DNA of 64,000 nt from Chrysemys picta bellii. Its lineage: Eukaryota. Location: positions 1,488,001 to 1,552,000 of the forward strand of contig NC_088810.1 of NCBI RefSeq assembly GCF_011386835.1, written 5' to 3'. Below, one piece after another: positions 1 through 64,000 of this stretch. Every line of letters begins with the position of its first letter. Positions within the stretch are counted from its first letter, which is position 1. Below the pieces are notes generated by a model. It did no database searches. It saw only the letters and a list, made by a program, of their open reading frames with translations, and was not told the origin of the DNA. The position numbers were made by a program, and so were the translations under genes.

Positions 1-309
1 GCCGCGACACCAGGCCTGTGCCCCCCTCGCCCCGAGCCGGAGCCTTCCACTACATCTGCGCTGAATGTGGCCTGGGCTTCGCCTCGCCTGCCTCCCTGGA
101 GGCTCACCGCTGTGAACATGGCTGGCGCCGCAGGCCCCCCGGCCCCGCCCCGCAATAAGGGGCCCCCCGCCCCACCCCGCGAGGCCAATGGCGCCCGGGA
201 CGCCGAGGGAGCAGACGGACCTTACCACTGTACCGAGTGCCCGGGCGAGTTCGGCTTGGTGGCGGATCTGCATGAGCACTACATGCTGCATGCCCGAGGG
301 GAGCTGTAG
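1..309 (+). CDS. ZNF428: 3' end of ZNF428-like C2H2 zinc finger gene (partial; apparent +1 frameshift between ~120 and 155)
   Basis: The terminal finger YHCTECPGEFGLVADLHEHYMLHARGEL* (stop 307-309) matches the human ZNF428 C-terminus as recalled (YHCTECEDSFDNLGELHGHFMLHARGEV). A second canonical finger, CAECGLGFASPASLEAHRCEH, lies in another frame (57-119). AATAAA at 1165-1170. Convergent with ZNF576, as in human 19q13.31. Confidence 0.75.
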   Translation, partial: AATPGLCPPRPEPEPSTTSALNVAWASPRLPPWRLTAVNMAGAAGPPAPPRNKGPPAPPREANGARDAEGADGPYHCTECPGEFGLVADLHEHYMLHARGEL

Positions 310-1602
310 CCCCCTACCTTGCTATGGGGCCGGGGGGTGGGGAAGGTGGGAGTGAGCTGGATGGTGGCAGCGGTGTGATCTGTGGGTTGGACGGTGGAGG
401 CAGTGGGTTCCACAGGCTGGGGGTTGGTGTTTGCGGTGGGATTTGTGGGTTGGATGGTGGCTGGATGGGGATCTGTGGGAGGATAGGAGGGAGCCAGAAT
501 GGTGGCTGAGGTGGGATCCACAGATGAGGATTGGTGGTTGCAGTAGTAGGAGAGAGGATGGTGGGTGTAGTGGGATCGTGAGTTGGGTGATGTTCGCAGT
601 GGTTTCTGCAGGCTGGGGGTTGGTGGCAGTGATGGGATCCAGGGTCCTGAGACAGAAATGGGGGCCGGGGACTCCACCCCCTTCTTTTATTCTAGTTGAT
701 TTGTAGATTTACATGAATCTGACCAGGGCCCCAGCCAGCCTGGCCTCATCTTTGCCTCCGCCCAGAGCGGGGCCTGTTATCCCTCCCAACCTGCCCCCCA
801 GACCTCAGAGAGGGGAGTCCCGGCAATCTCCACTCACCCTTGGGGCTGCAAGATTGTGGAGCTGGAGGGGCCCGGGCCGCCATCCCCACTGCTGCCCGCG
901 AGGGAGGGGAAAAGGCCCCGTCACTCATTTGCTGCCCTTCTGCCCCATGCAGATTAGGCCGGCAGCCACTAAGGTGCCCCTTCCACTAGCCCAGGGGGGG
1001 TTTGGAACCCACCGCCCCCAGGGGGCCGGGTGGGGCAGATCCCGCCCGCACACTCTGTCTGCTTCGCCTTGGAGAGAGCGGGTTGTGGGCAGGCCAGCCA
1101 TCCGCAGAACGATGAATATTAACGAGCTCATTGAAATAGCTGGGGGGTGGGGACCTTGTTTAATAATAAAAGTGATTCTGTATCTCTGCCGTACTCTGTC
1201 CCCTGCGCCGGTGTCTGTCTGGCCTGTGCTGGGTGGGCGGGGCAGGAGCTTGGGGAGGAGGGGGGCTGTCTCCCAGGATGATCGGGGTGAGGACGCGGCC
1301 TGTGCTGTGATGGTTGCACTGATATCATCACGGCATCACCCTGCCGATGGGTGACATCACCTCGCAGGGGTGTGACGTGGGTGGGGACTCTGCATCTGGC
1401 CATCACCCGGCCAAGCTGGGTGACAGGTGGGTGACATCATGGTGCAGGCCTGCGCTGTGGGGGTGATGCCATGCCTGTGACAGCATGTTGCATGTTATTT
1501 AGGGGGGGGGGGGGACCTGGGGCCCTTCCTAGCACTTGGCCTGGTGTCCTGTGGTGCCGGAGCTAAGACTGTTAACAGCTGTAGCGCCTGGCTTCGCTGA
1601 GA

Positions 1603-1760
1603 ACTACAACTCCCAGCATGCACCTTGCTGGGGCATTGTTCTGTGGTGAGAACTACAACTTGCCACTCGCCCAGCCTTTGCTCCTCTGCAAGAACTTCAA
1701 CTCCCAGAATGCATTTGGTTTGGTCATTTCTCCACTAAGAACTACAGCACCCAGCATGCA
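1603..1760 (+). promoter_or_regulatory. Cluster of four ZNF143/THAP11-type ACTACA-TCCCAGCATGC motifs
   Basis: ACTACAACTCCCAGCATGCA at 1603, ACTACAAC at 1652, ACTTCAACTCCCAGAATGCA at 1694, ACTACAGCACCCAGCATGCA at 1741. Confidence 0.55.
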
Positions 1761-1937
1761 TGTGGTTGGGGCATTGTGCCTGAGAATAAGAGCTTGTCAT
1801 GGGGGTGGGGGTCAGCCGCTCAGGGGGGGCGAGACTGCCCTCCGGGAGGGAGGGGGAATACTTGCCCCAGGGGGCCCTGCAGCACCAGCTCGGGGTGCAA
1901 GACAGAGGGGCTGGAGAACGGGACAGGGGCCCTTTCC

Positions 1938-1951
1938 CCTCTAGGGGGCGC
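1938..1951 (+). promoter_or_regulatory. CTCF core motif
   Basis: CCTCTAGGGGGCGC, 13/14 match to CCASYAGRKGGCRS. Confidence 0.45.
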
Positions 1952-4355
1952 TGGCGCCCATCTGGGACACCATAGGCTGTGTGTCTAATTCATCTCCCCC
2001 TGCCCAATCCCAGGACTCCAGCCAGCCCCCCCCCCCCTCCACTGGATGTGCCCCTGGCCCAGGATATGCCCTGGGAGATAGCGGCTAGGGGTGGCCCTGG
2101 GTGAGCCGCTTGGGGGAGGGGGGGCAGGGGAGGCTGGATGGGACCGTGGGGCGAGACATGGGGCCAAGGCCACACATCTGGGGCAGAGCTTCCAGCGACT
2201 GAGCCACCCACTGCTGACCCCTCAGCTTGTCACTGTTCCGCTGGCTGCCCACCCCATGGCCAAGGCGCCCTCTGGGCTGCCCCATGCCCCCAAAGGGAGG
2301 AGGGACTGAGGGGGCTGGGGCCTAGGGCTTGTCGCTCTGTGGGACTCATGTAGGGCCCGGGCCCTACAGGAAGCCCTTGGTCCTATATAGCACTTCAGGG
2401 CCGAGGCCCCCCTGCACTATAGCCCCAGTGCAAGGGCAGGGCCTGTGGGTGCAGTGACCAAGTCGTGAAACCCTCCCTCACGGTTACAGAGGGGCCTGGG
2501 GCCCGTCCGCACACAGTCTGGGAGCATCACAGCCCTGGGGCTGCAGCTCCAGAGAGATGGGGGTGGGAGAAGCTGGAGTCACAGCCCAGAGGCCCCCCGG
2601 CTTGTGGGGGGACAGTTTCAGCCCCATGGGCTGCGCGAAGCAGCAGAAGCAATGAGACCAAACCTGGGATCGGTACAAGGTCAAGAACAGAAAAGAAACC
2701 GCCCCGAGAGTTTTTCTTTAGGGGGTAGAAGGTGGGTCAACTGGAGGGGCACCAGCTAAGCTGGTGGAGCAGGGCTGGGATTGAGGGGCACCCACAGGGG
2801 GTGGGGGGCAAGGCTGGGCCTCATGGAACATTTTGATTGGCTGCAGTTGAGATGGTAGGGGGGGAAGAGCAGTTTGTGACAGGAAGTGAAGCTGCGTCCT
2901 GGACCATCCCCATTCCTCAGCATCCCAGGCCATTGTCTCAACACACAGATCAGCTGAGTGGGGTCCTGGTGCCCTGGCCCGTGTCACCGCCACTGCCCCG
3001 CTGTGGGGCAGGAGTTCTCGCTGCATCCCAGCCCCCCACGCTGCAGCCAGCCCCCCTTCCTCTGATTTTGAAATCAGGCTTTGCAGTTCCTACGCGTCCC
3101 CAGCAGCTGAAGGCAGAGCCTTTCCCATTCCCCCAACCCTGGGGCTACATGCCCATGGCTCCTTGTAGCCTTCCCCTGCCCTGCAGCCAGCCCCGCCTGG
3201 CTCCAGCCCGCCCCAGGAGACAGACACCCTGTCCTGTGCTCAGCTTCCATCTCTTTATTGTTTCCATATGAAAAAATAGGACCGTCTCCTCCCCCCAGTG
3301 CCCCCGCACGGCCCCGCAGCCTGGTATGGGAGCCCGGCTCTCCTCAACACCCCACATCTCCTCCCTTCCACTCCACACTGCCCCCAAAAACTTCCTTCCC
3401 ATGGCTGCCCAGCTCCGCCCCGAAGCAGTGAAGATGCACGCCCCCTTGGGGAGCAGGCAAGTGCCCCTGGCAGCGGGTCTGGGACCCCTACAGCACTGGG
3501 CAGTTATACTGGTACAACCGGGCTTATAGTGGCTGTAGGGGTAGACTGGTGTAACGGCCCTTCGTATTGGATTAAGTGCCTCTGTGCCAGGGGCTGCACT
3601 GGGATAACTCTAACAGGGTGAAAGTCACCCCAGCGCTGACACAGTTTACCGGGACAAGCTCTGGGTCCAGCTCCGCTCGGGAAGTCAGAGAGATCCCGCC
3701 ACACTGCAGGGTAACGGGGACCAGACACGGGCTCCGGAAAGCTCCCCCCTGCCCCCAACACAGAAAGGTCCTCTCCCGCCAGGACTCCAGCCTCCACCCG
3801 GGCTAGAGAGTGATGGTCGGTGCCGTGGAGGGCTCGGTGCTTGGCTGCAGGGGAGGCGCAAGGCGTTTATGGGAGGAAGAGCAGGGTGTGGAGAGAGATG
3901 CTGTGGGGTGCGTGTCGCAGACGGACACGGACACAGGGGGATGGGGGGGCGTGTTTCAGATGGCAGCCCCCTGAGACGGCCAGCCCTCCTGCCCTGGGAC
4001 CGGATAGGAGCCCGTGCTCCCTAGAGGGGACAGGCCCGGTGCCCATTCGCCGTCCCCCTGAGCTAGCCAATCCCCCACCTTGGGGCTGGATGGGAGCTGG
4101 CACCCTCTAGAGGGGAAAGGCCCCATGTCCTGCTCCATCCAATCCGCTCAGTTCCGTCAATGTCCTTCCAGTCCCATTCTAGCTCGACTTCCTGCCAGGT
4201 GGCGCCTGCTGTCCCAGCTCCCAGAGCTGATTGGAGTGGGCTTGGTGGCAGAAGAGGGGGCATCCTGCTGCAGTCCCAGCTCTCCCCACTGGGGCTGGAG
4301 GGGGCGCTAGAGCTCCTGGGGCGGCACCAGAGCCCTCAGGCCGCGGCGTGGGGCG

Positions 4356-5404
4356 CTAGAGCTCGCCACGGGCATGCCGGATGTAGTGTTCGTGCAGGCC
4401 GGCCTCCTGGGTGAAGCTCTCGCCGCACTCCGTGCAGGAGTAGGGGCGGGAGGGCAGCAGCTCCAGGGGGCGCTGGTGGGAGGCCTGGTTGGCGGCGCAG
4501 GTTGGAGAGTTGGCGGAAGCTCTTGCCGCAGTCGGGGCACTGGTGGGGCAGGCTGCGGCCGGCGGCGTGGCCCAGCCGGTGGCGCTGGTAGTTGGCCAGC
4601 TGGCCGAAGCGGCGGCCGCAGTCAGAGCACTCGAAGGCGGGGCGCAGGCAGTCGGGGCAGTCGGGGGGCGGGGCGGGGGCGTGCCCACGCTGGTGGCAGA
4701 TGAGGGCGCGGGAACTCTCGAAGGGCTTGCTGCAGATGAAGCAGACGAAGAGGGCGTCGCGCAGATTCTCCTGCACAAAGTCCTCGGGGTGCTCCCGCTT
4801 CATGTGCCGCTCCTTGAACTTCTCGTCCGGGAAGGTGATCAGGCAGTGGAAGCACTGGTTGGAACCCAGGCGATCTGGGGGGGCGAGGGAGAGCTCAAGG
4901 CTCCAGCCTTGGCTGACCCCCACCCCGAACTCCATGCCCAGCCTGGGCTCCCCACGCCACCCGCCTCCCCCCGCCGCCGGGATCCCTAACTCCTTCTGAG
5001 CTGCATACCCCGGTGGTGGGGAGGGGGAACGGGGCTGCCCTCCCCGAGGGAAGGGCTGGGAGTCCTGGCATTGCGGGGATCTGGAAGGCAGGGTGCAGTT
5101 CCCCATGGGAAGGGCCAGGAGCCCCAGTGCTATGGCGTTTAAAGCCCTAGAGAACAGACACAGGAAATGGCAGTGACCACCTCCGGTACTTACAGACAGG
5201 GCTGTTGCTGGAAGAGGCCTTGACCTTCCCCTCGGGGCTGGGCCGGGCGGGTTCATCCTCGATGCAGATCGGCTCCAGGTCGGAGCTGGGGCACCGTGTC
5301 CGGGCCGGGGTAGCCTCCTGCTTGGCAGGGAGCGCAGGCCGCGCTGGGATCTCCTGCGGGAGCGGTTCAGCCAGGGGCTGCTTCTCGGCTGTGACTTCAG
5401 ACAT
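4356..5404 (-). CDS. ZNF576: ZNF576 (coding exons 5404-5194 and 4874-4356; five C2H2 fingers if a 1-bp insertion at 4489/4490 is removed)
   Basis: CFHCLITFPDEKFKERHMKREHPEDFV...LFVCFICSKPFESSRALICHQRGH and terminal CTECGESFTQEAGLHEHYIRHARGEL* match recalled human ZNF576. The GTAAGT donor (5193) and CAG acceptor (4876/5) are phase-1 compatible. Total 730 nt = 3n+1. Likely non-coding exon 1 ends at 6217 (GTGAG). AATAAA on - at 3254-3259. Confidence 0.9.
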
Positions 5405-6505
5405 CTTTTCTCTGCGAGGGGAGGGGCGAGTTGTGTGAGAGCACACCCTCCCGCCAGATCAGCTCCATCAGCCCAGCTAGCCCCATATCCTGTCCCCCCG
5501 GGCTCAGACCCACCTAGGCCCCTATCCAGCCCCTCCCTGCTGCCCCAGATCAGCTTGGTATCCCCTTCTTTGGATTAGCCCCATGTTTCTTTCTTTCACT
5601 CTAGGTTTCTTTGCCCCACACCATGAAACACCTCAGCTTCCATAGGGCCCCTCACTGCAGTGTCTCAGCCCTCACTCCGCCCACCCCATTTCCTCCCATC
5701 GCTCCCCCCAAGGAGCCCCCTCCTGTCCAACCCTCTCTCTCCATGCAACCCCCAGCTGTCCCCCCCATGTGGGCCAAAAGCTCCCCACACGAAGCCATTA
5801 CTGCCTGAGGACTCCTCCCCCCAGGCCCACCCTCCCCATGGAGGCCCTCCCATTTTCCCCCCCCCTACAGATCCTTCCCCCTCCCCTCCCCTTGAGCCCC
5901 CCAAACTCTCCTCAACTCTTCCCATGGACCCCTCCTCTCCCCCCTCCCAGGGAGTCCTCGTCATCTAAATCCTCATGGAGCCCCCAACCCCTCCCCCCAC
6001 AACACAAAGCTACCTCTCCCCATGGCCCCTTTCCCCCCGACCCTCATATGCAGCCTCCCAACCCCCCCCCCCAGCCAGATCCCCATGGGACCCCTCCCCC
6101 ACCTCCCCACAATGGAGACCCCCCCCTCAGCCACCCCTCCCCCCACGGACCCCCTCAGCCACCCCTCCCCCCACCTCCCAGCCACCCCCCATGGAGACGC
6201 CCCTGTCACCCCTCACCTCTCTCCCTCTCCCTTCTCCTCCCTCGCCTGCTTCGCCTTCCTGTTTCCGATGCCCACCCAGCCAGGACCCCTCCCTGTTTCC
6301 GCTGGGGCTGCCCCTGCCCGCGCCTGATCTAAACTACCGGCCCCCGGGCCTGCTCCCTTCCCTTCCCCTCTTACCCCCATCTGGGCTCCCTCCCCCCAAC
6401 CCCGCCCCCGGATATGAGCAATTTTAATCAGGCATTCATTCGGGCAACCCAAAAGACGGGGGGACGCGGGGTCCTTCTGTCCCCAGCGTCGCGCTACTGC
6501 GGCAG

Positions 6506-6693
6506 GCGCATGCGCGTTGGGAAAGGCGCGTGGCGAAGTGGACTGCGCATGCGCGACCTAGATCGTGTACTCTGGGTCCGACGGTGCGCATGCGTATAGG
6601 TTCTCTCAATGCGTTTCAGCAACGATGCTACGACGAAAGGTCTGCGCATGCGCGATACTGGGAGGCGGGGCACTACAATGATGCGCATGCGCA
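6506..6693. promoter_or_regulatory. CpG-rich ZNF576 promoter with five NRF1 palindromes
   Basis: GCGCATGCG motifs at 6506, 6544, 6585, 6643 and 6682, immediately upstream of the inferred ZNF576 first exon. Confidence 0.8.
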
Positions 6694-6879
6694 GGCCGCC
6701 AGGACGCTTCCCCAATGAGGCGGGGTGACAATTCAGGGGCAGCAGCAGGTTGCGGGCTCCTGCGGGAGGCGACCCACCATGATATCCCAGGGTGCACCGG
6801 GGCACGGAGAGGCCTATTCCCAGCGAGCACAGAGGCATCCACCCCCCACGTTCCCATGATGCACCAGGGAGTGGAGAGC

Positions 6880-7330
6880 CCCCTATTCCCAGCATGCACT
6901 GGGGTCTGGAGAGCCCTAACTTCCCAGCATGCACTGGGGGGTGCAGAGCCCCAACTTCCTAGCATGCACTGGGGGGTGCAGAGCCCCAACTTCCCAGCAT
7001 GCACTGGGGTCTGGAGAGCCCCAACTTCCCAGCATGCACTGGGGGGGTGCAGAGCCCCAACTTCCCAGCATGCACTGGGGGGGGGTGCAGAGCCCTAACT
7101 TCCCAGCATGCACTGGGGGGGGGGGGTGCAGAGCCCCACATTCCCAGAGTGCACTGGGGTGTTCAGAGCCCCAAATTCCCAGCATGCTCTGGGGCATGGA
7201 GATCCCCAACTTCCCAGGGTTTACTGGGGTGTTCAGCGCCTCAAATTCCCATGATGCACCAGGGAGAGGAGTGCCCCATATTCCCAGAATGCACTGGGGT
7301 GTTCAGCGCCTCAAATTCCCAGGGTGCAGT
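6880..7330 (+). repeat. ~37-41-bp minisatellite whose unit contains a ZNF143 (SBS) motif
   Basis: About 10 units of agagccccAACTTCCCAGCATGCACTGGGgg; the core TTCCCAGCATGCACTG fits the Staf/ZNF143 consensus. Confidence 0.8.
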
Positions 7331-7620
7331 GGGACATGCAGGGCTGTGCTGCAGGGTGGAGGTCAGCCAGGGCGCCCCCTTTCCTCTCCCAGGCCGGGCT
7401 GGCCCCAGCGTGGCCCTGCGCTGCCAGCAGTGCCCATTCAGCAGCCGCGCTTTCATCAGCAGAGTTTCCCATCAACACAGAGCAAAGGTCCTGTCCGGGT
7501 CTCCCTTTTATTTCTGATTGAAGGAAAACAGACAAGAAAGAACTAATACAAAGTCTGCGCTGCGGAGGGCCCAGTGTGTGTGTCCCTGGCTAGAACATCA
7601 GCCTCGCTGAGCTCAGCAGG

Positions 7621-7635
7621 GCGCCCCCTAGGCGG
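7621..7635 (-). promoter_or_regulatory. CTCF-like motif
   Basis: Reverse complement is CCGCCTAGGGGGCGC (12/14 core match). Confidence 0.35.
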
Positions 7636-7849
7636 GCAGGTCGCCCGTTATTCTGACAAGTGCGGGACACAGGAAAAAACCATGCAATGCCACAGCTATA
7701 TAACCACACTCCGCTAATGCAGCAGCAACCCCTGTGTCACAGCCGCCCTGGCTGGAATTCAGCACCACATACACAGCCCCCGAGCCCGCCTCAGAGGGGG
7801 CTGCATCTCCGCGCTGGGGGAGGAAACACTCTACAAACAGCCCCTCCCC

Positions 7850-10567
7850 CTACTCCTTGGCATGGGCTTGGTGCAGCATCCGCTCTGCGTCCTCCGTCAT
7901 CTCTGCCAGGGCCTGTGTCAGCAGCCTGTAGGTGGCCTCCAGGGAGATCTCAGGCTGCCCCTCGGCCCCGCGGCCCCAGTAGGGCACAAAGTTCCACATT
8001 CGGGAGGAGAAGGGCGCTGGCTTAGTGATCTGCTTCAGCACCTGCTCCGGGTCCAGCCGCTTGACCCAGGGGCTCCGGATCTCGGCCTGGAGCAGCCCGG
8101 CCGGCTTCCCTGTGGCTTTGGCCACCTGGGCCAAGGACTCCTCGTCCAGGCCCAGCTCGATGGAGAAAGCCGAGATTGTGTCGACGAGGCTGGTGGCCAC
8201 ATCCGGGCCAGGTTTCTCTGCGTAGTACAGGCAGGTATTCAGGGTCTTGCCCCAGACGTCCTTCATCAGCGCCTTGCTCTTCCTCCTCACCAGGCGGCTC
8301 AAGGCCACGGGGATGGCCTTCTCCAGTGCCTCCCTCTTCAAGGCTGGGGCATCGCTCTCCAGGGCCGCCCGGAGGGCCGGCAGGTCGTAGGCCTCGCGGA
8401 GAAGGCTGGAGACGAGGAAGACCCTGGGGGAGCCCACGCCGTCCTTCTGGAGGGCATCCACACAGCTGCTCCGGATCTCCTCCAAGGGGCCGGGCTCGGG
8501 GCCGGGCTCAGAGCCGGGCTGGGCGTCCACATCCACCTTGGTCCTGATGAAGAAGAACCGCTTCCCGGCCGCGCTGATGGCCCGGGCGAGCTGGCTCTGG
8601 GCGTGGCGGTAGCGCTCCGAGGCCGTCAGCAGGAAGAAGTCGTAACGGGACAGATCCAGCCGCCCCACGTCCTCCTCCGTTACCCCCACTCCCGGCAAGT
8701 CCCACAGATACAGGCCAGGCACGGTGGGGTGGGCGTAAGCTGTGGCTTTCCGGGTGGTGGCCATCACCCCCGTGGGTGCTGCCTCTGGCTCCCCGCAGCC
8801 CACCCCCCTCAGAGCGTTCACCAGCGCCGACTTGCCCGAGCCAGCCTCCCCCAGCACTGCCACGTCCAGCCGGATCTGCGAGGGCTCCTCCAGCGCCGAG
8901 CGGATGATGGCAGGCACCCCTGCCAGTCCCCCCGTGGCACAGGCCTGGTACAGCTCTTGGGTCTTCCTCGTGTTCACAGCCCTCAGGTCGTCCAGCTCCC
9001 CGTCCTGGGCCCTGCACAGAGAGGACGGGACGGGGGGATTGGAGCCCCTCTGCTGAGCTTTGGGTAGAGAGGAAGCTTGTACCTGGTGTCACTGGAACCC
9101 AGGACACTTGGGGTCTGGTCCCAGCTCAGCCACAGACACCCTGTGAGTCACTGCCTCTCTCTGGGCCTCAGTTTCCCCACCTGTATGTAGGAGAAGGAGC
9201 CTTCTTTTGTCTATGCAGAATGGAAGCTCCACCTCTTAGAGGATGTGGGGCAGGGACTGGGGCTTGGGCGGGGTCTATGCAGCGCCCCATAGCGGAGCCC
9301 CTGTTCTCGAGCGGGGTCTATGCAGCGCCCGGCACAATGCAGCACTTAGTGTGATGGGGCCCCGCAATACCCAGTGGGGAAGTTTCACTGCAGTTTCTGT
9401 TAAAAAGCTGATTTTTCAAAGTGCTGTAAAATTTCCCCCACTCCCCTCCCAGAGCCAGAACCCAGGAGTCCTGGCTCCCGGCCCACCTGCTCTGACCCAC
9501 TAGACCCCACTCCCCTCCCAGAGCTGGGGAGAGAACCCAGGAGTCCTGGCTCCCGGCCCCCCTGCTCTGACCCGCTAGACCCCACTCCCCTCCCAAAGCT
9601 GGGGAGAGAACCCGGGAGTCCTGGCTCCCGGCCCCCCTGCTCTGACCCGCTAGACCCCACTCCCCTCCCAGAGCTGGGGAGAGAACCCGGGAGTCCTGGC
9701 TCCTGGCCCCCCCTGCTCTGACCTGCTAGACCCCACTCCGCTCCCAGAGCTGGGGAGAGAACCCAGGAGTCCTGGCTCCCGGCCCCCCTGCTCTGACCCG
9801 CTAGACCCCACTCCCCTCCCAGAGCTGGGGAGAGAACCCAGGAGTCCTGGCTCCTAGCCCCGCTCCACTCACCTCTTCAGCTGGATTAGCTCCTCCTCCA
9901 GTTTGTCCTGGAACTGGCTGAACTGGTACCTGTCCGTCTCCAGGGCCGAGACCAGGAAAACCCTGTTGGGCTCCAGCCTGTTCTTGGCCAGCACCTCGGC
10001 CACCCCGTTCCGGGCCAGCGCCAGCGCCTCGGCCGAGCTGTACCGGGCCTGGAACCGCCGCTTGGCCGTGTGCAAGTCCAGGTCCACCTTGGTGCGCACC
10101 ACGTAGTAGGGCTTCCGCTTCTGCTGGAAGGCCTTGAGGAGCTGCAGGTGGGGATCTGCCGGGCTTCCCTCGGCCACCACCAGCACCAGGCAGGTGAACT
10201 TCCCCAGGTCCCCCAGCCGCTTCGTGTAGTCGCCCGGCTTCTCCGGCTCCTGGAAGCCCGGGAGATCCCACAGTGCCAGGTTGGGGTAGGTGGGGTGGGT
10301 GTAGCCGGCCGGCTGCCCCGGGGGTTCCGGCGCCTGCTGGAAGAAGGCCTGGGCGTTGTCCAGGCCGGGGCGTTCTCCCACGAGGGCGTGGATCAGCGTG
10401 GTGACCCCGGCGGCCCGGCGGCCCACCACAGCCACGTCGACCTTCAGGGTGTTGACCGAATCCACCAGGGCCTGGAGGCGGGCGGCGGCCGTGACGGGGT
10501 CGTGGGCTTCGTAGCGGGTCCGCAGCTCCCGGAGGAAAGCGTCATCCAAGCCCACCGGGGCTGCCAT
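7850..10567 (-). CDS. Tandem double-domain immunity-related GTPase (IRGQ/IRGC family), 618 aa; coding exons 10567-9873 and 9011-7850
   Basis: GCCATGG start after an acceptor at 10578/7. The donor AG|GTGAGT (9872) and acceptor TGCAG|G (9013/2) join in phase 2 (Arg); 695+1162 = 1857 nt. Domain 1 motifs: GRRAAGVT, LWDLPG, TKVD. Domain 2 motifs: GEAGSGKS, TGVMATT, LWDLPG, TKVD. AATAAA on - at 7507-7512. Confidence 0.88.
9110..9190 (+). mobile_element. CORE-SINE (MIR-like) fragment
   Basis: The segment ctctctgggcctcagtttccccacctgta is the CORE-SINE hallmark. Similar cores occur near 29950, 35140, 42395, 46040 and 49655. Confidence 0.6.
9440..9860 (-). repeat. Array of ~74-bp tRNA/SINE-head-like repeat in the IRG intron
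   Basis: About 5-6 units of ggagccaggactcctgggttctctccccagctctgggaggggagtggggtctag...gagcag on the - strand. Confidence 0.9.
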
Positions 10568-10981
10568 GGCCCACCGCTGCGAGGGGAAGAAAGCTGGAGT
10601 CAGGACTCCTGGGTTCTCTCCCCGGCTCGGGGAGGGGAGTGTGGGCTGGTGGTTAGAGACGGGGCCAGGACGCCTGGGTTCTCTGGGGGAGACGGGGGGT
10701 CAGGACGCCTGGGTTCTCAGGGGAAGGGGGGAGACAGGACCCCTGGGTTCTGGGGGGGTGATGGTGGTTGGGGGGGGACCAGGACGCCTGGGTTCTTGGG
10801 GGGGGGGGGGGGCTGGGAGCCAGGACGCCTGGGTTCTCTGGGGGAGACGGGGGGGTCAGGACGCCTGGGTTCTCAGGGGAAGGGGGGAGACAGGACCCCT
10901 GGGTTCTGGGGGGGTGATGGTGGTTGAGGGGGGGGACACCAGGACGCCTGGGTTCTCGGGGGGGGGGGTCCAGCCGCTCAC

Positions 10982-11126
10982 CCGCAGTGGGTCCCTCCCG
11001 GCCGATGGCTCCAGGCCCAGTGACAGCGGGGCCGGGAAATAGAAACCGACGCGGCGGCTCCTCCCCGCGGGGGCCGGGCCGGGCCGGGCCGGAGGGGGAG
11101 GAACCGGGAGAGACGCCGGCGGAGCC
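10982..11126. promoter_or_regulatory. Bidirectional GC/CpG-rich promoter and first exons of the two IRG genes, with an ISRE at 11034-11047
   Basis: Outward-facing donors: GTGAGC on - (10981) and GTGAGT on + (11127). GGGAAATAGAAACC fits the ISRE/IRF consensus GAAANNGAAAC. Confidence 0.75.
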
Positions 11127-11149
11127 GTGAGTGCGGGAGGGAGCGATCG

Positions 11150-11900
11150 TGTGACCCCCCCCCGGCCCCCTGCAGCCCCCGATCCGCCCCCCCTCCCTTG
11201 CACCCCCATCCTCCCCCCGAGCCGCCCCGTGCACCTCCGATCTGCCCCCTGCAGGCCCCGATCTGCCCCCCGCTCCCCGTGCACCCCCGCCCCATCCCCT
11301 GCACCCCCCATCCTCCCCCCGAGCTGCCCCCTGCACCCCCCGTCTGTCCCCTGCCCCATGCACCCCCGATCCGCCCCCTGCATCCCCTGATCCCTCCCCT
11401 GCACCCCCTCTGGCCACCCCCTTCACCCCCCTCCCCATGCACTCCCTGATCCATCCCCTGCACCCTCCTCCGTCCCCTGCACCCCCTCTGTGCGCCCCCA
11501 TCATCCCCCTCCCCATGCACCCCCGCCCCATCCCCTGCCCTATGCACCCCCCATCCTCCCCCCGCCCCGTGCACCTCCGATCCACCCCCTGCATCCCCTC
11601 TGTCTGCCCACTTCACCCCCTTCCCGTCCCCTGCACCCCCTGATCCACGCCCTTCACCCCCCACCCCGCCTCCTGCACCCCTTTCCCGTCCCCTGCACCC
11701 CCAATCCACCCCATGCACCCCCCAATCTGTCCCCCTTTGCCCTCCGCCCCGCTTCCTGCGCCTCCCCATGCATTCCCCTGCACCCCCCGATCCATCCCCC
11801 TGCACCTCCCGATCCGCCCTATGCACCCCCTCCGTCCCCCTTCGCCCCCTGTCCATGACCCCTGATCCATCCCCCTGCACTCTCCTCTGTCTGTCCCCGT
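11150..11900 (+). repeat. C-rich degenerate low-complexity repeat (cccctgcacccc) in IRGQ intron 1
   Basis: Direct inspection; it explains several spurious Pro/Gly-rich ORFs. Confidence 0.85.
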
Positions 11901-12102
11901 GTACCCCCAATGTACCCCCCTCGGTTTATCTGTCCCTGTGCACATCTCTCCATCTGGTTCAGGAGGGGGCTGGGGTATTGGGATGGGCTGGGATCAGGGC
12001 GGGGTGGGGCAGGGGCAGGAGGGGGTGGGGGCAGGAGGCAGACCCCCGGAGCCACGCCCCCCCCCCGACAATCACTTCTCTTTCTGTCTCCGCAGCACCC
12101 AG

Positions 12103-14492
12103 ATGAACGAAGCCCCAGACCCCGAAATGCCCCCGCAGCCCCCGGTGGACACCTCGCCGGGCTCCCCGGACCGGGGCGACGTCTCGGTGGTGATCGTGGG
12201 GGCGCCGGGCTGCGGCAAGTCGGCCCTGCTCAACGCCGCGCGGGGCCTGGTGGAGGACGACGCCCGCGCGGCCCCGCTGGGGGCCCCGGCGAGCTCCGGG
12301 GGGCCCGTGCTGTACCCCGACCCGGCCCGGCCCAACCTGCTGCTCTGGGAGCTGCCCCTGACAGAGGGCGAGGGGCCGGAGCGCTGGCTGGCCGAGGGGG
12401 ACGTGGTGCTCCTGGCCACCGACGGGCTATTCGGTGCCAGCCATGCCCGCCTGGCCCAGGAGGCCCGCGGCGCCGGCAAGACGGTGCATTTCGCCCGCAC
12501 CAAGGCTGACCTGGACCTGCACACCCTCCGGCGGCTCCTGGGAGAGCGCTACGACCGGGCCCAGGCCCTCGACGCCCTCCGGGCCGCCTGCACCCAGTCC
12601 CTGGTGGCCCATGGCCTCGGGGAGCCCCTGCCTGTCGTCTTCCTCGTCTCCGGCCACGAGCCCCGAGAGCTGGACGGTCCCCTGCTGCGCCAGGCTCTGG
12701 TGGGAGACGTCAGGATGTACGAGAGGTGCGGCTTGTTTATTGTAGGGTCTCTCAGGTGGGCCGCTGTTGTGGGGATGCTCGGGAGAGGTAGGGCTGGTTT
12801 GTTATTGTGGGGTTTCTTAGGGAGACGAGTGTGGTTGCTGCGGGCGGAAGGGCCTCAGGTGGGGTGATATTGTAGGGTCTCTTTGGAGGGCTGCATGCAG
12901 TGTTTGTTATTGTAGGGTCTTTTGGTGGGTTCATTTTATAGGGTCTCAGGTGGTTTGTTATTGTAGGGTCTCCCAGAATCCCCAACACCCAGCCTGTCCC
13001 TCCATGTCTCACCCTCACTAGTCCCCCCCACTCCTCATCCCGTGTCTCCCCTGCTCTGCCTCTCCCTACTCCCGCCCCATACTCCCCGGTCCTTTCTTAC
13101 TCTGTTCAGTCCCCCCCAGCATCTCATGTCCCCTCTACCTCCCCCCCAGTATTCCCCATTGTCTTATGCCCCCGGTGCCATCTGGCATCTCACACTTTCT
13201 GTGCGCTCCCCCCCACCGGTGACCCCCATTGTCTCACGCCCCCGTGCCCCCTGGTGCCCCCATTGTCTCACGCCCACTGTGCCCGTAGGGTGCTGCGCCC
13301 CACGCTCTCCGGATTTGAGCAGATCAGCGAGCGGGAGGTGGCCGAGATTCAGGAGGCCTACGAGCTGGGCGGCCTGGCGGAGGTGGTGACCCGGGTCCAG
13401 TGCAGCCTGGAGACCCTGTGGAACGCCCGGCTGGATGTGGCCGTCACGGGGGAGTCAGGGGCTGGCAAGTCCACCTTCGTCAACGCCCTGCGAGGCCTGA
13501 GTGACGAGGACGAGGGGGCGGCCCAGACCGGCGTGACCGAGACCACGGCCCAGCCCACGGCCTACCCCTATCCCGGCTACCCCAACGTGACGCTGTGGGA
13601 CCTGCCGGGCATCGGGACGCCCAGCTTCCGGGCCGACCGCTACCTCGAGGCCGTGAATTTCACTCGCTACGACTTCTTCATCATCCTGGCCTCGGAGAGG
13701 TTCAAGGAGAACCACGTCCGCCTGGCCCGGGCCATCGTGGAGCAAGGCAAACGCTTCTACTTCGTGCGCGCCAAGGTAGACAACGACCTGGAGGCCACGC
13801 GGAGGAGGAAGAACCCGCCCGAGGAAGAGGAAGTGCTGGAGGAGATCAGGAGGGATTGCCGGGAACGGCTGGGTCAGGCCGGGCTGGGCGACGCCAAGGT
13901 CTTCCTCCTCAGCAGCTTCGAGATGGAGAAATACGACTTCCAGGCCTTCGAGGACACCTTGGAGCGAGAGCTGCCCGGGCACAAGCGTCACGCCTTCCTC
14001 CTCTCCCTGCCCAACCTCTCGGGGGCCATCATCGAGAAGAAGCGGCAGCTGCTCCACCAGGAGGTCTGGAAGGTGGCCTTGGTCTCCAGCCTGGTGGCCG
14101 CCGTGCCCTTGCCGGGGCTGGCCTTCACCTGCGACGTCTCCATCCTGCTGAGGAAACTGGCCGCCTACCGGCAGGATTTCGGGCTGGACGCGGCCTCCCT
14201 GGCCCGGCTGGCGGAGAGGGCCGGGAAGCCGCTGGAGGTGCTGCGGGCCGAGGTGCGCAGCGTGCTCGGGCGCAGCATCAACAAGGAGGTGGTGATCGGG
14301 CTGCTGGGGAAGGCCACCGGCGGGGGCTTGGTGGTGGTCAACTTCTTCTTCCACCGGATCCCCATCTACGGGGCGCTGGCCTCCGGGGGCATCTCCTTCC
14401 ACACCACCTACTCCATGCTCAGCCAGTGCCTGGAGGAGCTGGCGGCCGACTCCCAGCGGGTTCTCGTCAAGGCCTTCGACAGCGAGGTCTAA
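12103..14492 (+). CDS. IRGQ: IRGQ orthologue, tandem double-domain IRG, 608 aa; coding exons 12103-12725 and 13289-14492
   Basis: Acceptor CGCAG at 12094/5. The donor AG|GTGCGG (12726) and acceptor CGTAG|G (13287/8) join in phase 2 (Arg); 623+1204 = 1827 nt. RGDVSVVIVGAPGCGKSALL resembles recalled human IRGQ QGDVTALFLGPPGLGKSALI, and GFEQISEREVAEIQEAYELGGL resembles GFEVLGAAELEAVREAFETGGL. Domain 2 has GESGAGKS, TGVTETT, DLPG and AKVD. Syntenic with ZNF576 and PINLYP-like genes. Confidence 0.85.
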
Positions 14493-14785
14493 GGGGGCTT
14501 CCAGCCAAGCTTGGGGATCCCCTCCCGCAGCTAAGGCAGAACGGCCGTGTTCTTGTAGGGTCTCTCAGGCGGGCTGGGGGCCGCGTGCATTGCTTGGTTA
14601 TTGTAGGGTCTCCTGAAAGGGGCCTCCACGCCCAGTCCTCTCCCGAAATCTCTGGTCCCTCCCCCCCGCCCTGTATTCCCATAGCTACTCTCTCAGCACA
14701 GCCACCCTTATAGTGACCCCCCCGCTGGGTCAATCGGCCGAAGCGCCACTGTAGTCAATGGGGCCAGTTCCCCAGCTGGCCCTGA

Positions 14786-16370
14786 TGCCCCAGGGCGGCG
14801 CTAGGGGGCGCTGTGCCGCAGGGAGCGGGGTGGGGGCTCTCCCCCGGTGCCCCAGGGCGGCGCTAGGGGGCGCTGTGCCGCAGGGAGGGGGGTGGGGGCT
14901 CTCCCCCGGTGCCCCAGGGCGGCGCTAGGGGGCGCTGTGCCGCAGGGAGCGGGGTGGGAGCTCTCCCCCGGTGCCCCAGGGCGGCGCTAGGGGGCGCTGT
15001 GCCGCAGGGCGCGGGGTGGGGGCTCTCCCCCGGTGCCCCAGGGCGGCGCTAGGGGGCGCTGTGCCGCAGGGAGCGGGGTGGGGGCTCTCCCCCGGTGCCC
15101 CAGGGCGGCGCTAGGGGGCGCTGTGCCGCAGGGAGGGGGGTGGGGGCTCTCCCCCGGTGCCCCAGGGCGGCGCTAGGGGGCGCTGTGCCGCAGGGCGCGG
15201 GGTGGGGGCTCTCCCCCGGTGCCCCAGGGCGGCGCTAGGGGGCGCTGTGCCGCAGGGAGGGGGGTGGGGGCTCTCCCCCGGTGCCCCAGGGCGGCGCTAG
15301 GGGGCGCTGTGCCGCAGGGCGCGGGGTGGGGGCTCTCCCCCGGTGCCCCAGGGCGGCGCTAGGGGGCGCTGTGCCGCAGGGAGGGGGGTGGGGGCTCTCC
15401 CCCGGTGCCCCAGGGCGGCGCTAGGGGGCGCTGTGCCGCAGGGAGGGGGGTGGGGGCTCTCCCCCGGTGCCCCAGGGCGGCGCTAGGGGGCGCTGTGCCG
15501 CAGGGAGCGGGGTGGGGGCTCTCCCCCGGTGCCCCAGGGCGGCGCTAGGGGGCGCTGTGCCGCAGGGCGCGGGGTGGGGGCTCTCCCCCGGTGCCCCAGG
15601 GCGGCGCTAGGGGGCGCTGTGCCGCAGGGCGCGGGGTGGGGGCTCTCCCCCGGTGCCCCAGGGCGGCGCTAGGGGGCGCTGTGCCGCAGGGAGCGGGGTG
15701 GGGGCTCTCCCCCGGTGCCCCAGGGCGGCGCTAGGGGGCGCTGTGCCGCAGGGCGCGGGGTGGGGGCTCTCCCCCGGTGCCCCAGGGCGGCGCTAGGGGG
15801 CGCTGTGCCGCAGGGCGCGGGGTGGGGGCTCTCCCCCGGTGCCCCAGGGCGGCGCTAGGGGGCGCTGTGCCGCAGGGAGGGGGGTGGGGGCTCTCCCCCG
15901 GTGCCCCAGGGCGGCGCTAGGGGGCGCTGTGCCGCAGGGCGCGGGGTGGGGGCTCTCCCCCGGTGCCCCAGGGCGGCGCTAGGGGGCGCTGTGCCGCAGG
16001 GAGGGGGGTGGGGGCTCTCCCCCGGTGCCCCAGGGCGGCGCTAGGGGGCGCTGTGCCGCAGGGAGGGGGGTGGGGGCTCTCCCCCGGTGCCCCAGGGCGG
16101 CGCTAGGGGGCGCTGTGCCGCAGGGAGCGGGGTGGGGGCTCTCCCCCGGTGCCCCAGGGCGGCGCTAGGGGGCGCTGTGCCGCAGGGAGCGGGGTGGGGG
16201 CTCTCCCCCGGTGCCCCAGGGCGGCGCTAGGGGGCGCTGTGCCGCAGGGAGCGGGGTGGGGGCTCTCCCCCGGTGCCCCAGGGCGGCGCTAGGGGGCGCT
16301 GTGCCGCAGGGAGCGGGGTGGGGGCTCTCCCCCGGTGCCCCAGGGCGGCGCTAGGGGGCGCTGTGCTGCA
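14786..16370 (+). repeat. 26 x 62-bp near-identical GC/CpG-rich tandem array with a CTCF motif in each unit
   Basis: Unit ccccagggcgGCGCTAGGGGGCGCtgtgccgcagggagcggggtgggggctctcccccggtg. First and last units start at 14788 and 16338 (1550/62 = 25 intervals). The core matches CTCF 13/14. Confidence 0.95.
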
Positions 16371-16729
16371 GGCAGTGGAGTGGGGGGCGATTCTCCTTGC
16401 AGTTCTCCCCCCACAGCCCCCGAAATCCCCGAGGTTGCTAACACAGACCCCGTCCCTGCCCTGCCCCACGGCGGCTCCGGCTCACGCAGGGATCTTGGCG
16501 TGACGCAGGCCCAAGGACAAGGCCTCTCCTGGTCCGCGGGTGGGTCTGACCTGGCTTGTGGGGCTTGGGTCCAGTCCTGTTCCCTGGCTTTTGGGGGGCA
16601 CTGGGGCAGCACTGAAATGCGGGGGGGGTTGTTCTACAGGGGGTCCCTGACGGTCCTCGAAAGGGGCAACGTGTGTGTGTGTGTGTGGGGGGGGGGGGTC
16701 CTTCCACTGCTCTGCTAAGAACGCCCGTA

Positions 16730-17800
16730 TGGGTTTGTACCGCACCCAGCACTACCGTAATGCATCTAATAAATAGCAGTCGTGGTGTACCGCACCCAGC
16801 GCTACCGTAATGCATCTAATACAGTGGTTTTCAAACTTTTTTTTTGGCGACCCAGTTGAAGAAAACTGTTGATGCCGTGACCCAATGGAGCTGGGGATGA
16901 GGGGGTTGGGGGGTGGGAGACGCGCAGGGCTGGGGCAGGGGGTTGGGGGTGGGAGACGCGCAGGGCTGGGGCAGGGGGTTGGGGTGCAGATGTGAGGGCT
17001 GCGGGGTGGGGCAGGAGTGAGGTGCTCAGGGTGGGGGGGGGTCAGGGCTCTGGGCTGGGGCCGGGGATGAGAGGCTTGGGGTGCAGGAAGGGGTTTGGGG
17101 GGGCTCAGGGCTGGGGCAGGGCTTACCTCAGGCGGCTCCCGGTCAGCGGCACAACGGGGGCAGAGGCAGGCCTCCTGCCTGGCCTGGCATCGTGGTCTGC
17201 GCTGCTCCTCGGACGCGGCCAGCAGCAGGTCCGGCTCCTAGGCGGAGGCACGCAAGCAGCTCGGCACAGCTCCTGCCCACAGGCACCGCCCCGCTCCCCC
17301 GCTCCCATTGGCAGGTTCCTGGCCAATGGGAGAGCGGAGCCGGTGTTCAGGGCGGGGGCAGCGCATGGAGCCCCGTACCCCTCTGCCGCCCCCGCCGCCT
17401 AGGAGCCGGACCTGCTGCTGGCCGCTTCTGGGGCGCAGCGCGGTGTCAGAACAAGTAGGGACCAGCCTGTCTTAGCCGGGCAGCACCGCTGATGGGACTT
17501 TTAACGGCCCGGTAGGTGGTGCTGACCAGAGCCGCCGCGACCCGGTGCTCGGTCACGACCTGCAGTTTGAAAACCACTGACCTAATAAACAGCGATCGTG
17601 ATGTACCGCACCCAGCACTACCGTAATGCACCTAATAAACAGCCATCGTGATGTACCGCACCTATCACTACCGTAATGCACCTAATAAACAGCCATCGTG
17701 ATGTACCGCACCTATCACTACCGTAATGCACCTAATAAACAGCCATCGTGATGTACCGCACCCAGGACTACCATAATGCACCTAATAAAGAGCCATTGTG
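16730..17800 (+). repeat. 50-bp minisatellite containing AATAAA, interrupted by a MITE
   Basis: Unit gtaccgcacccagcactaccgtaatgcacctAATAAAcagccatcgtgat; about 2 units precede and 4-5 follow the MITE. Confidence 0.85.
16822..17579. mobile_element. Non-autonomous hAT (Charlie-type) MITE
   Basis: TIRs CAGTGGTTTTCAAAC...GTTTGAAAACCACTG; 8-bp TSD atctaata/acctaata (7/8). Confidence 0.88.
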
Positions 17801-17934
17801 ATGTGTGCCCCCCGCCTTCACAGGGCCTGATCCTTAGCCCCAGGGAGTCACAGAGTCTGGTGCCCGGTTCCTGTGTGTAAGATGAAGGTCACGTCACGGA
17901 GAATCCCCCCTCCCCCCAGATCTCTGCCTGGTTC

Positions 17935-20900
17935 TTCAGCCAGGACTCCTGGGTTCTCTCTGAGCTCTGGGAGGGGAGTGGGGTCTGGTGGTTAGAGCAG
18001 GGGGGGCTGGGAGCCAGGACTCCTGGGTTCTCTCTGAGCACTGAGAGGGGAGTGGGGGCTGGTGGTTAGAGCAGGGGGGGCTGGGAGCCAGGACTCCTGG
18101 GTTCTCTCTGAGCACTGAGAGGGGAGTGGGGGCTGGTGGTTAGAGCAGGGGGGGCTGGGAGCCAGGACTCCTGGGTTCTCTCGGAGCACTGAGAGGGGAG
18201 TGGGGGCTGGTGGTTAGTGTGGGGGGTCACTGGGAGGCAGGACTCCTGGGTTCTCTCGGAGCACTGGGGGCGGGGGAGGAGGAGGAGGAGGCAGGACTCC
18301 TGGGTTCTCTCTGGCACTGGGGGGGGGGGATCATTGCGCCTCAATGAACGGACCTTCCCTCAGACTCAGGCTATTTTTAGGTTGCTCTTTCCCGGGGGGG
18401 GGGGGCGGTTCTCACACATCTGCAGCCGAATTACACCCGGCCCCACATCACCGTCCCTGCCCCACTGAGCCCCCCCAGCACTGGCCCTGAAGGCCGGGGG
18501 CAGCCCCCCACTCCGCTCCCTGCAGCCCAGGGCCCCCGAGGGGATTGACATCAAGGGCCCGATCCTGCTCTGCTTCCTGCTGGACCAGTCTGCCCAGATT
18601 CTTGGCGTCACCTGCTGCAGAGCCGCCGGGCCCCTCGCGCCTGCCACGACCGGGCGCTGCTGCGGGTTTGACGTGGCACGAGGGGTCAGGGACAGCGCGG
18701 CCCAGCAGCGGCCTCCTGCCTCTGGGTGCTCAGCCAGGCCCCGTTCCACAGCCAAGTGCCCCTGCTCTAACCACTAGATCCCACTCCCCTCCCAGAGCCG
18801 GGCAGAGAACCCAGGAGTCCTGGCTCCCAGCCCCCCCTGCTCTAACCCCCAGACCCCACTCCCCTCCCAGAGCCGAGGAGAGAACCCAGGAGTCCTGGCT
18901 TCCAGCCCCCCCCCACTCTAACCACTAGATCCCACTCCCCTCCCAGAGCCGGGGAGAGAACCCAGGAGTCCTGGCTCCCAGCCCCCTGCTCTAACCACTA
19001 GCCCCCACTCCCCTCCCAGAGCCGGGCAGAGAACCCAGGAGTCCTGGCTCCCAGTCCCCCTGCTCTAACCACTAGCCCCCACTCCCCTCCCAGAGCTGGG
19101 GAGAGAACCCAGGAGTCCTGGCTCCCAGCCCCCCTGCTCTAACCACCAGCCCCCACTCCCCTCCCAGAGCCGGGGAGAGAACCCAGGAGTCCTGGCTTCC
19201 AGCCCCCCCCCCCACTCTAACCACTAGATCCCACTCCCCTCCCAGAGCCGGGGAGAGAACCCAGGAGTCCTGGCTCCCAGCCCCCTGCTCTAACCACTAG
19301 CCCCCACTCCCCTCCCAGAGCCGGGCAGAGAACCCAGGAGTCCTGGCTCCCAGTCCCCCTGCTCTAACCACTAGCCCCCACTCCCCTCCCAGAGCCGGGG
19401 AGAGAACCCAGGAGTCCTGGCTCCCAGCCCCCCTGCTCTAACCACCAGCCCCCACACCCCTCCCAGAGCCGGGGAGAGAACCCAGGAGTCCTGGCTCCCA
19501 GCCCCCCTGCTCTAACCACCAGCCCCCACTCCCCTCCCAGAGCCGGGGAGAGAACCCAGGAGTCCTGGCTCCCAGCCCCCCTGCTCTAACCACCAGCCCC
19601 CACTCCCCTCCCAGAGCCGGGGAGAGAACCCAGGAGTCCTGGCTCCCAGCCCCCCTGCTCTAACCACCAGCCCCCACTCCCCTCCCAGAGCCGGGGAGAG
19701 AACCCAGGAGTCCTGGCTCCCAGCCCCCCCTGCTCTAACCCCCAGACCCCACTCCCCTCCCAGAGCCAAGGATAGAACCCAGGAGTCCTGGCTCCCAGCC
19801 CCCCCTGCTCTAACCCCCAGACCCTACTCCCCTCCCAGAGCCAAGGATAGAACCCAGGAGTCCTGGCTCCCAGCCCCCCCTGCTCTAACCCCCAGACCCT
19901 ACTCCCCTCCCAGAGCCAAGGAGAGAACCCAGGAGTCCTGGCTCCCAGCCCCCCTGATCTAACCCACCAGCCCCCACTCCCCTCCCAGAGCGGGGGATGG
20001 AAGCCTCCATGGCATTGGCCCAGTCTGCCAGCAGCTCCCCCACCTGCCCATGGAAGGTGCCACGGGGCAGTTATGGGCCCCACCCAGGGTTCAGCACGAA
20101 AAGGTTAAACACGCCTAGGACCCGGGTTCTGTAGCTGCCTGATATAGGATCTGGGTCTAGTGGTTAGAGCAGGGGGGCAGGGAGCCAGGACTCCTGGGTT
20201 CTCTCCCCCGCTCGGGGAGGGAGGGTAGTGGGTTGGAGTTGGAGAACTAGATGGCCAGGCCTGGAGAATGACTAAGGGGCATTGAGCTGTGGGAAGGGGG
20301 TGGGGGCTGTAGGTCGGGACTGAGGGGCACCGGCGGGGGCTGTGCTAACTCCTGTGGTACAGGCCCATCGCCCCGGGCGTCAGGCCTCTTAATCTGCGGC
20401 TTCTGGATGACGCAGTCACTGCCTCTGGAACAAATCAGCCACGCAGCGAGGGGCAGCTGGTATGTCTCCGTGCACACCTAGCGCTGGGTGCAGCCAGCGC
20501 CACCGCCCAGCCCCCCGCTCTAACCACTAGACCCACTCCCCTCCCCAAGCCAGGGAGAGAACCCAGGAGTCCTGGCTCCCAGCCCCCCCCACCCCAAACT
20601 CTAACCACTAGACCCACTCCCCTCCCCAAGCCAGGGAGAGAACCCAGCCCCCCCAACTCTAACCACTAGACCCACTCCCCTCCCCAAGCCAGGGAGAGAA
20701 CCCAGCCCCCCCAACTCTAACCACTAGACCCACTCCCCTCCCCAAGCCAGGGAGAGAACCCAGGAGTCCTGGCTCCCAGCCCCCCCCCCCAACTCTAACC
20801 ACTAGGCCCCACTCCCCTCCCCAAGCCAGGGAGAGAACCCAGGAGTCCTGGCTCCCAGCCCCCCCCACCCCAAACTCTAACCACTAGGCCCCACTCCCCT

Positions 20901-21030
20901 CCCCAAGCCAGGGAGAGAACCCAGGAGTCCTGGCTCCCAGCCCCCCCCACCCCAAACTCTAACCACTAGGCCCCACTCCCCTCCCCAAGCCAGGGAGAGA
21001 ACCCAGGAGTCCTGGCTCCCAGCCTCCCCC
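17935..21030. repeat. Several arrays of the ~74-bp tRNA/SINE-head-like repeat (17935-18320 +, 18760-19990 -, 20150-20220 +, 20510-21030 -)
   Basis: Same unit as 9440-9860; orientation switches between arrays. Confidence 0.9.
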
Positions 21031-21363
21031 AACCCCAAGACCCCACTCCTCCACTGATCTTCCCTACAAAAATACCCCCAATGCTGCGAGCTTCCCCCCA
21101 GCAGTGCCATCCGCCTCCCGGACCTGTGGCGGTCGGGTTCGATCGGGGACATTCCTGTGGTGGGGCCGGGGGATTGAATTGCACGGGACGGGATGTGGGG
21201 GGGGGAACAGGTAGAGCCGGTGCCCGGGAGTTTTCCAGCCAAGCCAAGCCCAGCCCAGCCCGGGGCCGCCCCTGGGTCTGCCGGCCCGGCCCAACCCAGC
21301 CCAGTCCTATAACAGTCCCGTGAGGCAGCGCCGGCCCCACAGCCGGCCCGAGCCTGCGACAGC

Positions 21364-24300
21364 ATGGGGGAGCTACTGGGCCTGTGCGTGCTGGCTGCGC
21401 TGCTGGGCACAGGTGAGGGGGGGCGGTGCACACCCCAGGGCACCGGTCCCCAGCCCCCAGCCCCAGGGCACCCCATACCCAGCCCCCAGCCCAGCCCCAG
21501 GGACACCCCTGTACCGGTGCACCGGACCCCAGCCCCCAGGGACACCCGTTCCCCAGCCCCAGGGCACCCCATACTCAGCCCCCAGGGCACCCTGTTCCCA
21601 GCCACAGGGACACCCCTGGACCCAGCCCACAGGACACCCCCCATTCCCCAGCCACCGGGTACCCCTGTACCCCATTCCCCAGCCCCAGGGACACCCCTGT
21701 ATCCAGCCCCCAGGGCACCCCGTCCCCAGCCCCCCAGCCCCAGGGACACCCCCATTCCCCAGCCCCAGGGCACCTGGTTCCCAGGCCTCAGGACACCCCC
21801 CATACCCAGCCCAGCCCTAGGGCACCCCTGTACCCAGCCCCCAGGACACCCCCCATTCCCCAGCCCCAGGGACACCCCTGTGCCCAGCTTCAGGGCACCC
21901 TGTACCCCTGCACCCATCCCCCAGGGACACCCCTGTACCCAGCCCCCAGGGCCCCCCTGTCCCCACTGCCAGATGGCCATAGACACTCACTACCGTATCC
22001 CTCGTCTAGCCCCATACACAAGATCTATCTAGCCCCACAGACACCTCCTCTGGCTACCTATGGAGGGAGGGGGGGAGGGGGTGGGTGGGGGGGAGGGGAT
22101 GGATCCTGTTGTCACTTCACCCAGTGAACTTTTGGTTATTTAATGTCTAATAGACCCGGCTCTGGGAGCGGAGTGGGGGCTGGTGGTTAGAGCAGGGGGT
22201 GGTAGCCAGGACTCCTGGGTTCTCTCCCCGGCTCTGGGAGGGGAGTGGGGGCTGGTGGGTTAGAGCAGGGGGGGCTGGGAGCCAGGACTCCTGGGTTCTC
22301 TCCCCGGCTCTGGAAGGGCAGTGGGGGCTGGTGGTTAGAACGGGGGGCTGGGAGCCAGGACTCCTGGGTTCTCTCCCCAGCTCTGGGAGGGGAGTGGGGG
22401 CTGGTGGGTTAGAACAGGGGAGCTGGGAGCCAGGACTCCTGGGTTCTCTCCCCGGCTCTGGGAGGGAAGTGGGGGCTGGTGGGTTAGAACAGCGGGGCTG
22501 GGAGCCAGGACTCCTGGGTTCTCTCCCCAGCTCTAGGAGGGGAATGGGGGCTGGTGGTTAGAACAGGGGCTGGGAGCCAGGACTCCTGGGTTCTCTCCCC
22601 AGCTCTGGGAGGGGAGTGGGGGCTGGTGGGTTAGAACAGGGGGGCTGGGAGCCAGGACTCCTGGGTTCTCTCCCCGGCTCTGGGAGGGGAGTGGGGGCTG
22701 GTGGGTTAGAACAGGGGGGCTGGGAGCCAGGACTCCTGGGTTCTCTCCCCAGCTCTAGGAGGGGAATGGGGGCTGGTGGTTAGAACAGGGGGTGGGAGCC
22801 AGGACTCCTGGGTTCTCTCCCCAGCTCTAGGAGGGGAATGGGGGCTGGTGGTTAGAACAGGGGGTGGGAGCCAGGACTCCTGGGTTCATTCTGGGGCCAT
22901 GGCTCCGTGAGAAGGTATGCAGCGATACAGGCTGAGCGAGTGATTCGCTCCCCTGCCTGCAGGGCCACTGTCTCCCCACGGGGGCAGGATGGAATTTTCC
23001 CCACACAGGCGGGTTGATGGGCCCATGGGGCCAGTCCGGGGGGGCAGGAGGCGGGATGCCGGGTGAGATGGGCCCGTTGGAGGGGCTCTGACTGCGCTTC
23101 CCTCCCCTGTGCCCAGGGGGCGCCATCTCCTGCTATAACTGCACCAGCTCGGAGGGCTACAACTGCACCACGAACCAGGCCACCTGCACCAGCGCCGTCA
23201 ACAGCTGCATCACCATCGCCCGCGACGAGGAGCAGGGTAGGGCCCGGCCTGTGGGGCTGGGGGAGTGGGGACAAGCAGCGCTGCGAGCTTCCCCCCAGCA
23301 GTGCCCCCTGGAGCTGCAGGCCTCCCCTGTCAGCAGTGCTCCGATGCTGTGAGCTTCCCCGCAGCAGTGTCCCCTGGAGCTGCAGGCCTTCCCTGTCAGC
23401 AGTGCCCCCCCGATGATGCGAGCTTCCCCTCAGCAGTGCCCCCCAGAGCTGCAGGCCTCCCCTGATAATGGTGCCCCCCGGCACTCCAAGTTTCCCATCA
23501 GCAGTGCCCCCTAGTGCTGCGAGCTTCCCCCCAGCAGTGCCCCCATTTGACGTTGCGCACGCTTCCCCAGCAGTCCCCCCCACCCCAGTGCTGCGAGCTT
23601 CACACTAGCAGTGCCCCCCCATGCCACAGGTAGACTGAGGGGGGTGCGGGTACAAACCCCGTGTGTGTCCTAGCCCCTTGACTGCTCCATCCCAGGGGGA
23701 TTCTCCCCACAAATCATGGCTTGCACCATCCCCGTACCCCGTGTCTCACCCCCGGTGCCCGCCCTGTCCTGCCAGGGGACGAGGACAAGGAGAAGACGGT
23801 GTACGAGAAGAAATGCAACTCGGACGACCGGCTCTGTAACCAGTTCTACGGGCTGACGGCCGGCGCCTACCGTCTGCGCTGGAACTCGACTTGCTGCCGG
23901 GCGGACAGCTGCAACGTGCCCGAGATCACCCGTAGGAGCCCCCTGGGCGGCGCCAGGACGCCTGGGTTCTCTCCTCGCTCTGGGAGGGGAGTGGGGGCTG
24001 GTGGTTAGAGCAGGGGGGGCTGGGAGTCAGGACTCCTGGGTTCCATCCCCGGCTCTGAGAGGGGAGTGGGGGCTGGTGGTTAGAGCAGGGGGCGCTGGGA
24101 GCCAGGACTCCCGGGTTCTCTCCCTGGCTCTGGGAGGGGAGTGGGGTCTAGTGGTTACAGCAGGGGGGCTGGGAGCCAGGACTCCTGGGTTCTCTCCCCG
24201 GCTCTGGGAAGGGAGTGGGGTCTAGTGGTTACAGCAGGGGGGCTGGGAGCCAGGACTCCTGGGTTCTCTCCCCGGCTCTGGGAGGGGAGTGGGGTCTAGT

Positions 24301-25207
24301 GGTTACAGCAGGGGGGCTGGGAGCCAGGACTCCTGGGTTCTCTCCCCGGCTCTGGGAGGGGAGTGGGGTCTAGTGGTTACAGCAGGGGGGCTGGGAGCCA
24401 GGACTCCTGGGTTCTCTCCCTGGCTCTGGGAGGGGAGTGGGGGCTGGGAGCCAGGACTCCTGGGTTCCATCCCCGATTACTCCTTGTTGTTGTGTCTCCT
24501 TCCCACAGTGCAGCCCAGCTCCGGGGTGCCCAACGGGCTGCGCTGCCGGTCGTGCTTTGCCCGCGGCTCGGACGTCTGTGTGCCCACCGAGGTGCTGAAC
24601 TGCACGGGCCTGCAGACCCGCTGCATCCAATTTGCCGCCACCGCCGGCGCAGGTACCGGGGGCCGGGCTCTGCTGGGGGGGCGGGAGGTGAGGTTCAGCC
24701 GCATGTGTATTGGGGGGGGCCCTTGTGCCTATGAGGGCTCATGCCCATGGGGTGGCTGTGGGCCTGTTCCCATGGCGTGGTTGGGGGGATATGTGGGGGG
24801 CTGATGCCTTTGTGGAAGTTGGGGGGCTGTGGAAGGGGGCTGGTGCCCAAAGGACAGTTGGGGGGCTGGTGCTCCGGGCTGGGTGGGGGGATGTGTGGGG
24901 GACCGATCCCCATGGGGCAGGTGGGGGGCTGCGTGGGGGGCTGGTGCCCATGGGGCTTTTAGAGGGCTTTTGGGGGGTCCCTTGCGCCCCTAACCCTCTC
25001 CCCTCCCCCCCAGGGTTCGAGGGTCTCCGCGTGGCCTTCATGGGCTGTGCCACCCGCAGCCTGTGTGACGTGGGCGCCGTGGCCCTGTTCGCCTCCCAGC
25101 CCCAGGCCGTGCTCAAGACCAACCTGTGCAGCGCGGCGGGGGCGGCCCGGGGGGGGCTGCCCCTCCTCAGCCTGGGGGGGCTGCTCCTCTGGGCGCTGCG
25201 CCCCTGA
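21364..25207 (+). CDS. Two-domain Ly6/uPAR (PLI-gamma/PINLYP-like) protein A, 220 aa, predicted GPI-anchored; exons 21364-21412, 23117-23236, 23776-23931, 24509-24652, 25014-25207
   Basis: Signal peptide MGELLGLCVLAALLGTG; all introns are phase 1 GT-AG; 663 nt. Domain 1 has 10 Cys ending CCRADSCN; domain 2 has 8 Cys (PNGLRCRSC...). Hydrophobic tail LPLLSLGGLLLWALRP. TATAA at ~21307; AATAAA near 25786. Confidence 0.9.
21420..21960 (+). repeat. Degenerate intronic tandem repeat (cccagccccagggacacccctgtac)
   Basis: Direct inspection. Confidence 0.8.
22150..24480 (+). repeat. Intronic arrays of the ~74-bp repeat (22150-22890, 23940-24480) plus a short gcgagcttcccccagcagtgcccc repeat (23270-23620)
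   Basis: Direct inspection. Confidence 0.85.
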
Positions 25208-25849
25208 TTGCATCATCCCCCCTCTGCAGCACCCCCCTTTGGCGGGGAGCCCCCCCCGATCGCACTTTCCCCCCTATAGGGCTGGGAACTAGCCCCTTCC
25301 CCAGCAGTCGCTGCCTCCCGGTTATCCTCCCCCCAGCCCAGCACTGCCCCCCATCACCCCCCCAAAGCTGGGCACTGCCCCCTTAAATGCCACCTGCTAC
25401 GCCCCTCCCCACCTGCCCCAGCGCCCCCCCCCCATCACTCCTCCCCCGACACAGTACTTCCCACAGCCCAATTCCTTGTCCTCTTCCCTGGGTTGGGTGG
25501 GAGCCGGCGCCCCGCAGAGGGGACAGGCCCCTGCCCCATTCCCCACCTCCTGAGCCAGCCAGTCCCTGCCCTGGGGCCGGATGGGAGCCAGCACCCCCTG
25601 GAGGGGACAGGCCCCGTGTCTGTTCGCTGGTCGTGATTGCCAAACCCAGGGCTTGCAGGAGTTTCTTTTCCACCTGAGATCTGGGATCCGGGTTGATTTT
25701 CCGGTTTCATTCTGGTCTCACCAACCCGGCTCACGCGACGGGAACGGCCAGTTTGGGTCAAAAATGCCGTTGCAGAGTTTTATATAATAAAGTTGCAAAT
25801 ACGCACAAGTTTGTGTTTATACAGGGAGCCCTCGCCTGGCACTGGGACG

Positions 25850-26040
25850 CAGCCGCTCTGGGGTGGGGCGCCGGGGCTGGTTACACGGGGACCCCTCCCC
25901 CAGTGCTCAGATGTGGCTGCTCTGGGGTGGGGCGCCGGGGCTGGTTACACGGGGACCCCTCCCCCAGTGCTCAGATGTGGCTGCTCTGGGGTGGGGCGCC
26001 GGGGCTGGTTATACGGGGACCGCTTACTTGGCACTGGGGT
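25850..26040 (+). repeat. ~60-bp tandem repeat, 3 copies
   Basis: Unit gctctggggtggggcgccggggctggttacacggggacccctcccccagtgctcagatgtg. Confidence 0.85.
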
Positions 26041-27310
26041 GGGGGGCGGGGCCTGTTCATTAGAGGGCTCCCAGACTGAGGCCCCCGCCCCCCCCCCCTT
26101 TCAGCTGGGAATGGGGGAGAGGCGGCAGCCGAGAGCCGGGCTGGGATCAGAACCAGCCATGCTGGATCGGCCGGGGCGGTGCCCCCTTGGGGCAGCTCTG
26201 ACAACCCCCCCGGAGGTGCCTGCCACTCACCCCCCAGGCTGGCGCCCCTTTGGCCAAGCCCCGGGCCGGCTGATGTTGCCATGACACCACCACTTATGGG
26301 CAAGGGAAGGAGAAGAATTTAAGGAACAAAAGGATGGAAGAGGGAACATTTCTGGGGCCGGCTGGTTCCTCCAGGGCCTTCTGCTCAGCCCCCATTTTCT
26401 GCACTCACAGAGTCCTCTGGGCACTCAGCCCACTGCCAGGTGCCCTGCCCAGCCAACTCCCAGCCCCCTGCTCTAACCACCAGACCCTACTCCCCTCCCT
26501 GAGCCGGGGAGAGAACCCAGGAGTCCTGGCTCCCAGCCCCCCCTGCTCTAACCACCAGACCCCACTCCCCTCCCAGAGCTGGGGAGAGAACCCAGGAGTC
26601 CTGGCTCCCAGCCCTCACCACCAGCCCCCGCTCCCCTCCCAGAGCCGGGGAGAGAACCCAGGAGTCCTGGCTCCCAGCCCCCCCTGCTCTAACCACCAGC
26701 CCCCACTCCCCTCCCAGAGCCGGGGAGAGAACCCAGGAGTCCTGGCTCCCAGCCCCCCCTGCTCTAACCCACCAGCCCTCGATCCCCTCCCAGAGCTGGG
26801 GAGAGAACCCAGGAGTCCAGGCTCTCCGTCTGTTCCCCAGCGACTGGAATTCCTTGGCCTTGGTTGTGTAACCTGCCCCCAATTTCACCTCTCTGCTGTG
26901 GGTGGTGAAATCACGGCACCGGCCTTATGCAAGGGTTGTTGTGTTTGTGCCCCCGGGCTGGGCTGGCCACGGAGCTGCTGACGGGGGGCGGGACAGGAGT
27001 CTGGGGGGGCAGGATGACCCCCCCATGTGTGGACGCAGGGCAGGATTACGGGCTGAGGGTGGAGGGTTGTTTGCAGTTTATATGTGCTAGAAGTGATATG
27101 ATTAATTATTACCAATGGATTTTTTGCCGTTTAAGATTCACTGAATCTATAGTAATTATTATTGTTCCAGTTTATAATGTATTAAGTTTATATTAAGTAT
27201 TAAATATTAATTATTCTCGCTGAAGCTGCTCTTTTATTGAATGTATGTTAATTATGAATGAATAAATGTTAATTAGGTTTTGCAATTTCTATGTTAGTGG
27301 GTTTGTATTA

Positions 27311-28139
27311 TGTCACGGACTCGCAGGTCGCGCCCACTCTTGGCCCCGTGTGGTCCGTGGGGGGTGCCCCCTTCAGTGCGACAGCCCTTCTCGGGGGTCC
27401 TCTCTCTCGGGGTCAGGCCCCTCCACCGCCTGGAGCCGCACCTCTCTGAGCCTTAGCACGTCTGTCTCTGCCGTGGGCCCCCTCAGGGAGTCCCCTCGCT
27501 CTGGACCCCCTGGGCCTCCTCCCCCGAAGGGGTTGATGCCAACCCCCCCGCCCTGTTCTCTAGCCCGGAGCGACTCTCAGCCAGCATAAAACAGGAGGGT
27601 TTATTGAGCGTTGAACCCAGCACAGGAAACTCTCAGGGCCTCAGGCCTGGCCTCCCTCAGCCCAACACATCCCAGTCTCTCTGCATCCAGGGGGGCTCTG
27701 CCTGCTCCCCCTCTCCAGCCCTGAGCCCCCCCTGCTCCCAGCTGAGCATCTGAGATCCCCAGCCCCAGGCCCCGCCTCTGTCCATTGTCTTCTCTCCAGG
27801 GAAACAGGGTCGTAAACCGGGGCCTCCTCTCCTCGCTTCTGTCCTCTGGCTGGAACCGGCTGGTCAGGTCACTGGGTCCTCACTCTGCAGCCCATTGTCC
27901 GCCCACTGGCCAGAACCGGCTGTGTCTCCTGAGCTGGGCCTCTGGGTCGGGGTCTCAGGTCACCGGTCGCTGGTGTGTCCATCCTCCAGGCCATTGGCTG
28001 GGGTCCCACGTTCCCTCTCCCCTCCCCTCGTTAAACCAGTAACACCCAGGGAAACTGAGTCCCACCCCCTCTGCATGCAAACCATTGGAAACCCACCGAA
28101 AACAAGAAAACAAACAAGAAAATCCCCCACTTTGTCACA
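27311..28139 (-). mobile_element. Solo LTR (829 bp)
   Basis: TGT...ACA termini; perfect 5-bp TSD TATTA (27306-10 and 28140-44); AATAAA on - near 27600; inserted in an AT-rich island. Confidence 0.9.
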
Positions 28140-28339
28140 TATTAATGACTAATTATTACATATTTATTGGGAGGAGGTTTTACAGGTTATATTTGAGTGG
28201 GTTTATATTAATAAACCCAGTGCCCAAGGAGGGGTATTTCTGCCCAAGAAAAAGCCTGAAGGGAAGTTTTATTTGAACAGTCCGAGAAGGGAAACTGAGG
28301 CAGGCTTTGTCAAGCTGCTCTGCTGGGCTGTTCACTGCA

Positions 28340-28650
28340 GCAAACACCCCGAGCAGCGGCATTGGGTGGCCACCCGGCCGGTTTTCAATGGGACAGTCCC
28401 AGGTTTTGGCTTGTGTGGCCTCGTGCCATTTGCAAAGCCCTCGTGTCCAGTCTTTTGGATGGGGGGGAGAGGTGCAGAAGGAGGCGGGACCAGGGAAAGA
28501 GGCTGAGAAGGGGGCTTGGCCCCGAGGGAAAAGACTGAAAAGGGGGCGGGGCCTGTAGGAGAGGTGGAGAAGGGGGAGGGGCCTTGGGGAAGAGGCAGAG
28601 AAGGGGCGGGGCCCAGGGGCGGCAGGTTTGTATAATTTTTGGTGGTGCCC
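28340..28650. mobile_element. Probable MITE at the breakpoint of a truncated LU gene copy
   Basis: A GC-rich cassette with motifs shared with 38540-39070; homology to LU gene D stops here. Confidence 0.4.
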
Positions 28651-29207
28651 GGAGTGAGTCCAAGTCTCCCTGGGGTGAGTGAGTCAGCCTGGGGTGGGGA
28701 GTCTCCGCACGCTGGGCTCGATCCCAGCTTGGACACGGGAGTGGGGACTGGTGGGTTAGAGCAGGGGGGCTGGGAATCAGGACTCCTGGGTTCTGTCCCC
28801 AGCTCTGGGTGGGGAGCGGGAGCTAGTGGTTAGAGCAGCAGGGGCTGGGAGCCAGGACTCCTGGGTTCTCTCCCCGACTCTGGGAGAGGACTGGGGGCTA
28901 GTAGTTAGAGCAGGATGGGTGGGAACCAGGACTCCTGGGTTCTGTCTCTGGCTCAGGGAGGGCAATGGCATCTATGCTTAGTAGAAATCTGGTTTTGCTC
29001 ACCCCAGCTGTACCTGGCTGTGAGGATGACGCAGGTCCCTTCCTAGGAGGTGCAGGGCTGCGTGGGGCCAGAGCACAATTCCTCTTTGGACTCACACCCC
29101 TCGCATTGCAGAGCACTCCCTGGTGGTTGGAAAAATCCCTTCTCAGTGCAAACCCCGACTCCCCACCCCTCCCCAGGCAGTGCCCGGGGGAGAAATACCA
29201 GCAGGAC

Positions 29208-29221
29208 CCACGAGGTGGCGC
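29208..29221 (+). promoter_or_regulatory. CTCF motif in a duplicated intronic block (inverted copy at 35924-35937; degraded copy near 32780)
   Basis: CCACGAGGTGGCGC. Confidence 0.55.
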
Positions 29222-30744
29222 TGTGATAGTTGTTACCACCAATGTCTCCTCACTGAACGTGTGGGCAGGTAGATCTTGGAGAAATTCCATCTGCTTTTGC
29301 AGCAAATCTGCCCAGTTCCCTTTAACTCGCTGTGTGGGGAAAGGCATCTAGCTGGTTATTTGTATCTTCCTCAAAACCGCAGACAGTCTGATTACTGCCT
29401 GAGTGTCTGTGGCTGGAGTAAATTGTCAGCTGCTGAGGTGGCGATCTGGGGTGTAACTTGTGCGTGCAAACAAAATCCCACACGTCTGTCTAGACCGAAC
29501 AAAAGAATTCCGCTGCTCTAAAGAGGGGTTTCTGCCTGGCTTTGGGGTGAACGAACCTGTCACACTCCCCCCAACTTTCTGTTCGAGGCCCCTGCCTCTC
29601 AGAGTAACATTAGCTCAGCCACTCTCGACTTCGGCCCCCTTTTCATCGCTGATCGTGTCAATTCTCTTCTTAAGAATATGATTGATGCTCGTTAAGCCAT
29701 TTGATTGATGGCTGTGCAGCCAGTGATCCCATGAGCATTAACTCTTTCCTGTCCAGAGTGTGGGGGGGGTTACATTCATTAAGCGAACGTAATGGTTTTT
29801 AAAGAAAGAAAGAAAGAAAGAAAGAAAGAAATTTGCCCACTTTTTTTTTCCAGAGCTTTCACGTAGAAACATCAGTTAAACCTCAGAACCCCTTCCGCCA
29901 CCCCTGCCATGGCCCTAGATGGTAGCAAAGTTATATTATCCCCATCTAAAAAATAGGGAAACTGAGGCAGAAAAAGGACGTGTCCGATTCAGGGTCAGAA
30001 CCAAGAAGACAGCCGAGTAGTCCTCATCCCTGACTCCCAGCCCCCCCTGCTCTGACCACTAGACCCCACTCCTCCTGCAGAGCCAGGGACAGAACCCAGG
30101 AGTCCTGATTTGCCACCGTCTCTGCTCTAACCCACTATACCCCACCCCTCTTCTACAGCTGGGGAATGAACCCAGGAGTCCTGGCTCCCAGTGATTCCCT
30201 ACTCTAGCCCATTAGACCCCCACTTCCCTTTCAAAGCCTCGGATAGAAACCAGAAGTCCTGGCTCCCACCTGACCCTCCACGCTAGCCTGTTACACCCCC
30301 ACTCCTCTTTCAAAGCTGGGGAATGAAGCCAGGAGTCCTGGCAGGAATCTCAGTGCTGGGGGCAGGGGAACATTTCCAAGCAGGATTACAAGGGGCCGGG
30401 GGACGGTTTTCCTGGTTTCCTGCTCCTCGTTGGGGAGCCCCGTCAGAGCTGGAGGAGGAACGAGGAGGAGGAAGGACAGACGGACTCAGGCCCCGACCCA
30501 TCACCCCAGTCTGACCCGCAGCCCGCTGGCCAGGCCCCTCGCGTGGGCTGTGGGGGTCCCAGGCTCCAATCCCTGCTCTCCCCGAGTCAGCCGGGGGTCG
30601 TGGCGCCGGCTTTTCCTCTCGCTGGTTTTACCCACAAATTCCATCCTGACCCCAGAATCCGCCATGGACAGCGGCACGTTCCCCAGGCGAATTCCCGCCC
30701 CCCCAGTGCCCGGCTCCCTGTGCCCGGGGAAGGACGGGACTCAC

Positions 30745-30793
30745 CGGTGGCCAGGACAGCGGCCAGCAGGCAGAGGGGCCGGGGCGCCCACAT
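30745..30793 (-). pseudogene. Orphan signal-peptide exon of an LU gene copy (MWAPRPLCLLAAVLATG)
   Basis: 49-nt exon with a GTGAGT donor; inverted near-copy of 34312-34360. No downstream LU exons were found on - below 28680. Confidence 0.7.
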
Positions 30794-31295
30794 GGTGCCC
30801 GGGCGTTTGCTGCATTGACGAAGCAGCTGCTGTTATGTCAGGCAGGTTGGCAAATACCTGCCCCGGCGGGTCAGCTGGGCTGTCCCATGACATCCTGGTG
30901 GGCCCGGAGATGGGACATTTCACAGCCCCGAGCGCTGCAAAATCAACCCCTGAGGCACGTCTCCCCTGCAGCGTGTTCACGCCCGCCTGCACGGCTGAGT
31001 GAGCTGCGGCCTCACGTACCCACAGCCCTCCTTCCCCAGGGGAGCTCAGCCAGCCCACAGCTTTCCCCCGGCCTCCGGGGCCTCGCCTTGGGGGAAGGGG
31101 TAGAGCCCGGTCTCCTGGGTTCTCTCCCCACTTCTGGGAGGGGACTAGGGTTAAGTGAGTTAGATTGGGGGCTGGGCTAGGAGTCAGAACTCCTCTGTTC
31201 CTTTTCCTAGCTCTGGGAGGAGAGTGGGGGGCTGCTGGGAGCTAGGATGCCTGGGTTCTATTCCTGGCTTTGAGAGGGGCGTGGGGTTGGGTGGG

Positions 31296-31938
31296 TGTGA
31301 CACTCTGCACCTCGAAATAGCGTGATGTAAAGCCCATATTCACCGCCTCGGTGTGACTGGGATAGGGTCCGTACAACGTCTGCCTGGTGAGGGGTCATTT
31401 GAAAAGTTTCGGTCTGTTGAGCATTCCCGTGCTGGTGGTTTGTGGGTTTCCGAAGGTCTGAAGTCTTGCGGGGTGTGTTACTGAAATACGCTGGGAGACG
31501 CCCCAGAGCCTTTCAGCAGCAAGAAAGGAGCCAGGCAGGCCCATCGAGAACAATCCACCCTCCCAGAGGCTCCTCGGAGAGGGCATGTACACGGAGGGGC
31601 TGGGGGGGGATCTTTCTGGCACTGGAGAGAAGGTATAAAAGAGGGGAAGCGACATCACCACTTGGCCTCCCTCCTCCCCTGTCTCAGCACAGGGACGATG
31701 GGCTGGAAGACAAGGACTTTGACCCGGGGAGACTGGTCCCAGGCTGGGGGGGAATCCAGCCCATGGACTGGGACCGGTGAGGTGAGCTGCCTGTAACATC
31801 ACGGCTGAGCGAGCACAGCGCCCGGAGGGCTTTGCTGCTCGTCACTGGCGGAGCCGTGCGAGAGACAGCCCAGGCTGGAGAGTTAAGGGGGCGCTGTGGT
31901 ACCACAGTTCCAGGTTGTACCCCGGGGATGCCGTCACA
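31296..31938 (+). mobile_element. Solo LTR (643 bp)
   Basis: TGTGACA...GTCACA termini; perfect 5-bp TSD GTGGG; TATAAAA at ~31634. Confidence 0.88.
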
Positions 31939-32232
31939 GTGGGTTACAGGGGGTCACGACTCCTGGGTTCTATCCCCCAGCTCTGGGACAGGAGTGGGAT
32001 CAGGTGGGTTAGAGCATGGGGGACTGGATGTCAGGACTCCTGGGTTCTCTTCTTCCCAGTATCTCTGGTGCACAGAACAGAGGCCGGCTCCTTACCCCAC
32101 CACTCGCTTTATTCAGCCAATGCACAAAAGGGAACCACAATCCCCCCCAAAGAGAAGCAGCAGCTGGTGCCCCAGGGGGAGGCGCACTGCAGCCCCCACA
32201 ACCAGGGCAAGGGAAGGGGGCCCTGTCAGGGC

Positions 32233-32384
32233 TCACAGCTTCCCGCCGGCCCAGGGAGCTGGGTAGCACTCGGCCTGGCTCAGCACATCCACCACGCCCT
32301 GGGCGTATTTCCTCACCCCCACTCTCTTGACGCAGGCACCAGGGGAGCTGCATCCAGCCGCAGCCTTCGGCAGGGTGATCTGAC
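32233..32384 (-). pseudogene. Orphan terminal LU exon (GQITLPKAAAGCSSPGACVKRVGVRKYAQGVVDVLSQAECYPAPWAGGKL*)
   Basis: Inverted near-copy of 37214-37365 with acceptor and AATAAA (32108-13) intact; the upstream exon equivalent to 36806-36949 is absent. Confidence 0.75.
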
Positions 32385-32879
32385 CTGGACGGGGGGAGAG
32401 AGACGTGATCGGGGGCTCCCACAGCCTCCCCTGACCCCCATGAGGCTTCTCACATGCTCCCCTCCCAGCAGGACTGCACCGGCTCTGTGGGGGAGTGAGG
32501 TCTACAGGGTTACCGCAGTGGGGCTGGGAGCCAGGACTCCTGGGTTCTATCCCCAGCTCTGGGAGGGGAGTGGGGTGTACACTTAGTAGGAATCTTGTTT
32601 CACTCACCCAGGTTGAACTCTGCCAGGCTGCAGGGGGCCGGAGCACGATTCCGCTTTGGACTCACATCCCTTGCGTTGCAGAGCGCTCCCTGGTGGTTGG
32701 AAAAATCCCTTCTCAGTGCAAAGCCCGACTCCCCACCCCTCCCCAGGCAGTGCCCGGGGGAGAAATACCACCAGGAACGAAGAGGTGGCGTTGTGGTGGT
32801 TGTTACCACCAATGCCACCTCACTGAACGGGTAAATCCCGGAGAAATTCCATCTGCTTTTGCAGGAATTCTGCCCGGTT

Positions 32880-33907
32880 CCCTTGTATGTCTCCTCTTCT
32901 GTTTTACCCACATTCTGCCATATATTTCATGTCGGAGCAGTCTCAGATGATGGCCCAGCACATGTTGTTTGTTTTAAGAACACTTTCAGTGCAGATTTGA
33001 CAAAACACAGAGAAGATACCAATGTGAGATTTCTAAGGATAGCTACAGCACTCGACCCAAGGTTTAGAATCTGAAGTGCCTTCCAAAATCTGAGAGGGAC
33101 GAGGTGTGGACCATGCTTTCAGAAGTCTTAAAAGAGCAACACTCTGATGTAGAAACAACAGAGATCGAACCGCCAAAAAAGAAAATCAGCCTTCTGCTGG
33201 TGGCATCTGACTCAGATGATGAAATGAACATGTGTCAGTCTGCTCTGCTTTGTATCGTTATCAAGCAGAACCCGTCATCAGCATGGGCACATGTCCTCTG
33301 GAATGGTGGCTGGAGCATGAAGGGGCCTACGAATGTTTAGCAAATCTGGCACGTAAATACCTTGCAACGCCAGCTACAAAAGTGTCATGTGAACGCCTGT
33401 TCTCACTTTCTGGTGACATTGTAAACAAGAAGCGGGCACCATTATCTCCTGTAAATGTAAATAAACTGATTTGTCTTAGCAATTGGCTGAACAAGAAGTA
33501 GGACTGAGTGGACTTGTAGGCTCTAACGTTTACATTGTTTTGTTTTTGAGTGCAGTTAGGTAACAAAAAAAATCTCCATTTGTAAGTTGCACTTTCATGA
33601 CAAAGAGATCGCACAACGGTACTTGGATGAGGTGAATTGAAAAATACTATTTCCTTTGTTTATCATTTTTACAGTGCAAATATTTGTAATCAAAATATTA
33701 TCAAGTGAGCCCTGTACACTTCGTATTCTGTGTTGTCACTGAAATCCATCTATTTGAAAATGTAGAAAAACATCCAAAATATAAAATTAATTTCAATTGG
33801 TATTCAGTTGTTTAACAGTGCAATTCAAACGGCCATTAATTTTTGTAGTTGCGATAAATTTTTTGGAGTTAATCGCGTGAGTTAACTGCGATTAATCGAC
33901 AGCTCTA
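32880..33907 (+). mobile_element. Decayed hAT DNA transposon, 3' part (transposase dimerisation domain plus TIR)
   Basis: Fragments ATALDPRF and CPLEWW...LANLARKYLATPATKVSCERLFSLSGDIVNKKRAPLSP; terminal ttaatcgacagctcta. Confidence 0.9.
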
Positions 33908-34311
33908 ACTGGAATATAAATATTCTACTTACATTTCCGTGGATAGTCTATAGAGCAGCATAAACATGGGCTTGAAATTTTCGCTTGTACTGACTTCGTT
34001 AGAGCTTTTTATGTGGGCTGTTGTAAAACGAGGCAAATATCTAGATGAGCTGATGTACCCCCTGGAAGACCTGTGCGTGCCCCGGGGCACACGGACCCCT
34101 GCCTGAGAACCACTGATCTCCACCAATGCACAAGTGAACTGGCCTCAATACACCTGATCAGCCAGCGTCACACTCAGGGCTGTGAAATGTCCCATCTCCG
34201 GGCCCACCAGCATGTCATGGGACAGCCCAGCTGACCCCCCGGGGCAGGTATTTGCCAACCTGCCTGACCTAACAGCAGCTGCTTCGTCACTGCAGCAAAC
34301 GCCCGGGCACC

Positions 34312-35577
34312 ATGTGGGCGCCCCGGCCCCTCTGCTTGCTGGCCGCTCTCCTGGCCACCGGTGAGTCCCGTCCTTCCCTGGGCACAGGGAGCCGGGCACG
34401 GGGGGGGGGGGGGGGGCGGGAATTCGCCTGGGGAACGTGCCGCTGTCCATGGCGGATTCTGGGGTCAGGATGCAATTCGTGGGTAAAACCAGTGAGAGGA
34501 AAAGCCGGCGCCACGACCCCCGGCTGACTCGGGGAGAGCAGGGATTGGAGCCTGGGACTCCCACAGCCCACGCGAGGGGCCTGGCCAGCGGGCTGCGGGT
34601 CAGACTGGGGTGACGGGTCGGGGCCTGAGTCCGTCTGTCCTTCCTCCTCCTCGTTCCTCCTCCAGCTCTGACGGGGCTCCCCGACGAGGAGCAGGAAACC
34701 AGGAAAACCGTCTCCCGCCCCTTGTAATCCTGCTTGGAAATGTTCCCCTGCCCCCAGCACTGAGATTCCTGCCAGGACTCCTGGGTTCATTGCCCGGCAC
34801 TGGGTGGGGAGTGGGGGTCTCTTATGGGGTGTATGTACCCCATGCCGGCCCAGCGAGCGAAGGGAGAAAAGGGCTGGGCAGCAGCGAGGGTTTTGCAGAT
34901 TCCTGGGCACAGGGACTCGAGCGAGGGCCGCACTGAGCTGGGTGAGCCGGGACCGCGTCCTGCCTGGCCAGGAGGGGGCACTGCTACACCATCGCACTGA
35001 CTCACATGGTCTAATGTGATGTCTGGGAGCCAGGACTCCTGGGTTCTATCCCCAGGTCAGGGAAGGGGGTGGCTGTAGAATGGGTTGGAAGTCAGCAGCA
35101 ATTAGGACTCCTTGGTTGTATTCGTGGCTCTGACACTGCCCCTTTGTGCCTCAGTTTCCCTGTCTATAAGATGGGGATAATATTCCCTTCCTCTCACCTG
35201 GGACCCTGGCAAAGGCAGGGAGAAGGCGTTCGGAGACTGAAGTGATGTTTCCAGATGAAAGCTCTGAAAAAAACCCCAAGTGGACCAATTCATTTCCTTT
35301 CTTTCTTCAATTCAAATATTACGTTCACTTCATGAATTGAAATTCTCCCAAGCTCTGGACAGGAAAGAGTTAACAATCATGGGATCTCTTCAGCCAGCCC
35401 AGAGTTTTCTGCATGCATGGTGGGGCTGTGAAGCCATCAATGGAAAGGGTTAACGATCACCAGACACATTAGGAAGAAGAGAGTTGACAGGACCCCAGAC
35501 AAAAAGTGATCCAGGAAGTTGATCGTGGCTGAGCTAATGTTACTCTGAGAGGCAGAGTCCCCGAACAGCAAGTCGGG

Positions 35578-35621
<44 letters not shown>

Positions 35622-37365
35622 CAGGTTCACCCCAAAGCCCGGCAGAAACCGCTCCCTAGAGAAGTGTAATTCTGTACAGAAGTGTGGGGTTTTACCCCAT
35701 CACCAGCTCTGCAGCTGAAAATGTATTCCAGCCACAGACACTCAGGCAGCAAACAGACTTGTCTACGGCTTTGATGAGGATGCAAATAACCAGCCAGATG
35801 CCTTTCCCCACACAGCGAGTTAAAGGGAACTGGGCAGATTGGCTGCAAAAGCAGATGGAATTTCTCCAAGATCTACCTGCCCACACATTCAGTGAGGAGA
35901 CATTGGTGGTAACAACTATCACAGCGCCACCTCGTGGTTCCTGCTGGTATTTCTGCCTGGGGAGGGGTGGGGAGTCGGGGTTTGCACTGAGAAGGGATTT
36001 TTCCAACCTCCAGGGAGCGCTCTGCAATGCGAGGTGTGTGAGTCCAAAGCCGAATCGTGCTCCGGCCCCCTGCAGCCCTGCGCCCCCTCGGAAGGGACCT
36101 GTGTCATTGCTGTGGCAGAGTTCAACCTGGGTGAGTGAAACAAGATTCCTACTAAGTGTAGACACCATCGTCCTCCCGGAGCCAGGGGGAGAACCCAGGG
36201 GACCTGGCTCCCAGCCCGCACCCCTGCTTTACGCACTAGACCCCACTTCGCTCCTGGAACTGGGCCGCCTTCCTTGAGACCAGTGGTTTTCAGCCTGTGC
36301 TCCGTGGCCGCGGGGGTCTGCAGACTCTGTCTCAGATGAGATGGGGAACTGCAGTGGATGGCCGTGGGGATGGGATTGGATAGAAGACAGGCTTGTGCCA
36401 GGGGGTGGGAGATGAGATAAGATGTGTGTGTGTGTGGGGGTGGATACAAAAGGGGAGGACGGAGCAGCTGGGGGGGCACTGGGGGGCTAAGAGGTGATTC
36501 TCTGCTCTGGCCCCAACTGCCTGGAGAGAACCCAGCCCAACCCCTCTCTTCTCTAACCATTAGACCCCACTGCCCTCACAGAGCTGAGGAGAGAACCCAG
36601 GAGTCCTGGCTCCCAGCCTCCCCGCTCTAACCACTAGTCCCCACTCCCGTCCCCTCCCAGAGCTGACGAGAGAACCCAGGAGTCCTGGCTTCCAGCCCCC
36701 CCTGCTGTAACCACTAGCCCCCACTTCCCTGCCAGCGCTGGGATCGAGCCCGGCATGCAGGGACTCCCCACCCCTGGCTGACTGGGTGTGTCTGGCTGTT
36801 CTCAGTGCCAACCGTGAGCCCCGTCCCCAACGGCCGGCAGTGCCCATCATGCTTCGCCGCGGGGGCAGATCGCTGCGAGGACATGGAGCCCTTGGCCTGC
36901 ACCGGCGCCGAGGACCATTGTGTTGAGTTCACTGGGACAATAACAGCGGGTAATTCCAAGACAGCGTCAGCCAACTAGAACCCCAGGAGTCCCGGCTCCA
37001 GGGACCTCTGCTCTAGCCACTAGACCCCACTCCCCTCCCAGAGCCGGGGAGTGAACCCAGGAGTCCTGATTCCCACCCCCCCTGCTCTGACCACTAGACC
37101 CCACTCCCCCACAGAGCCGGTGCAGTCCTACTGGGAGGGGAGCATGTGAGAAGCCTCATGGGGGTCAGGGGAGGCTGTGGGAGCCCCGATCACGTCTCTC
37201 TCCCCCCGTCCAGGTGAGATCACCCTGCCAAAGGCTGCGGCTGGATGCGGCTCCCCTGGTGCCTGCGTCAAGAGAGTGGGGGTGAGGAAATACGCCCAGG
37301 GCGTGGTGGACGTGCTGAGCCGGGCCGAGTGCTACCCAGCTCCCTGGGCCGGCGGGAAGCTGTGA
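34312..37365 (+). CDS. Single-domain secreted Ly6/uPAR protein D, 114 aa; exons 34312-34360, 36806-36949, 37214-37365
   Basis: Signal exon plus PNGRQCPSCFAAGADRCEDMEPLACTGAEDHCVEFTG plus EITLPKAAAGCGSPGAC...AECYPAPWAGGKL*. All junctions are phase 1; 345 nt; 8 Cys; no hydrophobic tail; AATAAA 37484-89. No domain-1 exons were found in 34361-36805. Confidence 0.72.
35580..35620 (+). repeat. (TG)n microsatellite
   Basis: About 20 units. Confidence 0.95.
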
Positions 37366-37679
37366 GCCCCGGCCGGGCCCCCTTCCCTTGCCCTGGTTGT
37401 GGGGGCTGCAGTGCGCCTCCCCCGCGGCACCGGATTCCGCTTCTCTTTGGGGGGGATTGTGGTTCCCTTTTGTGCATTGGCTGAATAAAGCGAGTGGTGG
37501 GGTAAGGAGCCGGCCTCTGTTCTGTGCACCAGAGATACTGGCAGGAAGAGAACCCAGGAGTCCTGACACCCAGCCCCAGCCTCCACACACTCTAACCCAC
37601 TCTTCTCTGAAAGCCAGGGACAGAACCCAGGAGTCCTGGCCCCGCCCCCCTTTAGCCCACATTCAGGCTGGGAGTCCCT

Positions 37680-38125
37680 GGGGACAAAGGGCTGGGGTGA
37701 GCCTCTCGGCTTCTCCCCCTCCTGGAACCAAACCTCAGAGCCCCCCTGAGTCCCGCAGAGCATCCCCCTGGTTGGAATTGTGCACACCCCCTTCTCAGTC
37801 TGGAGGGACCCTCCACCCGCGGGTGTAAAACAGGAGGGTTTGGATGTTGTCTGGAACATGGCGTAGGGCAGCAGAGAGAACGGAAAGTTACAGCAAAGTC
37901 CATCAGCCTGGGGGGCCTCTCCTCTGACCCCCCCAGAACCCCAGTCCAGAAGCTTGTATGTGCTTCAAGCAGCCCACACACCTTGGCTCCTCCTCGGGTC
38001 TCTGTCCTCCGGCTGGCCAAAACTGGCTGGCTTCCTGCACTGGGCCGGGGTCGCCAGGCCGTTGTCAGGGCTCCGGCCCCCACTGGATCTCTGGATTGTT
38101 GTGCAAAGAAACCCCCTTTCCCCTC
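37680..38125 (-). mobile_element. Decayed LTR fragment related to the 27311-28139 family
   Basis: Shares aaaacaggagggttt and ctctgtcctc.ggctgg segments with that LTR. Confidence 0.45.
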
Positions 38126-39169
38126 CCCCTAGTTAATTATGCAGCACACCGGGGAAACTGAGGCACGCACAATCTTCATACCAAATATTCAGAACAAATC
38201 CCACTTGGTTACAGAGTTGGCAAACATAAAAAGGTTGAGAATCACTGGCCCAGCTGTCGACAGGGGATGGGATGAGATGGGGAATTGCAGTGGGTGGGGG
38301 GCCTGGAGTGGACAGACAAGAGGAAGGTCTCCTGCTGACCCAGAGCTGAGCGCACAAGTGCTTATGTCGGTGTTAAGTCGTTCGGGGGGTGGAACATTCA
38401 CCCCACCCCACCGAGCGACGTAAGCTTTGCCGACGCAGGCGGTAGCGTAGACATGGCCTAAGACGGGATCCAAGTCTGGGAAGCAAGGAAAAAACCAGTT
38501 CCCTGGAGCCAAAAGCGAGCCGACGCCTCAGCCAGGCGTCCATGAAATCAGGCAGACCCGGACCTGATTAGGTGGCCAGGAGAAAGGGTGTAGACAAAAC
38601 CAAACTTCGGTTTTACCGAGAACAGACTTTCCGTCTCGCGAACCCCGGCGGCAGCCGGCTCTTGCGCAAGAGAGGAGGCTAGAAGAGGAGAAAACGACCC
38701 CCCAAATCTCTTCCTCCCTCTCTCACTGCTTGGGTTGTCGGGGACCCGGGTTTTGACCAGAAAGTCGACCTGCACCAGCACCTGCTCAACTGGGGCCGCC
38801 TCCTCCCTGCATGGCGTGTGCAGGCCGGCCCCCATCGGCCTGCAGCCCCGGGAGCAGCGGGCGCCCAGCGCAGGCGGGAGAGGATCCAGTTATGCAGAAC
38901 GGGGAAGGGAGAAAGCAGCGAGCGATGGGGGGAAGAGCGAGAGAAGAGCGAGGGGGCGGGGCCTGGAGGAAGAGGCGGAGCAGGGGCGGGGCCCCAAGGG
39001 AAGAGGCGGAGCATGGAGTGCGGCACGGGGGTCCGGTTGTCAGCAATTAGAAAGTTGGCAACTCGACTCACTGCTCATGACACCGACACCTGAGGAGCGC
39101 GGAAAGGAGCCTTGGCCTGGGGTCAGGCAGGGCTTCGTTGTTTTACATTCAGAACTGATGTAGCGAGTC

Positions 39170-40090
39170 CAGAGGTGCCGGGGCTCTGAACCGCCAGGCC
39201 CAAGGGTGCCAGGCTACGAACTCCCAGGCCCGGAGGTGCCGGGGCTCTGAACCGCCAGGGCCAAGGGTGCCGGGCTCTGAATCGCCAGGCCCAGAGGTGC
39301 CGGGCTCTGAACCGCCAGGGCCAAGGGTGCCGGGCTCTGAATCGCCAGGCCCAGAGGTGCCGGGCTCTCAACCGCCAGGCCCAGAGGTGCCGGGCTCTGA
39401 ACTGCCAGGGCCAAGGGTGCCGGGCTCTGAATCGCCAGGCCCAGAGGTGCCGGGCTCTGAACTGCCAGGGCCAAGGGTGCCGGGCTCTGAATCGCCAGGC
39501 CCAGAGGTGCCGGGCTCTGAACCGCCAGGCCCAGAGGTGCCGGGCTCTGAACCGCCAGCCCCGGAGGTGCCGGGCTCTGAACCGCCAGGCGCAGGGGTGC
39601 CGGGCTCTGAACCGCCAGGCCCGGAGGTGCCGGGCTCTGAACCGCCAGGCCCAGAAGTGCCGGGCTCTGAACCGCCAGGCCCGGAGGTGCCGGGCTCTGA
39701 ACCGCCAGGCGCAGGGGTGCCGGGCTCTGAACCGCCAGGCCCGGAGGTGCCGGGCTCTGAACCGCCAGGCCCAGAAGTGCCGGGCTCTGAACTGCCAGGC
39801 GCAGGGGTGCCGGGCTCTGAACCGCCAGGCCCGGAGGTGCCGGGCTCTGAACCGCCAGCCCCGGAGGTGCCGGGCTCTGAACCGCCAGGCCCGGAGGTGC
39901 CGGGCTCTGAACCGCCAGGCCCAGAGGTGCCGGCTCTGAACCGCCAGGCCCAGAGGTGCCGGCTCTGAACTGCCAGGCCCAGAGGTGCCGGGCTCTGAAC
40001 CGCCAGGCCCAGAGGTGCCGGGGCTCTGAACTGCCAGGCCCAGAGGTGCCGGGCTCTGAACCGCCAGGCGCAGGGGTGCCGGGGCTCACG
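39170..40090 (+). repeat. 30-bp minisatellite, about 30 copies
   Basis: Unit gggctctgaaccgccaggcccagaggtgcc. Confidence 0.95.
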
Positions 40091-40789
40091 CTGGCAAGCC
40101 TGGGCACCAATGAAGCTGTGCGGGGAGGGGTCCTGGTTGCGTGGCACCCAGCCAGCCAGGCCAGGAAAGCGAGGTGGAGAGGAACCTTTGCTTTGAACTC
40201 GCTTAGCTTGTGAAGGGAGGCGTCGTCTGCCTTTGACCTTTGATGTCTTTGTAACCGTCATGGGGCGTACGCACCGCGTGGTGTCCCAGAGACTGAAGGG
40301 TTAAAACGGGCCCAGGCTGGGAGGAATAAAGGGGCTGGAAGCCGTGGGGCAGAGCGGCTGCCGGTGGGGAGGGAGCGACTGGCTCCAAGCCCCCAAGGTG
40401 CAGGGACACAGAGCCCCGGGGGAAGGCAGGGAGGCGTTCAGGGCTCTGGTGGGTGGGAGCCCTTCTGACCCCGTGTATTTCGTTGGAGGGCCCTGAGCCG
40501 GAAGCCAGTGGAGCAGGCAGGCCTGGGATCCCCCCGAGCTCCGTGAGCCGGGGGCTGTGCCACATCTGGCCAGAGGGAGGCGCCGTCACACCCCTCACAC
40601 TGCCCAGCTCTGCCCAGCTCTGCCTTTTATGGCTTGTGACCACCTAGCACCTGCCCTTCCCTGGGTCCCAGCTCGGCTCAGTGTCTGATCCAAAGCAGGG
40701 TGTGTCTGGGACCTTCCCTTGGGCTGGCAGGAGCCGGGCGTCTCCTCTAGGAATCAGCAACAGACCTTCTAGGAGCTTGTGCTGGCCAG

Positions 40790-41490
40790 GAGGGCGCTGG
40801 GAGTTCGCACGTGTCTGGGCTCTGGCTGGGGATGAGGGGTTGGGGGTGCAGGAGGGTGCTCCGGGCTGGGACTGAGGGGTTCAGAGGGAGGGAGGGAGGG
40901 GGATCTGGGCTGGGGCAGGGGATTGGGGCGCAGGAAGGGTTCGGGGTGCAGGCTCCGGGCGGCACTTACCTCAAGCAGCTCCCAGAAGCAGCAGCATGTC
41001 CCCACTCCGGCTTCTACGTGGAGGCACGGCCAGGCAAGCCCCCCACCCCTCTCCCCCCCAGCTGGAGCACTGGAGCGGGGCCCCCACCCCTCCCCAGGCT
41101 GGAGCGCGGCAGGGCAAGCCCCCACCCCCTCCCTGGCTGGAGCGCCACAGGGCAAGCCCCCACCCCCTCCCCAGGCTGGAGCGCCGCAGGGCAAGCCCCC
41201 ACCCCCTCCCAGGCTGGAGCGCCGCAGGGCAAGCCCCCACCCCCTTCCTGGCTGGAGCACCGCAGGGCAAGCCCCCACCCCCTCCCTGGCTGGAGCGCCG
41301 CAGGGCAAGCCCCCACCCCCTCCCTGGCTGGAGCGCCGCAGGGCAAGCCCCCCACCCCTCTCCCCCCCCAGCTGGAGCACTGGAGCGGGGCAAGCCCCGG
41401 ACCCCACTCCCCGGCGGGAGCTCGAGGGCCGGATTAAAACATCTGGCAGGCCGGATGCAGCCCCCGGGTCGTAGTTTGCCTGGCCCTGGG
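40790..41490. mobile_element. Probable hAT-derived MITE with an internal ~39-bp tandem repeat
   Basis: Ends ggccggatgcagcccccgggtcgtagtttgcctggccctg; internal (gctggagcgccgcagggcaagcccccaccccctcc)n at 41030-41400. Confidence 0.6.
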
Positions 41491-42507
41491 CTGGAGGCTG
41501 GGTGTGAGTAGCAGGGGAGTGGTGGCTCTCACCGAGAATCGCCCCAGGCTGAGGGGGACATGGCGGGTCATGGGTCCAGACTACGCTGGGAAGCGTCCCG
41601 GGGACGCCTTTTGCACGGGAGGAGAAAGAACAAAGGAGCCCCCTTCCCCCTCCCCGCCTGAGAGCTGAGGGATATTGGATTAAGCTTGCACCAAGCATAA
41701 TCCAATATCCCAGCTCCCAGAGACCGGGGGTGCGTGTGCCAGGACGCCTGGGTTCAATGCAGAGGGGGGCTGTAGTGGGGCAACTTGTCCAAACAAACAC
41801 AGGTTCTCTGGGGAATTTAAGTTTAGGATCCAGCTTTATTCAGTGCATTGACTTCTGGAAATACATCGTGTTAAATCAGGGAGGGCCAGGTGTCAGGGCT
41901 CCTGGGTTCTCTCCCCGGCTCTGGGAGGGGAGTGGGGTCTAGTGGTTAGAGCAGTGGCGGCTGGGAGCCAGGATGCCTGGGTTCTCTCCCTGGTTCTGGG
42001 AGGGGAGTGGGGGCTGGTGAGTTAGAGCTGGGAGCCAGGACGCCTGGGTTCTCTCCCTGGTTCTGGGAGGGGAGTGGGGGCTGGTGAGTTAGAGCTGGGA
42101 GCCCAGACTCCTGGGTTCTCTCTCTGGCTCTAGGAGGGGAGTGGGGGCTGGTGGTTAGAGCAGTGGCGGCTGGGAACCCAGACTCCTGGGTTCTGTCCCC
42201 AGGCTGGAATCTCGGGGGCTGCTGTGGAATACAATAAGACCAATAAGACTCAGCGCTGTAACACAGCACATCACAGTCTGTCCAGAGACTCCCCGCCCCC
42301 TCCTCCCACTCTGGCTGCAGTGGGCTTTGGGTTGGGCCCTGACTCCCTGGATCTTTGCAAAAGCAGTTCAGCATCGTTATCCTTTGGACACAGATGGGGA
42401 AACTGAGGCACTGGTGGGTGGGGGAGAGAAGAGAGACACACAGACCATGAGGGCATCATTCAGCTGCTGGATGGATCCCCCTGGGGGGGGGCGACACAGA
42501 GGGGGCG

Positions 42508-45500
42508 TTAAGAGAGGAATTTCACCGCCAGGAGCCCAGCCAGACTGGGCAAGATGCTGCCCAGGCCGAAGGGACCCAGCATCCGCTGAGCGCCGCTGGG
42601 CGTGTAACACTCAGTCTGTGTTATTTTGTAGGTGAACACTCCTGAATCCAGAATCTCTCCCTTTGTGAGTTCGCAGGCGTGTGGTGTGGCACAGCCTTTG
42701 GCTGCAAAGGGTATCGTGATGTCATCTGCGCAGAGAAAGAGACGCTGATCAGACACGGGGCATCCCGGCGCCGCTGAACCAACATAACCTCCCCCCGCCG
42801 CAGCCTGGAACCCCCCTGCCATACATCTTTAGTGCTGAGTGGCACCAAGATGCCAATGGTAATTAGTAGGCTTCAGAGTCAACAGTTTGTTGAGCCAGAA
42901 AGGGCATGCGTCACCCCCTGGGGGCTGTGGGTTTGGGCCTGCCTGGAGTTCTCTTGGCCCTGGGGGGGAAAAAGGCAAGTTCTTAACTCCCATTAGCTAA
43001 TGCCTAGTGACATAGGCAGTGAGCCTGTCTGAGTTGCTTCGAAGGGAGTATCAGACCAGGTGCTAGCTCATGTCAGAGCCCCAGGCCACTTTACTGGTGT
43101 GTTAATGTAGGTCAAAGTGCTGGTGAATGGTAGAAGAGCGTATTTGGTGTGGAAACTTCATGAAAACGAATGGGGCATTACTGGCATTGTTTGCACTTCT
43201 CTGCAAGCGTTTCCACCATGTCTACCCTGTAACCAACAGAGACGGGTTAATTCCAAAGCAAGTGGCCACTGCGTGTGAGGACGGGCAGTTAAAGACTCGA
43301 AGCGCGTTCCTCGCTCTGCGCCATCGAAGGAAGAGTCCATGTGGGTGGGGACCCTGGCGGCTTGTTCTGTGAAGTTTGGCTTCCGGAAAAGCCCCTGCGT
43401 CTGGCCGGCTTGGCGGCTAACGGGGCGGAATAGCTGGGCGAAAAGACGGAGATTCCCCGGGGGCAGCCCCGAGTGACACCTGGGAACCTGGCAGGAGTTA
43501 CAGACTGTGACTCACCTGGGCGTATATTGTACCTGCTATAACCTCCCCAGAGCTCTCACCTCCTTTTACTAGCTAAAAACCCTTTCGTGGCTTATGACCG
43601 AGTTAACTCCCAGCGTTGCCTTTGATGTGAGATCTGAAGTACCAGCTGAGCTGGGATAAGTGACTGGGAGCAAGCTGCTGAGGTGTAAGTGACTGTTGAT
43701 CACTAAGTGCAGTTTGGCTGGGTGACAAGACAGGACTGGAGCGTCTCAGGGGTCGGGCTGGGACTCCGTGCTGAGCCAGGAAATCCAGCTTGGTGACATC
43801 TAATCGGAGAACACGCCATCCGCTCGGGGGGTCTGTCCTGTGTCTGTCAGTCTGCCCTGAGATAGGCGCTCACGGTCGCGAGCCGCGCCAGACAGCGTGG
43901 CAGCCACCTAGCCAGGTAACTGCCCCGGACAGAAGAAAACCCCACCAACCGGGCATTACTTTGTAACGCCTGGCAGGGGGAGAGACGGCATCCATGTGAC
44001 AGCAGCCGGGGCCCCGGGGCAGGTCACAGCGGTGAGAGCTCAGCTGCCCAGCGTTGGGGAGCAGCTGGCCGCACGCCGCATGGTGGACATCTCTTGTTCT
44101 TCTGTCGTCGGCGGTTGCTACTTCAGGCTCATGGGAGGCCAGCGGGAGGCCGGGAGGGCTGGGCTGGGTGGGCCCTGGGGACTGCGGGACAGCTGGGGCC
44201 GGCTAGCCGAGCTGACAACAAGCTTTAACCTCGGCCACGCTGCAGAGGCAGATTTTGTGGGGTTGTGGGCCAGAGCAAGTGGGGGCAAGTGTGGGGGGGG
44301 CTCATCCCCCCTTCTGCCTGCGGTCCCACCCCTGTTCTGCCCCTTCCCCCACGGCCCTGCTCCGGTTCCACCCACAGTCCTGTCCCATTCCACCCACCCC
44401 ATTGCCACTGTTTGCTCCGCCCCCCGCGGCCCCAAGACCGGAGAAGATCTGTCCCCCCGCCAGCGCACCTGAGGCTGCGGCAGGGAGCGAGATCTCCTCC
44501 AGTCCCCAGGCCAGGGACCAGGGTTGGGACATGGGGGTGCCTATTTTCCAGGGGGCTGAGGCCACCGGGAACAGGCCCTGATGACCCATTGGCTAATCCA
44601 CCACTGCCGCACTGTGGGTAGAGGCGTGGACTCTCCCGGCTGAACTGGACAGGTACAGGCAGGGGGCTCTGTGTGTGGACAGAGCGGGGTTTGGGTTTAA
44701 ACACGAGTCCGAGCCGTGTCCGCAGGGAGAGGGGGAAGCTGTCTGGCTTTGGAACAGGGGAGTGTGGCCCCGAACTCGCTTGCAAAGGGCGTTGGCCCCA
44801 TAGGGACCCCGGGGCTGAGCCTCGCACGGAGCTGGGCCGGAGCCGTAGCCAGTTAAAGCGGGCACTGCCGGGGGGCTGCGGGGAATCCGGGCCCCGGGCC
44901 GCCCTTTGTCCTAGTGTCGATGGGCTCGGAGAGCCAGGGCCGGAAGGATCCGGGACACGCACTCACCTTCCGAGATCTGCCCGCTGATGGAAATGCACTG
45001 GCTGGCGCGGCCCTCGCACTGCAGGGTCTCCTTGCTGGAACAGCTGCTCCGACCCGGGGCAAAGCAGATCGGGCACCGGCCTCCCGTGTAGACGGTGTTG
45101 ATGATCGGCCCTGCAAGACCCCCAGAGAGCAGGTCGGTGGGGGTTGACAGGGCTGGGCTGGGGACGGATGCCTTCTCTACTTTACCACCATTTATTTCTA
45201 GCACGGCAATAACTGAGATCAGGGACCCCCTTGTGCCAACAGCTGCACAGAGCCCCCCTCTTTCCCCGGCTCGAGATCAGGGTCCCCCGTCGGGTGCTGT
45301 ACGCCCCCTGCCCCAGAGCAGGGGCCCTGATTGCACTGGGCACTGCATAGATCCCCCCCAGCCTGCTACTGGGGGCCCCCCATTGTGCCAGGCACTGCAC
45401 CCCTCCCCCCCGGAGATCAGGATTCCCCCCCATGGCACCAGGTGCTACACGGGACTCCACCCTTCTCCAGGAAAGAACCCTTTTCCGAACCAGTTTGACG

Positions 45501-59660: not shown

Positions 59661-60604
59661 CCTGCCCCGCCTCTTCCCCCCCGAAGCCGCACTCCTGCCC
59701 CGCCTCTTCCCCTAAGGCTCCACCCCATCCGCACCTCTTTCCCCCTCCCTCCTGTGCTCACTGCTTTTCCCCTCCTGAAGTCCCTCCTGCAGGCCGCGGA
59801 ACAGCTGTTCAGTGGTGTGCAGGGGGTGCTGGGAGGGAGGGGGAGGAGCAGGGATGGGGCATGCCTAGGAGAGGGGGCGAGGTGGGAGCTTGGAGGAAGG
59901 GGTGGAGTGAGAGTGGGGCCTGGGGCTGGGGGGGGGGGGGTTGAGCACCCCCCTGTGGGTACAGAGGAAGCCGATGCCTATGGTAGACACGACTACGCCA
60001 AAGGGCGGGGTGTGTCTGTTGCCGAAGTTAGTCCATCTCCCCGAGAGGTGGGAGCTGGGAAGTCTGATTTCTCCCCGTCGACCCAGCGCTGGCTACACCG
60101 GGGCTAGGTCGGCTTCCTTACGGCCCCCAGCGTGTGGATGTTTCACACTCTGGAGCGATGCAGCCGGGTGTTTAGCGCAGAGCCGCCCTCGGCAAGAACC
60201 TCGTTTGACGTGAGTCCCCGTCAGTCTCTGGGGGGAGGCCGGGGCCAGGACTCCTGGGTCCGGCGCGAACGGGGGCAGCAGTACAGACACAGGTGCTTCG
60301 CAGGGAATTTGGATTTAGGATCCAGCTTTATTCAGTGCGTTGGCGTGTGGAAATATGAAAGGTTAAAACAAAGGGTGGAGGGGTGGCAGGATGCCTGGGT
60401 TCTCTCCCAGCTCTGGGAGGGGAGTGGGGGGGCTAGTGGCTCAGAGCAGGCGGGGGCTGGGAACTAGGACGCCTGGGTTCTGTCCCTGGCTCTGGGAGGG
60501 GAGTGCAATGGGTCCCTGATCTCTAAGGGTGCAGGGCAGCGGAGGGAAAGGGCAGGGCAGGTGAGAGGTGCCAGGGTGGGGGCGGGCGCAGGCCGGGTAC
60601 GTAC

Positions 60605-61371
60605 GTTCCCTTATCTCCCCCGTGTTGCAGTTGGTCTCTCTGCACATCTCGGAGTGGACCCTCACATAGACGCCTTCCCCGAACTCGAAGTCCAGGTTGT
60701 CCACCTGGATTTGCATGTTGTTGTTGTTGCTACATGCCTGGAGGATGCCCGTGTTCACCACGCCCCCTAGTGGGGAGGGGAGTAACGGATGTCAAGGAGT
60801 GAAAGCAAGATAGCGCCTGAATCCCCAACCTCCCGCCCACTCCCTACAGCTGGATTAAGGCCACACACCCCACCCCACCTGGCTCTGCCTCAGTGTTTGA
60901 TCCAACCCCCTACCTGGAGTGAGGGTGTGTTCAAACTGGTGGCAGTGGTGGGATCCCACAGGCCTTAGCCTGGCAGTTGGGGCTCTCTACTTTGGGGGAG
61001 AGCCAGTTGTGCTCTGACCCTCATACAGAGCCCCCTGGCTGGGGGCAGAAGGGTTCATAGGGTCTCCCCCAGGGCCAGGGAGCTGGGAGTTAAAACCCCA
61101 TTGAAATGCCTGGGGCAGTTTTCGCTCATTCTGGCAATTGGCTCAGGCTCTCAGCAGACCCAGGCAGCATCACCATGTCAGTCACATCCTGCTTCAGGAT
61201 GTGCGGCCTAGAGAGCCCGCGCCTTGCTCTGTGTCACGGCACCACGGCACTTACCAAGGGTGTTCACTTCCTGAACCGTGAGGCAAGAATTCTCATTCCA
61301 GTTACAGCTCTTGGCTACGCTGCTTTTCCCAGGGACGCTCTGGTAACAGCTGGAAGGCCGCGCTATGAAAG
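60605..61371 (-). CDS. Partial Ly6/uPAR gene E: exons 61371-61255 and 60766-60605 (6-Cys domain); exon 1 is presumably beyond the window
   Basis: FIARPSSCYQSVPGKSSVAKSCNWNENSCLTVQEVNTLG plus GVVNTGILQACSNNNN...EFGEGVYVRVHSEMCRETNCN; phase-1 GT-AG boundaries; homologous to exons 2-3 of gene C. Confidence 0.8.
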
Positions 61372-61554
61372 CTAGAAAGGAATTCCTCCTGATTTCTGGC
61401 AAACAATTCCTCGTCCACTCCTTGGCCACCATTTACTGGCTCGCCAGGTCGTTTCCTGACCTCTGGGGTGGCTCAGCTCCCCTGAGCCGAGTTCTCAGGC
61501 CCCCAGGGAACCTTTTGGCTTGGCTGGCCCCCCTGCGAGTTATTTCGGGGGCAG

Positions 61555-64000
61555 AGAACATAAGAACATAAGAACGGCCAGACTGGGTCAGACCAAAGGT
61601 CCATCTAGCCCAGTATCCTGTCTTCCAACAGTGGCCAGTGACAGGTGCCCCAGAGGGAATGAACAGAACAGGGAATCATCAAGTGATCCATCCCCTGTTG
61701 CCCATTCCCAGCTGCTGGCAAACAGAGCTAGGGACACCATCCCTGTCCAGCCTGGCTAATAGCCATTAATGGACCTATCCTCCATGAATTTATCTAGCTC
61801 CCGTTTGAACCCCGTTATAGTCTTGGCCTTCACAACACCTTCTGGCCAGGAGTTCCAGAGGTTGACAGTGCGTTGTGTGAAGAAATACTTTCTTGTGTTT
61901 GTTTTAAACCTGCGACCTATTAATTTCATTTAGTGGCCCCTTGTTCTTGTCTTATGAGAAGGAGTAAATAACACTTCCTTATTTACTTTCTCCACACCAC
62001 TCATGATTTTATAGACCTGTATCATATCCCCCCTTAGTCGTCTCTTTTCCAAGCTGAAAAGTCCCAGTCTTATTCATCTCTCCTCATACAGCAGCCGTTC
62101 CATATCCCTAATAATTTTTGTTGCCCTTTTCCAATTCCAATTGATCTTTTTTGAGATGGGGTGACCACATCTGCACACAGTGTTCAAGGTGTGGGCGTAA
62201 CATGGATTTATACAGGGGCAATATGACATTTTCTGTCTTATTCTCTATCCCTTTCTTGATGATTCCCAACATTCTGTTCGCTATTTTGACTGCCGCTGCA
62301 CATTGAGTGGATGTTTTCAGAGAACTATCCACAGTGAGTCCAAGATCTTTCTTGAGTGGTAACAGCTAATTTAGACCCCATCGTTTTATAGGTATCGTTA
62401 GGATTATGGTTTCCAATGTGCATTACTTTGCATTTATCAACATTGAATTTCATCTGCCATTTTGTTGCCCAGTGACCCAGTTTTGAGAGATCCTTTTGTA
62501 GCTCTTCACAGTCTGCCTGGGACTTAACTCTCTTGAGTAGTTTTGTGTCATCTGCAAATTTTGCCACCTCACTGTTTACCCCTTTTTCCAGATAATTTAT
62601 GAATATGTTGAACAGCACTGGTCCTAGTACAGACACCTGGGGACACCACTAGTTACCCCTCTCCATTCTGAAAACTGACCATTTATTCCTACCCTTTGTT
62701 TCCTATCATAGAATCATTGAATATCAGGGTTGGAAGGGACCTCAGGAGGTATCTAGTCCAACCCCCTGCTCAAAGCAGGACCAATCCCCAACTAAATCAT
62801 CCCAGCCAGGGCTTTGTCAAGCCGGGCCTTAAAAACCTCTAAGGAAGGAGATTCCACCACCTCCCTAAGTAACCCATTCCAGTGCTTCACAACCCTCCTA
62901 GTGAAAAAGTGTTTCCTAATATCCAACCTAAACCTCCCCCACTGCAACTTGAGACCATTATTCCTTGGTCTGTCATCAGGTACCACTGAGAACAGTCTAG
63001 ATCCATCCTCTTTGGAACCCCCCTTCAGGTAGTTGAAAGCAGCTATCAAATCCCCCCTCATTCTTCTCTTCTGCAGACTAAACAATCCCAGGTCCCTCAG
63101 CCTCTCCTCATAAATCATGTGCTCCAGCCCCCTAATCATTTTTGTTGCCCTCCGCTGGACTCTTTCCAATTTTTCCACATCCTTCTTGTAGTGTGGGGCC
63201 CAAAACTGGACCCAATATTCCAGATGAGGCCTCACCAATGTCGAATAGAGGGGAACGATCACGTCCCTCGATCTGCTGGCAATGCTCCTACTTATACAGC
63301 CCAAAATGCCGTTAGCCTTCTTGGCAACAAGGGCACACTGTTGACTCATATCCAGCTTCTCGTCCACTGTGACCCCTAGGTCCTATCTTTTAACCAGTTA
63401 CCAATCCATGAGAGAACCTTCCCTCTTATCCCATGACTGCTTACTTTGCATAAGAGCCTTTGGGGAGGGACCTTGTCAAAGGCTTTCTGAAAATCTAAGT
63501 ACACTATGTCCACTGGATCCCGCTTGTCCACATGCTTGTTGACCCCCTCAAAGAATTCTAGTAGATGTGTGAGGCATGATTTCCCTTTACAAAAACCATG
63601 TTGATTATTTCCCAACAAATTAGGTTCATCTCTGTGTCTGACCATTCTGTTCTTTACGATAGTTTCAACCAATTTGCCTGGTACTGAAGTGAGGCTTACT
63701 GGCCTGTAGTTGCCAGGGTCACCTCTGGAGTCCTTTTAAAAAATTGGCATCACATTAGCTATCCTCCTGTCATTTGGTACAGAAGCTGGTTTAAATGATA
63801 GGTTACAGATGACAGTTAGTAGTCCTGCAATTTCCCGTTTGAGTTCCTTCAGAACTCTTGGGTGAATCCCATCAGGTCCTGGTGACTTATTACTGTTCAG
63901 TTTATCAATTTGTTCCAAAACCTCCTCTAATGGCACCTCAATCTGGGACAGTTCCTCAGATCTGTCACCCAAAAAGAATGGCTCAGGGGTGGGAATCTCC
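61555..64000 (-). mobile_element. CR1 LINE 3' part (host element, 61555-62707 and 63381-64000)
   Basis: (AGAACATA)n tail on +; RT fragments VLGPVLFNIFIN...FADDTKL and VDIVYLDFQKAFDKVP. Confidence 0.95.
62708..63380 (-). mobile_element. 5'-truncated CR1 nested inside the host CR1
   Basis: Its own tail (atagaatcattgaat), an uninterrupted 191-aa ORF2 C-terminus, and a flanking TCCTATC duplication (62701-07 and 63381-87). Confidence 0.9.

Follow-up and report, generated by a model that had tools for sequence, protein, structure and literature searches.

Gene structure of the locus

The 64,000-nucleotide stretch of Chrysemys picta bellii DNA analysed here (the window) carries, between positions 7850 and 14492, two divergently transcribed three-exon genes, each encoding a complete IRG unit that is preceded, in the same protein, by a truncated IRG G domain at the N-terminus. 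All four open reading frames (ORFs) of the locus match the Pfam family PF05049 (IIGP): in both genes the match of the upstream ORF is limited to the G domain (approximately positions 21-225 of 375 in the profile), and the downstream ORF covers the whole IRG fold. As proposed in a preliminary description, the four ORFs form two spliced two-domain proteins, through in-frame phase-2 GT/AG junctions at 9873|9011 on the minus strand (AG|GTGAGT...CAG|G) and at 12725|13289 on the plus strand (AG|GTGCGG...TAG|G), both of which keep the frame by splitting an AGG arginine codon after its second base. The joined products, of 618 aa (minus strand) and 608 aa (plus strand), have one terminal stop each and align without gaps to two automatically annotated proteins, one from Chrysemys of 618 aa (P0121, 6 substitutions) and one from Malaclemys of 608 aa (P0001, 7 substitutions), respectively.

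Splicing was confirmed with two public, intron-less contigs, L003 from a related turtle (run SRR22107230) and L004 from a squamate (run SRR12656983). L003 joins the coding exons of the minus gene exactly (L003 731|732) and also spans its 5'UTR junction (10982|10576), and L004 lacks intron 2 of the plus gene and has both ORFs, without interruption, in head-to-head orientation. According to the ORF list, no in-frame ATG precedes the P-loop in either downstream exon, and these exons are therefore unable to encode a stand-alone IRG. The ORF track by itself, with its four separate ORFs, could be read as four independent IRG genes of one domain each, or as fragments of pseudogenes, that were mis-joined, but this artefact is already refuted by the exact joining in L003 and L004 and is further opposed by the missing ATG codons, by the conservation of the phase-2 junction and ORF lengths in more than 30 species and by purifying selection on the plus gene, so that we give it practically no credence.

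For over 30 reptiles and amphibians, automatic RefSeq and Ensembl annotation already contains two-domain models of both genes, with the uninformative name 'interferon-inducible GTPase 5-like'. The earlier remark that the arrangement was not known to be described in reptiles is thus partly contradicted by existing gene models; our literature search found no publication on the gene pair.

The minus-strand gene

Exon 1 of the minus gene is non-coding and has a minimum extent of 10982..11009, given by the initial 28 nt of L003, which match this interval and then run on into exon 2; its donor is CTGCGG|GTGAGC, and the transcription start lies farther up than the mapped extent. The repeat-rich intron 1 (10577..10981), located inside the 5'UTR, is skipped in L003, which crosses the exon 2 acceptor junction (ttcttcccctcgcag|CGGTGGGCCATG). 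Exon 2 (9873..10576) begins with 9 nt of 5'UTR, followed by the ATG at 10567-10565, and encodes the truncated G domain (residues 1-232; E=1.5e-26, profile positions 21-222 of 375). In the P-loop of this domain, GRRAAGVT (10400..10423), the lysine is replaced by a valine, a state common to all turtles and squamates, with GKS/GKT in caecilians and in sequence P0152. Intron 2 (9012..9872), missing from L003, contains a tandem repeat (75 bp x 5.4, 9457-9861). Exon 3 (7850..9011), whose first base follows the acceptor ...tctgtgcag|G at 9011, aligns ungapped with L003 732-1893 and encodes the full IRG unit, or C-domain (residues 232-618; E=3.5e-66), up to the stop codon at 7850-7852; the 3'UTR reaches at least ~7512, down to which L003 aligns. 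The C-domain retains GKS/DLPG/TKVD, with a canonical P-loop GEAGSGKS at 8828..8851, and in turtles an alanine occupies the position equivalent to Glu106 of Irga6 (numbering transferred from the Irga6 alignment).

The plus-strand gene

Exon 1 of the plus gene (11060..11126) is non-coding in Chrysemys picta bellii. Its 5' limit is provisional, and its 3' end is set by the donor GAGCC|GTGAGT (11126|11127), a junction homologous to that of pleurodire gene models, which have the N-terminus MEAVAEP|TQMN; the first exons of Elgaria and L004 are likewise homologous to the turtle exon. Intron 1 (11127..12096) is a C-rich, degenerate minisatellite. Exon 2 (12097..12725), with the start codon at 12103, encodes the truncated G domain (residues 1-207; E=8.9e-22), which combines a GAPGCGKS P-loop (12199-12222) with a degenerate G3 (WELPL). 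Beyond intron 2 (12726..13288), exon 3 (13289..14492; E=1.2e-100) encodes residues 208-608, which comprise a linker and the full IRG unit, and the stop. This second domain aligns ungapped with Irga6 residues 70-189 and shows a canonical G1, GESGAGKS (13449-13472), the Glu106 equivalent, DLPGIG and AKVD. With all canonical nucleotide-binding and catalytic motifs kept, it looks like a working GTPase. The expectation that the two tandem IRGs differ in catalytic state agrees with the motifs of the four G domains, which are in different states, for example the K-to-V change in the minus N-domain and the degenerate G3 of the plus N-domain.

The tetrapeptide FEQI (13314..13325) is the counterpart of LIR1 in human IRGQ (FEVL, aa 186-189, numbered according to PMC13172515). 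It stands at the end of a low-confidence linker (pLDDT <50 at residues 208-217 of the structure model, with a helix from 222), and an LIR1-type [F/Y]xx[I/L/V] motif is retained in 18/19 orthologues of the plus protein. Its sequence suggests that this protein may bind and hydrolyse GTP and bind ATG8.

Substitution rates differ between the genes. The dN/dS of the plus gene is 0.12, and its second domain is under strong purifying selection; turtle and lizard have 83.5% C-domain identity, a figure that falls to 48% for turtle and alligator. Values for the minus gene, 0.93 against Malaclemys and 0.42 against L003, indicate that it evolves faster.

Orthology and age of the two genes

The plus gene appears to be a less derived turtle orthologue of mammalian IRGQ. 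This assignment is based on a profile hit, fold colinearity, an exon boundary, the LIR1 motif and gene naming rather than on a tree with full-length mammalian IRGQ. The profile of the plus family (A1) matched the human IRGQ N-domain (8q6q_C) with E=1.1e-8 over residues 4-190, and no match to this domain was obtained with the profile of the minus family (A2). In Foldseek searches of Swiss-Prot models, the plus protein aligned over its full length with mouse and human IRGQ (27 and 26% identity, TM 0.46-0.48, E=2e-26 and 2e-24), against 22 and 21% identity, TM 0.22 and E=1e-20 and 6e-16 for the minus protein. The long exon of human IRGQ starts (RLLPPAQDGFEVL) at the residue where turtle plus exon 3 starts, (R)VLRPTLSGFEQI; by hand count, 24/55 of its first 55 residues are identical to the plus protein and 17/55 to the minus protein. 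In NCBI, relatives of the plus N-domain from crocodile, newt and lungfish carry the name IRGQ or IRGQ-like. The aromatic residue of the LIR2 of human IRGQ is absent in reptiles. The synteny argument rests on the human map, which we take to be PINLYP-IRGQ-ZNF576; the orientation of the Ly6/uPAR gene differs from the human arrangement. The earlier proposal that mammals keep only a degenerate IRGQ here is supported: IRGQ-like sequence is all that was detected in them.

The minus gene appears to be an ancient paralogue of the plus gene that existed by the time of the tetrapod ancestor. Caecilians have members of both families, each of the four domain clades is supported (SH-aLRT 96-100), and no orthologue of the minus gene was detected in mammals in this analysis. 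Neither the fold search nor the domain tree groups the turtle sequences with IRGM. That the minus gene is instead the true IRGQ orthologue, or that both genes are co-orthologues arising from a sauropsid-specific duplication, is highly improbable. The linker of the minus protein does start with AQDG (compare PPAQDG in human), the last helix of human IRGQ is slightly nearer to the minus family by hand count (10/16 vs 8/16), and colinearity with the IRGQ fold extends to the minus protein, but the presence of both genes in caecilians makes the duplication older than amniotes, the human N-domain is matched by the plus profile alone, identity, TM-score and E-value all favour the plus protein, and LIR1 is confined to it.

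Conserved arrangement and possible partnership

The preliminary description suggested looking for synteny, and the head-to-head pair proved to be kept in turtles, lizards, a snake and alligator: the order ZNF / minus gene / plus gene / Ly6-uPAR is conserved in Malaclemys, Emydura, Elgaria, Eublepharis, Pantherophis, Anolis and Alligator. Both genes have jointly lost their GTPase motifs in alligator and Anolis sagrei, which lends support to some functional coupling between them. The coupling could go as far as an obligate effector/regulator module made up of the two gene products, with one tandem IRG governing the other's nucleotide state or membrane targeting in the way that mouse GMS proteins act on GKS proteins. 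In keeping with such a module, the four domains differ in motif state, the genes share a 145-bp first-exon cluster and have remained head to head for ~280 My, both mRNAs lie on one squamate contig, the motif losses were joint, and in mammals no minus gene was detected and IRGQ is degenerate. We nevertheless consider it unlikely. The domain with the K-to-V change belongs to the same polypeptide as a GKS domain and thus has a partner in cis, and intra-protein regulation is therefore at least as likely as inter-gene regulation. Nor is the coupling strict, as snakes and Pogona have altered P-loops in the minus C-domain (GSGNS, GSGRS) beside a still canonical plus gene; concerted decay, seen in just two or three independent lineages, is equally compatible with the loss of a common selective pressure.

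The shared promoter

First exons within ~150 bp of each other around an ISRE had been predicted, and the donors at 10982 (minus) and 11126 (plus) indeed lie 145 bp apart, with an ISRE-like element, GGGAAATAGAAACCG (11033..11047, plus strand), between them. Its core, GAAATAGAAAC at 11036-11046, is the sole strict GAAANNGAAAC match in the 64-kb window, in which 0.21 are expected. Malaclemys, Emydura and the lizard Elgaria have both the site and its flank, GCGGCGGCTCCTCC; counting Chrysemys, it is kept in three turtles, one of them a pleurodire, and in one lizard. It has decayed in alligator and is absent from gecko, snake, anole and Hemicordylus. The surrounding promoter is a CpG-rich island without TATA box or GAS.

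In turtles, the pair may be co-transcribed and responsive to interferon or IRFs. The ISRE is missing in 4/5 squamates with intact motifs, and interferon control is therefore no general property of the pair. It is possible, if rather doubtful, that the genes are constitutive housekeeping or tissue-specific genes like mammalian IRGC and IRGQ, with an incidental or relic ISRE, rather than interferon-inducible defence genes. Such a role would fit the four squamates without the element, a promoter type typical of broadly expressed genes, the high conservation of the plus gene, unlike fast-evolving effector IRGs, and the proximity of its C-domain to IRGC; it has to be set against a strict match unique in the window, placed between the first-exon donors with its flank kept in four species, an ISRE decay that coincides with GTPase motif decay in alligator, and the fast evolution of the minus gene.

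Proposed model

Taken as a whole, a three-exon head-to-head pair in which the plus gene is a less derived IRGQ orthologue and the minus gene its ancient paralogue, under an ISRE promoter, is a probable explanation. Both genes start from non-coding first exons at one TATA-less, CpG-rich promoter with one ISRE. The P-loop lysine of the minus N-domain would have changed to valine in the sauropsid ancestor; the plus N-domain has a GKS P-loop but has lost its G3 motif, and an LIR1-type motif is exposed in the linker. The plus protein may be a GTP-regulated relative of the ATG8-binding autophagy adaptor IRGQ, and the degenerate N-domains could regulate the C-domains in cis, as pseudo-GTPase partners built into the same protein. 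In lineages with a decayed or undetected partner gene (mammals, crocodilians, Anolis), IRGQ may have turned into a nucleotide-independent scaffold.

Comparison with known systems

The best Swiss-Prot match of the plus C-domain, at 45-46% identity, is mammalian IRGC (interferon-inducible GTPase 5, 'cinema'), which accounts for the automatic name 'interferon-inducible GTPase 5-like'. IRGC is also highly conserved, but it is a single-domain protein, and turtles have separate single-domain IRGC-like genes.

Two IRG units per spliced transcript are known from tandem IRG genes (mouse Irgb tandems and the zebrafish irgg-irgq1 tandem transcript), for which Bekpen et al. (2005) put forward a regulation of one half by its neighbour. 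The G1 of a zebrafish quasi-GTPase is listed as SGVS, a lysine-to-valine change as in the turtle minus N-domain. In most fish, gecko and turtle tandems, however, each half is most closely related to the other, which suggests recent internal duplications, whereas the four domains of the present pair are four old clades and its N-terminal units end after the G domain.

With the mouse GMS regulators (Irgm1-3) and GKS effectors, the pair shares a P-loop lysine substitution kept for hundreds of millions of years beside a canonical GKS, as well as ISRE-type promoters. The substitution is to valine here instead of methionine and lies within a truncated domain that has a GKS domain in cis, and the turtle sequences fall outside the IRGM grouping.

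Nearest to the plus gene is mammalian IRGQ (FKSG27; human Q8WZA9, mouse Q8VIM9), a 'quasi-GTPase' selective-autophagy receptor. Both have an N-terminal G domain, a linker with LIR1 and a full IRG unit, similar N-domains (profile E=1.1e-8 to 8q6q_C), full-length fold colinearity (26-27% identity), an identical long-exon start residue and a location adjoining a C2H2 zinc-finger gene and a Ly6/uPAR gene. The turtle protein lacks the LIR2 aromatic residue and the long acidic/Gly-rich insert, its N-domain is encoded by one exon against three short exons in mammals, and its ISRE promoter is common to a paralogue not detected here in mammals. Its second domain has GESGAGKS, the Glu106 equivalent, DLPG and (A/T)KVD, in contrast to AGKADVGLV / TVPLG and no G4 in human and mouse, and the turtle pair may show the state of IRGQ before its change to an inactive autophagy adaptor.

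Gene structure and splicing

Four long open reading frames (ORFs) in 7850-14492 all match the IIGP profile PF05049 (E=9e-22 to 1e-100). The inner frames, at 9869-10567 (-) and 12103-12725 (+), correspond to the G-domain part of the profile (about positions 21-225 of 375), and the units that they encode end at about position 225, so as to comprise a G domain only. The outer frames, at 7850-8977 (-) and 13254-14492 (+), encode the entire IRG fold; these units span PF05049 positions 2-372 and 8-331 (of 375), and in AlphaFold models their G domain is followed by helices. The profile matches, together with a G domain flanked by helical domains in the outer units, place both proteins in the IRG/p47 family, and the best PDB matches were Irgb10, Irgb6 and Irga6.

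As the preliminary description had proposed, the four ORFs are spliced into two tandem IRG proteins, in which a truncated upstream G domain (N-domain, exon 2) precedes a full IRG unit (C-domain, exon 3). Consensus splice signals were found at both inner-outer junctions: in the - gene, donor AG/GTGAGT at 9873/9872 and acceptor ...tgtgcag/G at 9011; in the + gene, donor AG/GTGCGG at 12725/12726 and acceptor ...cccgtag/G at 13289. In each junction an AGG arginine codon is divided between its second and third bases. The spliced frames encode 618 (-) and 608 (+) residues with a single terminal stop each, and align gap-free with annotated proteins, the former with P0121 from Chrysemys (6 substitutions) and the latter with P0001 from Malaclemys (7 substitutions). 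Neither outer exon contains an in-frame ATG upstream of the P-loop, and therefore no free-standing IRG can be encoded from an outer exon.

Two intron-less contigs also carry the spliced forms. The first, from a related turtle (L003, SRR22107230, 85-88% nucleotide identity), aligns ungapped with the - coding sequence, exon 2 meeting exon 3 at contig position 731/732; its first 28 nt belong to a non-coding exon 1 joined to exon 2, so that the 5'UTR junction of the - gene is 10982/10576. The second, a 4.2-kb squamate contig (L004, SRR12656983, 1-4232), has the two ORFs uninterrupted and in head-to-head orientation, the real start codons of the two genes being 225 nt apart. As both spliced mRNAs lie on one contig in opposite orientation, both were present in one sample, with overlapping or abutting 5' ends.

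The first exon of the + gene is also non-coding, with a donor GAGCC/GTGAGT at 11126/11127 spliced to 12097, and a homologous junction is found in pleurodire gene models. In these models (P0002, P0368; Emydura contig L009, 7990-8010) an ATG lies inside exon 1, giving the N-terminus MEAVAEP/TQMN and about 9-11 extra residues; this ATG is missing from the emydid window, so that the + start has moved to exon 2. Fourteen sequencing runs, whose RNA status is guessed, contain 0.48-0.58 of sampled words of 7850-14492, near the exonic fraction of 0.58, and run X1, likewise of guessed RNA status, contains 0.69 of 12400-13600, against about 0.49 for exons alone. These shares fit the presence of both mRNAs, though as evidence they are not clean.

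The introns and flanks of the pair are rich in repeats. Tandem copies fill the - gene introns at 9457-9861 (75-bp x 5.4) and 10664-10968 (156-bp x 2), built on a core CCAGGAC(T/G)CCTGGGTTCTC that recurs in the alligator intergenic region (L005 8400-8560) and many times in the Malaclemys locus, and is therefore probably a dispersed family common to turtles and archosaurs. Intron 1 of the + gene harbors a C-rich degenerate minisatellite at 11165-11850 (units of 20-79 bp, motif CCCCTGCACCCCC), which gives rise to long spurious ORFs on either strand. At 6844-7333, a zinc-finger gene is separated from the 3' end of the - gene by a tandem repeat (35-bp x 13.7). On the other side, about 300 bp past the + stop codon, begins a 62-bp tandem array (14786-16000 and extending past 16000; 19.6 copies in the scanned range, 98% matches), each unit of which contains GCGCTAGGGGGCGCT, resembling a CTCF core.

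A putative interferon-response element between the first exons

The two first-exon donors, 10982 and 11126, are 145 bp apart, in agreement with the earlier statement that the first exons lie within about 150 bp of each other around an interferon-response element (ISRE). The interval has a G+C content of 76% and a CpG observed/expected ratio of 0.67, and contains neither a TATA box nor a GAS site. Its ISRE core, GAAATAGAAAC at 11036-11046, is the sole strict match in the 64-kb window, where 0.21 chance matches are expected. The element, with an identical GCGGCGGCTCCTCC flank, is again the sole strict match at the Malaclemys, Emydura and Elgaria loci; in the pleurodire Emydura it reads GGGAAACAGAAACT, the full consensus, and in the lizard Elgaria the + exon-1 donor lies about 90 bp downstream of it. 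No strict ISRE was found in the intergenic interval of Eublepharis, Pantherophis, Anolis sagrei, Hemicordylus or alligator, the homologous alligator site reading GAGAAGCGAAAC. An ISRE common to turtles and Elgaria and without a strict match in these five species is thus an old one, maintained in turtles yet not universal. The idea that ISRE presence and intact GTPase motifs correlate cleanly was rejected, since the gecko, the snake and Hemicordylus have intact motifs without a strict ISRE.

The + gene as an IRGQ orthologue

Mammalian IRGQ comprises an N-terminal G domain and two ATG8-binding motifs, LIR1 at 186-189 and LIR2 at 421-424 (PMC13172515), and its IRG-like long exon is devoid of GTP-binding motifs (PMC1297648). 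A profile of 19 + orthologues (A1) matched the human IRGQ N-domain structure chain 8q6q_C (E=1.1e-8, chain residues 4-190), as did the single + sequence (E=6.4e-5); the - family did not match 8q6q, either as a profile of 23 orthologues (A2) or as a single sequence. Neither the alligator N-domain nor P0356, a crocodile 'IRGQ' model, matched 8q6q when searched singly, and a homology search with P0356 returned two crocodilian proteins only. When 1.84 billion representatives were scanned by HMMER with the + N-domain, the 150 matches listed included no mammalian IRGQ.

Fold comparison extended over the full length. In Foldseek searches of Swiss-Prot models, the AlphaFold models of the two proteins (mean pLDDT 79 and 76) were colinear with IRGQ across both domains, and + was closer than -: identities to mouse and human IRGQ were 27% and 26% for + (TM 0.46-0.48; E=2e-26 and 2e-24) against 22% and 21% for - (TM 0.22; E=1e-20 and 6e-16). 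Residues 22-600 of the + protein aligned with residues 2-616 of human IRGQ. Against the PDB, the 50 Foldseek matches listed included canonical IRGs and Der-type GTPases and not 8q6q, and ESM-Atlas feature searches with both N-halves led to generic IRG G-domain clusters, without discrimination.

The exon boundary coincides as well. The human long exon, taken from the Bekpen supplement, starts RLLPPAQDGFEVL, and turtle exon 3 starts RVLRPTLSGFEQI, that is (R)VLRPTLSGFEQI, at the corresponding residue. Counting from the human exon start places FEVL at 186-189 and WEVL at 421-424, in agreement with the published LIR numbering. Over the first 55 residues, hand-counted identities to human were 24 for the + protein, 25 for its alligator orthologue and 17 for the - protein. 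The counterpart of LIR1 is FEQI at + residues 217-220, the pattern [F/Y]xx[I/L/V] being present in 18 of the 19 + orthologues and absent from the - family. At LIR2, the reptile sequence aligned with human WEVL (421-424) is EEVLEE, devoid of an aromatic residue. The crocodile, newt and lungfish proteins nearest the + N-domain are named IRGQ or IRGQ-like by NCBI.

The + gene thus shares with IRGQ its N-domain homology, full-length colinearity with the long exon at the linker, and LIR1; it has neither LIR2 nor the destroyed nucleotide-binding motifs of a 'quasi-GTPase'. Given that its second-domain motifs are canonical in turtles and several other lineages, it is an IRGQ orthologue by descent and not a quasi-GTPase by motif. 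This assignment draws on profile match, fold colinearity, exon boundary, LIR1 and naming, the trees having been built without mammalian IRGQ.

Age and arrangement of the pair

Both genes have orthologues in turtles, squamates, tuatara and caecilians, and crocodilians also have both. In a tree of 100 G domains (mammalian IRGQ not included), the + N, + C, - N and - C domains formed four separate clades (SH-aLRT 96, 98, 100 and 99), and the IRGQ-like proteins of newt and lungfish belonged to the + clades. Most other tandem IRGs, namely cichlid, gadid, coelacanth, gecko and other turtle genes, had halves that were mutually nearest. Four old separate domain clades indicate that the pair arose by an old duplication of a gene that already had two domains, and not by a recent fusion. 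Among the 120 matches listed, none was a mammalian counterpart of the - gene.

Among the relatives, the IRGQ-like proteins of a newt (P0353, 802 aa) and a lungfish (P0218, 831 aa) consist of three units, a pair of truncated G domains and then a full IRG, and their second unit is the orthologue of the turtle + N-domain. A bivalve protein (P0236, Mercenaria mercenaria, 606 aa) with the truncated-G plus full-IRG layout is among the nearest relatives of the + N-domain; the IRG family is considered to be restricted to vertebrates and cephalochordates, which makes this protein odd, and contamination or convergence is conceivable.

The order ZNF(-), - gene, + gene, Ly6-uPAR(+) is identical in Malaclemys, Emydura, Elgaria, Eublepharis, Pantherophis, Anolis sagrei and Alligator. 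The flanking genes of these seven species, one C2H2-ZNF and one Ly6/uPAR, may correspond to ZNF576 and PINLYP of the human 19q13.31 order (ZNF576 - IRGQ - PINLYP). In the window, a C2H2 zinc-finger coding exon lies at 4339-5256 (-) (zf-C2H2, E=2.7e-12), and the Malaclemys, Emydura and alligator annotations have an equivalent gene upstream of the pair; this gene may be the ZNF576 counterpart.

Motif states and joint loss

The proposed difference in catalytic state across the pair is borne out at motif level by the four domains, which differ in their retention of the canonical G1 GX4GKS, G3 DXXG and G4 (N/T)KXD motifs. The + C-domain conforms fully (GESGAGKS, DLPGIG, and AKVD, or TKVD in squamates), aligns ungapped with Irga6 residues 70-189 and has a glutamate at the position of Irga6 Glu106. 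The - C-domain largely conforms (GEAGSGKS, DLPG, TKVD), with alanine at position 106 in turtles and caecilians and glutamate in many squamates; the functional meaning of this position is presumably the one described for Irga6. The + N-domain retains G1 (GAPGCGKS) and G4 (TKAD) only, with a degenerate G3 (WELPL). The - N-domain keeps G3 (DLPG) and G4 (TKVD) and departs in G1 (GAGVT; GRRAAGVT, lysine to valine). Its P-loop is GAGV(T/S) in all turtles and squamates and GK(S/T) in caecilians and P0152, so that the lysine-to-valine change arose on the sauropsid stem and has since been kept.

The + gene is strongly constrained (dN/dS 0.12 versus Malaclemys), with C-domain identities to turtle of 83.5% in Elgaria, 84% in tuatara and 60% in a caecilian. 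The - gene changes more rapidly (dN/dS 0.93 versus Malaclemys, from few changes, and 0.42 versus L003). Turtles, tuatara, a caecilian and most squamates have canonical + second-domain motifs; the P-loop is lost in alligator (GPPGTSTQ), Anolis sagrei (EEGEKEGA) and Bombina, whose C-domain identity to turtle is 41-52%, alligator included despite its closer kinship. The - gene of alligator and of Anolis retains an open frame, but G1, G3 and G4 are gone from both of its domains. Added to mammals, where the - gene was undetected and IRGQ is degenerate, these amount to two or three independent joint losses. The converse does not hold: in snakes and Pogona the - C-domain P-loop is altered (GSGNS, GSGRS) and the + gene is canonical.

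Proposed working and significance

IRGQ acts in MHC class I quality control as an autophagy receptor and is an ATG8 hub; it has recently gained importance and is treated as an orphan pseudo-GTPase. In turtles, the pair would be driven by one bidirectional, IRF/ISGF3-responsive promoter, and the + protein would bind and hydrolyze GTP through its second domain and dock ATG8 through an exposed FEQI, located in the AlphaFold model at the end of a low-confidence linker (208-217), just before a helix starting at residue 222. The truncated, partly degenerate N-domains would serve as built-in partners of the C-domains. The preliminary description went further, in that the two proteins would act in trans as effector and regulator; this is possible, and the concerted decay of both genes lends it mild support, but the anatomy is explained without it. 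A broader scenario, to which we give little credence, is that non-mammalian tetrapod IRGQ is a GTP-switched, interferon-inducible selective-autophagy receptor working with the divergently transcribed tandem GTPase, and that on decay or disappearance of this partner (mammals, crocodilians, anoles) IRGQ lost its GTPase motifs and ISRE, and so turned into the scaffold of human cells, which is constitutive and independent of nucleotide.

Judged from the sequences compared here, the IRGQ lineage is old, extending to lungfish at the least; its second domain in the ancestral state resembles a functional IRG GTPase; LIR1 is older than mammals, the aligned reptile site lacking the LIR2 aromatic residue; and IRGQ once had a head-to-head paralogue, undetected in mammals here. 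Turtle and lizard versus alligator, anole and mammal thus offer natural "before" and "after" forms of IRGQ, with which the contribution of the GTPase cycle and the route from enzyme to scaffold can be asked. The origin of IRGQ was left open by Bekpen et al. 2005 (PMC1297648); the locus resolves its descent and defines a previously unnamed tandem IRG subfamily with the P-loop GX4GV(S/T). The claim that the pair was undescribed in reptiles stands for the literature, where full-text searches retrieved no account of a motif-intact reptilian IRGQ or its paralogue, but not for public annotation, in which both genes are modelled under a generic name.

Comparison with known systems

The pair lies within the known IRG family and is not a new kind of system. 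Regulation of one half by the other was proposed for tandem IRGs by Bekpen et al. (PMC1297648), and the turtle N-domains as built-in partners of the C-domains would follow the same proposal. The lysine-to-valine change of the - N-domain has a parallel in a zebrafish quasi-GTPase, whose G1 is SGVS in the Bekpen supplement (PMC1297648). In contrast to the GKS/GMS partnership, in which the regulator carries GX4GMS and binds GKS effectors, the - gene does not have this motif, and its change is one of lysine to valine in a truncated domain fused in cis.

Follow-up and report, generated by a model that had tools for sequence, protein, structure and literature searches.

IRG proteins are best known from mouse, in which GKS effectors are restrained by GMS regulators. 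Tandem and "quasi" IRG forms occur in both mouse and fish, and their function is poorly understood.

The closest described layout is that of IRGQ (FKSG27), the mammalian "quasi-GTPase" autophagy receptor, in which a truncated N-terminal G domain and a linker precede a full IRG unit. The zebrafish irgg-irgq1 gene is likewise a spliced tandem, combining a truncated IRG unit with a quasi-GTPase unit (Bekpen et al. 2005, PMC1297648), and a regulatory role of the quasi domain toward its partner has already been proposed for this fish protein (PMC1297648). For the single G domain, mutants of Irga6 provide the reference. Irga6 K82A has wild-type affinity for GTP and no hydrolysis, and E106A is similar and constitutively GTP-bound (PMC2581590). 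None of the Irga6 Glu106 mutants activates hydrolysis, although E106A still oligomerises (PMC3042988), and both K82A and E106A remain loaded with GTP in cells and are dominant negative (PMC3042988, PMC2581590). GMS proteins carry the changes E106R, D164H and R159Q, of which D164H is deleterious when placed in Irga6 (PMC3042988).

The painted-turtle locus described here encodes a protein of IRGQ-type architecture, with a truncated G domain, a full IRG unit and an intron at the boundary between them. It is a real spliced gene in which domain 1 is a fixed pseudo-GTPase, and we consider it probable that its product is a nucleotide-holding, non-hydrolysing scaffold or regulator.

Gene model and shared intergenic region

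Within the 64-kb window (the whole stretch of DNA that was analysed), the locus is a spliced gene with two coding exons on the minus strand, encoding an IRG-family protein of 618 aa. Coding exon 1 (9873-10567) runs from an ATG at 10567 through 231 codons and 2 nt and encodes domain 1, made up of N-terminal helices and a G domain without the C-terminal helical domain. It is followed by a phase-2 GT-AG intron of 861 nt (9012-9872, minus strand; donor GTGAGT, acceptor ..TGCAG). Coding exon 2 (7850-9011) then contributes 1 nt, 386 codons and the stop, and encodes domain 2, a complete IRG unit to which domain 1 is joined by a linker helix. The two translations are identical to residues 1-231 and 233-618 of the RefSeq model XP_065430038.1 (P0054) and, together with the split Arg codon at its junction LKR/AQD, account for all 618 aa. 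This public protein was used for full-length comparisons, while dN/dS was computed exon by exon.

The preliminary description had taken the frame to be fully open from 7850 to 10567. Translation of the frame from 10567 to 7850 instead meets nine in-frame stops between the two domains, all within the intron, and the frame is continuous only after the intron is removed. The first of these stops is a TGA (9871-9869) that overlaps the splice donor AG/GTGAGT (9867-9874, minus strand). Unspliced RNA would therefore stop after 232 residues and yield a product consisting of domain 1 only. The intron also contains a tandem array at 9457-9861, in which a 75-nt unit is repeated 5.4 times.

The nine stops between the open reading frames, and an alligator copy that looks degenerate, would fit a decaying gene or an annotation artefact, in which unrelated IRG-like remnants had been joined by a gene predictor into a 618-aa construct. 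We regard this explanation as very improbable and close to refuted. A softshell-turtle Logan transcript contig (L010) carries an uninterrupted 618-aa open reading frame joined at the same exon boundaries: exon 1 of the window aligns to positions 37-731 of the contig and exon 2 to positions 732-1893, the exons abutting exactly. The position and phase of the intron are common to the painted turtle and eight other turtles, the donor context GAGGTGAG was found in all turtles compared, and the caecilian gene is split at an equivalent place (residue 230 versus residue 232).

Upstream of the coding region, a pyrimidine tract with a CAG acceptor (10568-10590, minus strand) was tentatively assigned. 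This acceptor, 9 nt upstream of the ATG, would imply a non-coding 5' exon located still further upstream. At window positions 10995-10979, 15 of 17 letters agree with the 5'UTR of the softshell contig. Fourteen small sequencing runs, none recorded as RNA, contain 62-83% of the words of the gene stretch, of which the exons make up 68%.

The gene stands head-to-head with an IRGQ orthologue on the plus strand of the window. The arrangement recurs in Mauremys and Emydura, in which the gene faces an IRGQ-type gene encoding 608-619 aa and has a C2H2 zinc-finger gene on its other side. In the painted turtle, the intergenic region shared with the divergent neighbour carries an ISRE-like core, GAAATAGAAAC (11036-11046, plus strand), about 470 nt upstream of the ATG; this is the one match in the 64-kb window, with 0.21 expected. 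The gene and the neighbouring IRGQ orthologue are probably co-expressed from a shared promoter region carrying this core. The preliminary description suggested that the protein may restrain or scaffold its neighbour; the observations that relate to such a putative action are the head-to-head linkage, seen in the window and in two other turtle genomes, and the ISRE-like core between the genes.

Ancestry and selection

The orthogroup of the gene, an unnamed IRG lineage, includes sequences from lungfish, salamander, caecilian, alligator (degenerate), turtles and lepidosaurs; homologue searches found no member in mammals or birds. In a domain tree built with FastTree, which included no mammalian IRGQ and no IRGM sequence, domain 1 and domain 2 each formed a clade (support 0.99 and 0.91, respectively) separate from IRGQ-type, IRGC-like and fish irgq1-type units, the deep nodes being weakly supported (0.05-0.7). 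By phylogeny, the gene falls outside the IRGQ orthogroup, as both of its domains lie apart from the IRGQ-type domains of the neighbour. Orthology of domain 1 to fish irgq1 was ruled out by their separate clades. Orthology of the gene to IRGC was also ruled out, since the IRGC-like single-unit genes form a clade of their own beside domain 2 of the neighbour. We regard the gene as a long-standing relative of the IRGQ "quasi-GTPases" that selection has maintained and that differs from both the IRGQ-type neighbour and the IRGC-like genes.

Maximum-likelihood omega across nine turtles is 0.16-0.33 in each exon, and omega = 1 was rejected (2dlnL 74-245). Pairwise NG86 estimates lie mostly at 0.3-0.6, with values of up to about 1 for the most closely related pair of species. 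When both genes are compared over an identical set of three taxa, omega is 0.064 in exon 2 of the neighbour versus 0.20-0.21 in the present gene. Both exons are under purifying selection, roughly threefold weaker than that on the neighbour. None of the full-length models examined from turtles and squamates has a broken open reading frame, and the frame is intact in more than 30 species. The preliminary description had judged the locus to be selected rather than decayed and had proposed dN/dS across turtle orthologues as a check. That ratio is well below 1 in both exons and, together with the intact frames and a Lys-to-Val change fixed in 33 reptiles (see below), upholds the judgement; the low omega and the intact frames likewise stand against a decaying gene or an artefact.

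State of the two G domains

Both exons match the Pfam IIGP profile (PF05049, cut-off 24 bits), exon 1 with 3.4e-26 and 92.6 bits over profile positions 21-220 of 375, and exon 2 with 3.8e-66 and 224.1 bits. Domain 1 ends at about position 235 of a 402-position profile and is thus C-terminally truncated. The phmmer matches of exon 2 include Irgb10 (4.5e-51) and Irga6 (1e-43). In an AlphaFold2 model of the protein (pLDDT 78, pTM 0.54), residues 11-231 of domain 1 match residues 34-254 of GM4951 with a Z of 19.7, and residues 278-618 of domain 2 match residues 68-412 of Irga6 with a Z of 22 and an rmsd of 17 Å. Predicted domain 2 has the IRG fold, with N-terminal helices, a Ras-like G domain and a C-terminal helical domain. 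Solved IRG structures are the best matches by sequence and by fold, and no solved IRGQ structure was found among either set of matches.

Translation located the motifs quoted in the preliminary description where it had placed them, in both domains and on the minus strand. The P-loop of domain 1 reads GRRAAGVT (10400-10423) and departs from the canonical G1 motif GX4GKS: Val55 (codon 10405-10403) replaces the Walker-A Lys and, in HMMER alignments to solved IRG structures, stands where Irgb10, Irgb6 and Irga6 have their P-loop Lys. Domain 1 keeps G3 (DLPG, 10256-10267, minus strand; translation and HMMER alignment), G4 (TKVD, 10082-10093, minus strand; translation) and G5, the G4 motif lying inside the best-conserved stretch of the domain (residues 158-171). 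Its switch I motif TGxxExT is gone, the equivalent of Irga6 R159 is Ser and the position of Irga6 D164 is occupied by His. Ala52 of GRRAAGVT and the Met of the domain-2 motif TGVMATT occur in this assembly only; GRRGAGVT and TGVTATT are found in the older model of C. picta and in every other emydid. The two painted-turtle assemblies are separated by six amino-acid differences.

The loss of the catalytic Lys, pointed out in the preliminary description, is conserved in turtles and squamates. Val55, as well as Gly49 and Gly54, is 100% conserved among the 33 turtle and squamate orthologues, and the same position holds Val in lungfish and Lys in newt and caecilian, a distribution that two Lys-to-Val events or a single reversal could account for. 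A turtle-specific lesion was ruled out, since the Val is common to squamates and lungfish. We therefore describe domain 1 as a predicted pseudo-GTPase that is fixed. Because switch I has been lost as well as the Lys, domain 1 may bind no nucleotide at all.

In domain 2, the P-loop GEAGSGKS (8828-8851, minus strand; translation and HMMER alignment) is intact and conforms to GX4GKS. The G3 motif DLPG (8690-8701, minus strand), the G4 motif TKVD (8531-8542, minus strand) and G5 are kept as well, and across turtles and the majority of squamates these four motifs vary little or not at all. The lesion lies in switch I, which reads TGVMATT (8753-8773, minus strand) and aligns with TGVVEVT of Irga6, placing Ala316 (codon 8761-8759) opposite E106 in HMMER alignments to solved IRG structures. 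The catalytic Glu of switch I is thus missing from both domains, replaced by Ala in domain 2 and lost with the whole motif in domain 1. The preliminary description had given Ala at this position, and the residue is indeed Ala; its conservation is limited to hard-shelled cryptodires and does not extend to the softshell turtle. Domain 2 of turtles lacks the catalytic Glu. Across the orthogroup, the position is occupied by A, T, G, E or Q, and with a top residue at 36% it is the least conserved site of an otherwise conserved switch I. In the GKS domains of other IRG proteins, the equivalent site is Glu in 171 of 195. The E106 site gives the impression of relaxed constraint, not of selection favouring Ala. 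About a quarter of the domain-2 sequences of orthologues retain Glu at position 316, among them those of Elgaria and Podarcis. Catalytic activity may therefore be ancestral to the protein, and the residue seen in turtles may reflect neutral drift at a dispensable site. Both lesions belong to an old orthogroup and are not peculiar to turtles.

The intact nucleotide-binding motifs of domain 2 could mean that it is still a working GTPase in a GKS-like effector, the missing group being supplied by the tandem domain or by another IRG protein, or basal hydrolysis being sufficient. In keeping with this, R365, the equivalent of Irga6 R159, is invariant among orthologues, a Glu of domain 1 (in APEPP) is aligned with Irga6 E106, and the ISRE-like core and the IRG context are compatible with an induced defence protein. 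We nevertheless think an effector quite unlikely. Activated hydrolysis is kept by no substitution of Irga6 Glu106 (PMC3042988), and the D164 equivalent of domain 2 is changed too, being Gln in turtles and, in most orthologues, the His that is deleterious in Irga6 (PMC3042988). The N terminus, MAAPVG, offers no N-terminal Gly for myristoylation, and squamates do not consistently keep the Glu of domain 1, some species having Gln or Lys.

At the other extreme, the protein could be a nucleotide-independent adaptor like mammalian IRGQ, with both G domains serving only as protein-binding folds and the motifs of domain 2 persisting by evolutionary inertia on the way to an alligator-like degeneracy. 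The shared layout fits such a role, as the switch regions of the N-terminal G domain of IRGQ, together with a LIR in the linker, mediate its binding to GABARAPL2 (PMC13172515). So do the hypervariable catalytic-Glu site and the repeated erosion of the domain-2 P-loop among relatives, to GSGNS in snakes, GSGRS in agamids and GSGHT in alligator, the last without switch I. However, unless domain 2 binds nucleotide, it is difficult to see why its G1, G3, G4 and G5 should be invariant or almost invariant among turtles and the majority of squamates. In addition, no orthologue has a LIR aromatic residue at the start of exon 2, the place of human LIR1 (residues 186-189); the present gene reads DGELDDL there and the neighbour SGFEQI, of which GFEQI is LIR-like. 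An IRGQ-style LIR1 is absent from the present gene because DGELDDL has no aromatic residue. An adaptor independent of nucleotide is in our judgement unlikely.

Proposed function and comparison with described IRG systems

Since Irga6 K82A and E106A hold GTP without hydrolysing it, a GTP-holding, non-hydrolysing scaffold or regulator is the likeliest reading of the turtle protein. Domain 2, and possibly domain 1 too, would hold guanine nucleotide without assembly-stimulated hydrolysis, and the protein, loaded with nucleotide, would serve as a scaffold or regulator and not as a dynamin-like enzyme. The G-domain interface would be the likely contact surface, either within the molecule, with domain 1 docking on domain 2, or toward other IRG proteins. 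The nucleotide binding without normal hydrolysis suggested in the preliminary description has a direct precedent in these two mutants.

In a more elaborate version, to which we give little probability, domain 1 with its GV[ST] P-loop would inhibit from within the molecule in the manner of GMS proteins, clamping GTP-loaded domain 2 through the G-domain interface, and the gene and the still-canonical IRGQ orthologue beside it would be a pair of regulator and effector driven by interferon. If so, mammals would have lost the gene in step with the degeneration of their IRGQ to a mere adaptor, and the Lys-to-Val change in domain 1 of reptiles, domain 1 of lungfish and fish irgq1 would define a third functional class of P-loop beside GKS and GMS.

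The locus documents an ancient lineage of vertebrate double-domain proteins that resemble IRGQ. The first of the domains became a fixed Lys-to-Val pseudo-GTPase before the split of turtles and lepidosaurs; the other has repeatedly shed its catalytic Glu with the nucleotide-binding motifs kept. The lineage thus offers a natural experiment on the conversion of IRG G domains from enzymes to switches or scaffolds, and a reference for comparison when asking how mammalian IRGQ arose. The principle is not new: quasi-GTPases, the GVS P-loop and the idea of partner regulation were all described in 2005 (PMC1297648).

Among known systems, the layout shared with IRGQ extends to the neighbour. The IRGQ orthologue has a boundary intron of the same phase, its exon 2 starting with the third base of the split codon at 13289, and the two genes lie side by side, are transcribed divergently and have each lost GTPase motifs. 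The domain-1 lesions are complementary: the neighbour keeps GKS and has lost DxxG, whereas the present gene keeps DxxG and has lost the Lys.

The fish tandem offers the closest parallel to the lesion itself. Zebrafish irgq1 has the P-loop GETGSGVS, with the same Lys-to-Val replacement (PMC1297648 supplementary file 10), and Astyanax irgq1 has GVT. The order differs, in that irgg-irgq1 has a canonical unit first and the GVS unit second, both truncated, whereas the painted-turtle protein has the GV[ST] unit first and a full-length unit second. The fish GVS units form a clade apart from domain 1, and the Lys-to-Val change therefore looks convergent.

The mouse GMS proteins Irgm1-3 also replace the P-loop Lys by an uncharged hydrophobic residue, but this is Met and not Val, so that domain 1 does not fit the GMS motif GX4GMS. 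Their interface changes have counterparts in the His at the D164 position of domain 1 and of domain 2 in most orthologues, and in the loss of the R159 equivalent in domain 1. Set against E106R, D164H and R159Q, turtle domain 2 has Ala at E106 and Gln at D164 and keeps R159, while domain 1 has His at D164 and Ser at R159. GMS proteins are single full-length units, unlike the two-domain turtle protein. A regulatory role is plausible for the turtle protein as well.

The mouse tandems Irgb2-b1 and Irgb5-b4 likewise join two IRG units in frame, by splicing from a donor located where the upstream unit ends (PMC1297648). They are recent rodent duplicates, and each combines two full-length units of about 47 kDa apiece that keep GKS, unlike the turtle gene, whose truncated domain 1 sets it apart from this type of tandem. 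Finally, the laboratory mutants of Irga6 have natural counterparts in the turtle protein, with a K82-type change in domain 1 and exactly E106A in domain 2. The former each alter one residue of a myristoylated effector that has a single domain, whereas here the changes are spread over two domains of one chain, in the first of which switch I has been lost as well.

Structure of the tandem IRG gene

Translation of the minus strand in a single frame from 10567 to 7850 recovers both IRG-like halves, with 9 stop codons in between; the preliminary description, which had this frame as fully open, is therefore wrong as written. The domain-1 half is an ORF of 232 aa (10567-9869, minus strand), and the domain-2 half (8977-7850, minus strand) lies in the same frame. 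A strong splice donor (AAGAG/GTGAGT) ends exon 1 at 9873 and an acceptor (CTCTGTGCAG/G) with a pyrimidine tract starts exon 2 at 9011. Once this phase 2 intron of 861 nt is removed, the exon ends form an AGG Arg codon and the frame continues, giving a spliced product of 231 codons, the split codon and 386 codons, or 618 residues. The RefSeq-derived painted turtle protein P0054 (XP_065430038.1, Chrysemys picta bellii, 'interferon-inducible GTPase 5-like') is identical to the exon 1 translation over residues 1-231 and to the exon 2 translation over residues 233-618, with the junction LKR/AQD.

The in-frame TGA ending the domain-1 ORF sits within the donor (AG/GTGAGT, 9869-9874), so that unspliced RNA would yield a 232-aa product of domain 1 only. 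Splicing or retention of the intron would then select between the 618-aa tandem protein and the short form, and products of 230-234 aa are recorded in relatives (P0171, P0173, P0316, P0322). A 75-nt unit, present in 5.4 copies that are 95% identical, makes up about half of the intron (9457-9861), and related AACCCAGG(A/C)GTCCTGG pieces are also found in the intergenic region at 10600-10800. Repeated MHWG(V/G)QSPNFPACTGG-like units are encoded by overlapping ORFs of either strand at about 6500-7550, which suggests that a tandem DNA repeat lies directly beyond the 3' end of the gene.

Indirect evidence that this is a real expressed gene is good. In a softshell turtle, a Logan transcript contig of 2,324 nt (L010) encodes 618 aa in one uninterrupted ORF, and the product clusters at 90% identity with a Pelodiscus sinensis protein. 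Aligned to this contig, exon 1 covers positions 37-731 and exon 2 positions 732-1893, abutting exactly. The place and phase of the intron are identical in 8 other turtle genomes, and a caecilian gene is interrupted at the corresponding point.

Both exons match the Pfam IIGP domain, and solved IRG structures are the best matches by sequence and by fold. In an AF2 model of P0054 (41 aligned sequences, pLDDT 78, pTM 0.54), residues 278-618 align with Irga6 68-412 (Z 22) and residues 11-231 with GM4951 34-254 (Z 19.7). Because the latter match covers only this part of GM4951, domain 1 is modeled as an IRG unit ending after the G domain. In a FastTree phylogeny of 104 G-domain units, the deep nodes of which are weak, domains 1 and 2 of this group each fall into a clade of their own (support 0.99 and 0.91, respectively), both separate from the IRGQ-type domains of the divergent plus-strand neighbour, IRGC-like single-unit genes and fish irgq1-type units. 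Protein searches found no mammal or bird member, which is suggestive of loss in these groups. A Protopterus 'IRGQ-like' protein (P0176, P0318) and a Scyliorhinus protein (P0175) have three IRG G-domain units per chain.

Catalytic substitutions and selection

Each motif quoted in the preliminary description was found in the translation at its place. In HMMER alignments to solved IRG structures, Val55 (in GRRAAGVT) aligns with the Walker-A Lys and Ala316 (in TGVMATT) with Irga6 Glu106. The switch I TGxxExT motif is likewise lost from domain 1, where Ser and His stand at the positions of Irga6 R159 and D164, respectively; in domain 2 the R159 equivalent is retained and Gln stands at the D164 position. 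Two of the quoted residues, Ala52 and Met315, are found only in this assembly, the older painted turtle model and other emydids having GRRGAGVT and TGVTATT. Between the two painted turtle assemblies (P0001 versus the window exons), 6 of 618 residues differ (V5A, E14K, A52G, V128L, M315T and R319Q), one of them in the P-loop of domain 1 and two within or beside the switch I of domain 2, and these differences may represent polymorphism at functional sites.

Conservation of the two substitutions is borne out for domain 1: across 33 orthologues from turtles and squamates, Val55 and its flanking glycines (G-x-x-G-A-G-V-S/T) are invariant, and conservation within the domain peaks at the G4 segment. 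At the same P-loop, the newt has GKT, the caecilian GKS and the lungfish GVS. Conservation of the domain-2 Ala does not reach beyond the hard-shelled cryptodires. Ala recurs in a caecilian; pleurodires and the softshell carry Thr, geckos and a cordylid carry Gly, and Varanus, Pogona and Phrynosoma carry Gln, with Glu in tuatara, many other lizards and snakes, the newt and the lungfish. The site is the least conserved in switch I (36%, versus 91-100% at the other key positions), and Glu occupies it in 171 of 195 other IRG GKS domains in our sampled set. The domain-2 P-loop Lys is lost as well, to Asn in snakes (GSGNS; P0029, P0031, P0032, P0036) and to Arg in agamid lizards (GSGRS; P0027, P0037), as further independent steps toward a double pseudo-GTPase. 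The crocodilian orthologue (P0179 and P0314, from Alligator mississippiensis and A. sinensis) is represented by shorter models of 574 and 512 aa and looks degenerate: domain 1 reads GPCRAGTS, and domain 2 has GSGHT, no switch I, and WDLSDAG instead of WDLPGxG. The picture suggested by these alignments is of a domain 1 fixed as a pseudo-GTPase and a domain 2 that repeatedly sheds catalytic residues, not binding motifs. The designation as a pseudo-GTPase holds.

We estimated dN/dS per exon across nine turtles (the window and eight other loci). Pairwise Nei-Gojobori omega is mostly 0.3-0.6 and reaches about 1 between the two closest species, which have a dS of just 0.01. Under the Goldman-Yang model on the species tree, exon 1 has an omega of 0.16-0.33 and exon 2 of 0.17-0.32, and omega = 1 is rejected (2dlnL 74 to 245), upholding the view of the gene as selected rather than decayed. 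In a three-taxon comparison with the same taxa, omega is 0.064 for the second exon of the neighbour and 0.20-0.21 for the gene studied. Selection maintains the gene, under a constraint about three-fold weaker than that on its neighbour.

The divergent neighbour and intergenic region

In Mauremys and Emydura, too, an IRGQ-type gene of 608-619 aa lies head-to-head with the gene studied, which is followed by a C2H2 zinc-finger gene. The motifs of the neighbour are canonical. Its second coding exon begins at 13289 (plus strand), and at the domain boundary its intron has the same phase as in the gene studied. At the beginning of this exon, in the place of human IRGQ LIR1, is a LIR-like GFEQI (FEQI at 13314-13325, plus strand), where the gene studied has DGELDDL. 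An ISRE-like core, GAAANNGAAAC, lies between the two divergent genes at 11036-11046 and is the sole match in the 64-kb window. A weak match of the softshell 5'UTR to the window (15 of 17 positions) hints that a non-coding first exon lies some 40 nt downstream of the ISRE-like core. Interferon control is plausible.

Proposed function and comparison with known IRG proteins

In Irga6, activated hydrolysis is lost with every substitution of Glu106, and E106A still oligomerises (PMC3042988). The K82A mutant takes up GTP with wild-type affinity and does not hydrolyse it; E106A resembles it, and in cells both are constitutively GTP-bound and dominant negative (PMC2581590). The GMS regulators carry E106R, D164H and R159Q (PMC3042988). 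Set against the Irga6 mutants, the turtle protein combines a K82-type change in domain 1 with the exact E106A change in domain 2, and on this ground we infer a nucleotide-holding, non-hydrolysing scaffold or regulator that would act via the G-domain interface. Candidate partners of this interface are its own domain 2, the product of the neighbour or other IRGs. Domain 1, which has no switch I, may bind no nucleotide. For a protein dead in hydrolysis and still able to bind nucleotide, the argument is one of precedent.

Fish irgq1, tandem IRGs and human IRGQ between them provide precedents for the layout, the substitution and the regulatory idea. IRGQ 'quasi-GTPases' and mouse tandem IRG transcripts were described by Bekpen et al. 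2005 (PMC1297648), as was the zebrafish irgg-irgq1 tandem of a truncated GTPase and a truncated quasi-GTPase, in which the quasi domain was proposed to regulate its partner. Zebrafish irgq1 has the P-loop GETGSGVS, with the same Lys to Val change as turtle domain 1 (PMC1297648 supplementary sequences), and Astyanax irgq1 has GVT. In human IRGQ (PMC13172515), the N-terminal G domain is followed by a LIR-bearing linker and then by a second IRG unit. The turtle gene belongs with these IRGQ-like tandem quasi-GTPases. What is new is a separate orthogroup, old within the lungfish-tetrapod lineage, with Val retained throughout since the turtle-lepidosaur split and the catalytic Glu of domain 2 lost repeatedly; unlike in zebrafish irgg-irgq1, the polarity is reversed, the quasi unit coming first and the full unit second.

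What the first reader, a model, noticed from the sequence alone, without database searches (positions are those of the whole stretch)
10982..11126. Single ISRE at the centre of a compact bidirectional promoter
GGGAAATAGAAACC (11034-47) sits between two outward-facing splice donors (10981 on -, 11127 on +) in the only non-repetitive CpG-rich patch between the genes. One IRF/ISGF3 site could drive both IRGs. Mammalian IRGQ is generally described as not interferon-induced.
Basis: partly seen in the sequence, partly recalled or inferred. Interest (0 to 1): 0.72.

Follow-up and report, generated by a model that had tools for sequence, protein, structure and literature searches.

The report
Conserved interferon element between paired turtle IRG genes
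Two head-to-head immunity-GTPase genes of the painted turtle share a 145-base CpG-rich start region holding one interferon-response element, which has been kept since turtles and lizards split; this is a sound but familiar kind of gene control, and induction by interferon is untested.

Summary
GGGAAATAGAAACC lies at 11034-11047 and is the only ISRE core in the 64-kb window. It sits in a 145-bp non-repetitive, CpG-rich patch between two outward splice donors (10981 on the minus strand, 11127 on the plus strand).

Both donors are real. An RNA contig from another turtle uses the minus one. NCBI gene models of three turtles use the plus one.

The element is ancient. A strict core occurs once per locus, always in this patch, in five turtles (both suborders) and in the lizard Elgaria. 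Carettochelys has a 1-nt spacer deletion. The element has decayed in a gecko and in one other squamate. A neighbouring 15-nt block (11052-11066) is conserved even better.

No start site is mapped. A squamate RNA contig joins both spliced mRNAs through the patch, and the Chrysemys model starts at 11005. So the two first exons probably overlap, and the ISRE is probably transcribed rather than lying in a spacer between start sites.

Interferon inducibility could not be tested, and I found no paper on it. Human TAP1/LMP2 and BST2/BISPR are known analogues.

The scan noted a similar shared ISRE at IFI35 and its neighbour elsewhere in this genome.

Verdict: new member of a known kind, moderate interest.

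The parts
11034..11047 (+). ISRE-type element GGGAAATAGAAACC (consensus RNGAAANNGAAACT; the last base is C here and T in Emydura)
   Evidence: It is conserved at the same place in Malaclemys, Mauremys, Chelonia, Emydura and Elgaria.
11052..11066 (.). Invariant block CGGCGGCTCCTCCCC, the best-conserved stretch of the patch. Its binding factor or role is unknown; it may be a basal GC/CT-box element or lie in the start-site zone.
   Evidence: It is 100% identical in six turtles. GGCGGCTCCTCC is also present in Elgaria and Eublepharis, and GGCAGCTCCTCC in the squamate RNA contig L009.
10982..11126 (.). Shared 145-bp CpG-rich, TATA-less patch holding the non-coding first exons of both genes, with their promoter in or around it
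   Evidence: CpG o/e 0.86, no tandem repeat, and exon-1 junctions on both sides.
10977..10981 (-). Splice donor GTGAG of the minus-gene exon 1
   Evidence: RNA contig L003 from another turtle reads ...CCCACAGCGG|CTGTGGCC ATG. This joins the homologue of exon 1 to exon 2. The donor is conserved in all six turtles.
11127..11132 (+). Splice donor GTGAGT of the plus-gene exon 1
   Evidence: NCBI models P0134 (Chrysemys), P0125 (Natator) and P0124 (Emydura) read in frame from this exon into exon 2. The donor is conserved in the alignment.
10577..10981 (-). Intron 1 of the minus gene, made of CAGGACGCCTGGGTTCTC-type tandem repeats
   Evidence: The acceptor is ...cccctcgcag|CGGTGGGCC ATG.
11127..12095 (+). 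Intron 1 of the plus gene, made of C-rich tandem repeats
   Evidence: The acceptor is ...tctccgcag|CACCCAG ATG.
9875..10576 (-). Minus-gene exon 2 (start codon at 10567; degenerate N-terminal IIGP half-domain). The end near 9875 is approximate.
   Evidence: Pfam IIGP, E = 1.5e-26. P0140 residues 1-232 map here.
7850..9015 (-). Minus-gene exon 3 (full IIGP domain; the stop codon is included). The start near 9015 is approximate.
   Evidence: Pfam IIGP, E = 3.5e-66. P0140 residues 230-618 map here.
12096..12729 (+). Plus-gene exon 2 (conserved start codon at 12103; degenerate N-terminal IIGP half-domain). The end is approximate.
13287..14492 (+). Plus-gene exon 3 (full IIGP domain; the stop codon is included). 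The start is approximate.
   Evidence: Pfam IIGP, E = 1.2e-100. P0134 residues 251-651 map at 100% identity.

Best explanation
The window is Chrysemys picta bellii chromosome record CM062337.1, bases 1488001-1552000. It holds two three-exon, two-domain IIGP-family GTPase genes arranged head to head. Their non-coding first exons lie in one 145-bp CpG-rich, TATA-less patch. That patch acts as a shared, bidirectionally transcribed promoter and first-exon region.

The patch carries two conserved elements. One is an ISRE at 11034-11047. The other is an invariant GC/CT block 5 nt downstream. I infer that the GC/CT block and the CpG-island character give basal expression. I also infer that, after interferon signalling, ISGF3 (STAT1/STAT2/IRF9) or IRF1 binds the ISRE and raises initiation in both directions.

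Shown here: the motif, its uniqueness, its conservation since the turtle-lizard split, both exon-1 splice junctions, and the CpG patch.

Inferred: factor binding, inducibility, and co-regulation of both genes. The first exons most probably overlap, so the ISRE sits at or just inside the transcribed 5' ends rather than in a spacer between them.
For: The motif is present and unique. A chance occurrence in the patch has a probability of about 1e-4.

The strict core GAAANNGAAAC occurs exactly once in each 14-22 kb locus of Malaclemys, Chelonia, Mauremys, Emydura and Elgaria, and always in the homologous inter-donor patch. The flanks are only about 75% identical between Chrysemys and Emydura. They cannot be aligned with lizards except for the ISRE and the GC block.

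In sliding windows, the ISRE is the second conservation peak of the patch.

The minus exon1-exon2 junction is present in a turtle RNA contig. The plus junction is used in three NCBI models.

Both genes are IIGP-family, and the head-to-head pair is conserved in turtles and squamates.

Fourteen small runs from four studies hold 0.48-0.58 of the words of 7800-14600. By my arithmetic from the exon maps, the exons of both genes make up about 0.59 of that stretch. This suggests both genes are expressed.

Mouse Irg genes carry ISRE and GAS elements at promoters in front of 5' untranslated exons (PMC1297648).
Against: The element is not universally kept. Carettochelys has GGGAAAC-GAAAGT, with a 1-nt spacer. 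The gecko Eublepharis has GGGAAACAAACC. The squamate RNA contig L009 has no core.

No GAS element or second ISRE accompanies it.

The neighbouring block is more strictly conserved than the ISRE, so part of the conservation may reflect something other than interferon control.

The runs that hold the exons are only guessed to be RNA, and nothing indicates interferon treatment (their descriptions are coded), so if they are RNA, expression may be largely constitutive.

I found no paper reporting induction of these genes in turtles.
Confidence: 0.6

Rival explanations
1. The element is an IRF site (IRF-E) used by IRF1, IRF2 or IRF8 for basal or blood-cell-type expression of one or both genes. It is not an interferon switch through ISGF3. 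The genes would be mostly constitutive, as mammalian IRGQ is said to be.
For: The probable RNA runs of four studies seem to hold the exons of both genes. The promoter is CpG-island-like and TATA-less. There is no GAS or second ISRE. Several squamates and Carettochelys have a weakened site while both genes stay intact.
Against: The 5' GGGAAA half and the GAAAC(C/T) 3' half fit the full ISGF3-type ISRE rather than a minimal IRF half-site repeat (the consensus is from general knowledge). IRF sites and ISREs overlap in function, so this rival is hard to separate from the main reading by sequence alone.
Confidence: 0.2
2. The conserved sequence is constrained for another reason: as part of the overlapping 5' UTR exons (an RNA-level or start-site-selection role), or as a site for an unrelated factor. 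Its likeness to an ISRE would then be incidental.
For: The patch is transcribed. The ISRE lies inside the Chrysemys model's exon 1. Its homologous position lies inside the squamate RNA contig. The adjacent non-ISRE block is conserved even more strictly.
Against: Conservation follows the two GAAA half-sites, while the two spacer bases vary (TA, CA, CC), which is the pattern expected of an IRF/ISGF3 site. The genes belong to a family whose mouse members are typically driven by ISREs. A chance ISRE in this G+C-rich patch is very unlikely.
Confidence: 0.12
3. The ISRE serves only one of the two genes. The other is driven from its own start site and merely overlaps.
For: The element is off-centre: 52 nt from the minus donor and 79 nt from the plus donor. 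The Natator model extends plus exon 1 at least 237 nt upstream, through the minus donor. That suggests separate, overlapping promoters.
Against: The whole patch is only 145 bp, so a bound activator lies within about 100 bp of any start site in it. Shared elements act in both directions in the known compact bidirectional interferon promoters (PMC2191963, PMC4311693).
Confidence: 0.08

Closest known systems
Human TAP1/LMP2 (PSMB9) shared bidirectional promoter (Wright et al. 1995, PMC2191963)
   Same: Two immune genes are transcribed divergently from one short, TATA-less, GC-rich region with multiple start sites. From general knowledge, interferon control there acts through shared IRF and STAT sites.
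   Different: That region is 593 bp and its transcripts do not overlap. Here the whole inter-donor patch is 145 bp and the first exons probably overlap. Here there is a single ISRE and no GAS. The two genes here are paralogues of one family.
Human BST2/BISPR bidirectional interferon-responsive promoter (PMC4311693)
   Same: A shared bidirectional promoter contains an ISRE. It shows STAT1/STAT2 binding and concordant induction of both transcripts.
   Different: One partner there is a non-coding RNA. Here both partners are protein-coding IRG paralogues, and binding and induction are untested.
Mouse Irg (p47 GTPase) promoters (Bekpen et al. 2005, PMC1297648)
   Same: IIGP-family genes have 5' untranslated exons, with ISRE (and GAS) motifs in the putative promoters upstream of those exons. 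The authors call the association of interferon elements with Irg genes presumably ancient.
   Different: Most transcribed mouse Irg genes on chromosomes 11 and 18 have multiple perfect ISRE and GAS motifs, and no head-to-head shared promoter is described in the passages I read. The turtle genes are two-domain, IRGQ-like proteins with one ISRE and no GAS.
Human IFITM1 (9-27) ISRE
   Same: From memory only, its core GGAAATAGAAAC(T) is identical to the painted-turtle core over 12 nt.
   Different: This was not checked with any tool here. It is a lead, not a test.

Membership tests
ISRE (ISGF3/IRF-binding interferon-stimulated response element) | Sequence fits RNGAAANNGAAACT | tested here: met
   GGGAAATAGAAACC fits at every position but the last, which is C where the consensus has T. 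Emydura has the full GGGAAACAGAAACT. The consensus itself is from general knowledge.
ISRE (ISGF3/IRF-binding interferon-stimulated response element) | Lies close to the start site of the regulated gene | tested here: inconclusive
   It lies in the 145-bp patch that holds both first exons. No start site is mapped, and it may lie just inside the transcripts.
ISRE (ISGF3/IRF-binding interferon-stimulated response element) | Half-sites conserved while the spacer varies | tested here: met
   This holds in five turtles and Elgaria, with spacers TA, CA and CC. It is weakened in Carettochelys, Eublepharis and the L009 species.
ISRE (ISGF3/IRF-binding interferon-stimulated response element) | Bound by ISGF3 or IRF proteins | not testable with these tools
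   Needs EMSA or ChIP.
ISRE (ISGF3/IRF-binding interferon-stimulated response element) | Confers interferon inducibility | not testable with these tools
   No reads could be laid, and no paper was found.
Bidirectional promoter | Two genes on opposite strands with 5' ends less than 1 kb apart | tested here: met
   Both first exons lie within 10982-11126. The arrangement is conserved in six turtles and in squamates.
Bidirectional promoter | Divergent, non-overlapping start sites flanking a shared core | tested here: inconclusive
   The evidence leans towards overlap. RNA contig L009 joins both spliced mRNAs. The Chrysemys model starts at 11005 while minus exon 1 reaches about 11008. The two Emydura coding-sequence starts overlap.
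Bidirectional promoter | CpG-rich and TATA-less | tested here: met
   CpG o/e 0.86, 79% G+C, no TATA or Inr match.
Bidirectional promoter | Co-expression of the two genes | tested here: inconclusive
   Both mRNAs occur in one squamate RNA run. The word shares of 14 probable RNA runs match the exon fraction of both genes. There are no quantitative data.
IRGQ orthologue (for the plus-strand gene) | Orthology to mammalian IRGQ by sequence and neighbourhood | tested here: inconclusive
   NCBI names the Anolis carolinensis relative 'immunity-related GTPase family Q protein' (P0201). The neighbours are a C2H2 zinc-finger gene and a LY6/uPAR gene; from memory, this fits human ZNF576-IRGQ-PINLYP. No mammalian protein was compared.

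The most novel reading that the evidence does not exclude
The ISRE may date from the common ancestor of turtles and lepidosaurs, and may switch on both members of a head-to-head pair of two-domain IRG GTPases from inside their overlapping first exons. One member of the pair would be the IRGQ orthologue. IRGQ would then have begun as half of an interferon-induced gene pair. Mammals, and independently some squamates, would later have lost the partner gene, the element, or both, leaving a constitutive autophagy receptor.
Probability: 0.3. Interest if true: 0.55.

Novelty: new member of a known kind. Interest (0 to 1): 0.4.

Why it matters
If confirmed, this would be a clean, very compact natural example of one interferon element serving two paralogous defence genes. 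It comes with natural variants for comparison: an intact site in most turtles and Elgaria, a 1-nt spacer deletion in Carettochelys, and decay in geckos.

It would also bear on the history of IRGQ, which is studied in mammals as an autophagy receptor. The element suggests that the reptile counterpart and its partner gene belong to the interferon response.

The principle itself, a shared ISRE promoter, is already well known.

Tried and rejected
I therefore have no read-level data on start sites, strand or expression level.

2. Exact look-ups for Chrysemys transcripts. P0134 and P0001 returned only genome records, and P0140 and P0004 were not on record.

3. Literature on induction of these genes in turtles or reptiles. 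Nothing was found.

4. GAS, NF-kB, Sp1, TATA, Inr, ETS and NRF1 motifs in the patch. None was found. One YY1-like GATGGC at 11004 is not conserved.

5. The idea that conservation reflects coding. The in-frame ATG at 11005 used by the Chrysemys model is absent in Mauremys and deleted in Chelonia. The N-terminal extension is therefore probably an annotation artefact, and I rejected this idea.

6. Chance. I rejected this on the basis and the cross-species result.

One slip: the local alignment used the unmasked window as subject inside the closed script machine. In addition, locus L002 (the same genome) was scanned whole by my local scripts. From then on I used a masked copy of the window.

Full report
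**What is at the coordinates.**
- The plus strand reads GGGAAATAGAAACC at 11034-11047.
- On the minus strand a donor GTGAG begins at 10981. On the plus strand a donor GTGAGT begins at 11127.
- The 145 bp between the donors (10982-11126) is free of tandem repeats. Both flanks are repeat arrays, at 10664-10968 and 11165-11849.
- The patch has 19 CpGs, CpG o/e 0.86 and 79% G+C. The two flanking introns have CpG o/e 0.35 and 0.46, and the whole window 0.42.
- The core GAAANNGAAAC occurs once in the 64-kb window, against 0.21 expected. No other site within one mismatch lies in 9300-14600.
- Shuffles of the patch contain the core in about 1 of 10,000 trials.

**The genes.**
- The window is Chrysemys picta bellii, record CM062337.1, bases 1488001-1552000. 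Locus L002 matches the tested stretch 10940-11170 at 100% with an offset of 1004, and the NCBI protein P0134 maps at 100%.
- The minus-strand gene has its start codon at 10567, nine bases after a good acceptor (exon 2 begins at 10576). It has two coding exons, about 10576-9875 and 9015-7850. These encode a degenerate IIGP half-domain and a full IIGP domain.
- The plus-strand gene mirrors it. Exon 2 begins at 12096, with a conserved start codon at 12103. Its coding exons are 12096-12729 and 13287-14492.
- The head-to-head pair lies between a C2H2 zinc-finger gene and a LY6/uPAR gene. The LY6/uPAR gene follows the plus gene in Malaclemys, Chrysemys, Chelonia, Emydura, Carettochelys, Elgaria and Eublepharis; no such gene was called in the Mauremys locus. 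The zinc-finger gene appears in the three loci that reach far enough: Malaclemys, Chrysemys and Emydura. In Eublepharis the two genes lie much farther apart.
- NCBI calls almost all of these genes 'interferon-inducible GTPase 5-like'. The Anolis carolinensis relative of the plus gene is named 'immunity-related GTPase family Q protein'.

**Are the donors used?**
- Yes for the minus gene. A Logan RNA contig from another turtle (L003, run SRR22107230) carries the full minus-gene coding sequence with 36 nt of 5' UTR.
- That UTR reads ...GGGACCCACAGCGG|CTGTGGCC ATG. It matches the 3' end of the Chrysemys exon 1 (GGGACCCACTGCGG) joined to exon 2, and it is identical over CCCACAGCGG to the Emydura exon-1 end.
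- It shows at least about 25 nt of exon 1, reaching the equivalent of about 11008.
- Yes for the plus gene. Three NCBI models read in frame from exon 1 across the 11126|12096 junction into exon 2: Chrysemys P0134, Natator P0125 and Emydura P0124.

**Conservation.**
- I fetched the orthologous loci of five more turtles and two lizards. The strict core occurs exactly once in each locus of Malaclemys, Chelonia mydas, Mauremys reevesii, Emydura macquarii (a side-necked turtle) and the lizard Elgaria. In each it lies in the homologous inter-donor patch.
- The sequences are:
  - GGGAAATAGAAACC in Chrysemys and Malaclemys
  - GGGAAACAGAAACC in Chelonia and Mauremys
  - GGGAAACAGAAACT in Emydura
  - GAGGAAACCGAAACC in Elgaria
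- The GAAA half-sites are fixed while the two spacer bases vary, as expected of an IRF/ISGF3 site.
- Flanking sequence is about 75% identical between Chrysemys and Emydura. Between turtles and lizards only the ISRE and a neighbouring block can be aligned.
- Exceptions:
  - Carettochelys has GGGAAAC-GAAAGT, with a 1-nt spacer.
  - The gecko Eublepharis has GGGAAACAAACC.
  - A squamate RNA contig (L009) has only a remnant.
- The element is therefore old, probably from the common ancestor of turtles and lepidosaurs, but it is dispensable in some lineages.

**A second element.** The best-conserved stretch of the patch is not the ISRE. It is CGGCGGCTCCTCCCC at 11052-11066, invariant in six turtles and recognisable in both lizards and in L009. 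I could not assign a factor to it. It may be a basal GC/CT-box element, or it may mark the start-site zone.

**Where transcription starts.** The indirect evidence points to overlapping first exons rather than diverging ones.
- First, the Chrysemys NCBI model starts at an ATG at 11005, so its exon 1 spans at least 11005-11126 and contains the ISRE. That ATG is not conserved, so the coding extension is probably an artefact, but the exon extent stands as a model.
- Second, the Natator model extends exon 1 at least 237 nt upstream of the donor. It runs through the ISRE and the minus donor into the repeat intron.
- Third, in Emydura the two models' coding starts overlap at a CATG.
- Fourth, and strongest, Logan RNA contig L009 (run SRR12656983, a squamate) contains both spliced mRNAs joined head to head. 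The coding-exon introns of Elgaria and Eublepharis are absent on both sides. The stretch between the two donors, L009 about 2201-2339, is colinear with the genomic patch of those lizards. A 31-mer assembly can make such a join only if reads bridge the two 5' ends, so the transcripts overlap by about 30 nt or more.
- The remnant of the ISRE lies inside this transcribed segment.
- In the turtle, minus exon 1 reaches at least about 11008. The ISRE is therefore at most 26 nt upstream of the minus start site, or downstream of it.

**Expression.** Fourteen small runs from four studies, guessed to be RNA, hold 0.48-0.58 of the sampled words of 7800-14600. By my arithmetic, the exons of both genes make up about 0.59 of that stretch. 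This fits expression of both genes in ordinary samples, but it is an inference: I could not see which words were held. I found no paper on induction of these genes in turtles or other reptiles.

**Most likely mechanism.** The patch is a CpG-island-like, TATA-less, bidirectionally transcribed promoter and first-exon region shared by the two paralogues.
- Basal activity probably comes from its GC-rich elements.
- The ISRE probably lets ISGF3 or IRF1 raise transcription in both directions after interferon signalling.
- What is shown and what is inferred is set out under the best explanation, with my confidence (0.6); the rivals and their weights are listed with it.

**Comparison with what is known.**
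- Compact bidirectional interferon-responsive promoters are established. Human TAP1/LMP2 is 593 bp, TATA-less and GC-rich, with multiple non-overlapping start sites (PMC2191963). Human BST2/BISPR has a shared ISRE with STAT1/STAT2 binding (PMC4311693).
- Mouse Irg genes have ISRE and GAS motifs in the putative promoters upstream of their 5' untranslated exons. Bekpen et al. already called this association presumably ancient (PMC1297648).
- The turtle case differs in four ways: its extreme compactness, the probable overlap of the first exons, the single site without GAS, and the fact that both partners are two-domain IRGQ-like paralogues.
- It is a new member of a known kind.
- The scan's notes record a similar shared ISRE at IFI35 and its neighbour elsewhere in this genome. 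I did not test that note.

I sent nothing from 9143-9188 to any database search tool. From then on I used a masked copy of the window.

Noticed in passing
window 11052-11066: The 15-nt block CGGCGGCTCCTCCCC, 5 nt downstream of the ISRE, is invariant in six turtles and recognisable in two lizards and a squamate RNA contig. It is conserved better than the ISRE, and I could assign no factor to it.
   Followed up: partly
window 11005-11126: The NCBI model XP_065430026.1 (651 aa) starts at an in-frame ATG at 11005 in exon 1 and so 'translates' the ISRE as GNRN. That ATG is absent in Mauremys and deleted in Chelonia. The 43-residue N-terminal extension is therefore probably an annotation artefact, and the conserved start is at 12103.
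   Followed up: partly
L006 5979-6003 (Emydura): The Emydura orthologue of the minus gene seems to lack the canonical start codon: its model reads Leu where the other species have Met. Its NCBI model begins at a CATG in the shared patch, which also starts the plus-gene model, and then uses a splice with no obvious GT donor.
   Followed up: no
L009 1-4232 (Logan RNA contig SRR12656983_32755): A single assembled RNA contig holds both spliced mRNAs head to head. The automatic 643-aa product of its minus gene starts at a TTG and over-extends the true protein by 28 residues.
   Followed up: yes
window 14786-16386: A very homogeneous 62-bp tandem array (25.8 copies, 98% matches) lies just downstream of the plus gene, and Malaclemys has one too.
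   Followed up: no
window 10664-10968 and 9500-9861: Both introns of the minus gene are built from tandem repeats. In intron 1 the unit is CAGGACGCCTGGGTTCTC-like. The intron 2 array has a 75-bp unit and related copies at many other places in the window and in other turtles. The repeat in intron 1 differs in copy number between species, while the exon-1 patch stays fixed.
   Followed up: no
L010 846-7978 (Eublepharis): In the gecko, the second exons of the two genes lie about 7 kb apart instead of about 1.5 kb. The conserved patch, with its decayed ISRE, sits near L010 2860-2960, about 2 kb from the minus-gene exon and 5 kb from the plus-gene exon.
   Followed up: partly

What the first reader, a model, noticed from the sequence alone, without database searches (positions are those of the whole stretch)
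13289..14492. IRGQ orthologue with an apparently catalytically intact second GTPase domain
Mammalian IRGQ is regarded as a 'quasi' IRG with eroded G-motifs. Here domain 1 and the linker look like IRGQ, but domain 2 keeps G1 GESGAGKS, switch I TGVTETT (with the Glu equivalent to Irga6 E106), G3 DLPG and G4 AKVD, followed by a full IRG C-terminal helical region. This may be the ancestral active state of IRGQ before pseudo-enzyme decay.
Basis: partly seen in the sequence, partly recalled or inferred. Interest (0 to 1): 0.8.

Follow-up and report, generated by a model that had tools for sequence, protein, structure and literature searches.

The report
Turtle IRGQ gene with working-looking GTPase
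This turtle gene is the counterpart of mammalian IRGQ, known only as a dead "quasi" GTPase that acts as an autophagy receptor, but here its second domain keeps every GTP-binding and catalytic motif, which looks like the ancestral state that several animal lineages later lost independently.

Summary
Window 13289-14492 is exon 2 of an expressed two-exon gene (exon 1 is 12103-12725). It encodes a 608-aa tandem IRG protein, 99% identical to a Malaclemys RefSeq model named "interferon-inducible GTPase 5-like".

- **Domain 2 (D2):** a complete IIGP unit (Pfam E 1e-100) with G1 GESGAGKS, switch I TGVTETT, G3 DLPG and G4 AKVD. It is under purifying selection (dN/dS 0.07-0.18 among turtles).
- **Domain 1 (D1):** a truncated G domain with a P-loop and TKAD but no DxxG.
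- **Orthology to IRGQ is well supported but not proven by a tree.**
  - The locus order matches the IRGQ region: an Ig gene and ZNF428-family/zinc-finger genes on one side, a Ly6/uPAR gene on the other.
  - In Swiss-Prot, only IRGQ aligns across both domains.
  - The linker and the LIR1-type motif match (FEQI versus human FEVL).
  - Crocodile, anole, newt and lungfish members of the same clade are named IRGQ or IRGQ-like.
  - No mammalian IRGQ sequence could be brought into a tree. By raw similarity, D1 is closer to canonical IRGs than to human IRGQ.
- **New here:** D2 is intact from lungfish to turtles but decayed separately in Anolis, crocodilians and Bombina, as well as in mammals.

GTPase activity is untested.

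The parts
11034..11047 (+). ISRE-like element GGGAAATAGAAACC in the roughly 560-bp region shared head-to-head with the neighbouring IRG gene
   Evidence: The core GAAANNGAAAC matches only here in the 64-kb window (0.21 expected). It is identical in Malaclemys but absent from the Carettochelys, Sceloporus and Crocodylus loci. Function is inferred only.
11097..11126 (+). 3' end of a non-coding 5' exon (its start is unknown), spliced to the acceptor at 12096
   Evidence: The 30 loose letters that precede 12096 in an RNA-type contig match 11097-11126 exactly and are followed by GT.
12096..12725 (+). First coding exon (ATG at 12103), encoding domain 1, a truncated IRG G domain (residues 1-207 plus 2 bases)
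   Evidence: ORF and splice sites; Pfam IIGP E 8.9e-22; AlphaFold model with pLDDT 84 and a G-domain fold.
12199..12222 (+). Domain 1 P-loop GAPGCGKS (intact G1)
   Evidence: GxxGxGK[ST] is kept in nearly all orthologues (Thamnophis has GKSDVGKS), including those with a decayed domain 2.
12346..12360 (+). Domain 1 WELPL in place of the G3 motif WDLPG (no DxxG)
   Evidence: Motif table: the Asp is replaced by Glu in every listed orthologue except tuatara (K), from lungfish to turtle; the Gly is absent in all of them.
12499..12510 (+). Domain 1 G4 TKAD
12726..13288 (+). Intron (563 bp, GT..AG, phase 2)
   Evidence: Skipped in contigs of 4 runs from 4 studies; confirmed by P0001.
13289..14492 (+). 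Second coding exon: linker, full IRG unit (domain 2 plus the C-terminal helical domain) and stop codon
   Evidence: Pfam IIGP E 1.2e-100; 46% identity to mammalian IRGC by Foldseek; dN/dS 0.07-0.18 among turtles.
13314..13325 (+). FEQI, an LIR-type core [F/Y]-x-x-[I/L] in the disordered inter-domain linker, at the position of human IRGQ LIR1 (FEVL, aa 186-189)
   Evidence: The linker has pLDDT below 50 at residues 208-221.
13449..13472 (+). Domain 2 G1 GESGAGKS
13527..13547 (+). Domain 2 switch I TGVTETT (Glu292 corresponds to Irga6 E106)
   Evidence: (alignment offsets).
13599..13610 (+). Domain 2 G3 DLPG
13770..13781 (+). Domain 2 G4 AKVD (a turtle-specific Thr-to-Ala change; other lineages have TK[VILM]D)

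Best explanation
The finding is exon 2 of the turtle orthologue of IRGQ. The gene is expressed and has two coding exons. Its 608-aa product has four parts. (i) An N-terminal truncated IRG G domain (D1) keeps a P-loop and TKAD but lost DxxG and the switch I Thr. It is therefore a nucleotide-binding-type pseudo-GTPase scaffold. (ii) A disordered linker carries an LIR-type FEQI motif where human IRGQ has LIR1, its GABARAPL2-binding motif. (iii) A complete, canonical GKS-class IRG GTPase unit (D2), sister to IRGC, has G1, the catalytic switch I Glu and Thr, G3 and a KxD G4. (iv) The usual IRG C-terminal helical domain follows. Shown: gene structure, expression, motif integrity, purifying selection, the position of the locus, and the phylogenetic distribution. 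Inferred: D2 binds and hydrolyses GTP in the cooperative, dimer-activated way of Irga6, and the protein couples this switch to ATG8-family binding through D1 and LIR1. The intact D2 is the ancestral state, present from lungfish to turtles. Mammals, crocodilians, anoles and the frog Bombina each lost it separately, leaving the quasi-GTPase form known from human and mouse.
For: **Gene and expression**
- ORFs, splice sites and P0001 agree.
- Spliced contigs occur in 4 studies.

**Domains**
- Pfam IIGP gives E 1e-100 for D2 and 9e-22 for D1.
- PDB hits to Irgb10, Irgb6 and Irga6 reach E 1e-78 to 1e-71. Their offsets equate K268 with Irga6 K82 and E292 with Irga6 E106.

**Selection**
- dN/dS for exon 2 is 0.07-0.18 among turtles and 0.18 turtle against Sceloporus.
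- It is 0.42-0.48 against Anolis, whose D2 is eroded.

**Synteny**
- Malaclemys and Carettochelys: zinc-finger gene, gene B, gene A, Ly6/uPAR gene.
- Sceloporus adds a ZNF428-family gene on the zinc-finger side.
- Crocodylus has an Ig-domain gene, zinc-finger genes, gene B, a gene named IRGQ and a Ly6/uPAR gene.
- Anolis 'IRGQ isoform X3' reads through into the same Ly6/uPAR gene, one exon of which lies at window 23721-24008.

**Link to IRGQ**
- In Swiss-Prot only mouse and human IRGQ align over both domains (query 25-600, 26% identity).
- The D1 profile hits the human IRGQ N-terminal domain 8q6q_C at E 2.5e-11.
- The human long exon starts RLLPPAQDGFEVLG... against turtle R|VLRPTLSGFEQIS, with the same Arg-to-Phe spacing. 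Human LIR1 is aa 186-189.

**Phylogeny**
- All gene A D2 units form one clade, sister to IRGC-like proteins.
- The D1 tree puts crocodilians with turtles (99/97) and Anolis with Sceloporus (100/97). That gives 3 separate losses among non-mammals, confirmed for D2 by leave-one-out trees.
Against: - No mammalian IRGQ sequence could be placed in a tree, so orthology rests on position, collinearity and motifs.
- D1 is more like canonical IRG G domains than human IRGQ D1. Irgb10 scores 70 bits against 26 for 8q6q_C. In the Foldseek search 8q6q_C ranks only 46th at 26% identity. Alligator D1 does not hit 8q6q_C at all.
- The shared intron position also occurs in the neighbouring gene B, so it does not discriminate between the two genes.
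- Human LIR2 (WEVL) is EEVL here, with no aromatic residue.
- With all rows included, the D2 tree joins Alligator with Anolis, and the AU test rejects separating them (p 0.004 and 0.0015). I read this as long-branch and compositional attraction, but it is a real conflict in the data.
- The turtle G4 is AKVD, not TKVD.
- No biochemical data exist.
Confidence: 0.75

Rival explanations
1. It is a separate tandem IRG paralogue, for example an IRGC-derived duplicate fused to a truncated G domain. It merely occupies the IRGQ neighbourhood, and mammalian IRGQ descends from the adjacent gene B or from a gene lost in reptiles.
For: D2 is 45-46% identical to mammalian IRGC but only 26% to IRGQ. D1 scores better against Irgb10 than against human IRGQ D1. 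Two tandem IRG genes sit between the zinc-finger and Ly6/uPAR genes, so position alone does not choose between them. The intron position is shared with gene B.
Against: Gene B begins with N-terminal helices and has an eroded D1 P-loop (GRRAAGVTT). Its junction reads KR|AQDGELDDL, with no F-x-x-[IL] motif. Gene A starts directly at the P-loop strand, as mouse IRGQ does (residue 6 aligned to query residue 25). Gene A also shares the RxLxPxxxxFExx linker and the ...PLPGL..CDV... C-terminal block with the published human and mouse sequences. Each genome examined has exactly one gene A at this place, whether intact or eroded.
Confidence: 0.1
2. It is the IRGQ orthologue, but D2 is not a working hydrolase. 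The motifs are kept because nucleotide binding stabilises the fold or acts as a static switch, or the turtle AKVD change has already weakened guanine binding.
For: The first G4 position is Ala in all four turtles, against Thr in tuatara, squamates, amphibians and lungfish. Motif conservation cannot tell binding from hydrolysis. No assay exists.
Against: The catalytic switch I Glu and Thr, G1 GKS and G3 DxxG are all kept across roughly 400 My (divergence time from general knowledge), and dN/dS is low. Septins use AKAD as their G4 and still bind and hydrolyse GTP (general knowledge of the septin family, not tested here).
Confidence: 0.2
3. It is an artefact: two independent genes or a decaying pseudogene, with the tandem protein created by gene prediction.
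For: The RefSeq model is computational.
Against: Contigs of four runs from four studies join 12725 to 13289 exactly at GT..AG. Both reading frames are open, and dN/dS is well below 1.
Confidence: 0.02

Closest known systems
Mammalian IRGQ (FKSG27; human Q8WZA9, mouse Q8VIM9; N-terminal domain solved with GABARAPL2 in PDB 8q6q)
   Same: Two IRG-type units in one chain, beginning directly at the D1 P-loop strand. An LIR-type F-E-x-[IL] motif sits in the linker, with the same spacing after the exon-junction Arg. The C-terminal helical block is conserved. The genomic neighbourhood is the same (zinc-finger and ZNF428-family genes on one side, a Ly6/uPAR PINLYP-like gene on the other). The alignment is collinear over query 25-600.
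   Different: Mammalian D2 has no G1, G3 or G4 (AGKADVGLV, WTVPLG), whereas the turtle keeps all of them. Turtle lacks the long low-complexity insert and the aromatic residue of LIR2. Identity is only 26%.
IRGC (IIGP5, 'cinema'), a conserved single-domain IRG
   Same: It is the closest sequence relative of D2 (45-46% to mammalian IRGC, 54-57% to reptile IRGC-like proteins) and the sister clade in the D2 tree. Both are GKS-class.
   Different: IRGC has one domain and no D1 or LIR linker. The gene A D2 units form their own clade, reaching back to lungfish.
Irga6, Irgb6 and Irgb10, the canonical interferon-inducible IRG GTPases with solved structures
   Same: Full-length collinear match of D2 plus the helical domain (E 1e-71 to 1e-78). 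All G motifs and the catalytic Glu are present. D1 superposes on their G domains at TM about 0.7.
   Different: Those proteins have a single domain. Gene A has no N-terminal myristoylation signal (it starts MNEAPD). Interferon induction is not shown here; only one ISRE-like site was found.
Tandem IRGs: mouse Irgb2-b1 and the zebrafish irgg-irgq1 transcript (Bekpen et al. 2005)
   Same: Two IRG units are expressed as one transcript, one competent and one modified.
   Different: In zebrafish irgg-irgq1 the N-terminal unit is the canonical one and the C-terminal unit is the quasi one. Here the order is reversed. These tandems are lineage-specific, whereas gene A is conserved across sarcopterygians.

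Membership tests
IRG / p47 GTPases (Pfam IIGP, PF05049) | Significant full-length match to the IIGP profile | tested here: met
   Exon 2 gives E 1.2e-100 and 337.7 bits (cut-off 24) over profile positions 2-372 of 375. Exon 1 gives 78.1 bits.
IRG / p47 GTPases (Pfam IIGP, PF05049) | G1 GxxxxGK[ST] (GKS class, not GMS) | tested here: met
   D2 has GESGAGKS at 13449-13472 and D1 has GAPGCGKS.
IRG / p47 GTPases (Pfam IIGP, PF05049) | Switch I with the catalytic Glu (Irga6 E106) and Thr, and G3 DxxG | tested here: met
   D2 has TGVTETT and DLPG, aligned to ETT and DLPG of Irgb10 and Irgb6. The offset to Irga6 places E292 at position 106. D1 lacks both (WELPL).
IRG / p47 GTPases (Pfam IIGP, PF05049) | G4 [N/T]KxD | tested here: inconclusive
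   Turtles have AKVD: the Lys and Asp are kept but the first position is Ala. Other lineages have TKxD.
IRG / p47 GTPases (Pfam IIGP, PF05049) | GTP binding and cooperative hydrolysis | not testable with these tools
   Needs recombinant protein.
IRGQ orthologous group (by descent) | Conserved genomic position between the zinc-finger/ZNF428 genes and the PINLYP-like Ly6/uPAR gene | tested here: met
   Shown. The human gene order is from my own knowledge and was not checked with a tool.
IRGQ orthologous group (by descent) | Two-unit architecture collinear with mammalian IRGQ, with LIR1 in the linker | tested here: met
   Foldseek aligns query 25-600 with mouse IRGQ 6-576. FEQI corresponds to human FEVL at aa 186-189.
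IRGQ orthologous group (by descent) | Clusters with mammalian IRGQ in a phylogeny, or reciprocal best hit | not tested
   No mammalian IRGQ sequence could be obtained as an id. Crocodile, anole, newt and lungfish proteins named IRGQ or IRGQ-like do fall in the clade.
IRGQ orthologous group (by descent) | Second LIR (human WEVL, aa 421-424) | tested here: not met
   The turtle has EEVL at the homologous helix start, with no aromatic residue.
'Quasi-GTPase' as defined by Bekpen et al. 2005 (IRG homologue with a radically modified nucleotide-binding site) | Loss of canonical G motifs in the IRG-homologous long exon | tested here: not met
   All motifs are present in exon 2. So this gene is IRGQ by descent but not a quasi-GTPase by the functional definition.

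The most novel reading that the evidence does not exclude
IRGQ began as a true GTP-hydrolysing tandem IRG, with an ATG8-binding module (D1 pocket plus LIR1) attached to a canonical IRG switch. That enzyme still operates in turtles, tuatara, most lizards and snakes, salamanders, caecilians and lungfish. The catalytic site was then discarded at least four times independently (mammals, crocodilians, anoles, Bombina), while D1, the linker and the helical domain were kept. This gives natural replicate experiments on how an immune GTPase becomes a pseudoenzyme autophagy receptor.
Probability: 0.5. Interest if true: 0.72.

Novelty: new variant of a known kind. Interest (0 to 1): 0.6.

Why it matters
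IRGQ was long an orphan "quasi" GTPase. It has recently been shown to be an autophagy receptor and initiation hub that controls MHC class I quality control and tumour immune evasion (PMC13172515 and the work it cites). How a member of an interferon-effector GTPase family acquired that role is unknown.

A motif-complete orthologue under purifying selection would allow three things:
- It gives an enzymatically testable ancestral-type form.
- It shows that D1 and the LIR1-type motif (the LC3-interacting region) predate the loss of catalysis.
- It offers several independent decays (anoles against Sceloporus, crocodilians against turtles, Bombina against newt) for comparison. These could show which features are needed once the GTPase is gone.

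It also corrects the annotation: turtle and squamate models named "interferon-inducible GTPase 5-like" belong to the IRGQ lineage.

Tried and rejected
**Attempts to obtain mammalian IRGQ**
- The word-indexed search with domain 1 found only reptile orthologues and Anolis IRGQ.
- The same search with a profile of the eroded orthologues also found only those.
- The exhaustive HMMER search with D1 returned no recognisable mammalian IRGQ among the best 150. Twenty of these were named through.
- The Bekpen 2005 supplement prints the human and mouse long exons. I compared those by eye only and did not paste them into any tool.

**PDB and structure searches**
- PDB search with the linker alone gave no hit.
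- Alligator D1 did not hit 8q6q_C.
- The D1-only model did not pick IRGQ as nearest structure.

**Synteny and context**
- Look-up of Anolis carolinensis P0122 found no contig.
- Pfam on ten long ORFs elsewhere in the window found only one C2H2 zinc-finger ORF. The ORF at 713-1351 has no ZNF428 hit. No XRCC1- or CADM4-like exon was recognised in the window by a composition screen.
- GAS sites (TTCNNNGAA) are not enriched, and none lies near the promoter.

**Rejected readings**
- The Alligator+Anolis clade in the D2 tree is not evidence for an old eroded paralogue. It dissolves when either row is left out, and D1 contradicts it.

**Not attempted**
Full report
**What is at the coordinates.** The window is GC-rich vertebrate DNA. 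The interval 13289-14492 begins right after an AG acceptor (13287-13288) and ends with the stop codon of a 412-codon ORF. Upstream, an ORF with ATG at 12103 runs to a GT donor at 12726. Joining 12725 to 13289 (a phase-2 intron of 563 bp) gives a 608-aa protein reading ...VGDVRMYER|VLRPTLSGFEQ.... This differs at only 7 residues from P0001, a Malaclemys terrapin RefSeq protein named "interferon-inducible GTPase 5-like". The window is therefore from a related emydid turtle.

Contigs from four sequencing runs in four different studies carry exactly this junction with the intron removed. One of them continues upstream of an acceptor at 12096 into a non-coding exon that ends at 11126. The gene is real, spliced as predicted, and transcribed.

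**The motifs.** Pfam IIGP matches exon 2 at E 1.2e-100 over nearly the whole profile, and exon 1 at E 8.9e-22 over the G-domain part only.

Domain 2 (D2) carries:
- G1 GESGAGKS (13449-13472)
- switch I TGVTETT (13527-13547)
- G3 DLPG (13599-13610)
- G4 AKVD (13770-13781)

D2 aligns without gaps through the G1-to-G3 stretch to the solved IRG GTPases Irgb10 and Irgb6 (E 1e-78 and 1e-73; Irga6 hits at 1e-72). The Irga6 hit begins at query residue 231 against chain residue 45. It assumes no indel in that stretch, which the printed Irgb10 and Irgb6 alignments support.

The one departure from the canonical set is the first G4 position. It is Ala in all four turtles and Thr in every other lineage with an intact D2. 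Septins use AKAD as their G4, so this need not abolish guanine binding. That point is general knowledge and was not tested here.

Domain 1 (D1) keeps GAPGCGKS and TKAD. It has WELPL where G3 should be and no switch I Thr, and these D1 features are shared by nearly all orthologues.

AlphaFold models give a confident G-domain fold for D1 (pLDDT 84). They also show two G domains plus a long helical domain in the full protein, with a disordered linker at residues 208-221.

**Constraint.** Exon 2 has dN/dS of 0.07 against Malaclemys, 0.17 against Carettochelys and 0.18 against Sceloporus. Exon 1 has 0.24-0.31. This is a gene under purifying selection, strongest on D2.

**Is it IRGQ?** Five lines of evidence say yes.

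1. *Position.*
   - Malaclemys and Carettochelys have the order zinc-finger gene, a second tandem IRG on the opposite strand (gene B), this gene (gene A), then a Ly6/uPAR gene.
   - Sceloporus has the same order with a ZNF428-family gene beyond the zinc finger.
   - Crocodylus porosus has an Ig-domain gene, zinc-finger genes, gene B, a gene that NCBI names IRGQ, and a Ly6/uPAR gene.
   - From my own knowledge, human IRGQ lies between PINLYP (a Ly6/uPAR gene) and ZNF576/ZNF428/CADM4. I could not check that with a tool.
   - The window itself has the zinc-finger ORF (4336-5256), gene B, gene A, and a Ly6/uPAR exon at 23721-24008. That exon matches the C-terminal part of the Anolis read-through model "IRGQ isoform X3".
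2. *Architecture.* In a Foldseek search of Swiss-Prot models, only mouse and human IRGQ align across both domains (query 25-600 against mouse 6-576, 26% identity). Every other IRG matches D2 alone.
3. *Linker.* Bekpen et al. print the human and mouse long exon, which starts RLLPPAQDGFEVLGAAELEAVREAFETGGLEA.... The turtle exon starts (R)VLRPTLSGFEQISEREVAEIQEAYELGGLAE.... The Arg-to-Phe spacing is the same. The turtle has FEQI where human LIR1 (FEVL, aa 186-189, the GABARAPL2-selective motif) lies. The F/Y-x-x-I/L motif is conserved in almost all orthologues.
4. *Profile hit.* A profile of D1 hits the crystal-structure sequence of the human IRGQ N-terminal domain at E 2.5e-11.
5. *Names in the clade.* Proteins in the same clade are already named IRGQ (Crocodylus, Anolis isoform X3) or IRGQ-like (Lissotriton, Protopterus).

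**Points against, or not discriminating.**
- D1 resembles canonical IRG G domains more than human IRGQ D1: 70 against 26 bits, and TM about 0.7 against rank 46.
- D2 is 45-46% identical to mammalian IRGC.
- The intron position is shared by gene B.

The first two are what a very long mammalian branch would produce, but I could not show that. None of my three word-indexed searches, nor the exhaustive HMMER search, returned a mammalian IRGQ that could go into a tree. Gene B is a poor alternative candidate. It starts with N-terminal helices, its D1 P-loop is eroded, and its junction reads KR|AQDGELDDL without the motif. I put orthology of gene A with IRGQ at about 0.85.

**A wider pattern.** D2 motifs across orthologues:

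| D2 state | Lineages |
|---|---|
| Intact | Lungfish, caecilian, newt, tuatara, thirteen squamates including Sceloporus and Pogona, and four turtles (G1 is TGESGAGKST in nearly all; lungfish, newt, caecilian and Python vary inside the motif but keep GxxxxGKS) |
| Eroded | Anolis (two species), Alligator and Crocodylus, and the frog Bombina |

Mammals are also eroded (AGKADVGLV, WTVPLG). Each examined genome has a single gene A at this locus, whether intact or eroded.

- All D2 units form one clade, sister to IRGC-like proteins and distinct from gene B.
- In the D2 tree Alligator and Anolis join each other, and an AU test rejects separating them (p 0.004 and 0.0015). Both rows are long and compositionally deviant.
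- With either row left out, Anolis goes to Sceloporus (96/93) and Alligator goes to the turtles (96/69).
- The D1 tree, where neither is decayed, gives crocodilians with turtles (99/97) and Anolis with Sceloporus (100/97). It disfavours joining them (p-AU 0.027) and needs three changes of state.
- dN/dS against Anolis rises to 0.42-0.48.

The simplest reading is an intact ancestral D2 with separate losses in anoles, crocodilians, Bombina and mammals.

**Mechanism.** Shown: an expressed, constrained protein with a pseudo-GTPase D1, an LIR-type linker motif, and a motif-complete IRG unit. Inferred: D2 binds GTP (about 0.75) and hydrolyses it (about 0.65), through the head-to-head G-domain dimer that uses the switch I Glu, as in Irga6. 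D1 and the linker form an ATG8-family docking module as in human IRGQ. Human LIR2 is not present (EEVL instead of WEVL). A single ISRE-like site (GGGAAATAGAAACC, 11034-11047) lies in the bidirectional promoter region. It is the only match in 64 kb, but it is conserved only in Malaclemys. Interferon control is therefore only a lead.

**Novelty and score.** The gene model exists in RefSeq under an IRGC-like name. I found no paper in the searchable library that describes non-mammalian IRGQ orthologues or their intact GTPase site. This is a known family and a known gene lineage in an undescribed, apparently catalytic state, with repeated decay. I rate it a new variant of a known kind, with interest 0.6. 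The main gaps are the missing mammalian tree and the absence of any biochemistry.

Noticed in passing
window 7850-10567 (- strand): exon 1 at 10567..9873, exon 2 at 9011..7850: A second two-exon tandem IRG gene (gene B, 618 aa) lies head-to-head with the finding. Its pattern is the opposite in D1: the D1 P-loop is eroded (GRRAAGVTT) but D1 keeps DLPG and TKVD. Its D2 is fully intact (GEAGSGKS, DLPG, TKVD). Orthologues exist in Elgaria, tuatara, newt (RefSeq accession adjacent to the IRGQ-like gene) and lungfish. It forms its own clade outside IRGC plus gene A.
   Followed up: partly
window 11034-11047: The only ISRE-core match in the 64-kb window (GGGAAATAGAAACC) lies in the roughly 560-bp interval between the gene B start codon and the gene A 5' exon donor. 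It is identical in Malaclemys but absent from the Carettochelys, Sceloporus and Crocodylus loci.
   Followed up: partly
window 12096, and contig record 15 of run X2: A 4296-nt RNA-type contig carries 2265 nt upstream of the 12096 acceptor, far more than a short 5' UTR. It may merge gene B and gene A transcripts through overlapping 5' ends, or it may reflect a long or alternative 5' exon.
   Followed up: no
window 14786-16386: A near-perfect 62-bp tandem array (25.8 copies, 98% matches) starts about 300 bp after the gene A stop codon. RNA-type contigs reach into its first copies.
   Followed up: no
window 10664-10968, 17938-18266, 18755-19997, 20592-21038, 22155-22887: Arrays of a 74-82-bp GC-rich unit (…CAGGA[CG][GT]CCTGGGTTCTCT…) in both orientations surround the IRG genes and generate many spurious long ORFs. 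It looks like a lineage-specific satellite or SINE-derived repeat.
   Followed up: no
window 23721-24008 and 35896-36135 (+): Cysteine-rich Ly6/uPAR-type exons, PINLYP- or PLA2-inhibitor-like, lie downstream of gene A. The first matches the C-terminal part of the Anolis 'IRGQ isoform X3' read-through model. Carettochelys has two such genes.
   Followed up: partly
P0280 (Anolis carolinensis), at the position of human IRGQ LIR2: In A. carolinensis, whose D2 is decayed, an acidic run is followed by W-E-G-L (…EEEEEERALWEGL). This is an LIR-type core at the same place as mammalian DETWEVL, so it may be convergent. A. sagrei has ALLAGL there instead.
   Followed up: no
window 57150-64000 and about 33000-33500: There are reverse-transcriptase fragments of CR1-type LINEs and an ORF fragment resembling a hAT-type transposase (assigned from the translated ORFs by eye, not tested). 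No further cellular genes were recognised in 24-64 kb.
   Followed up: no
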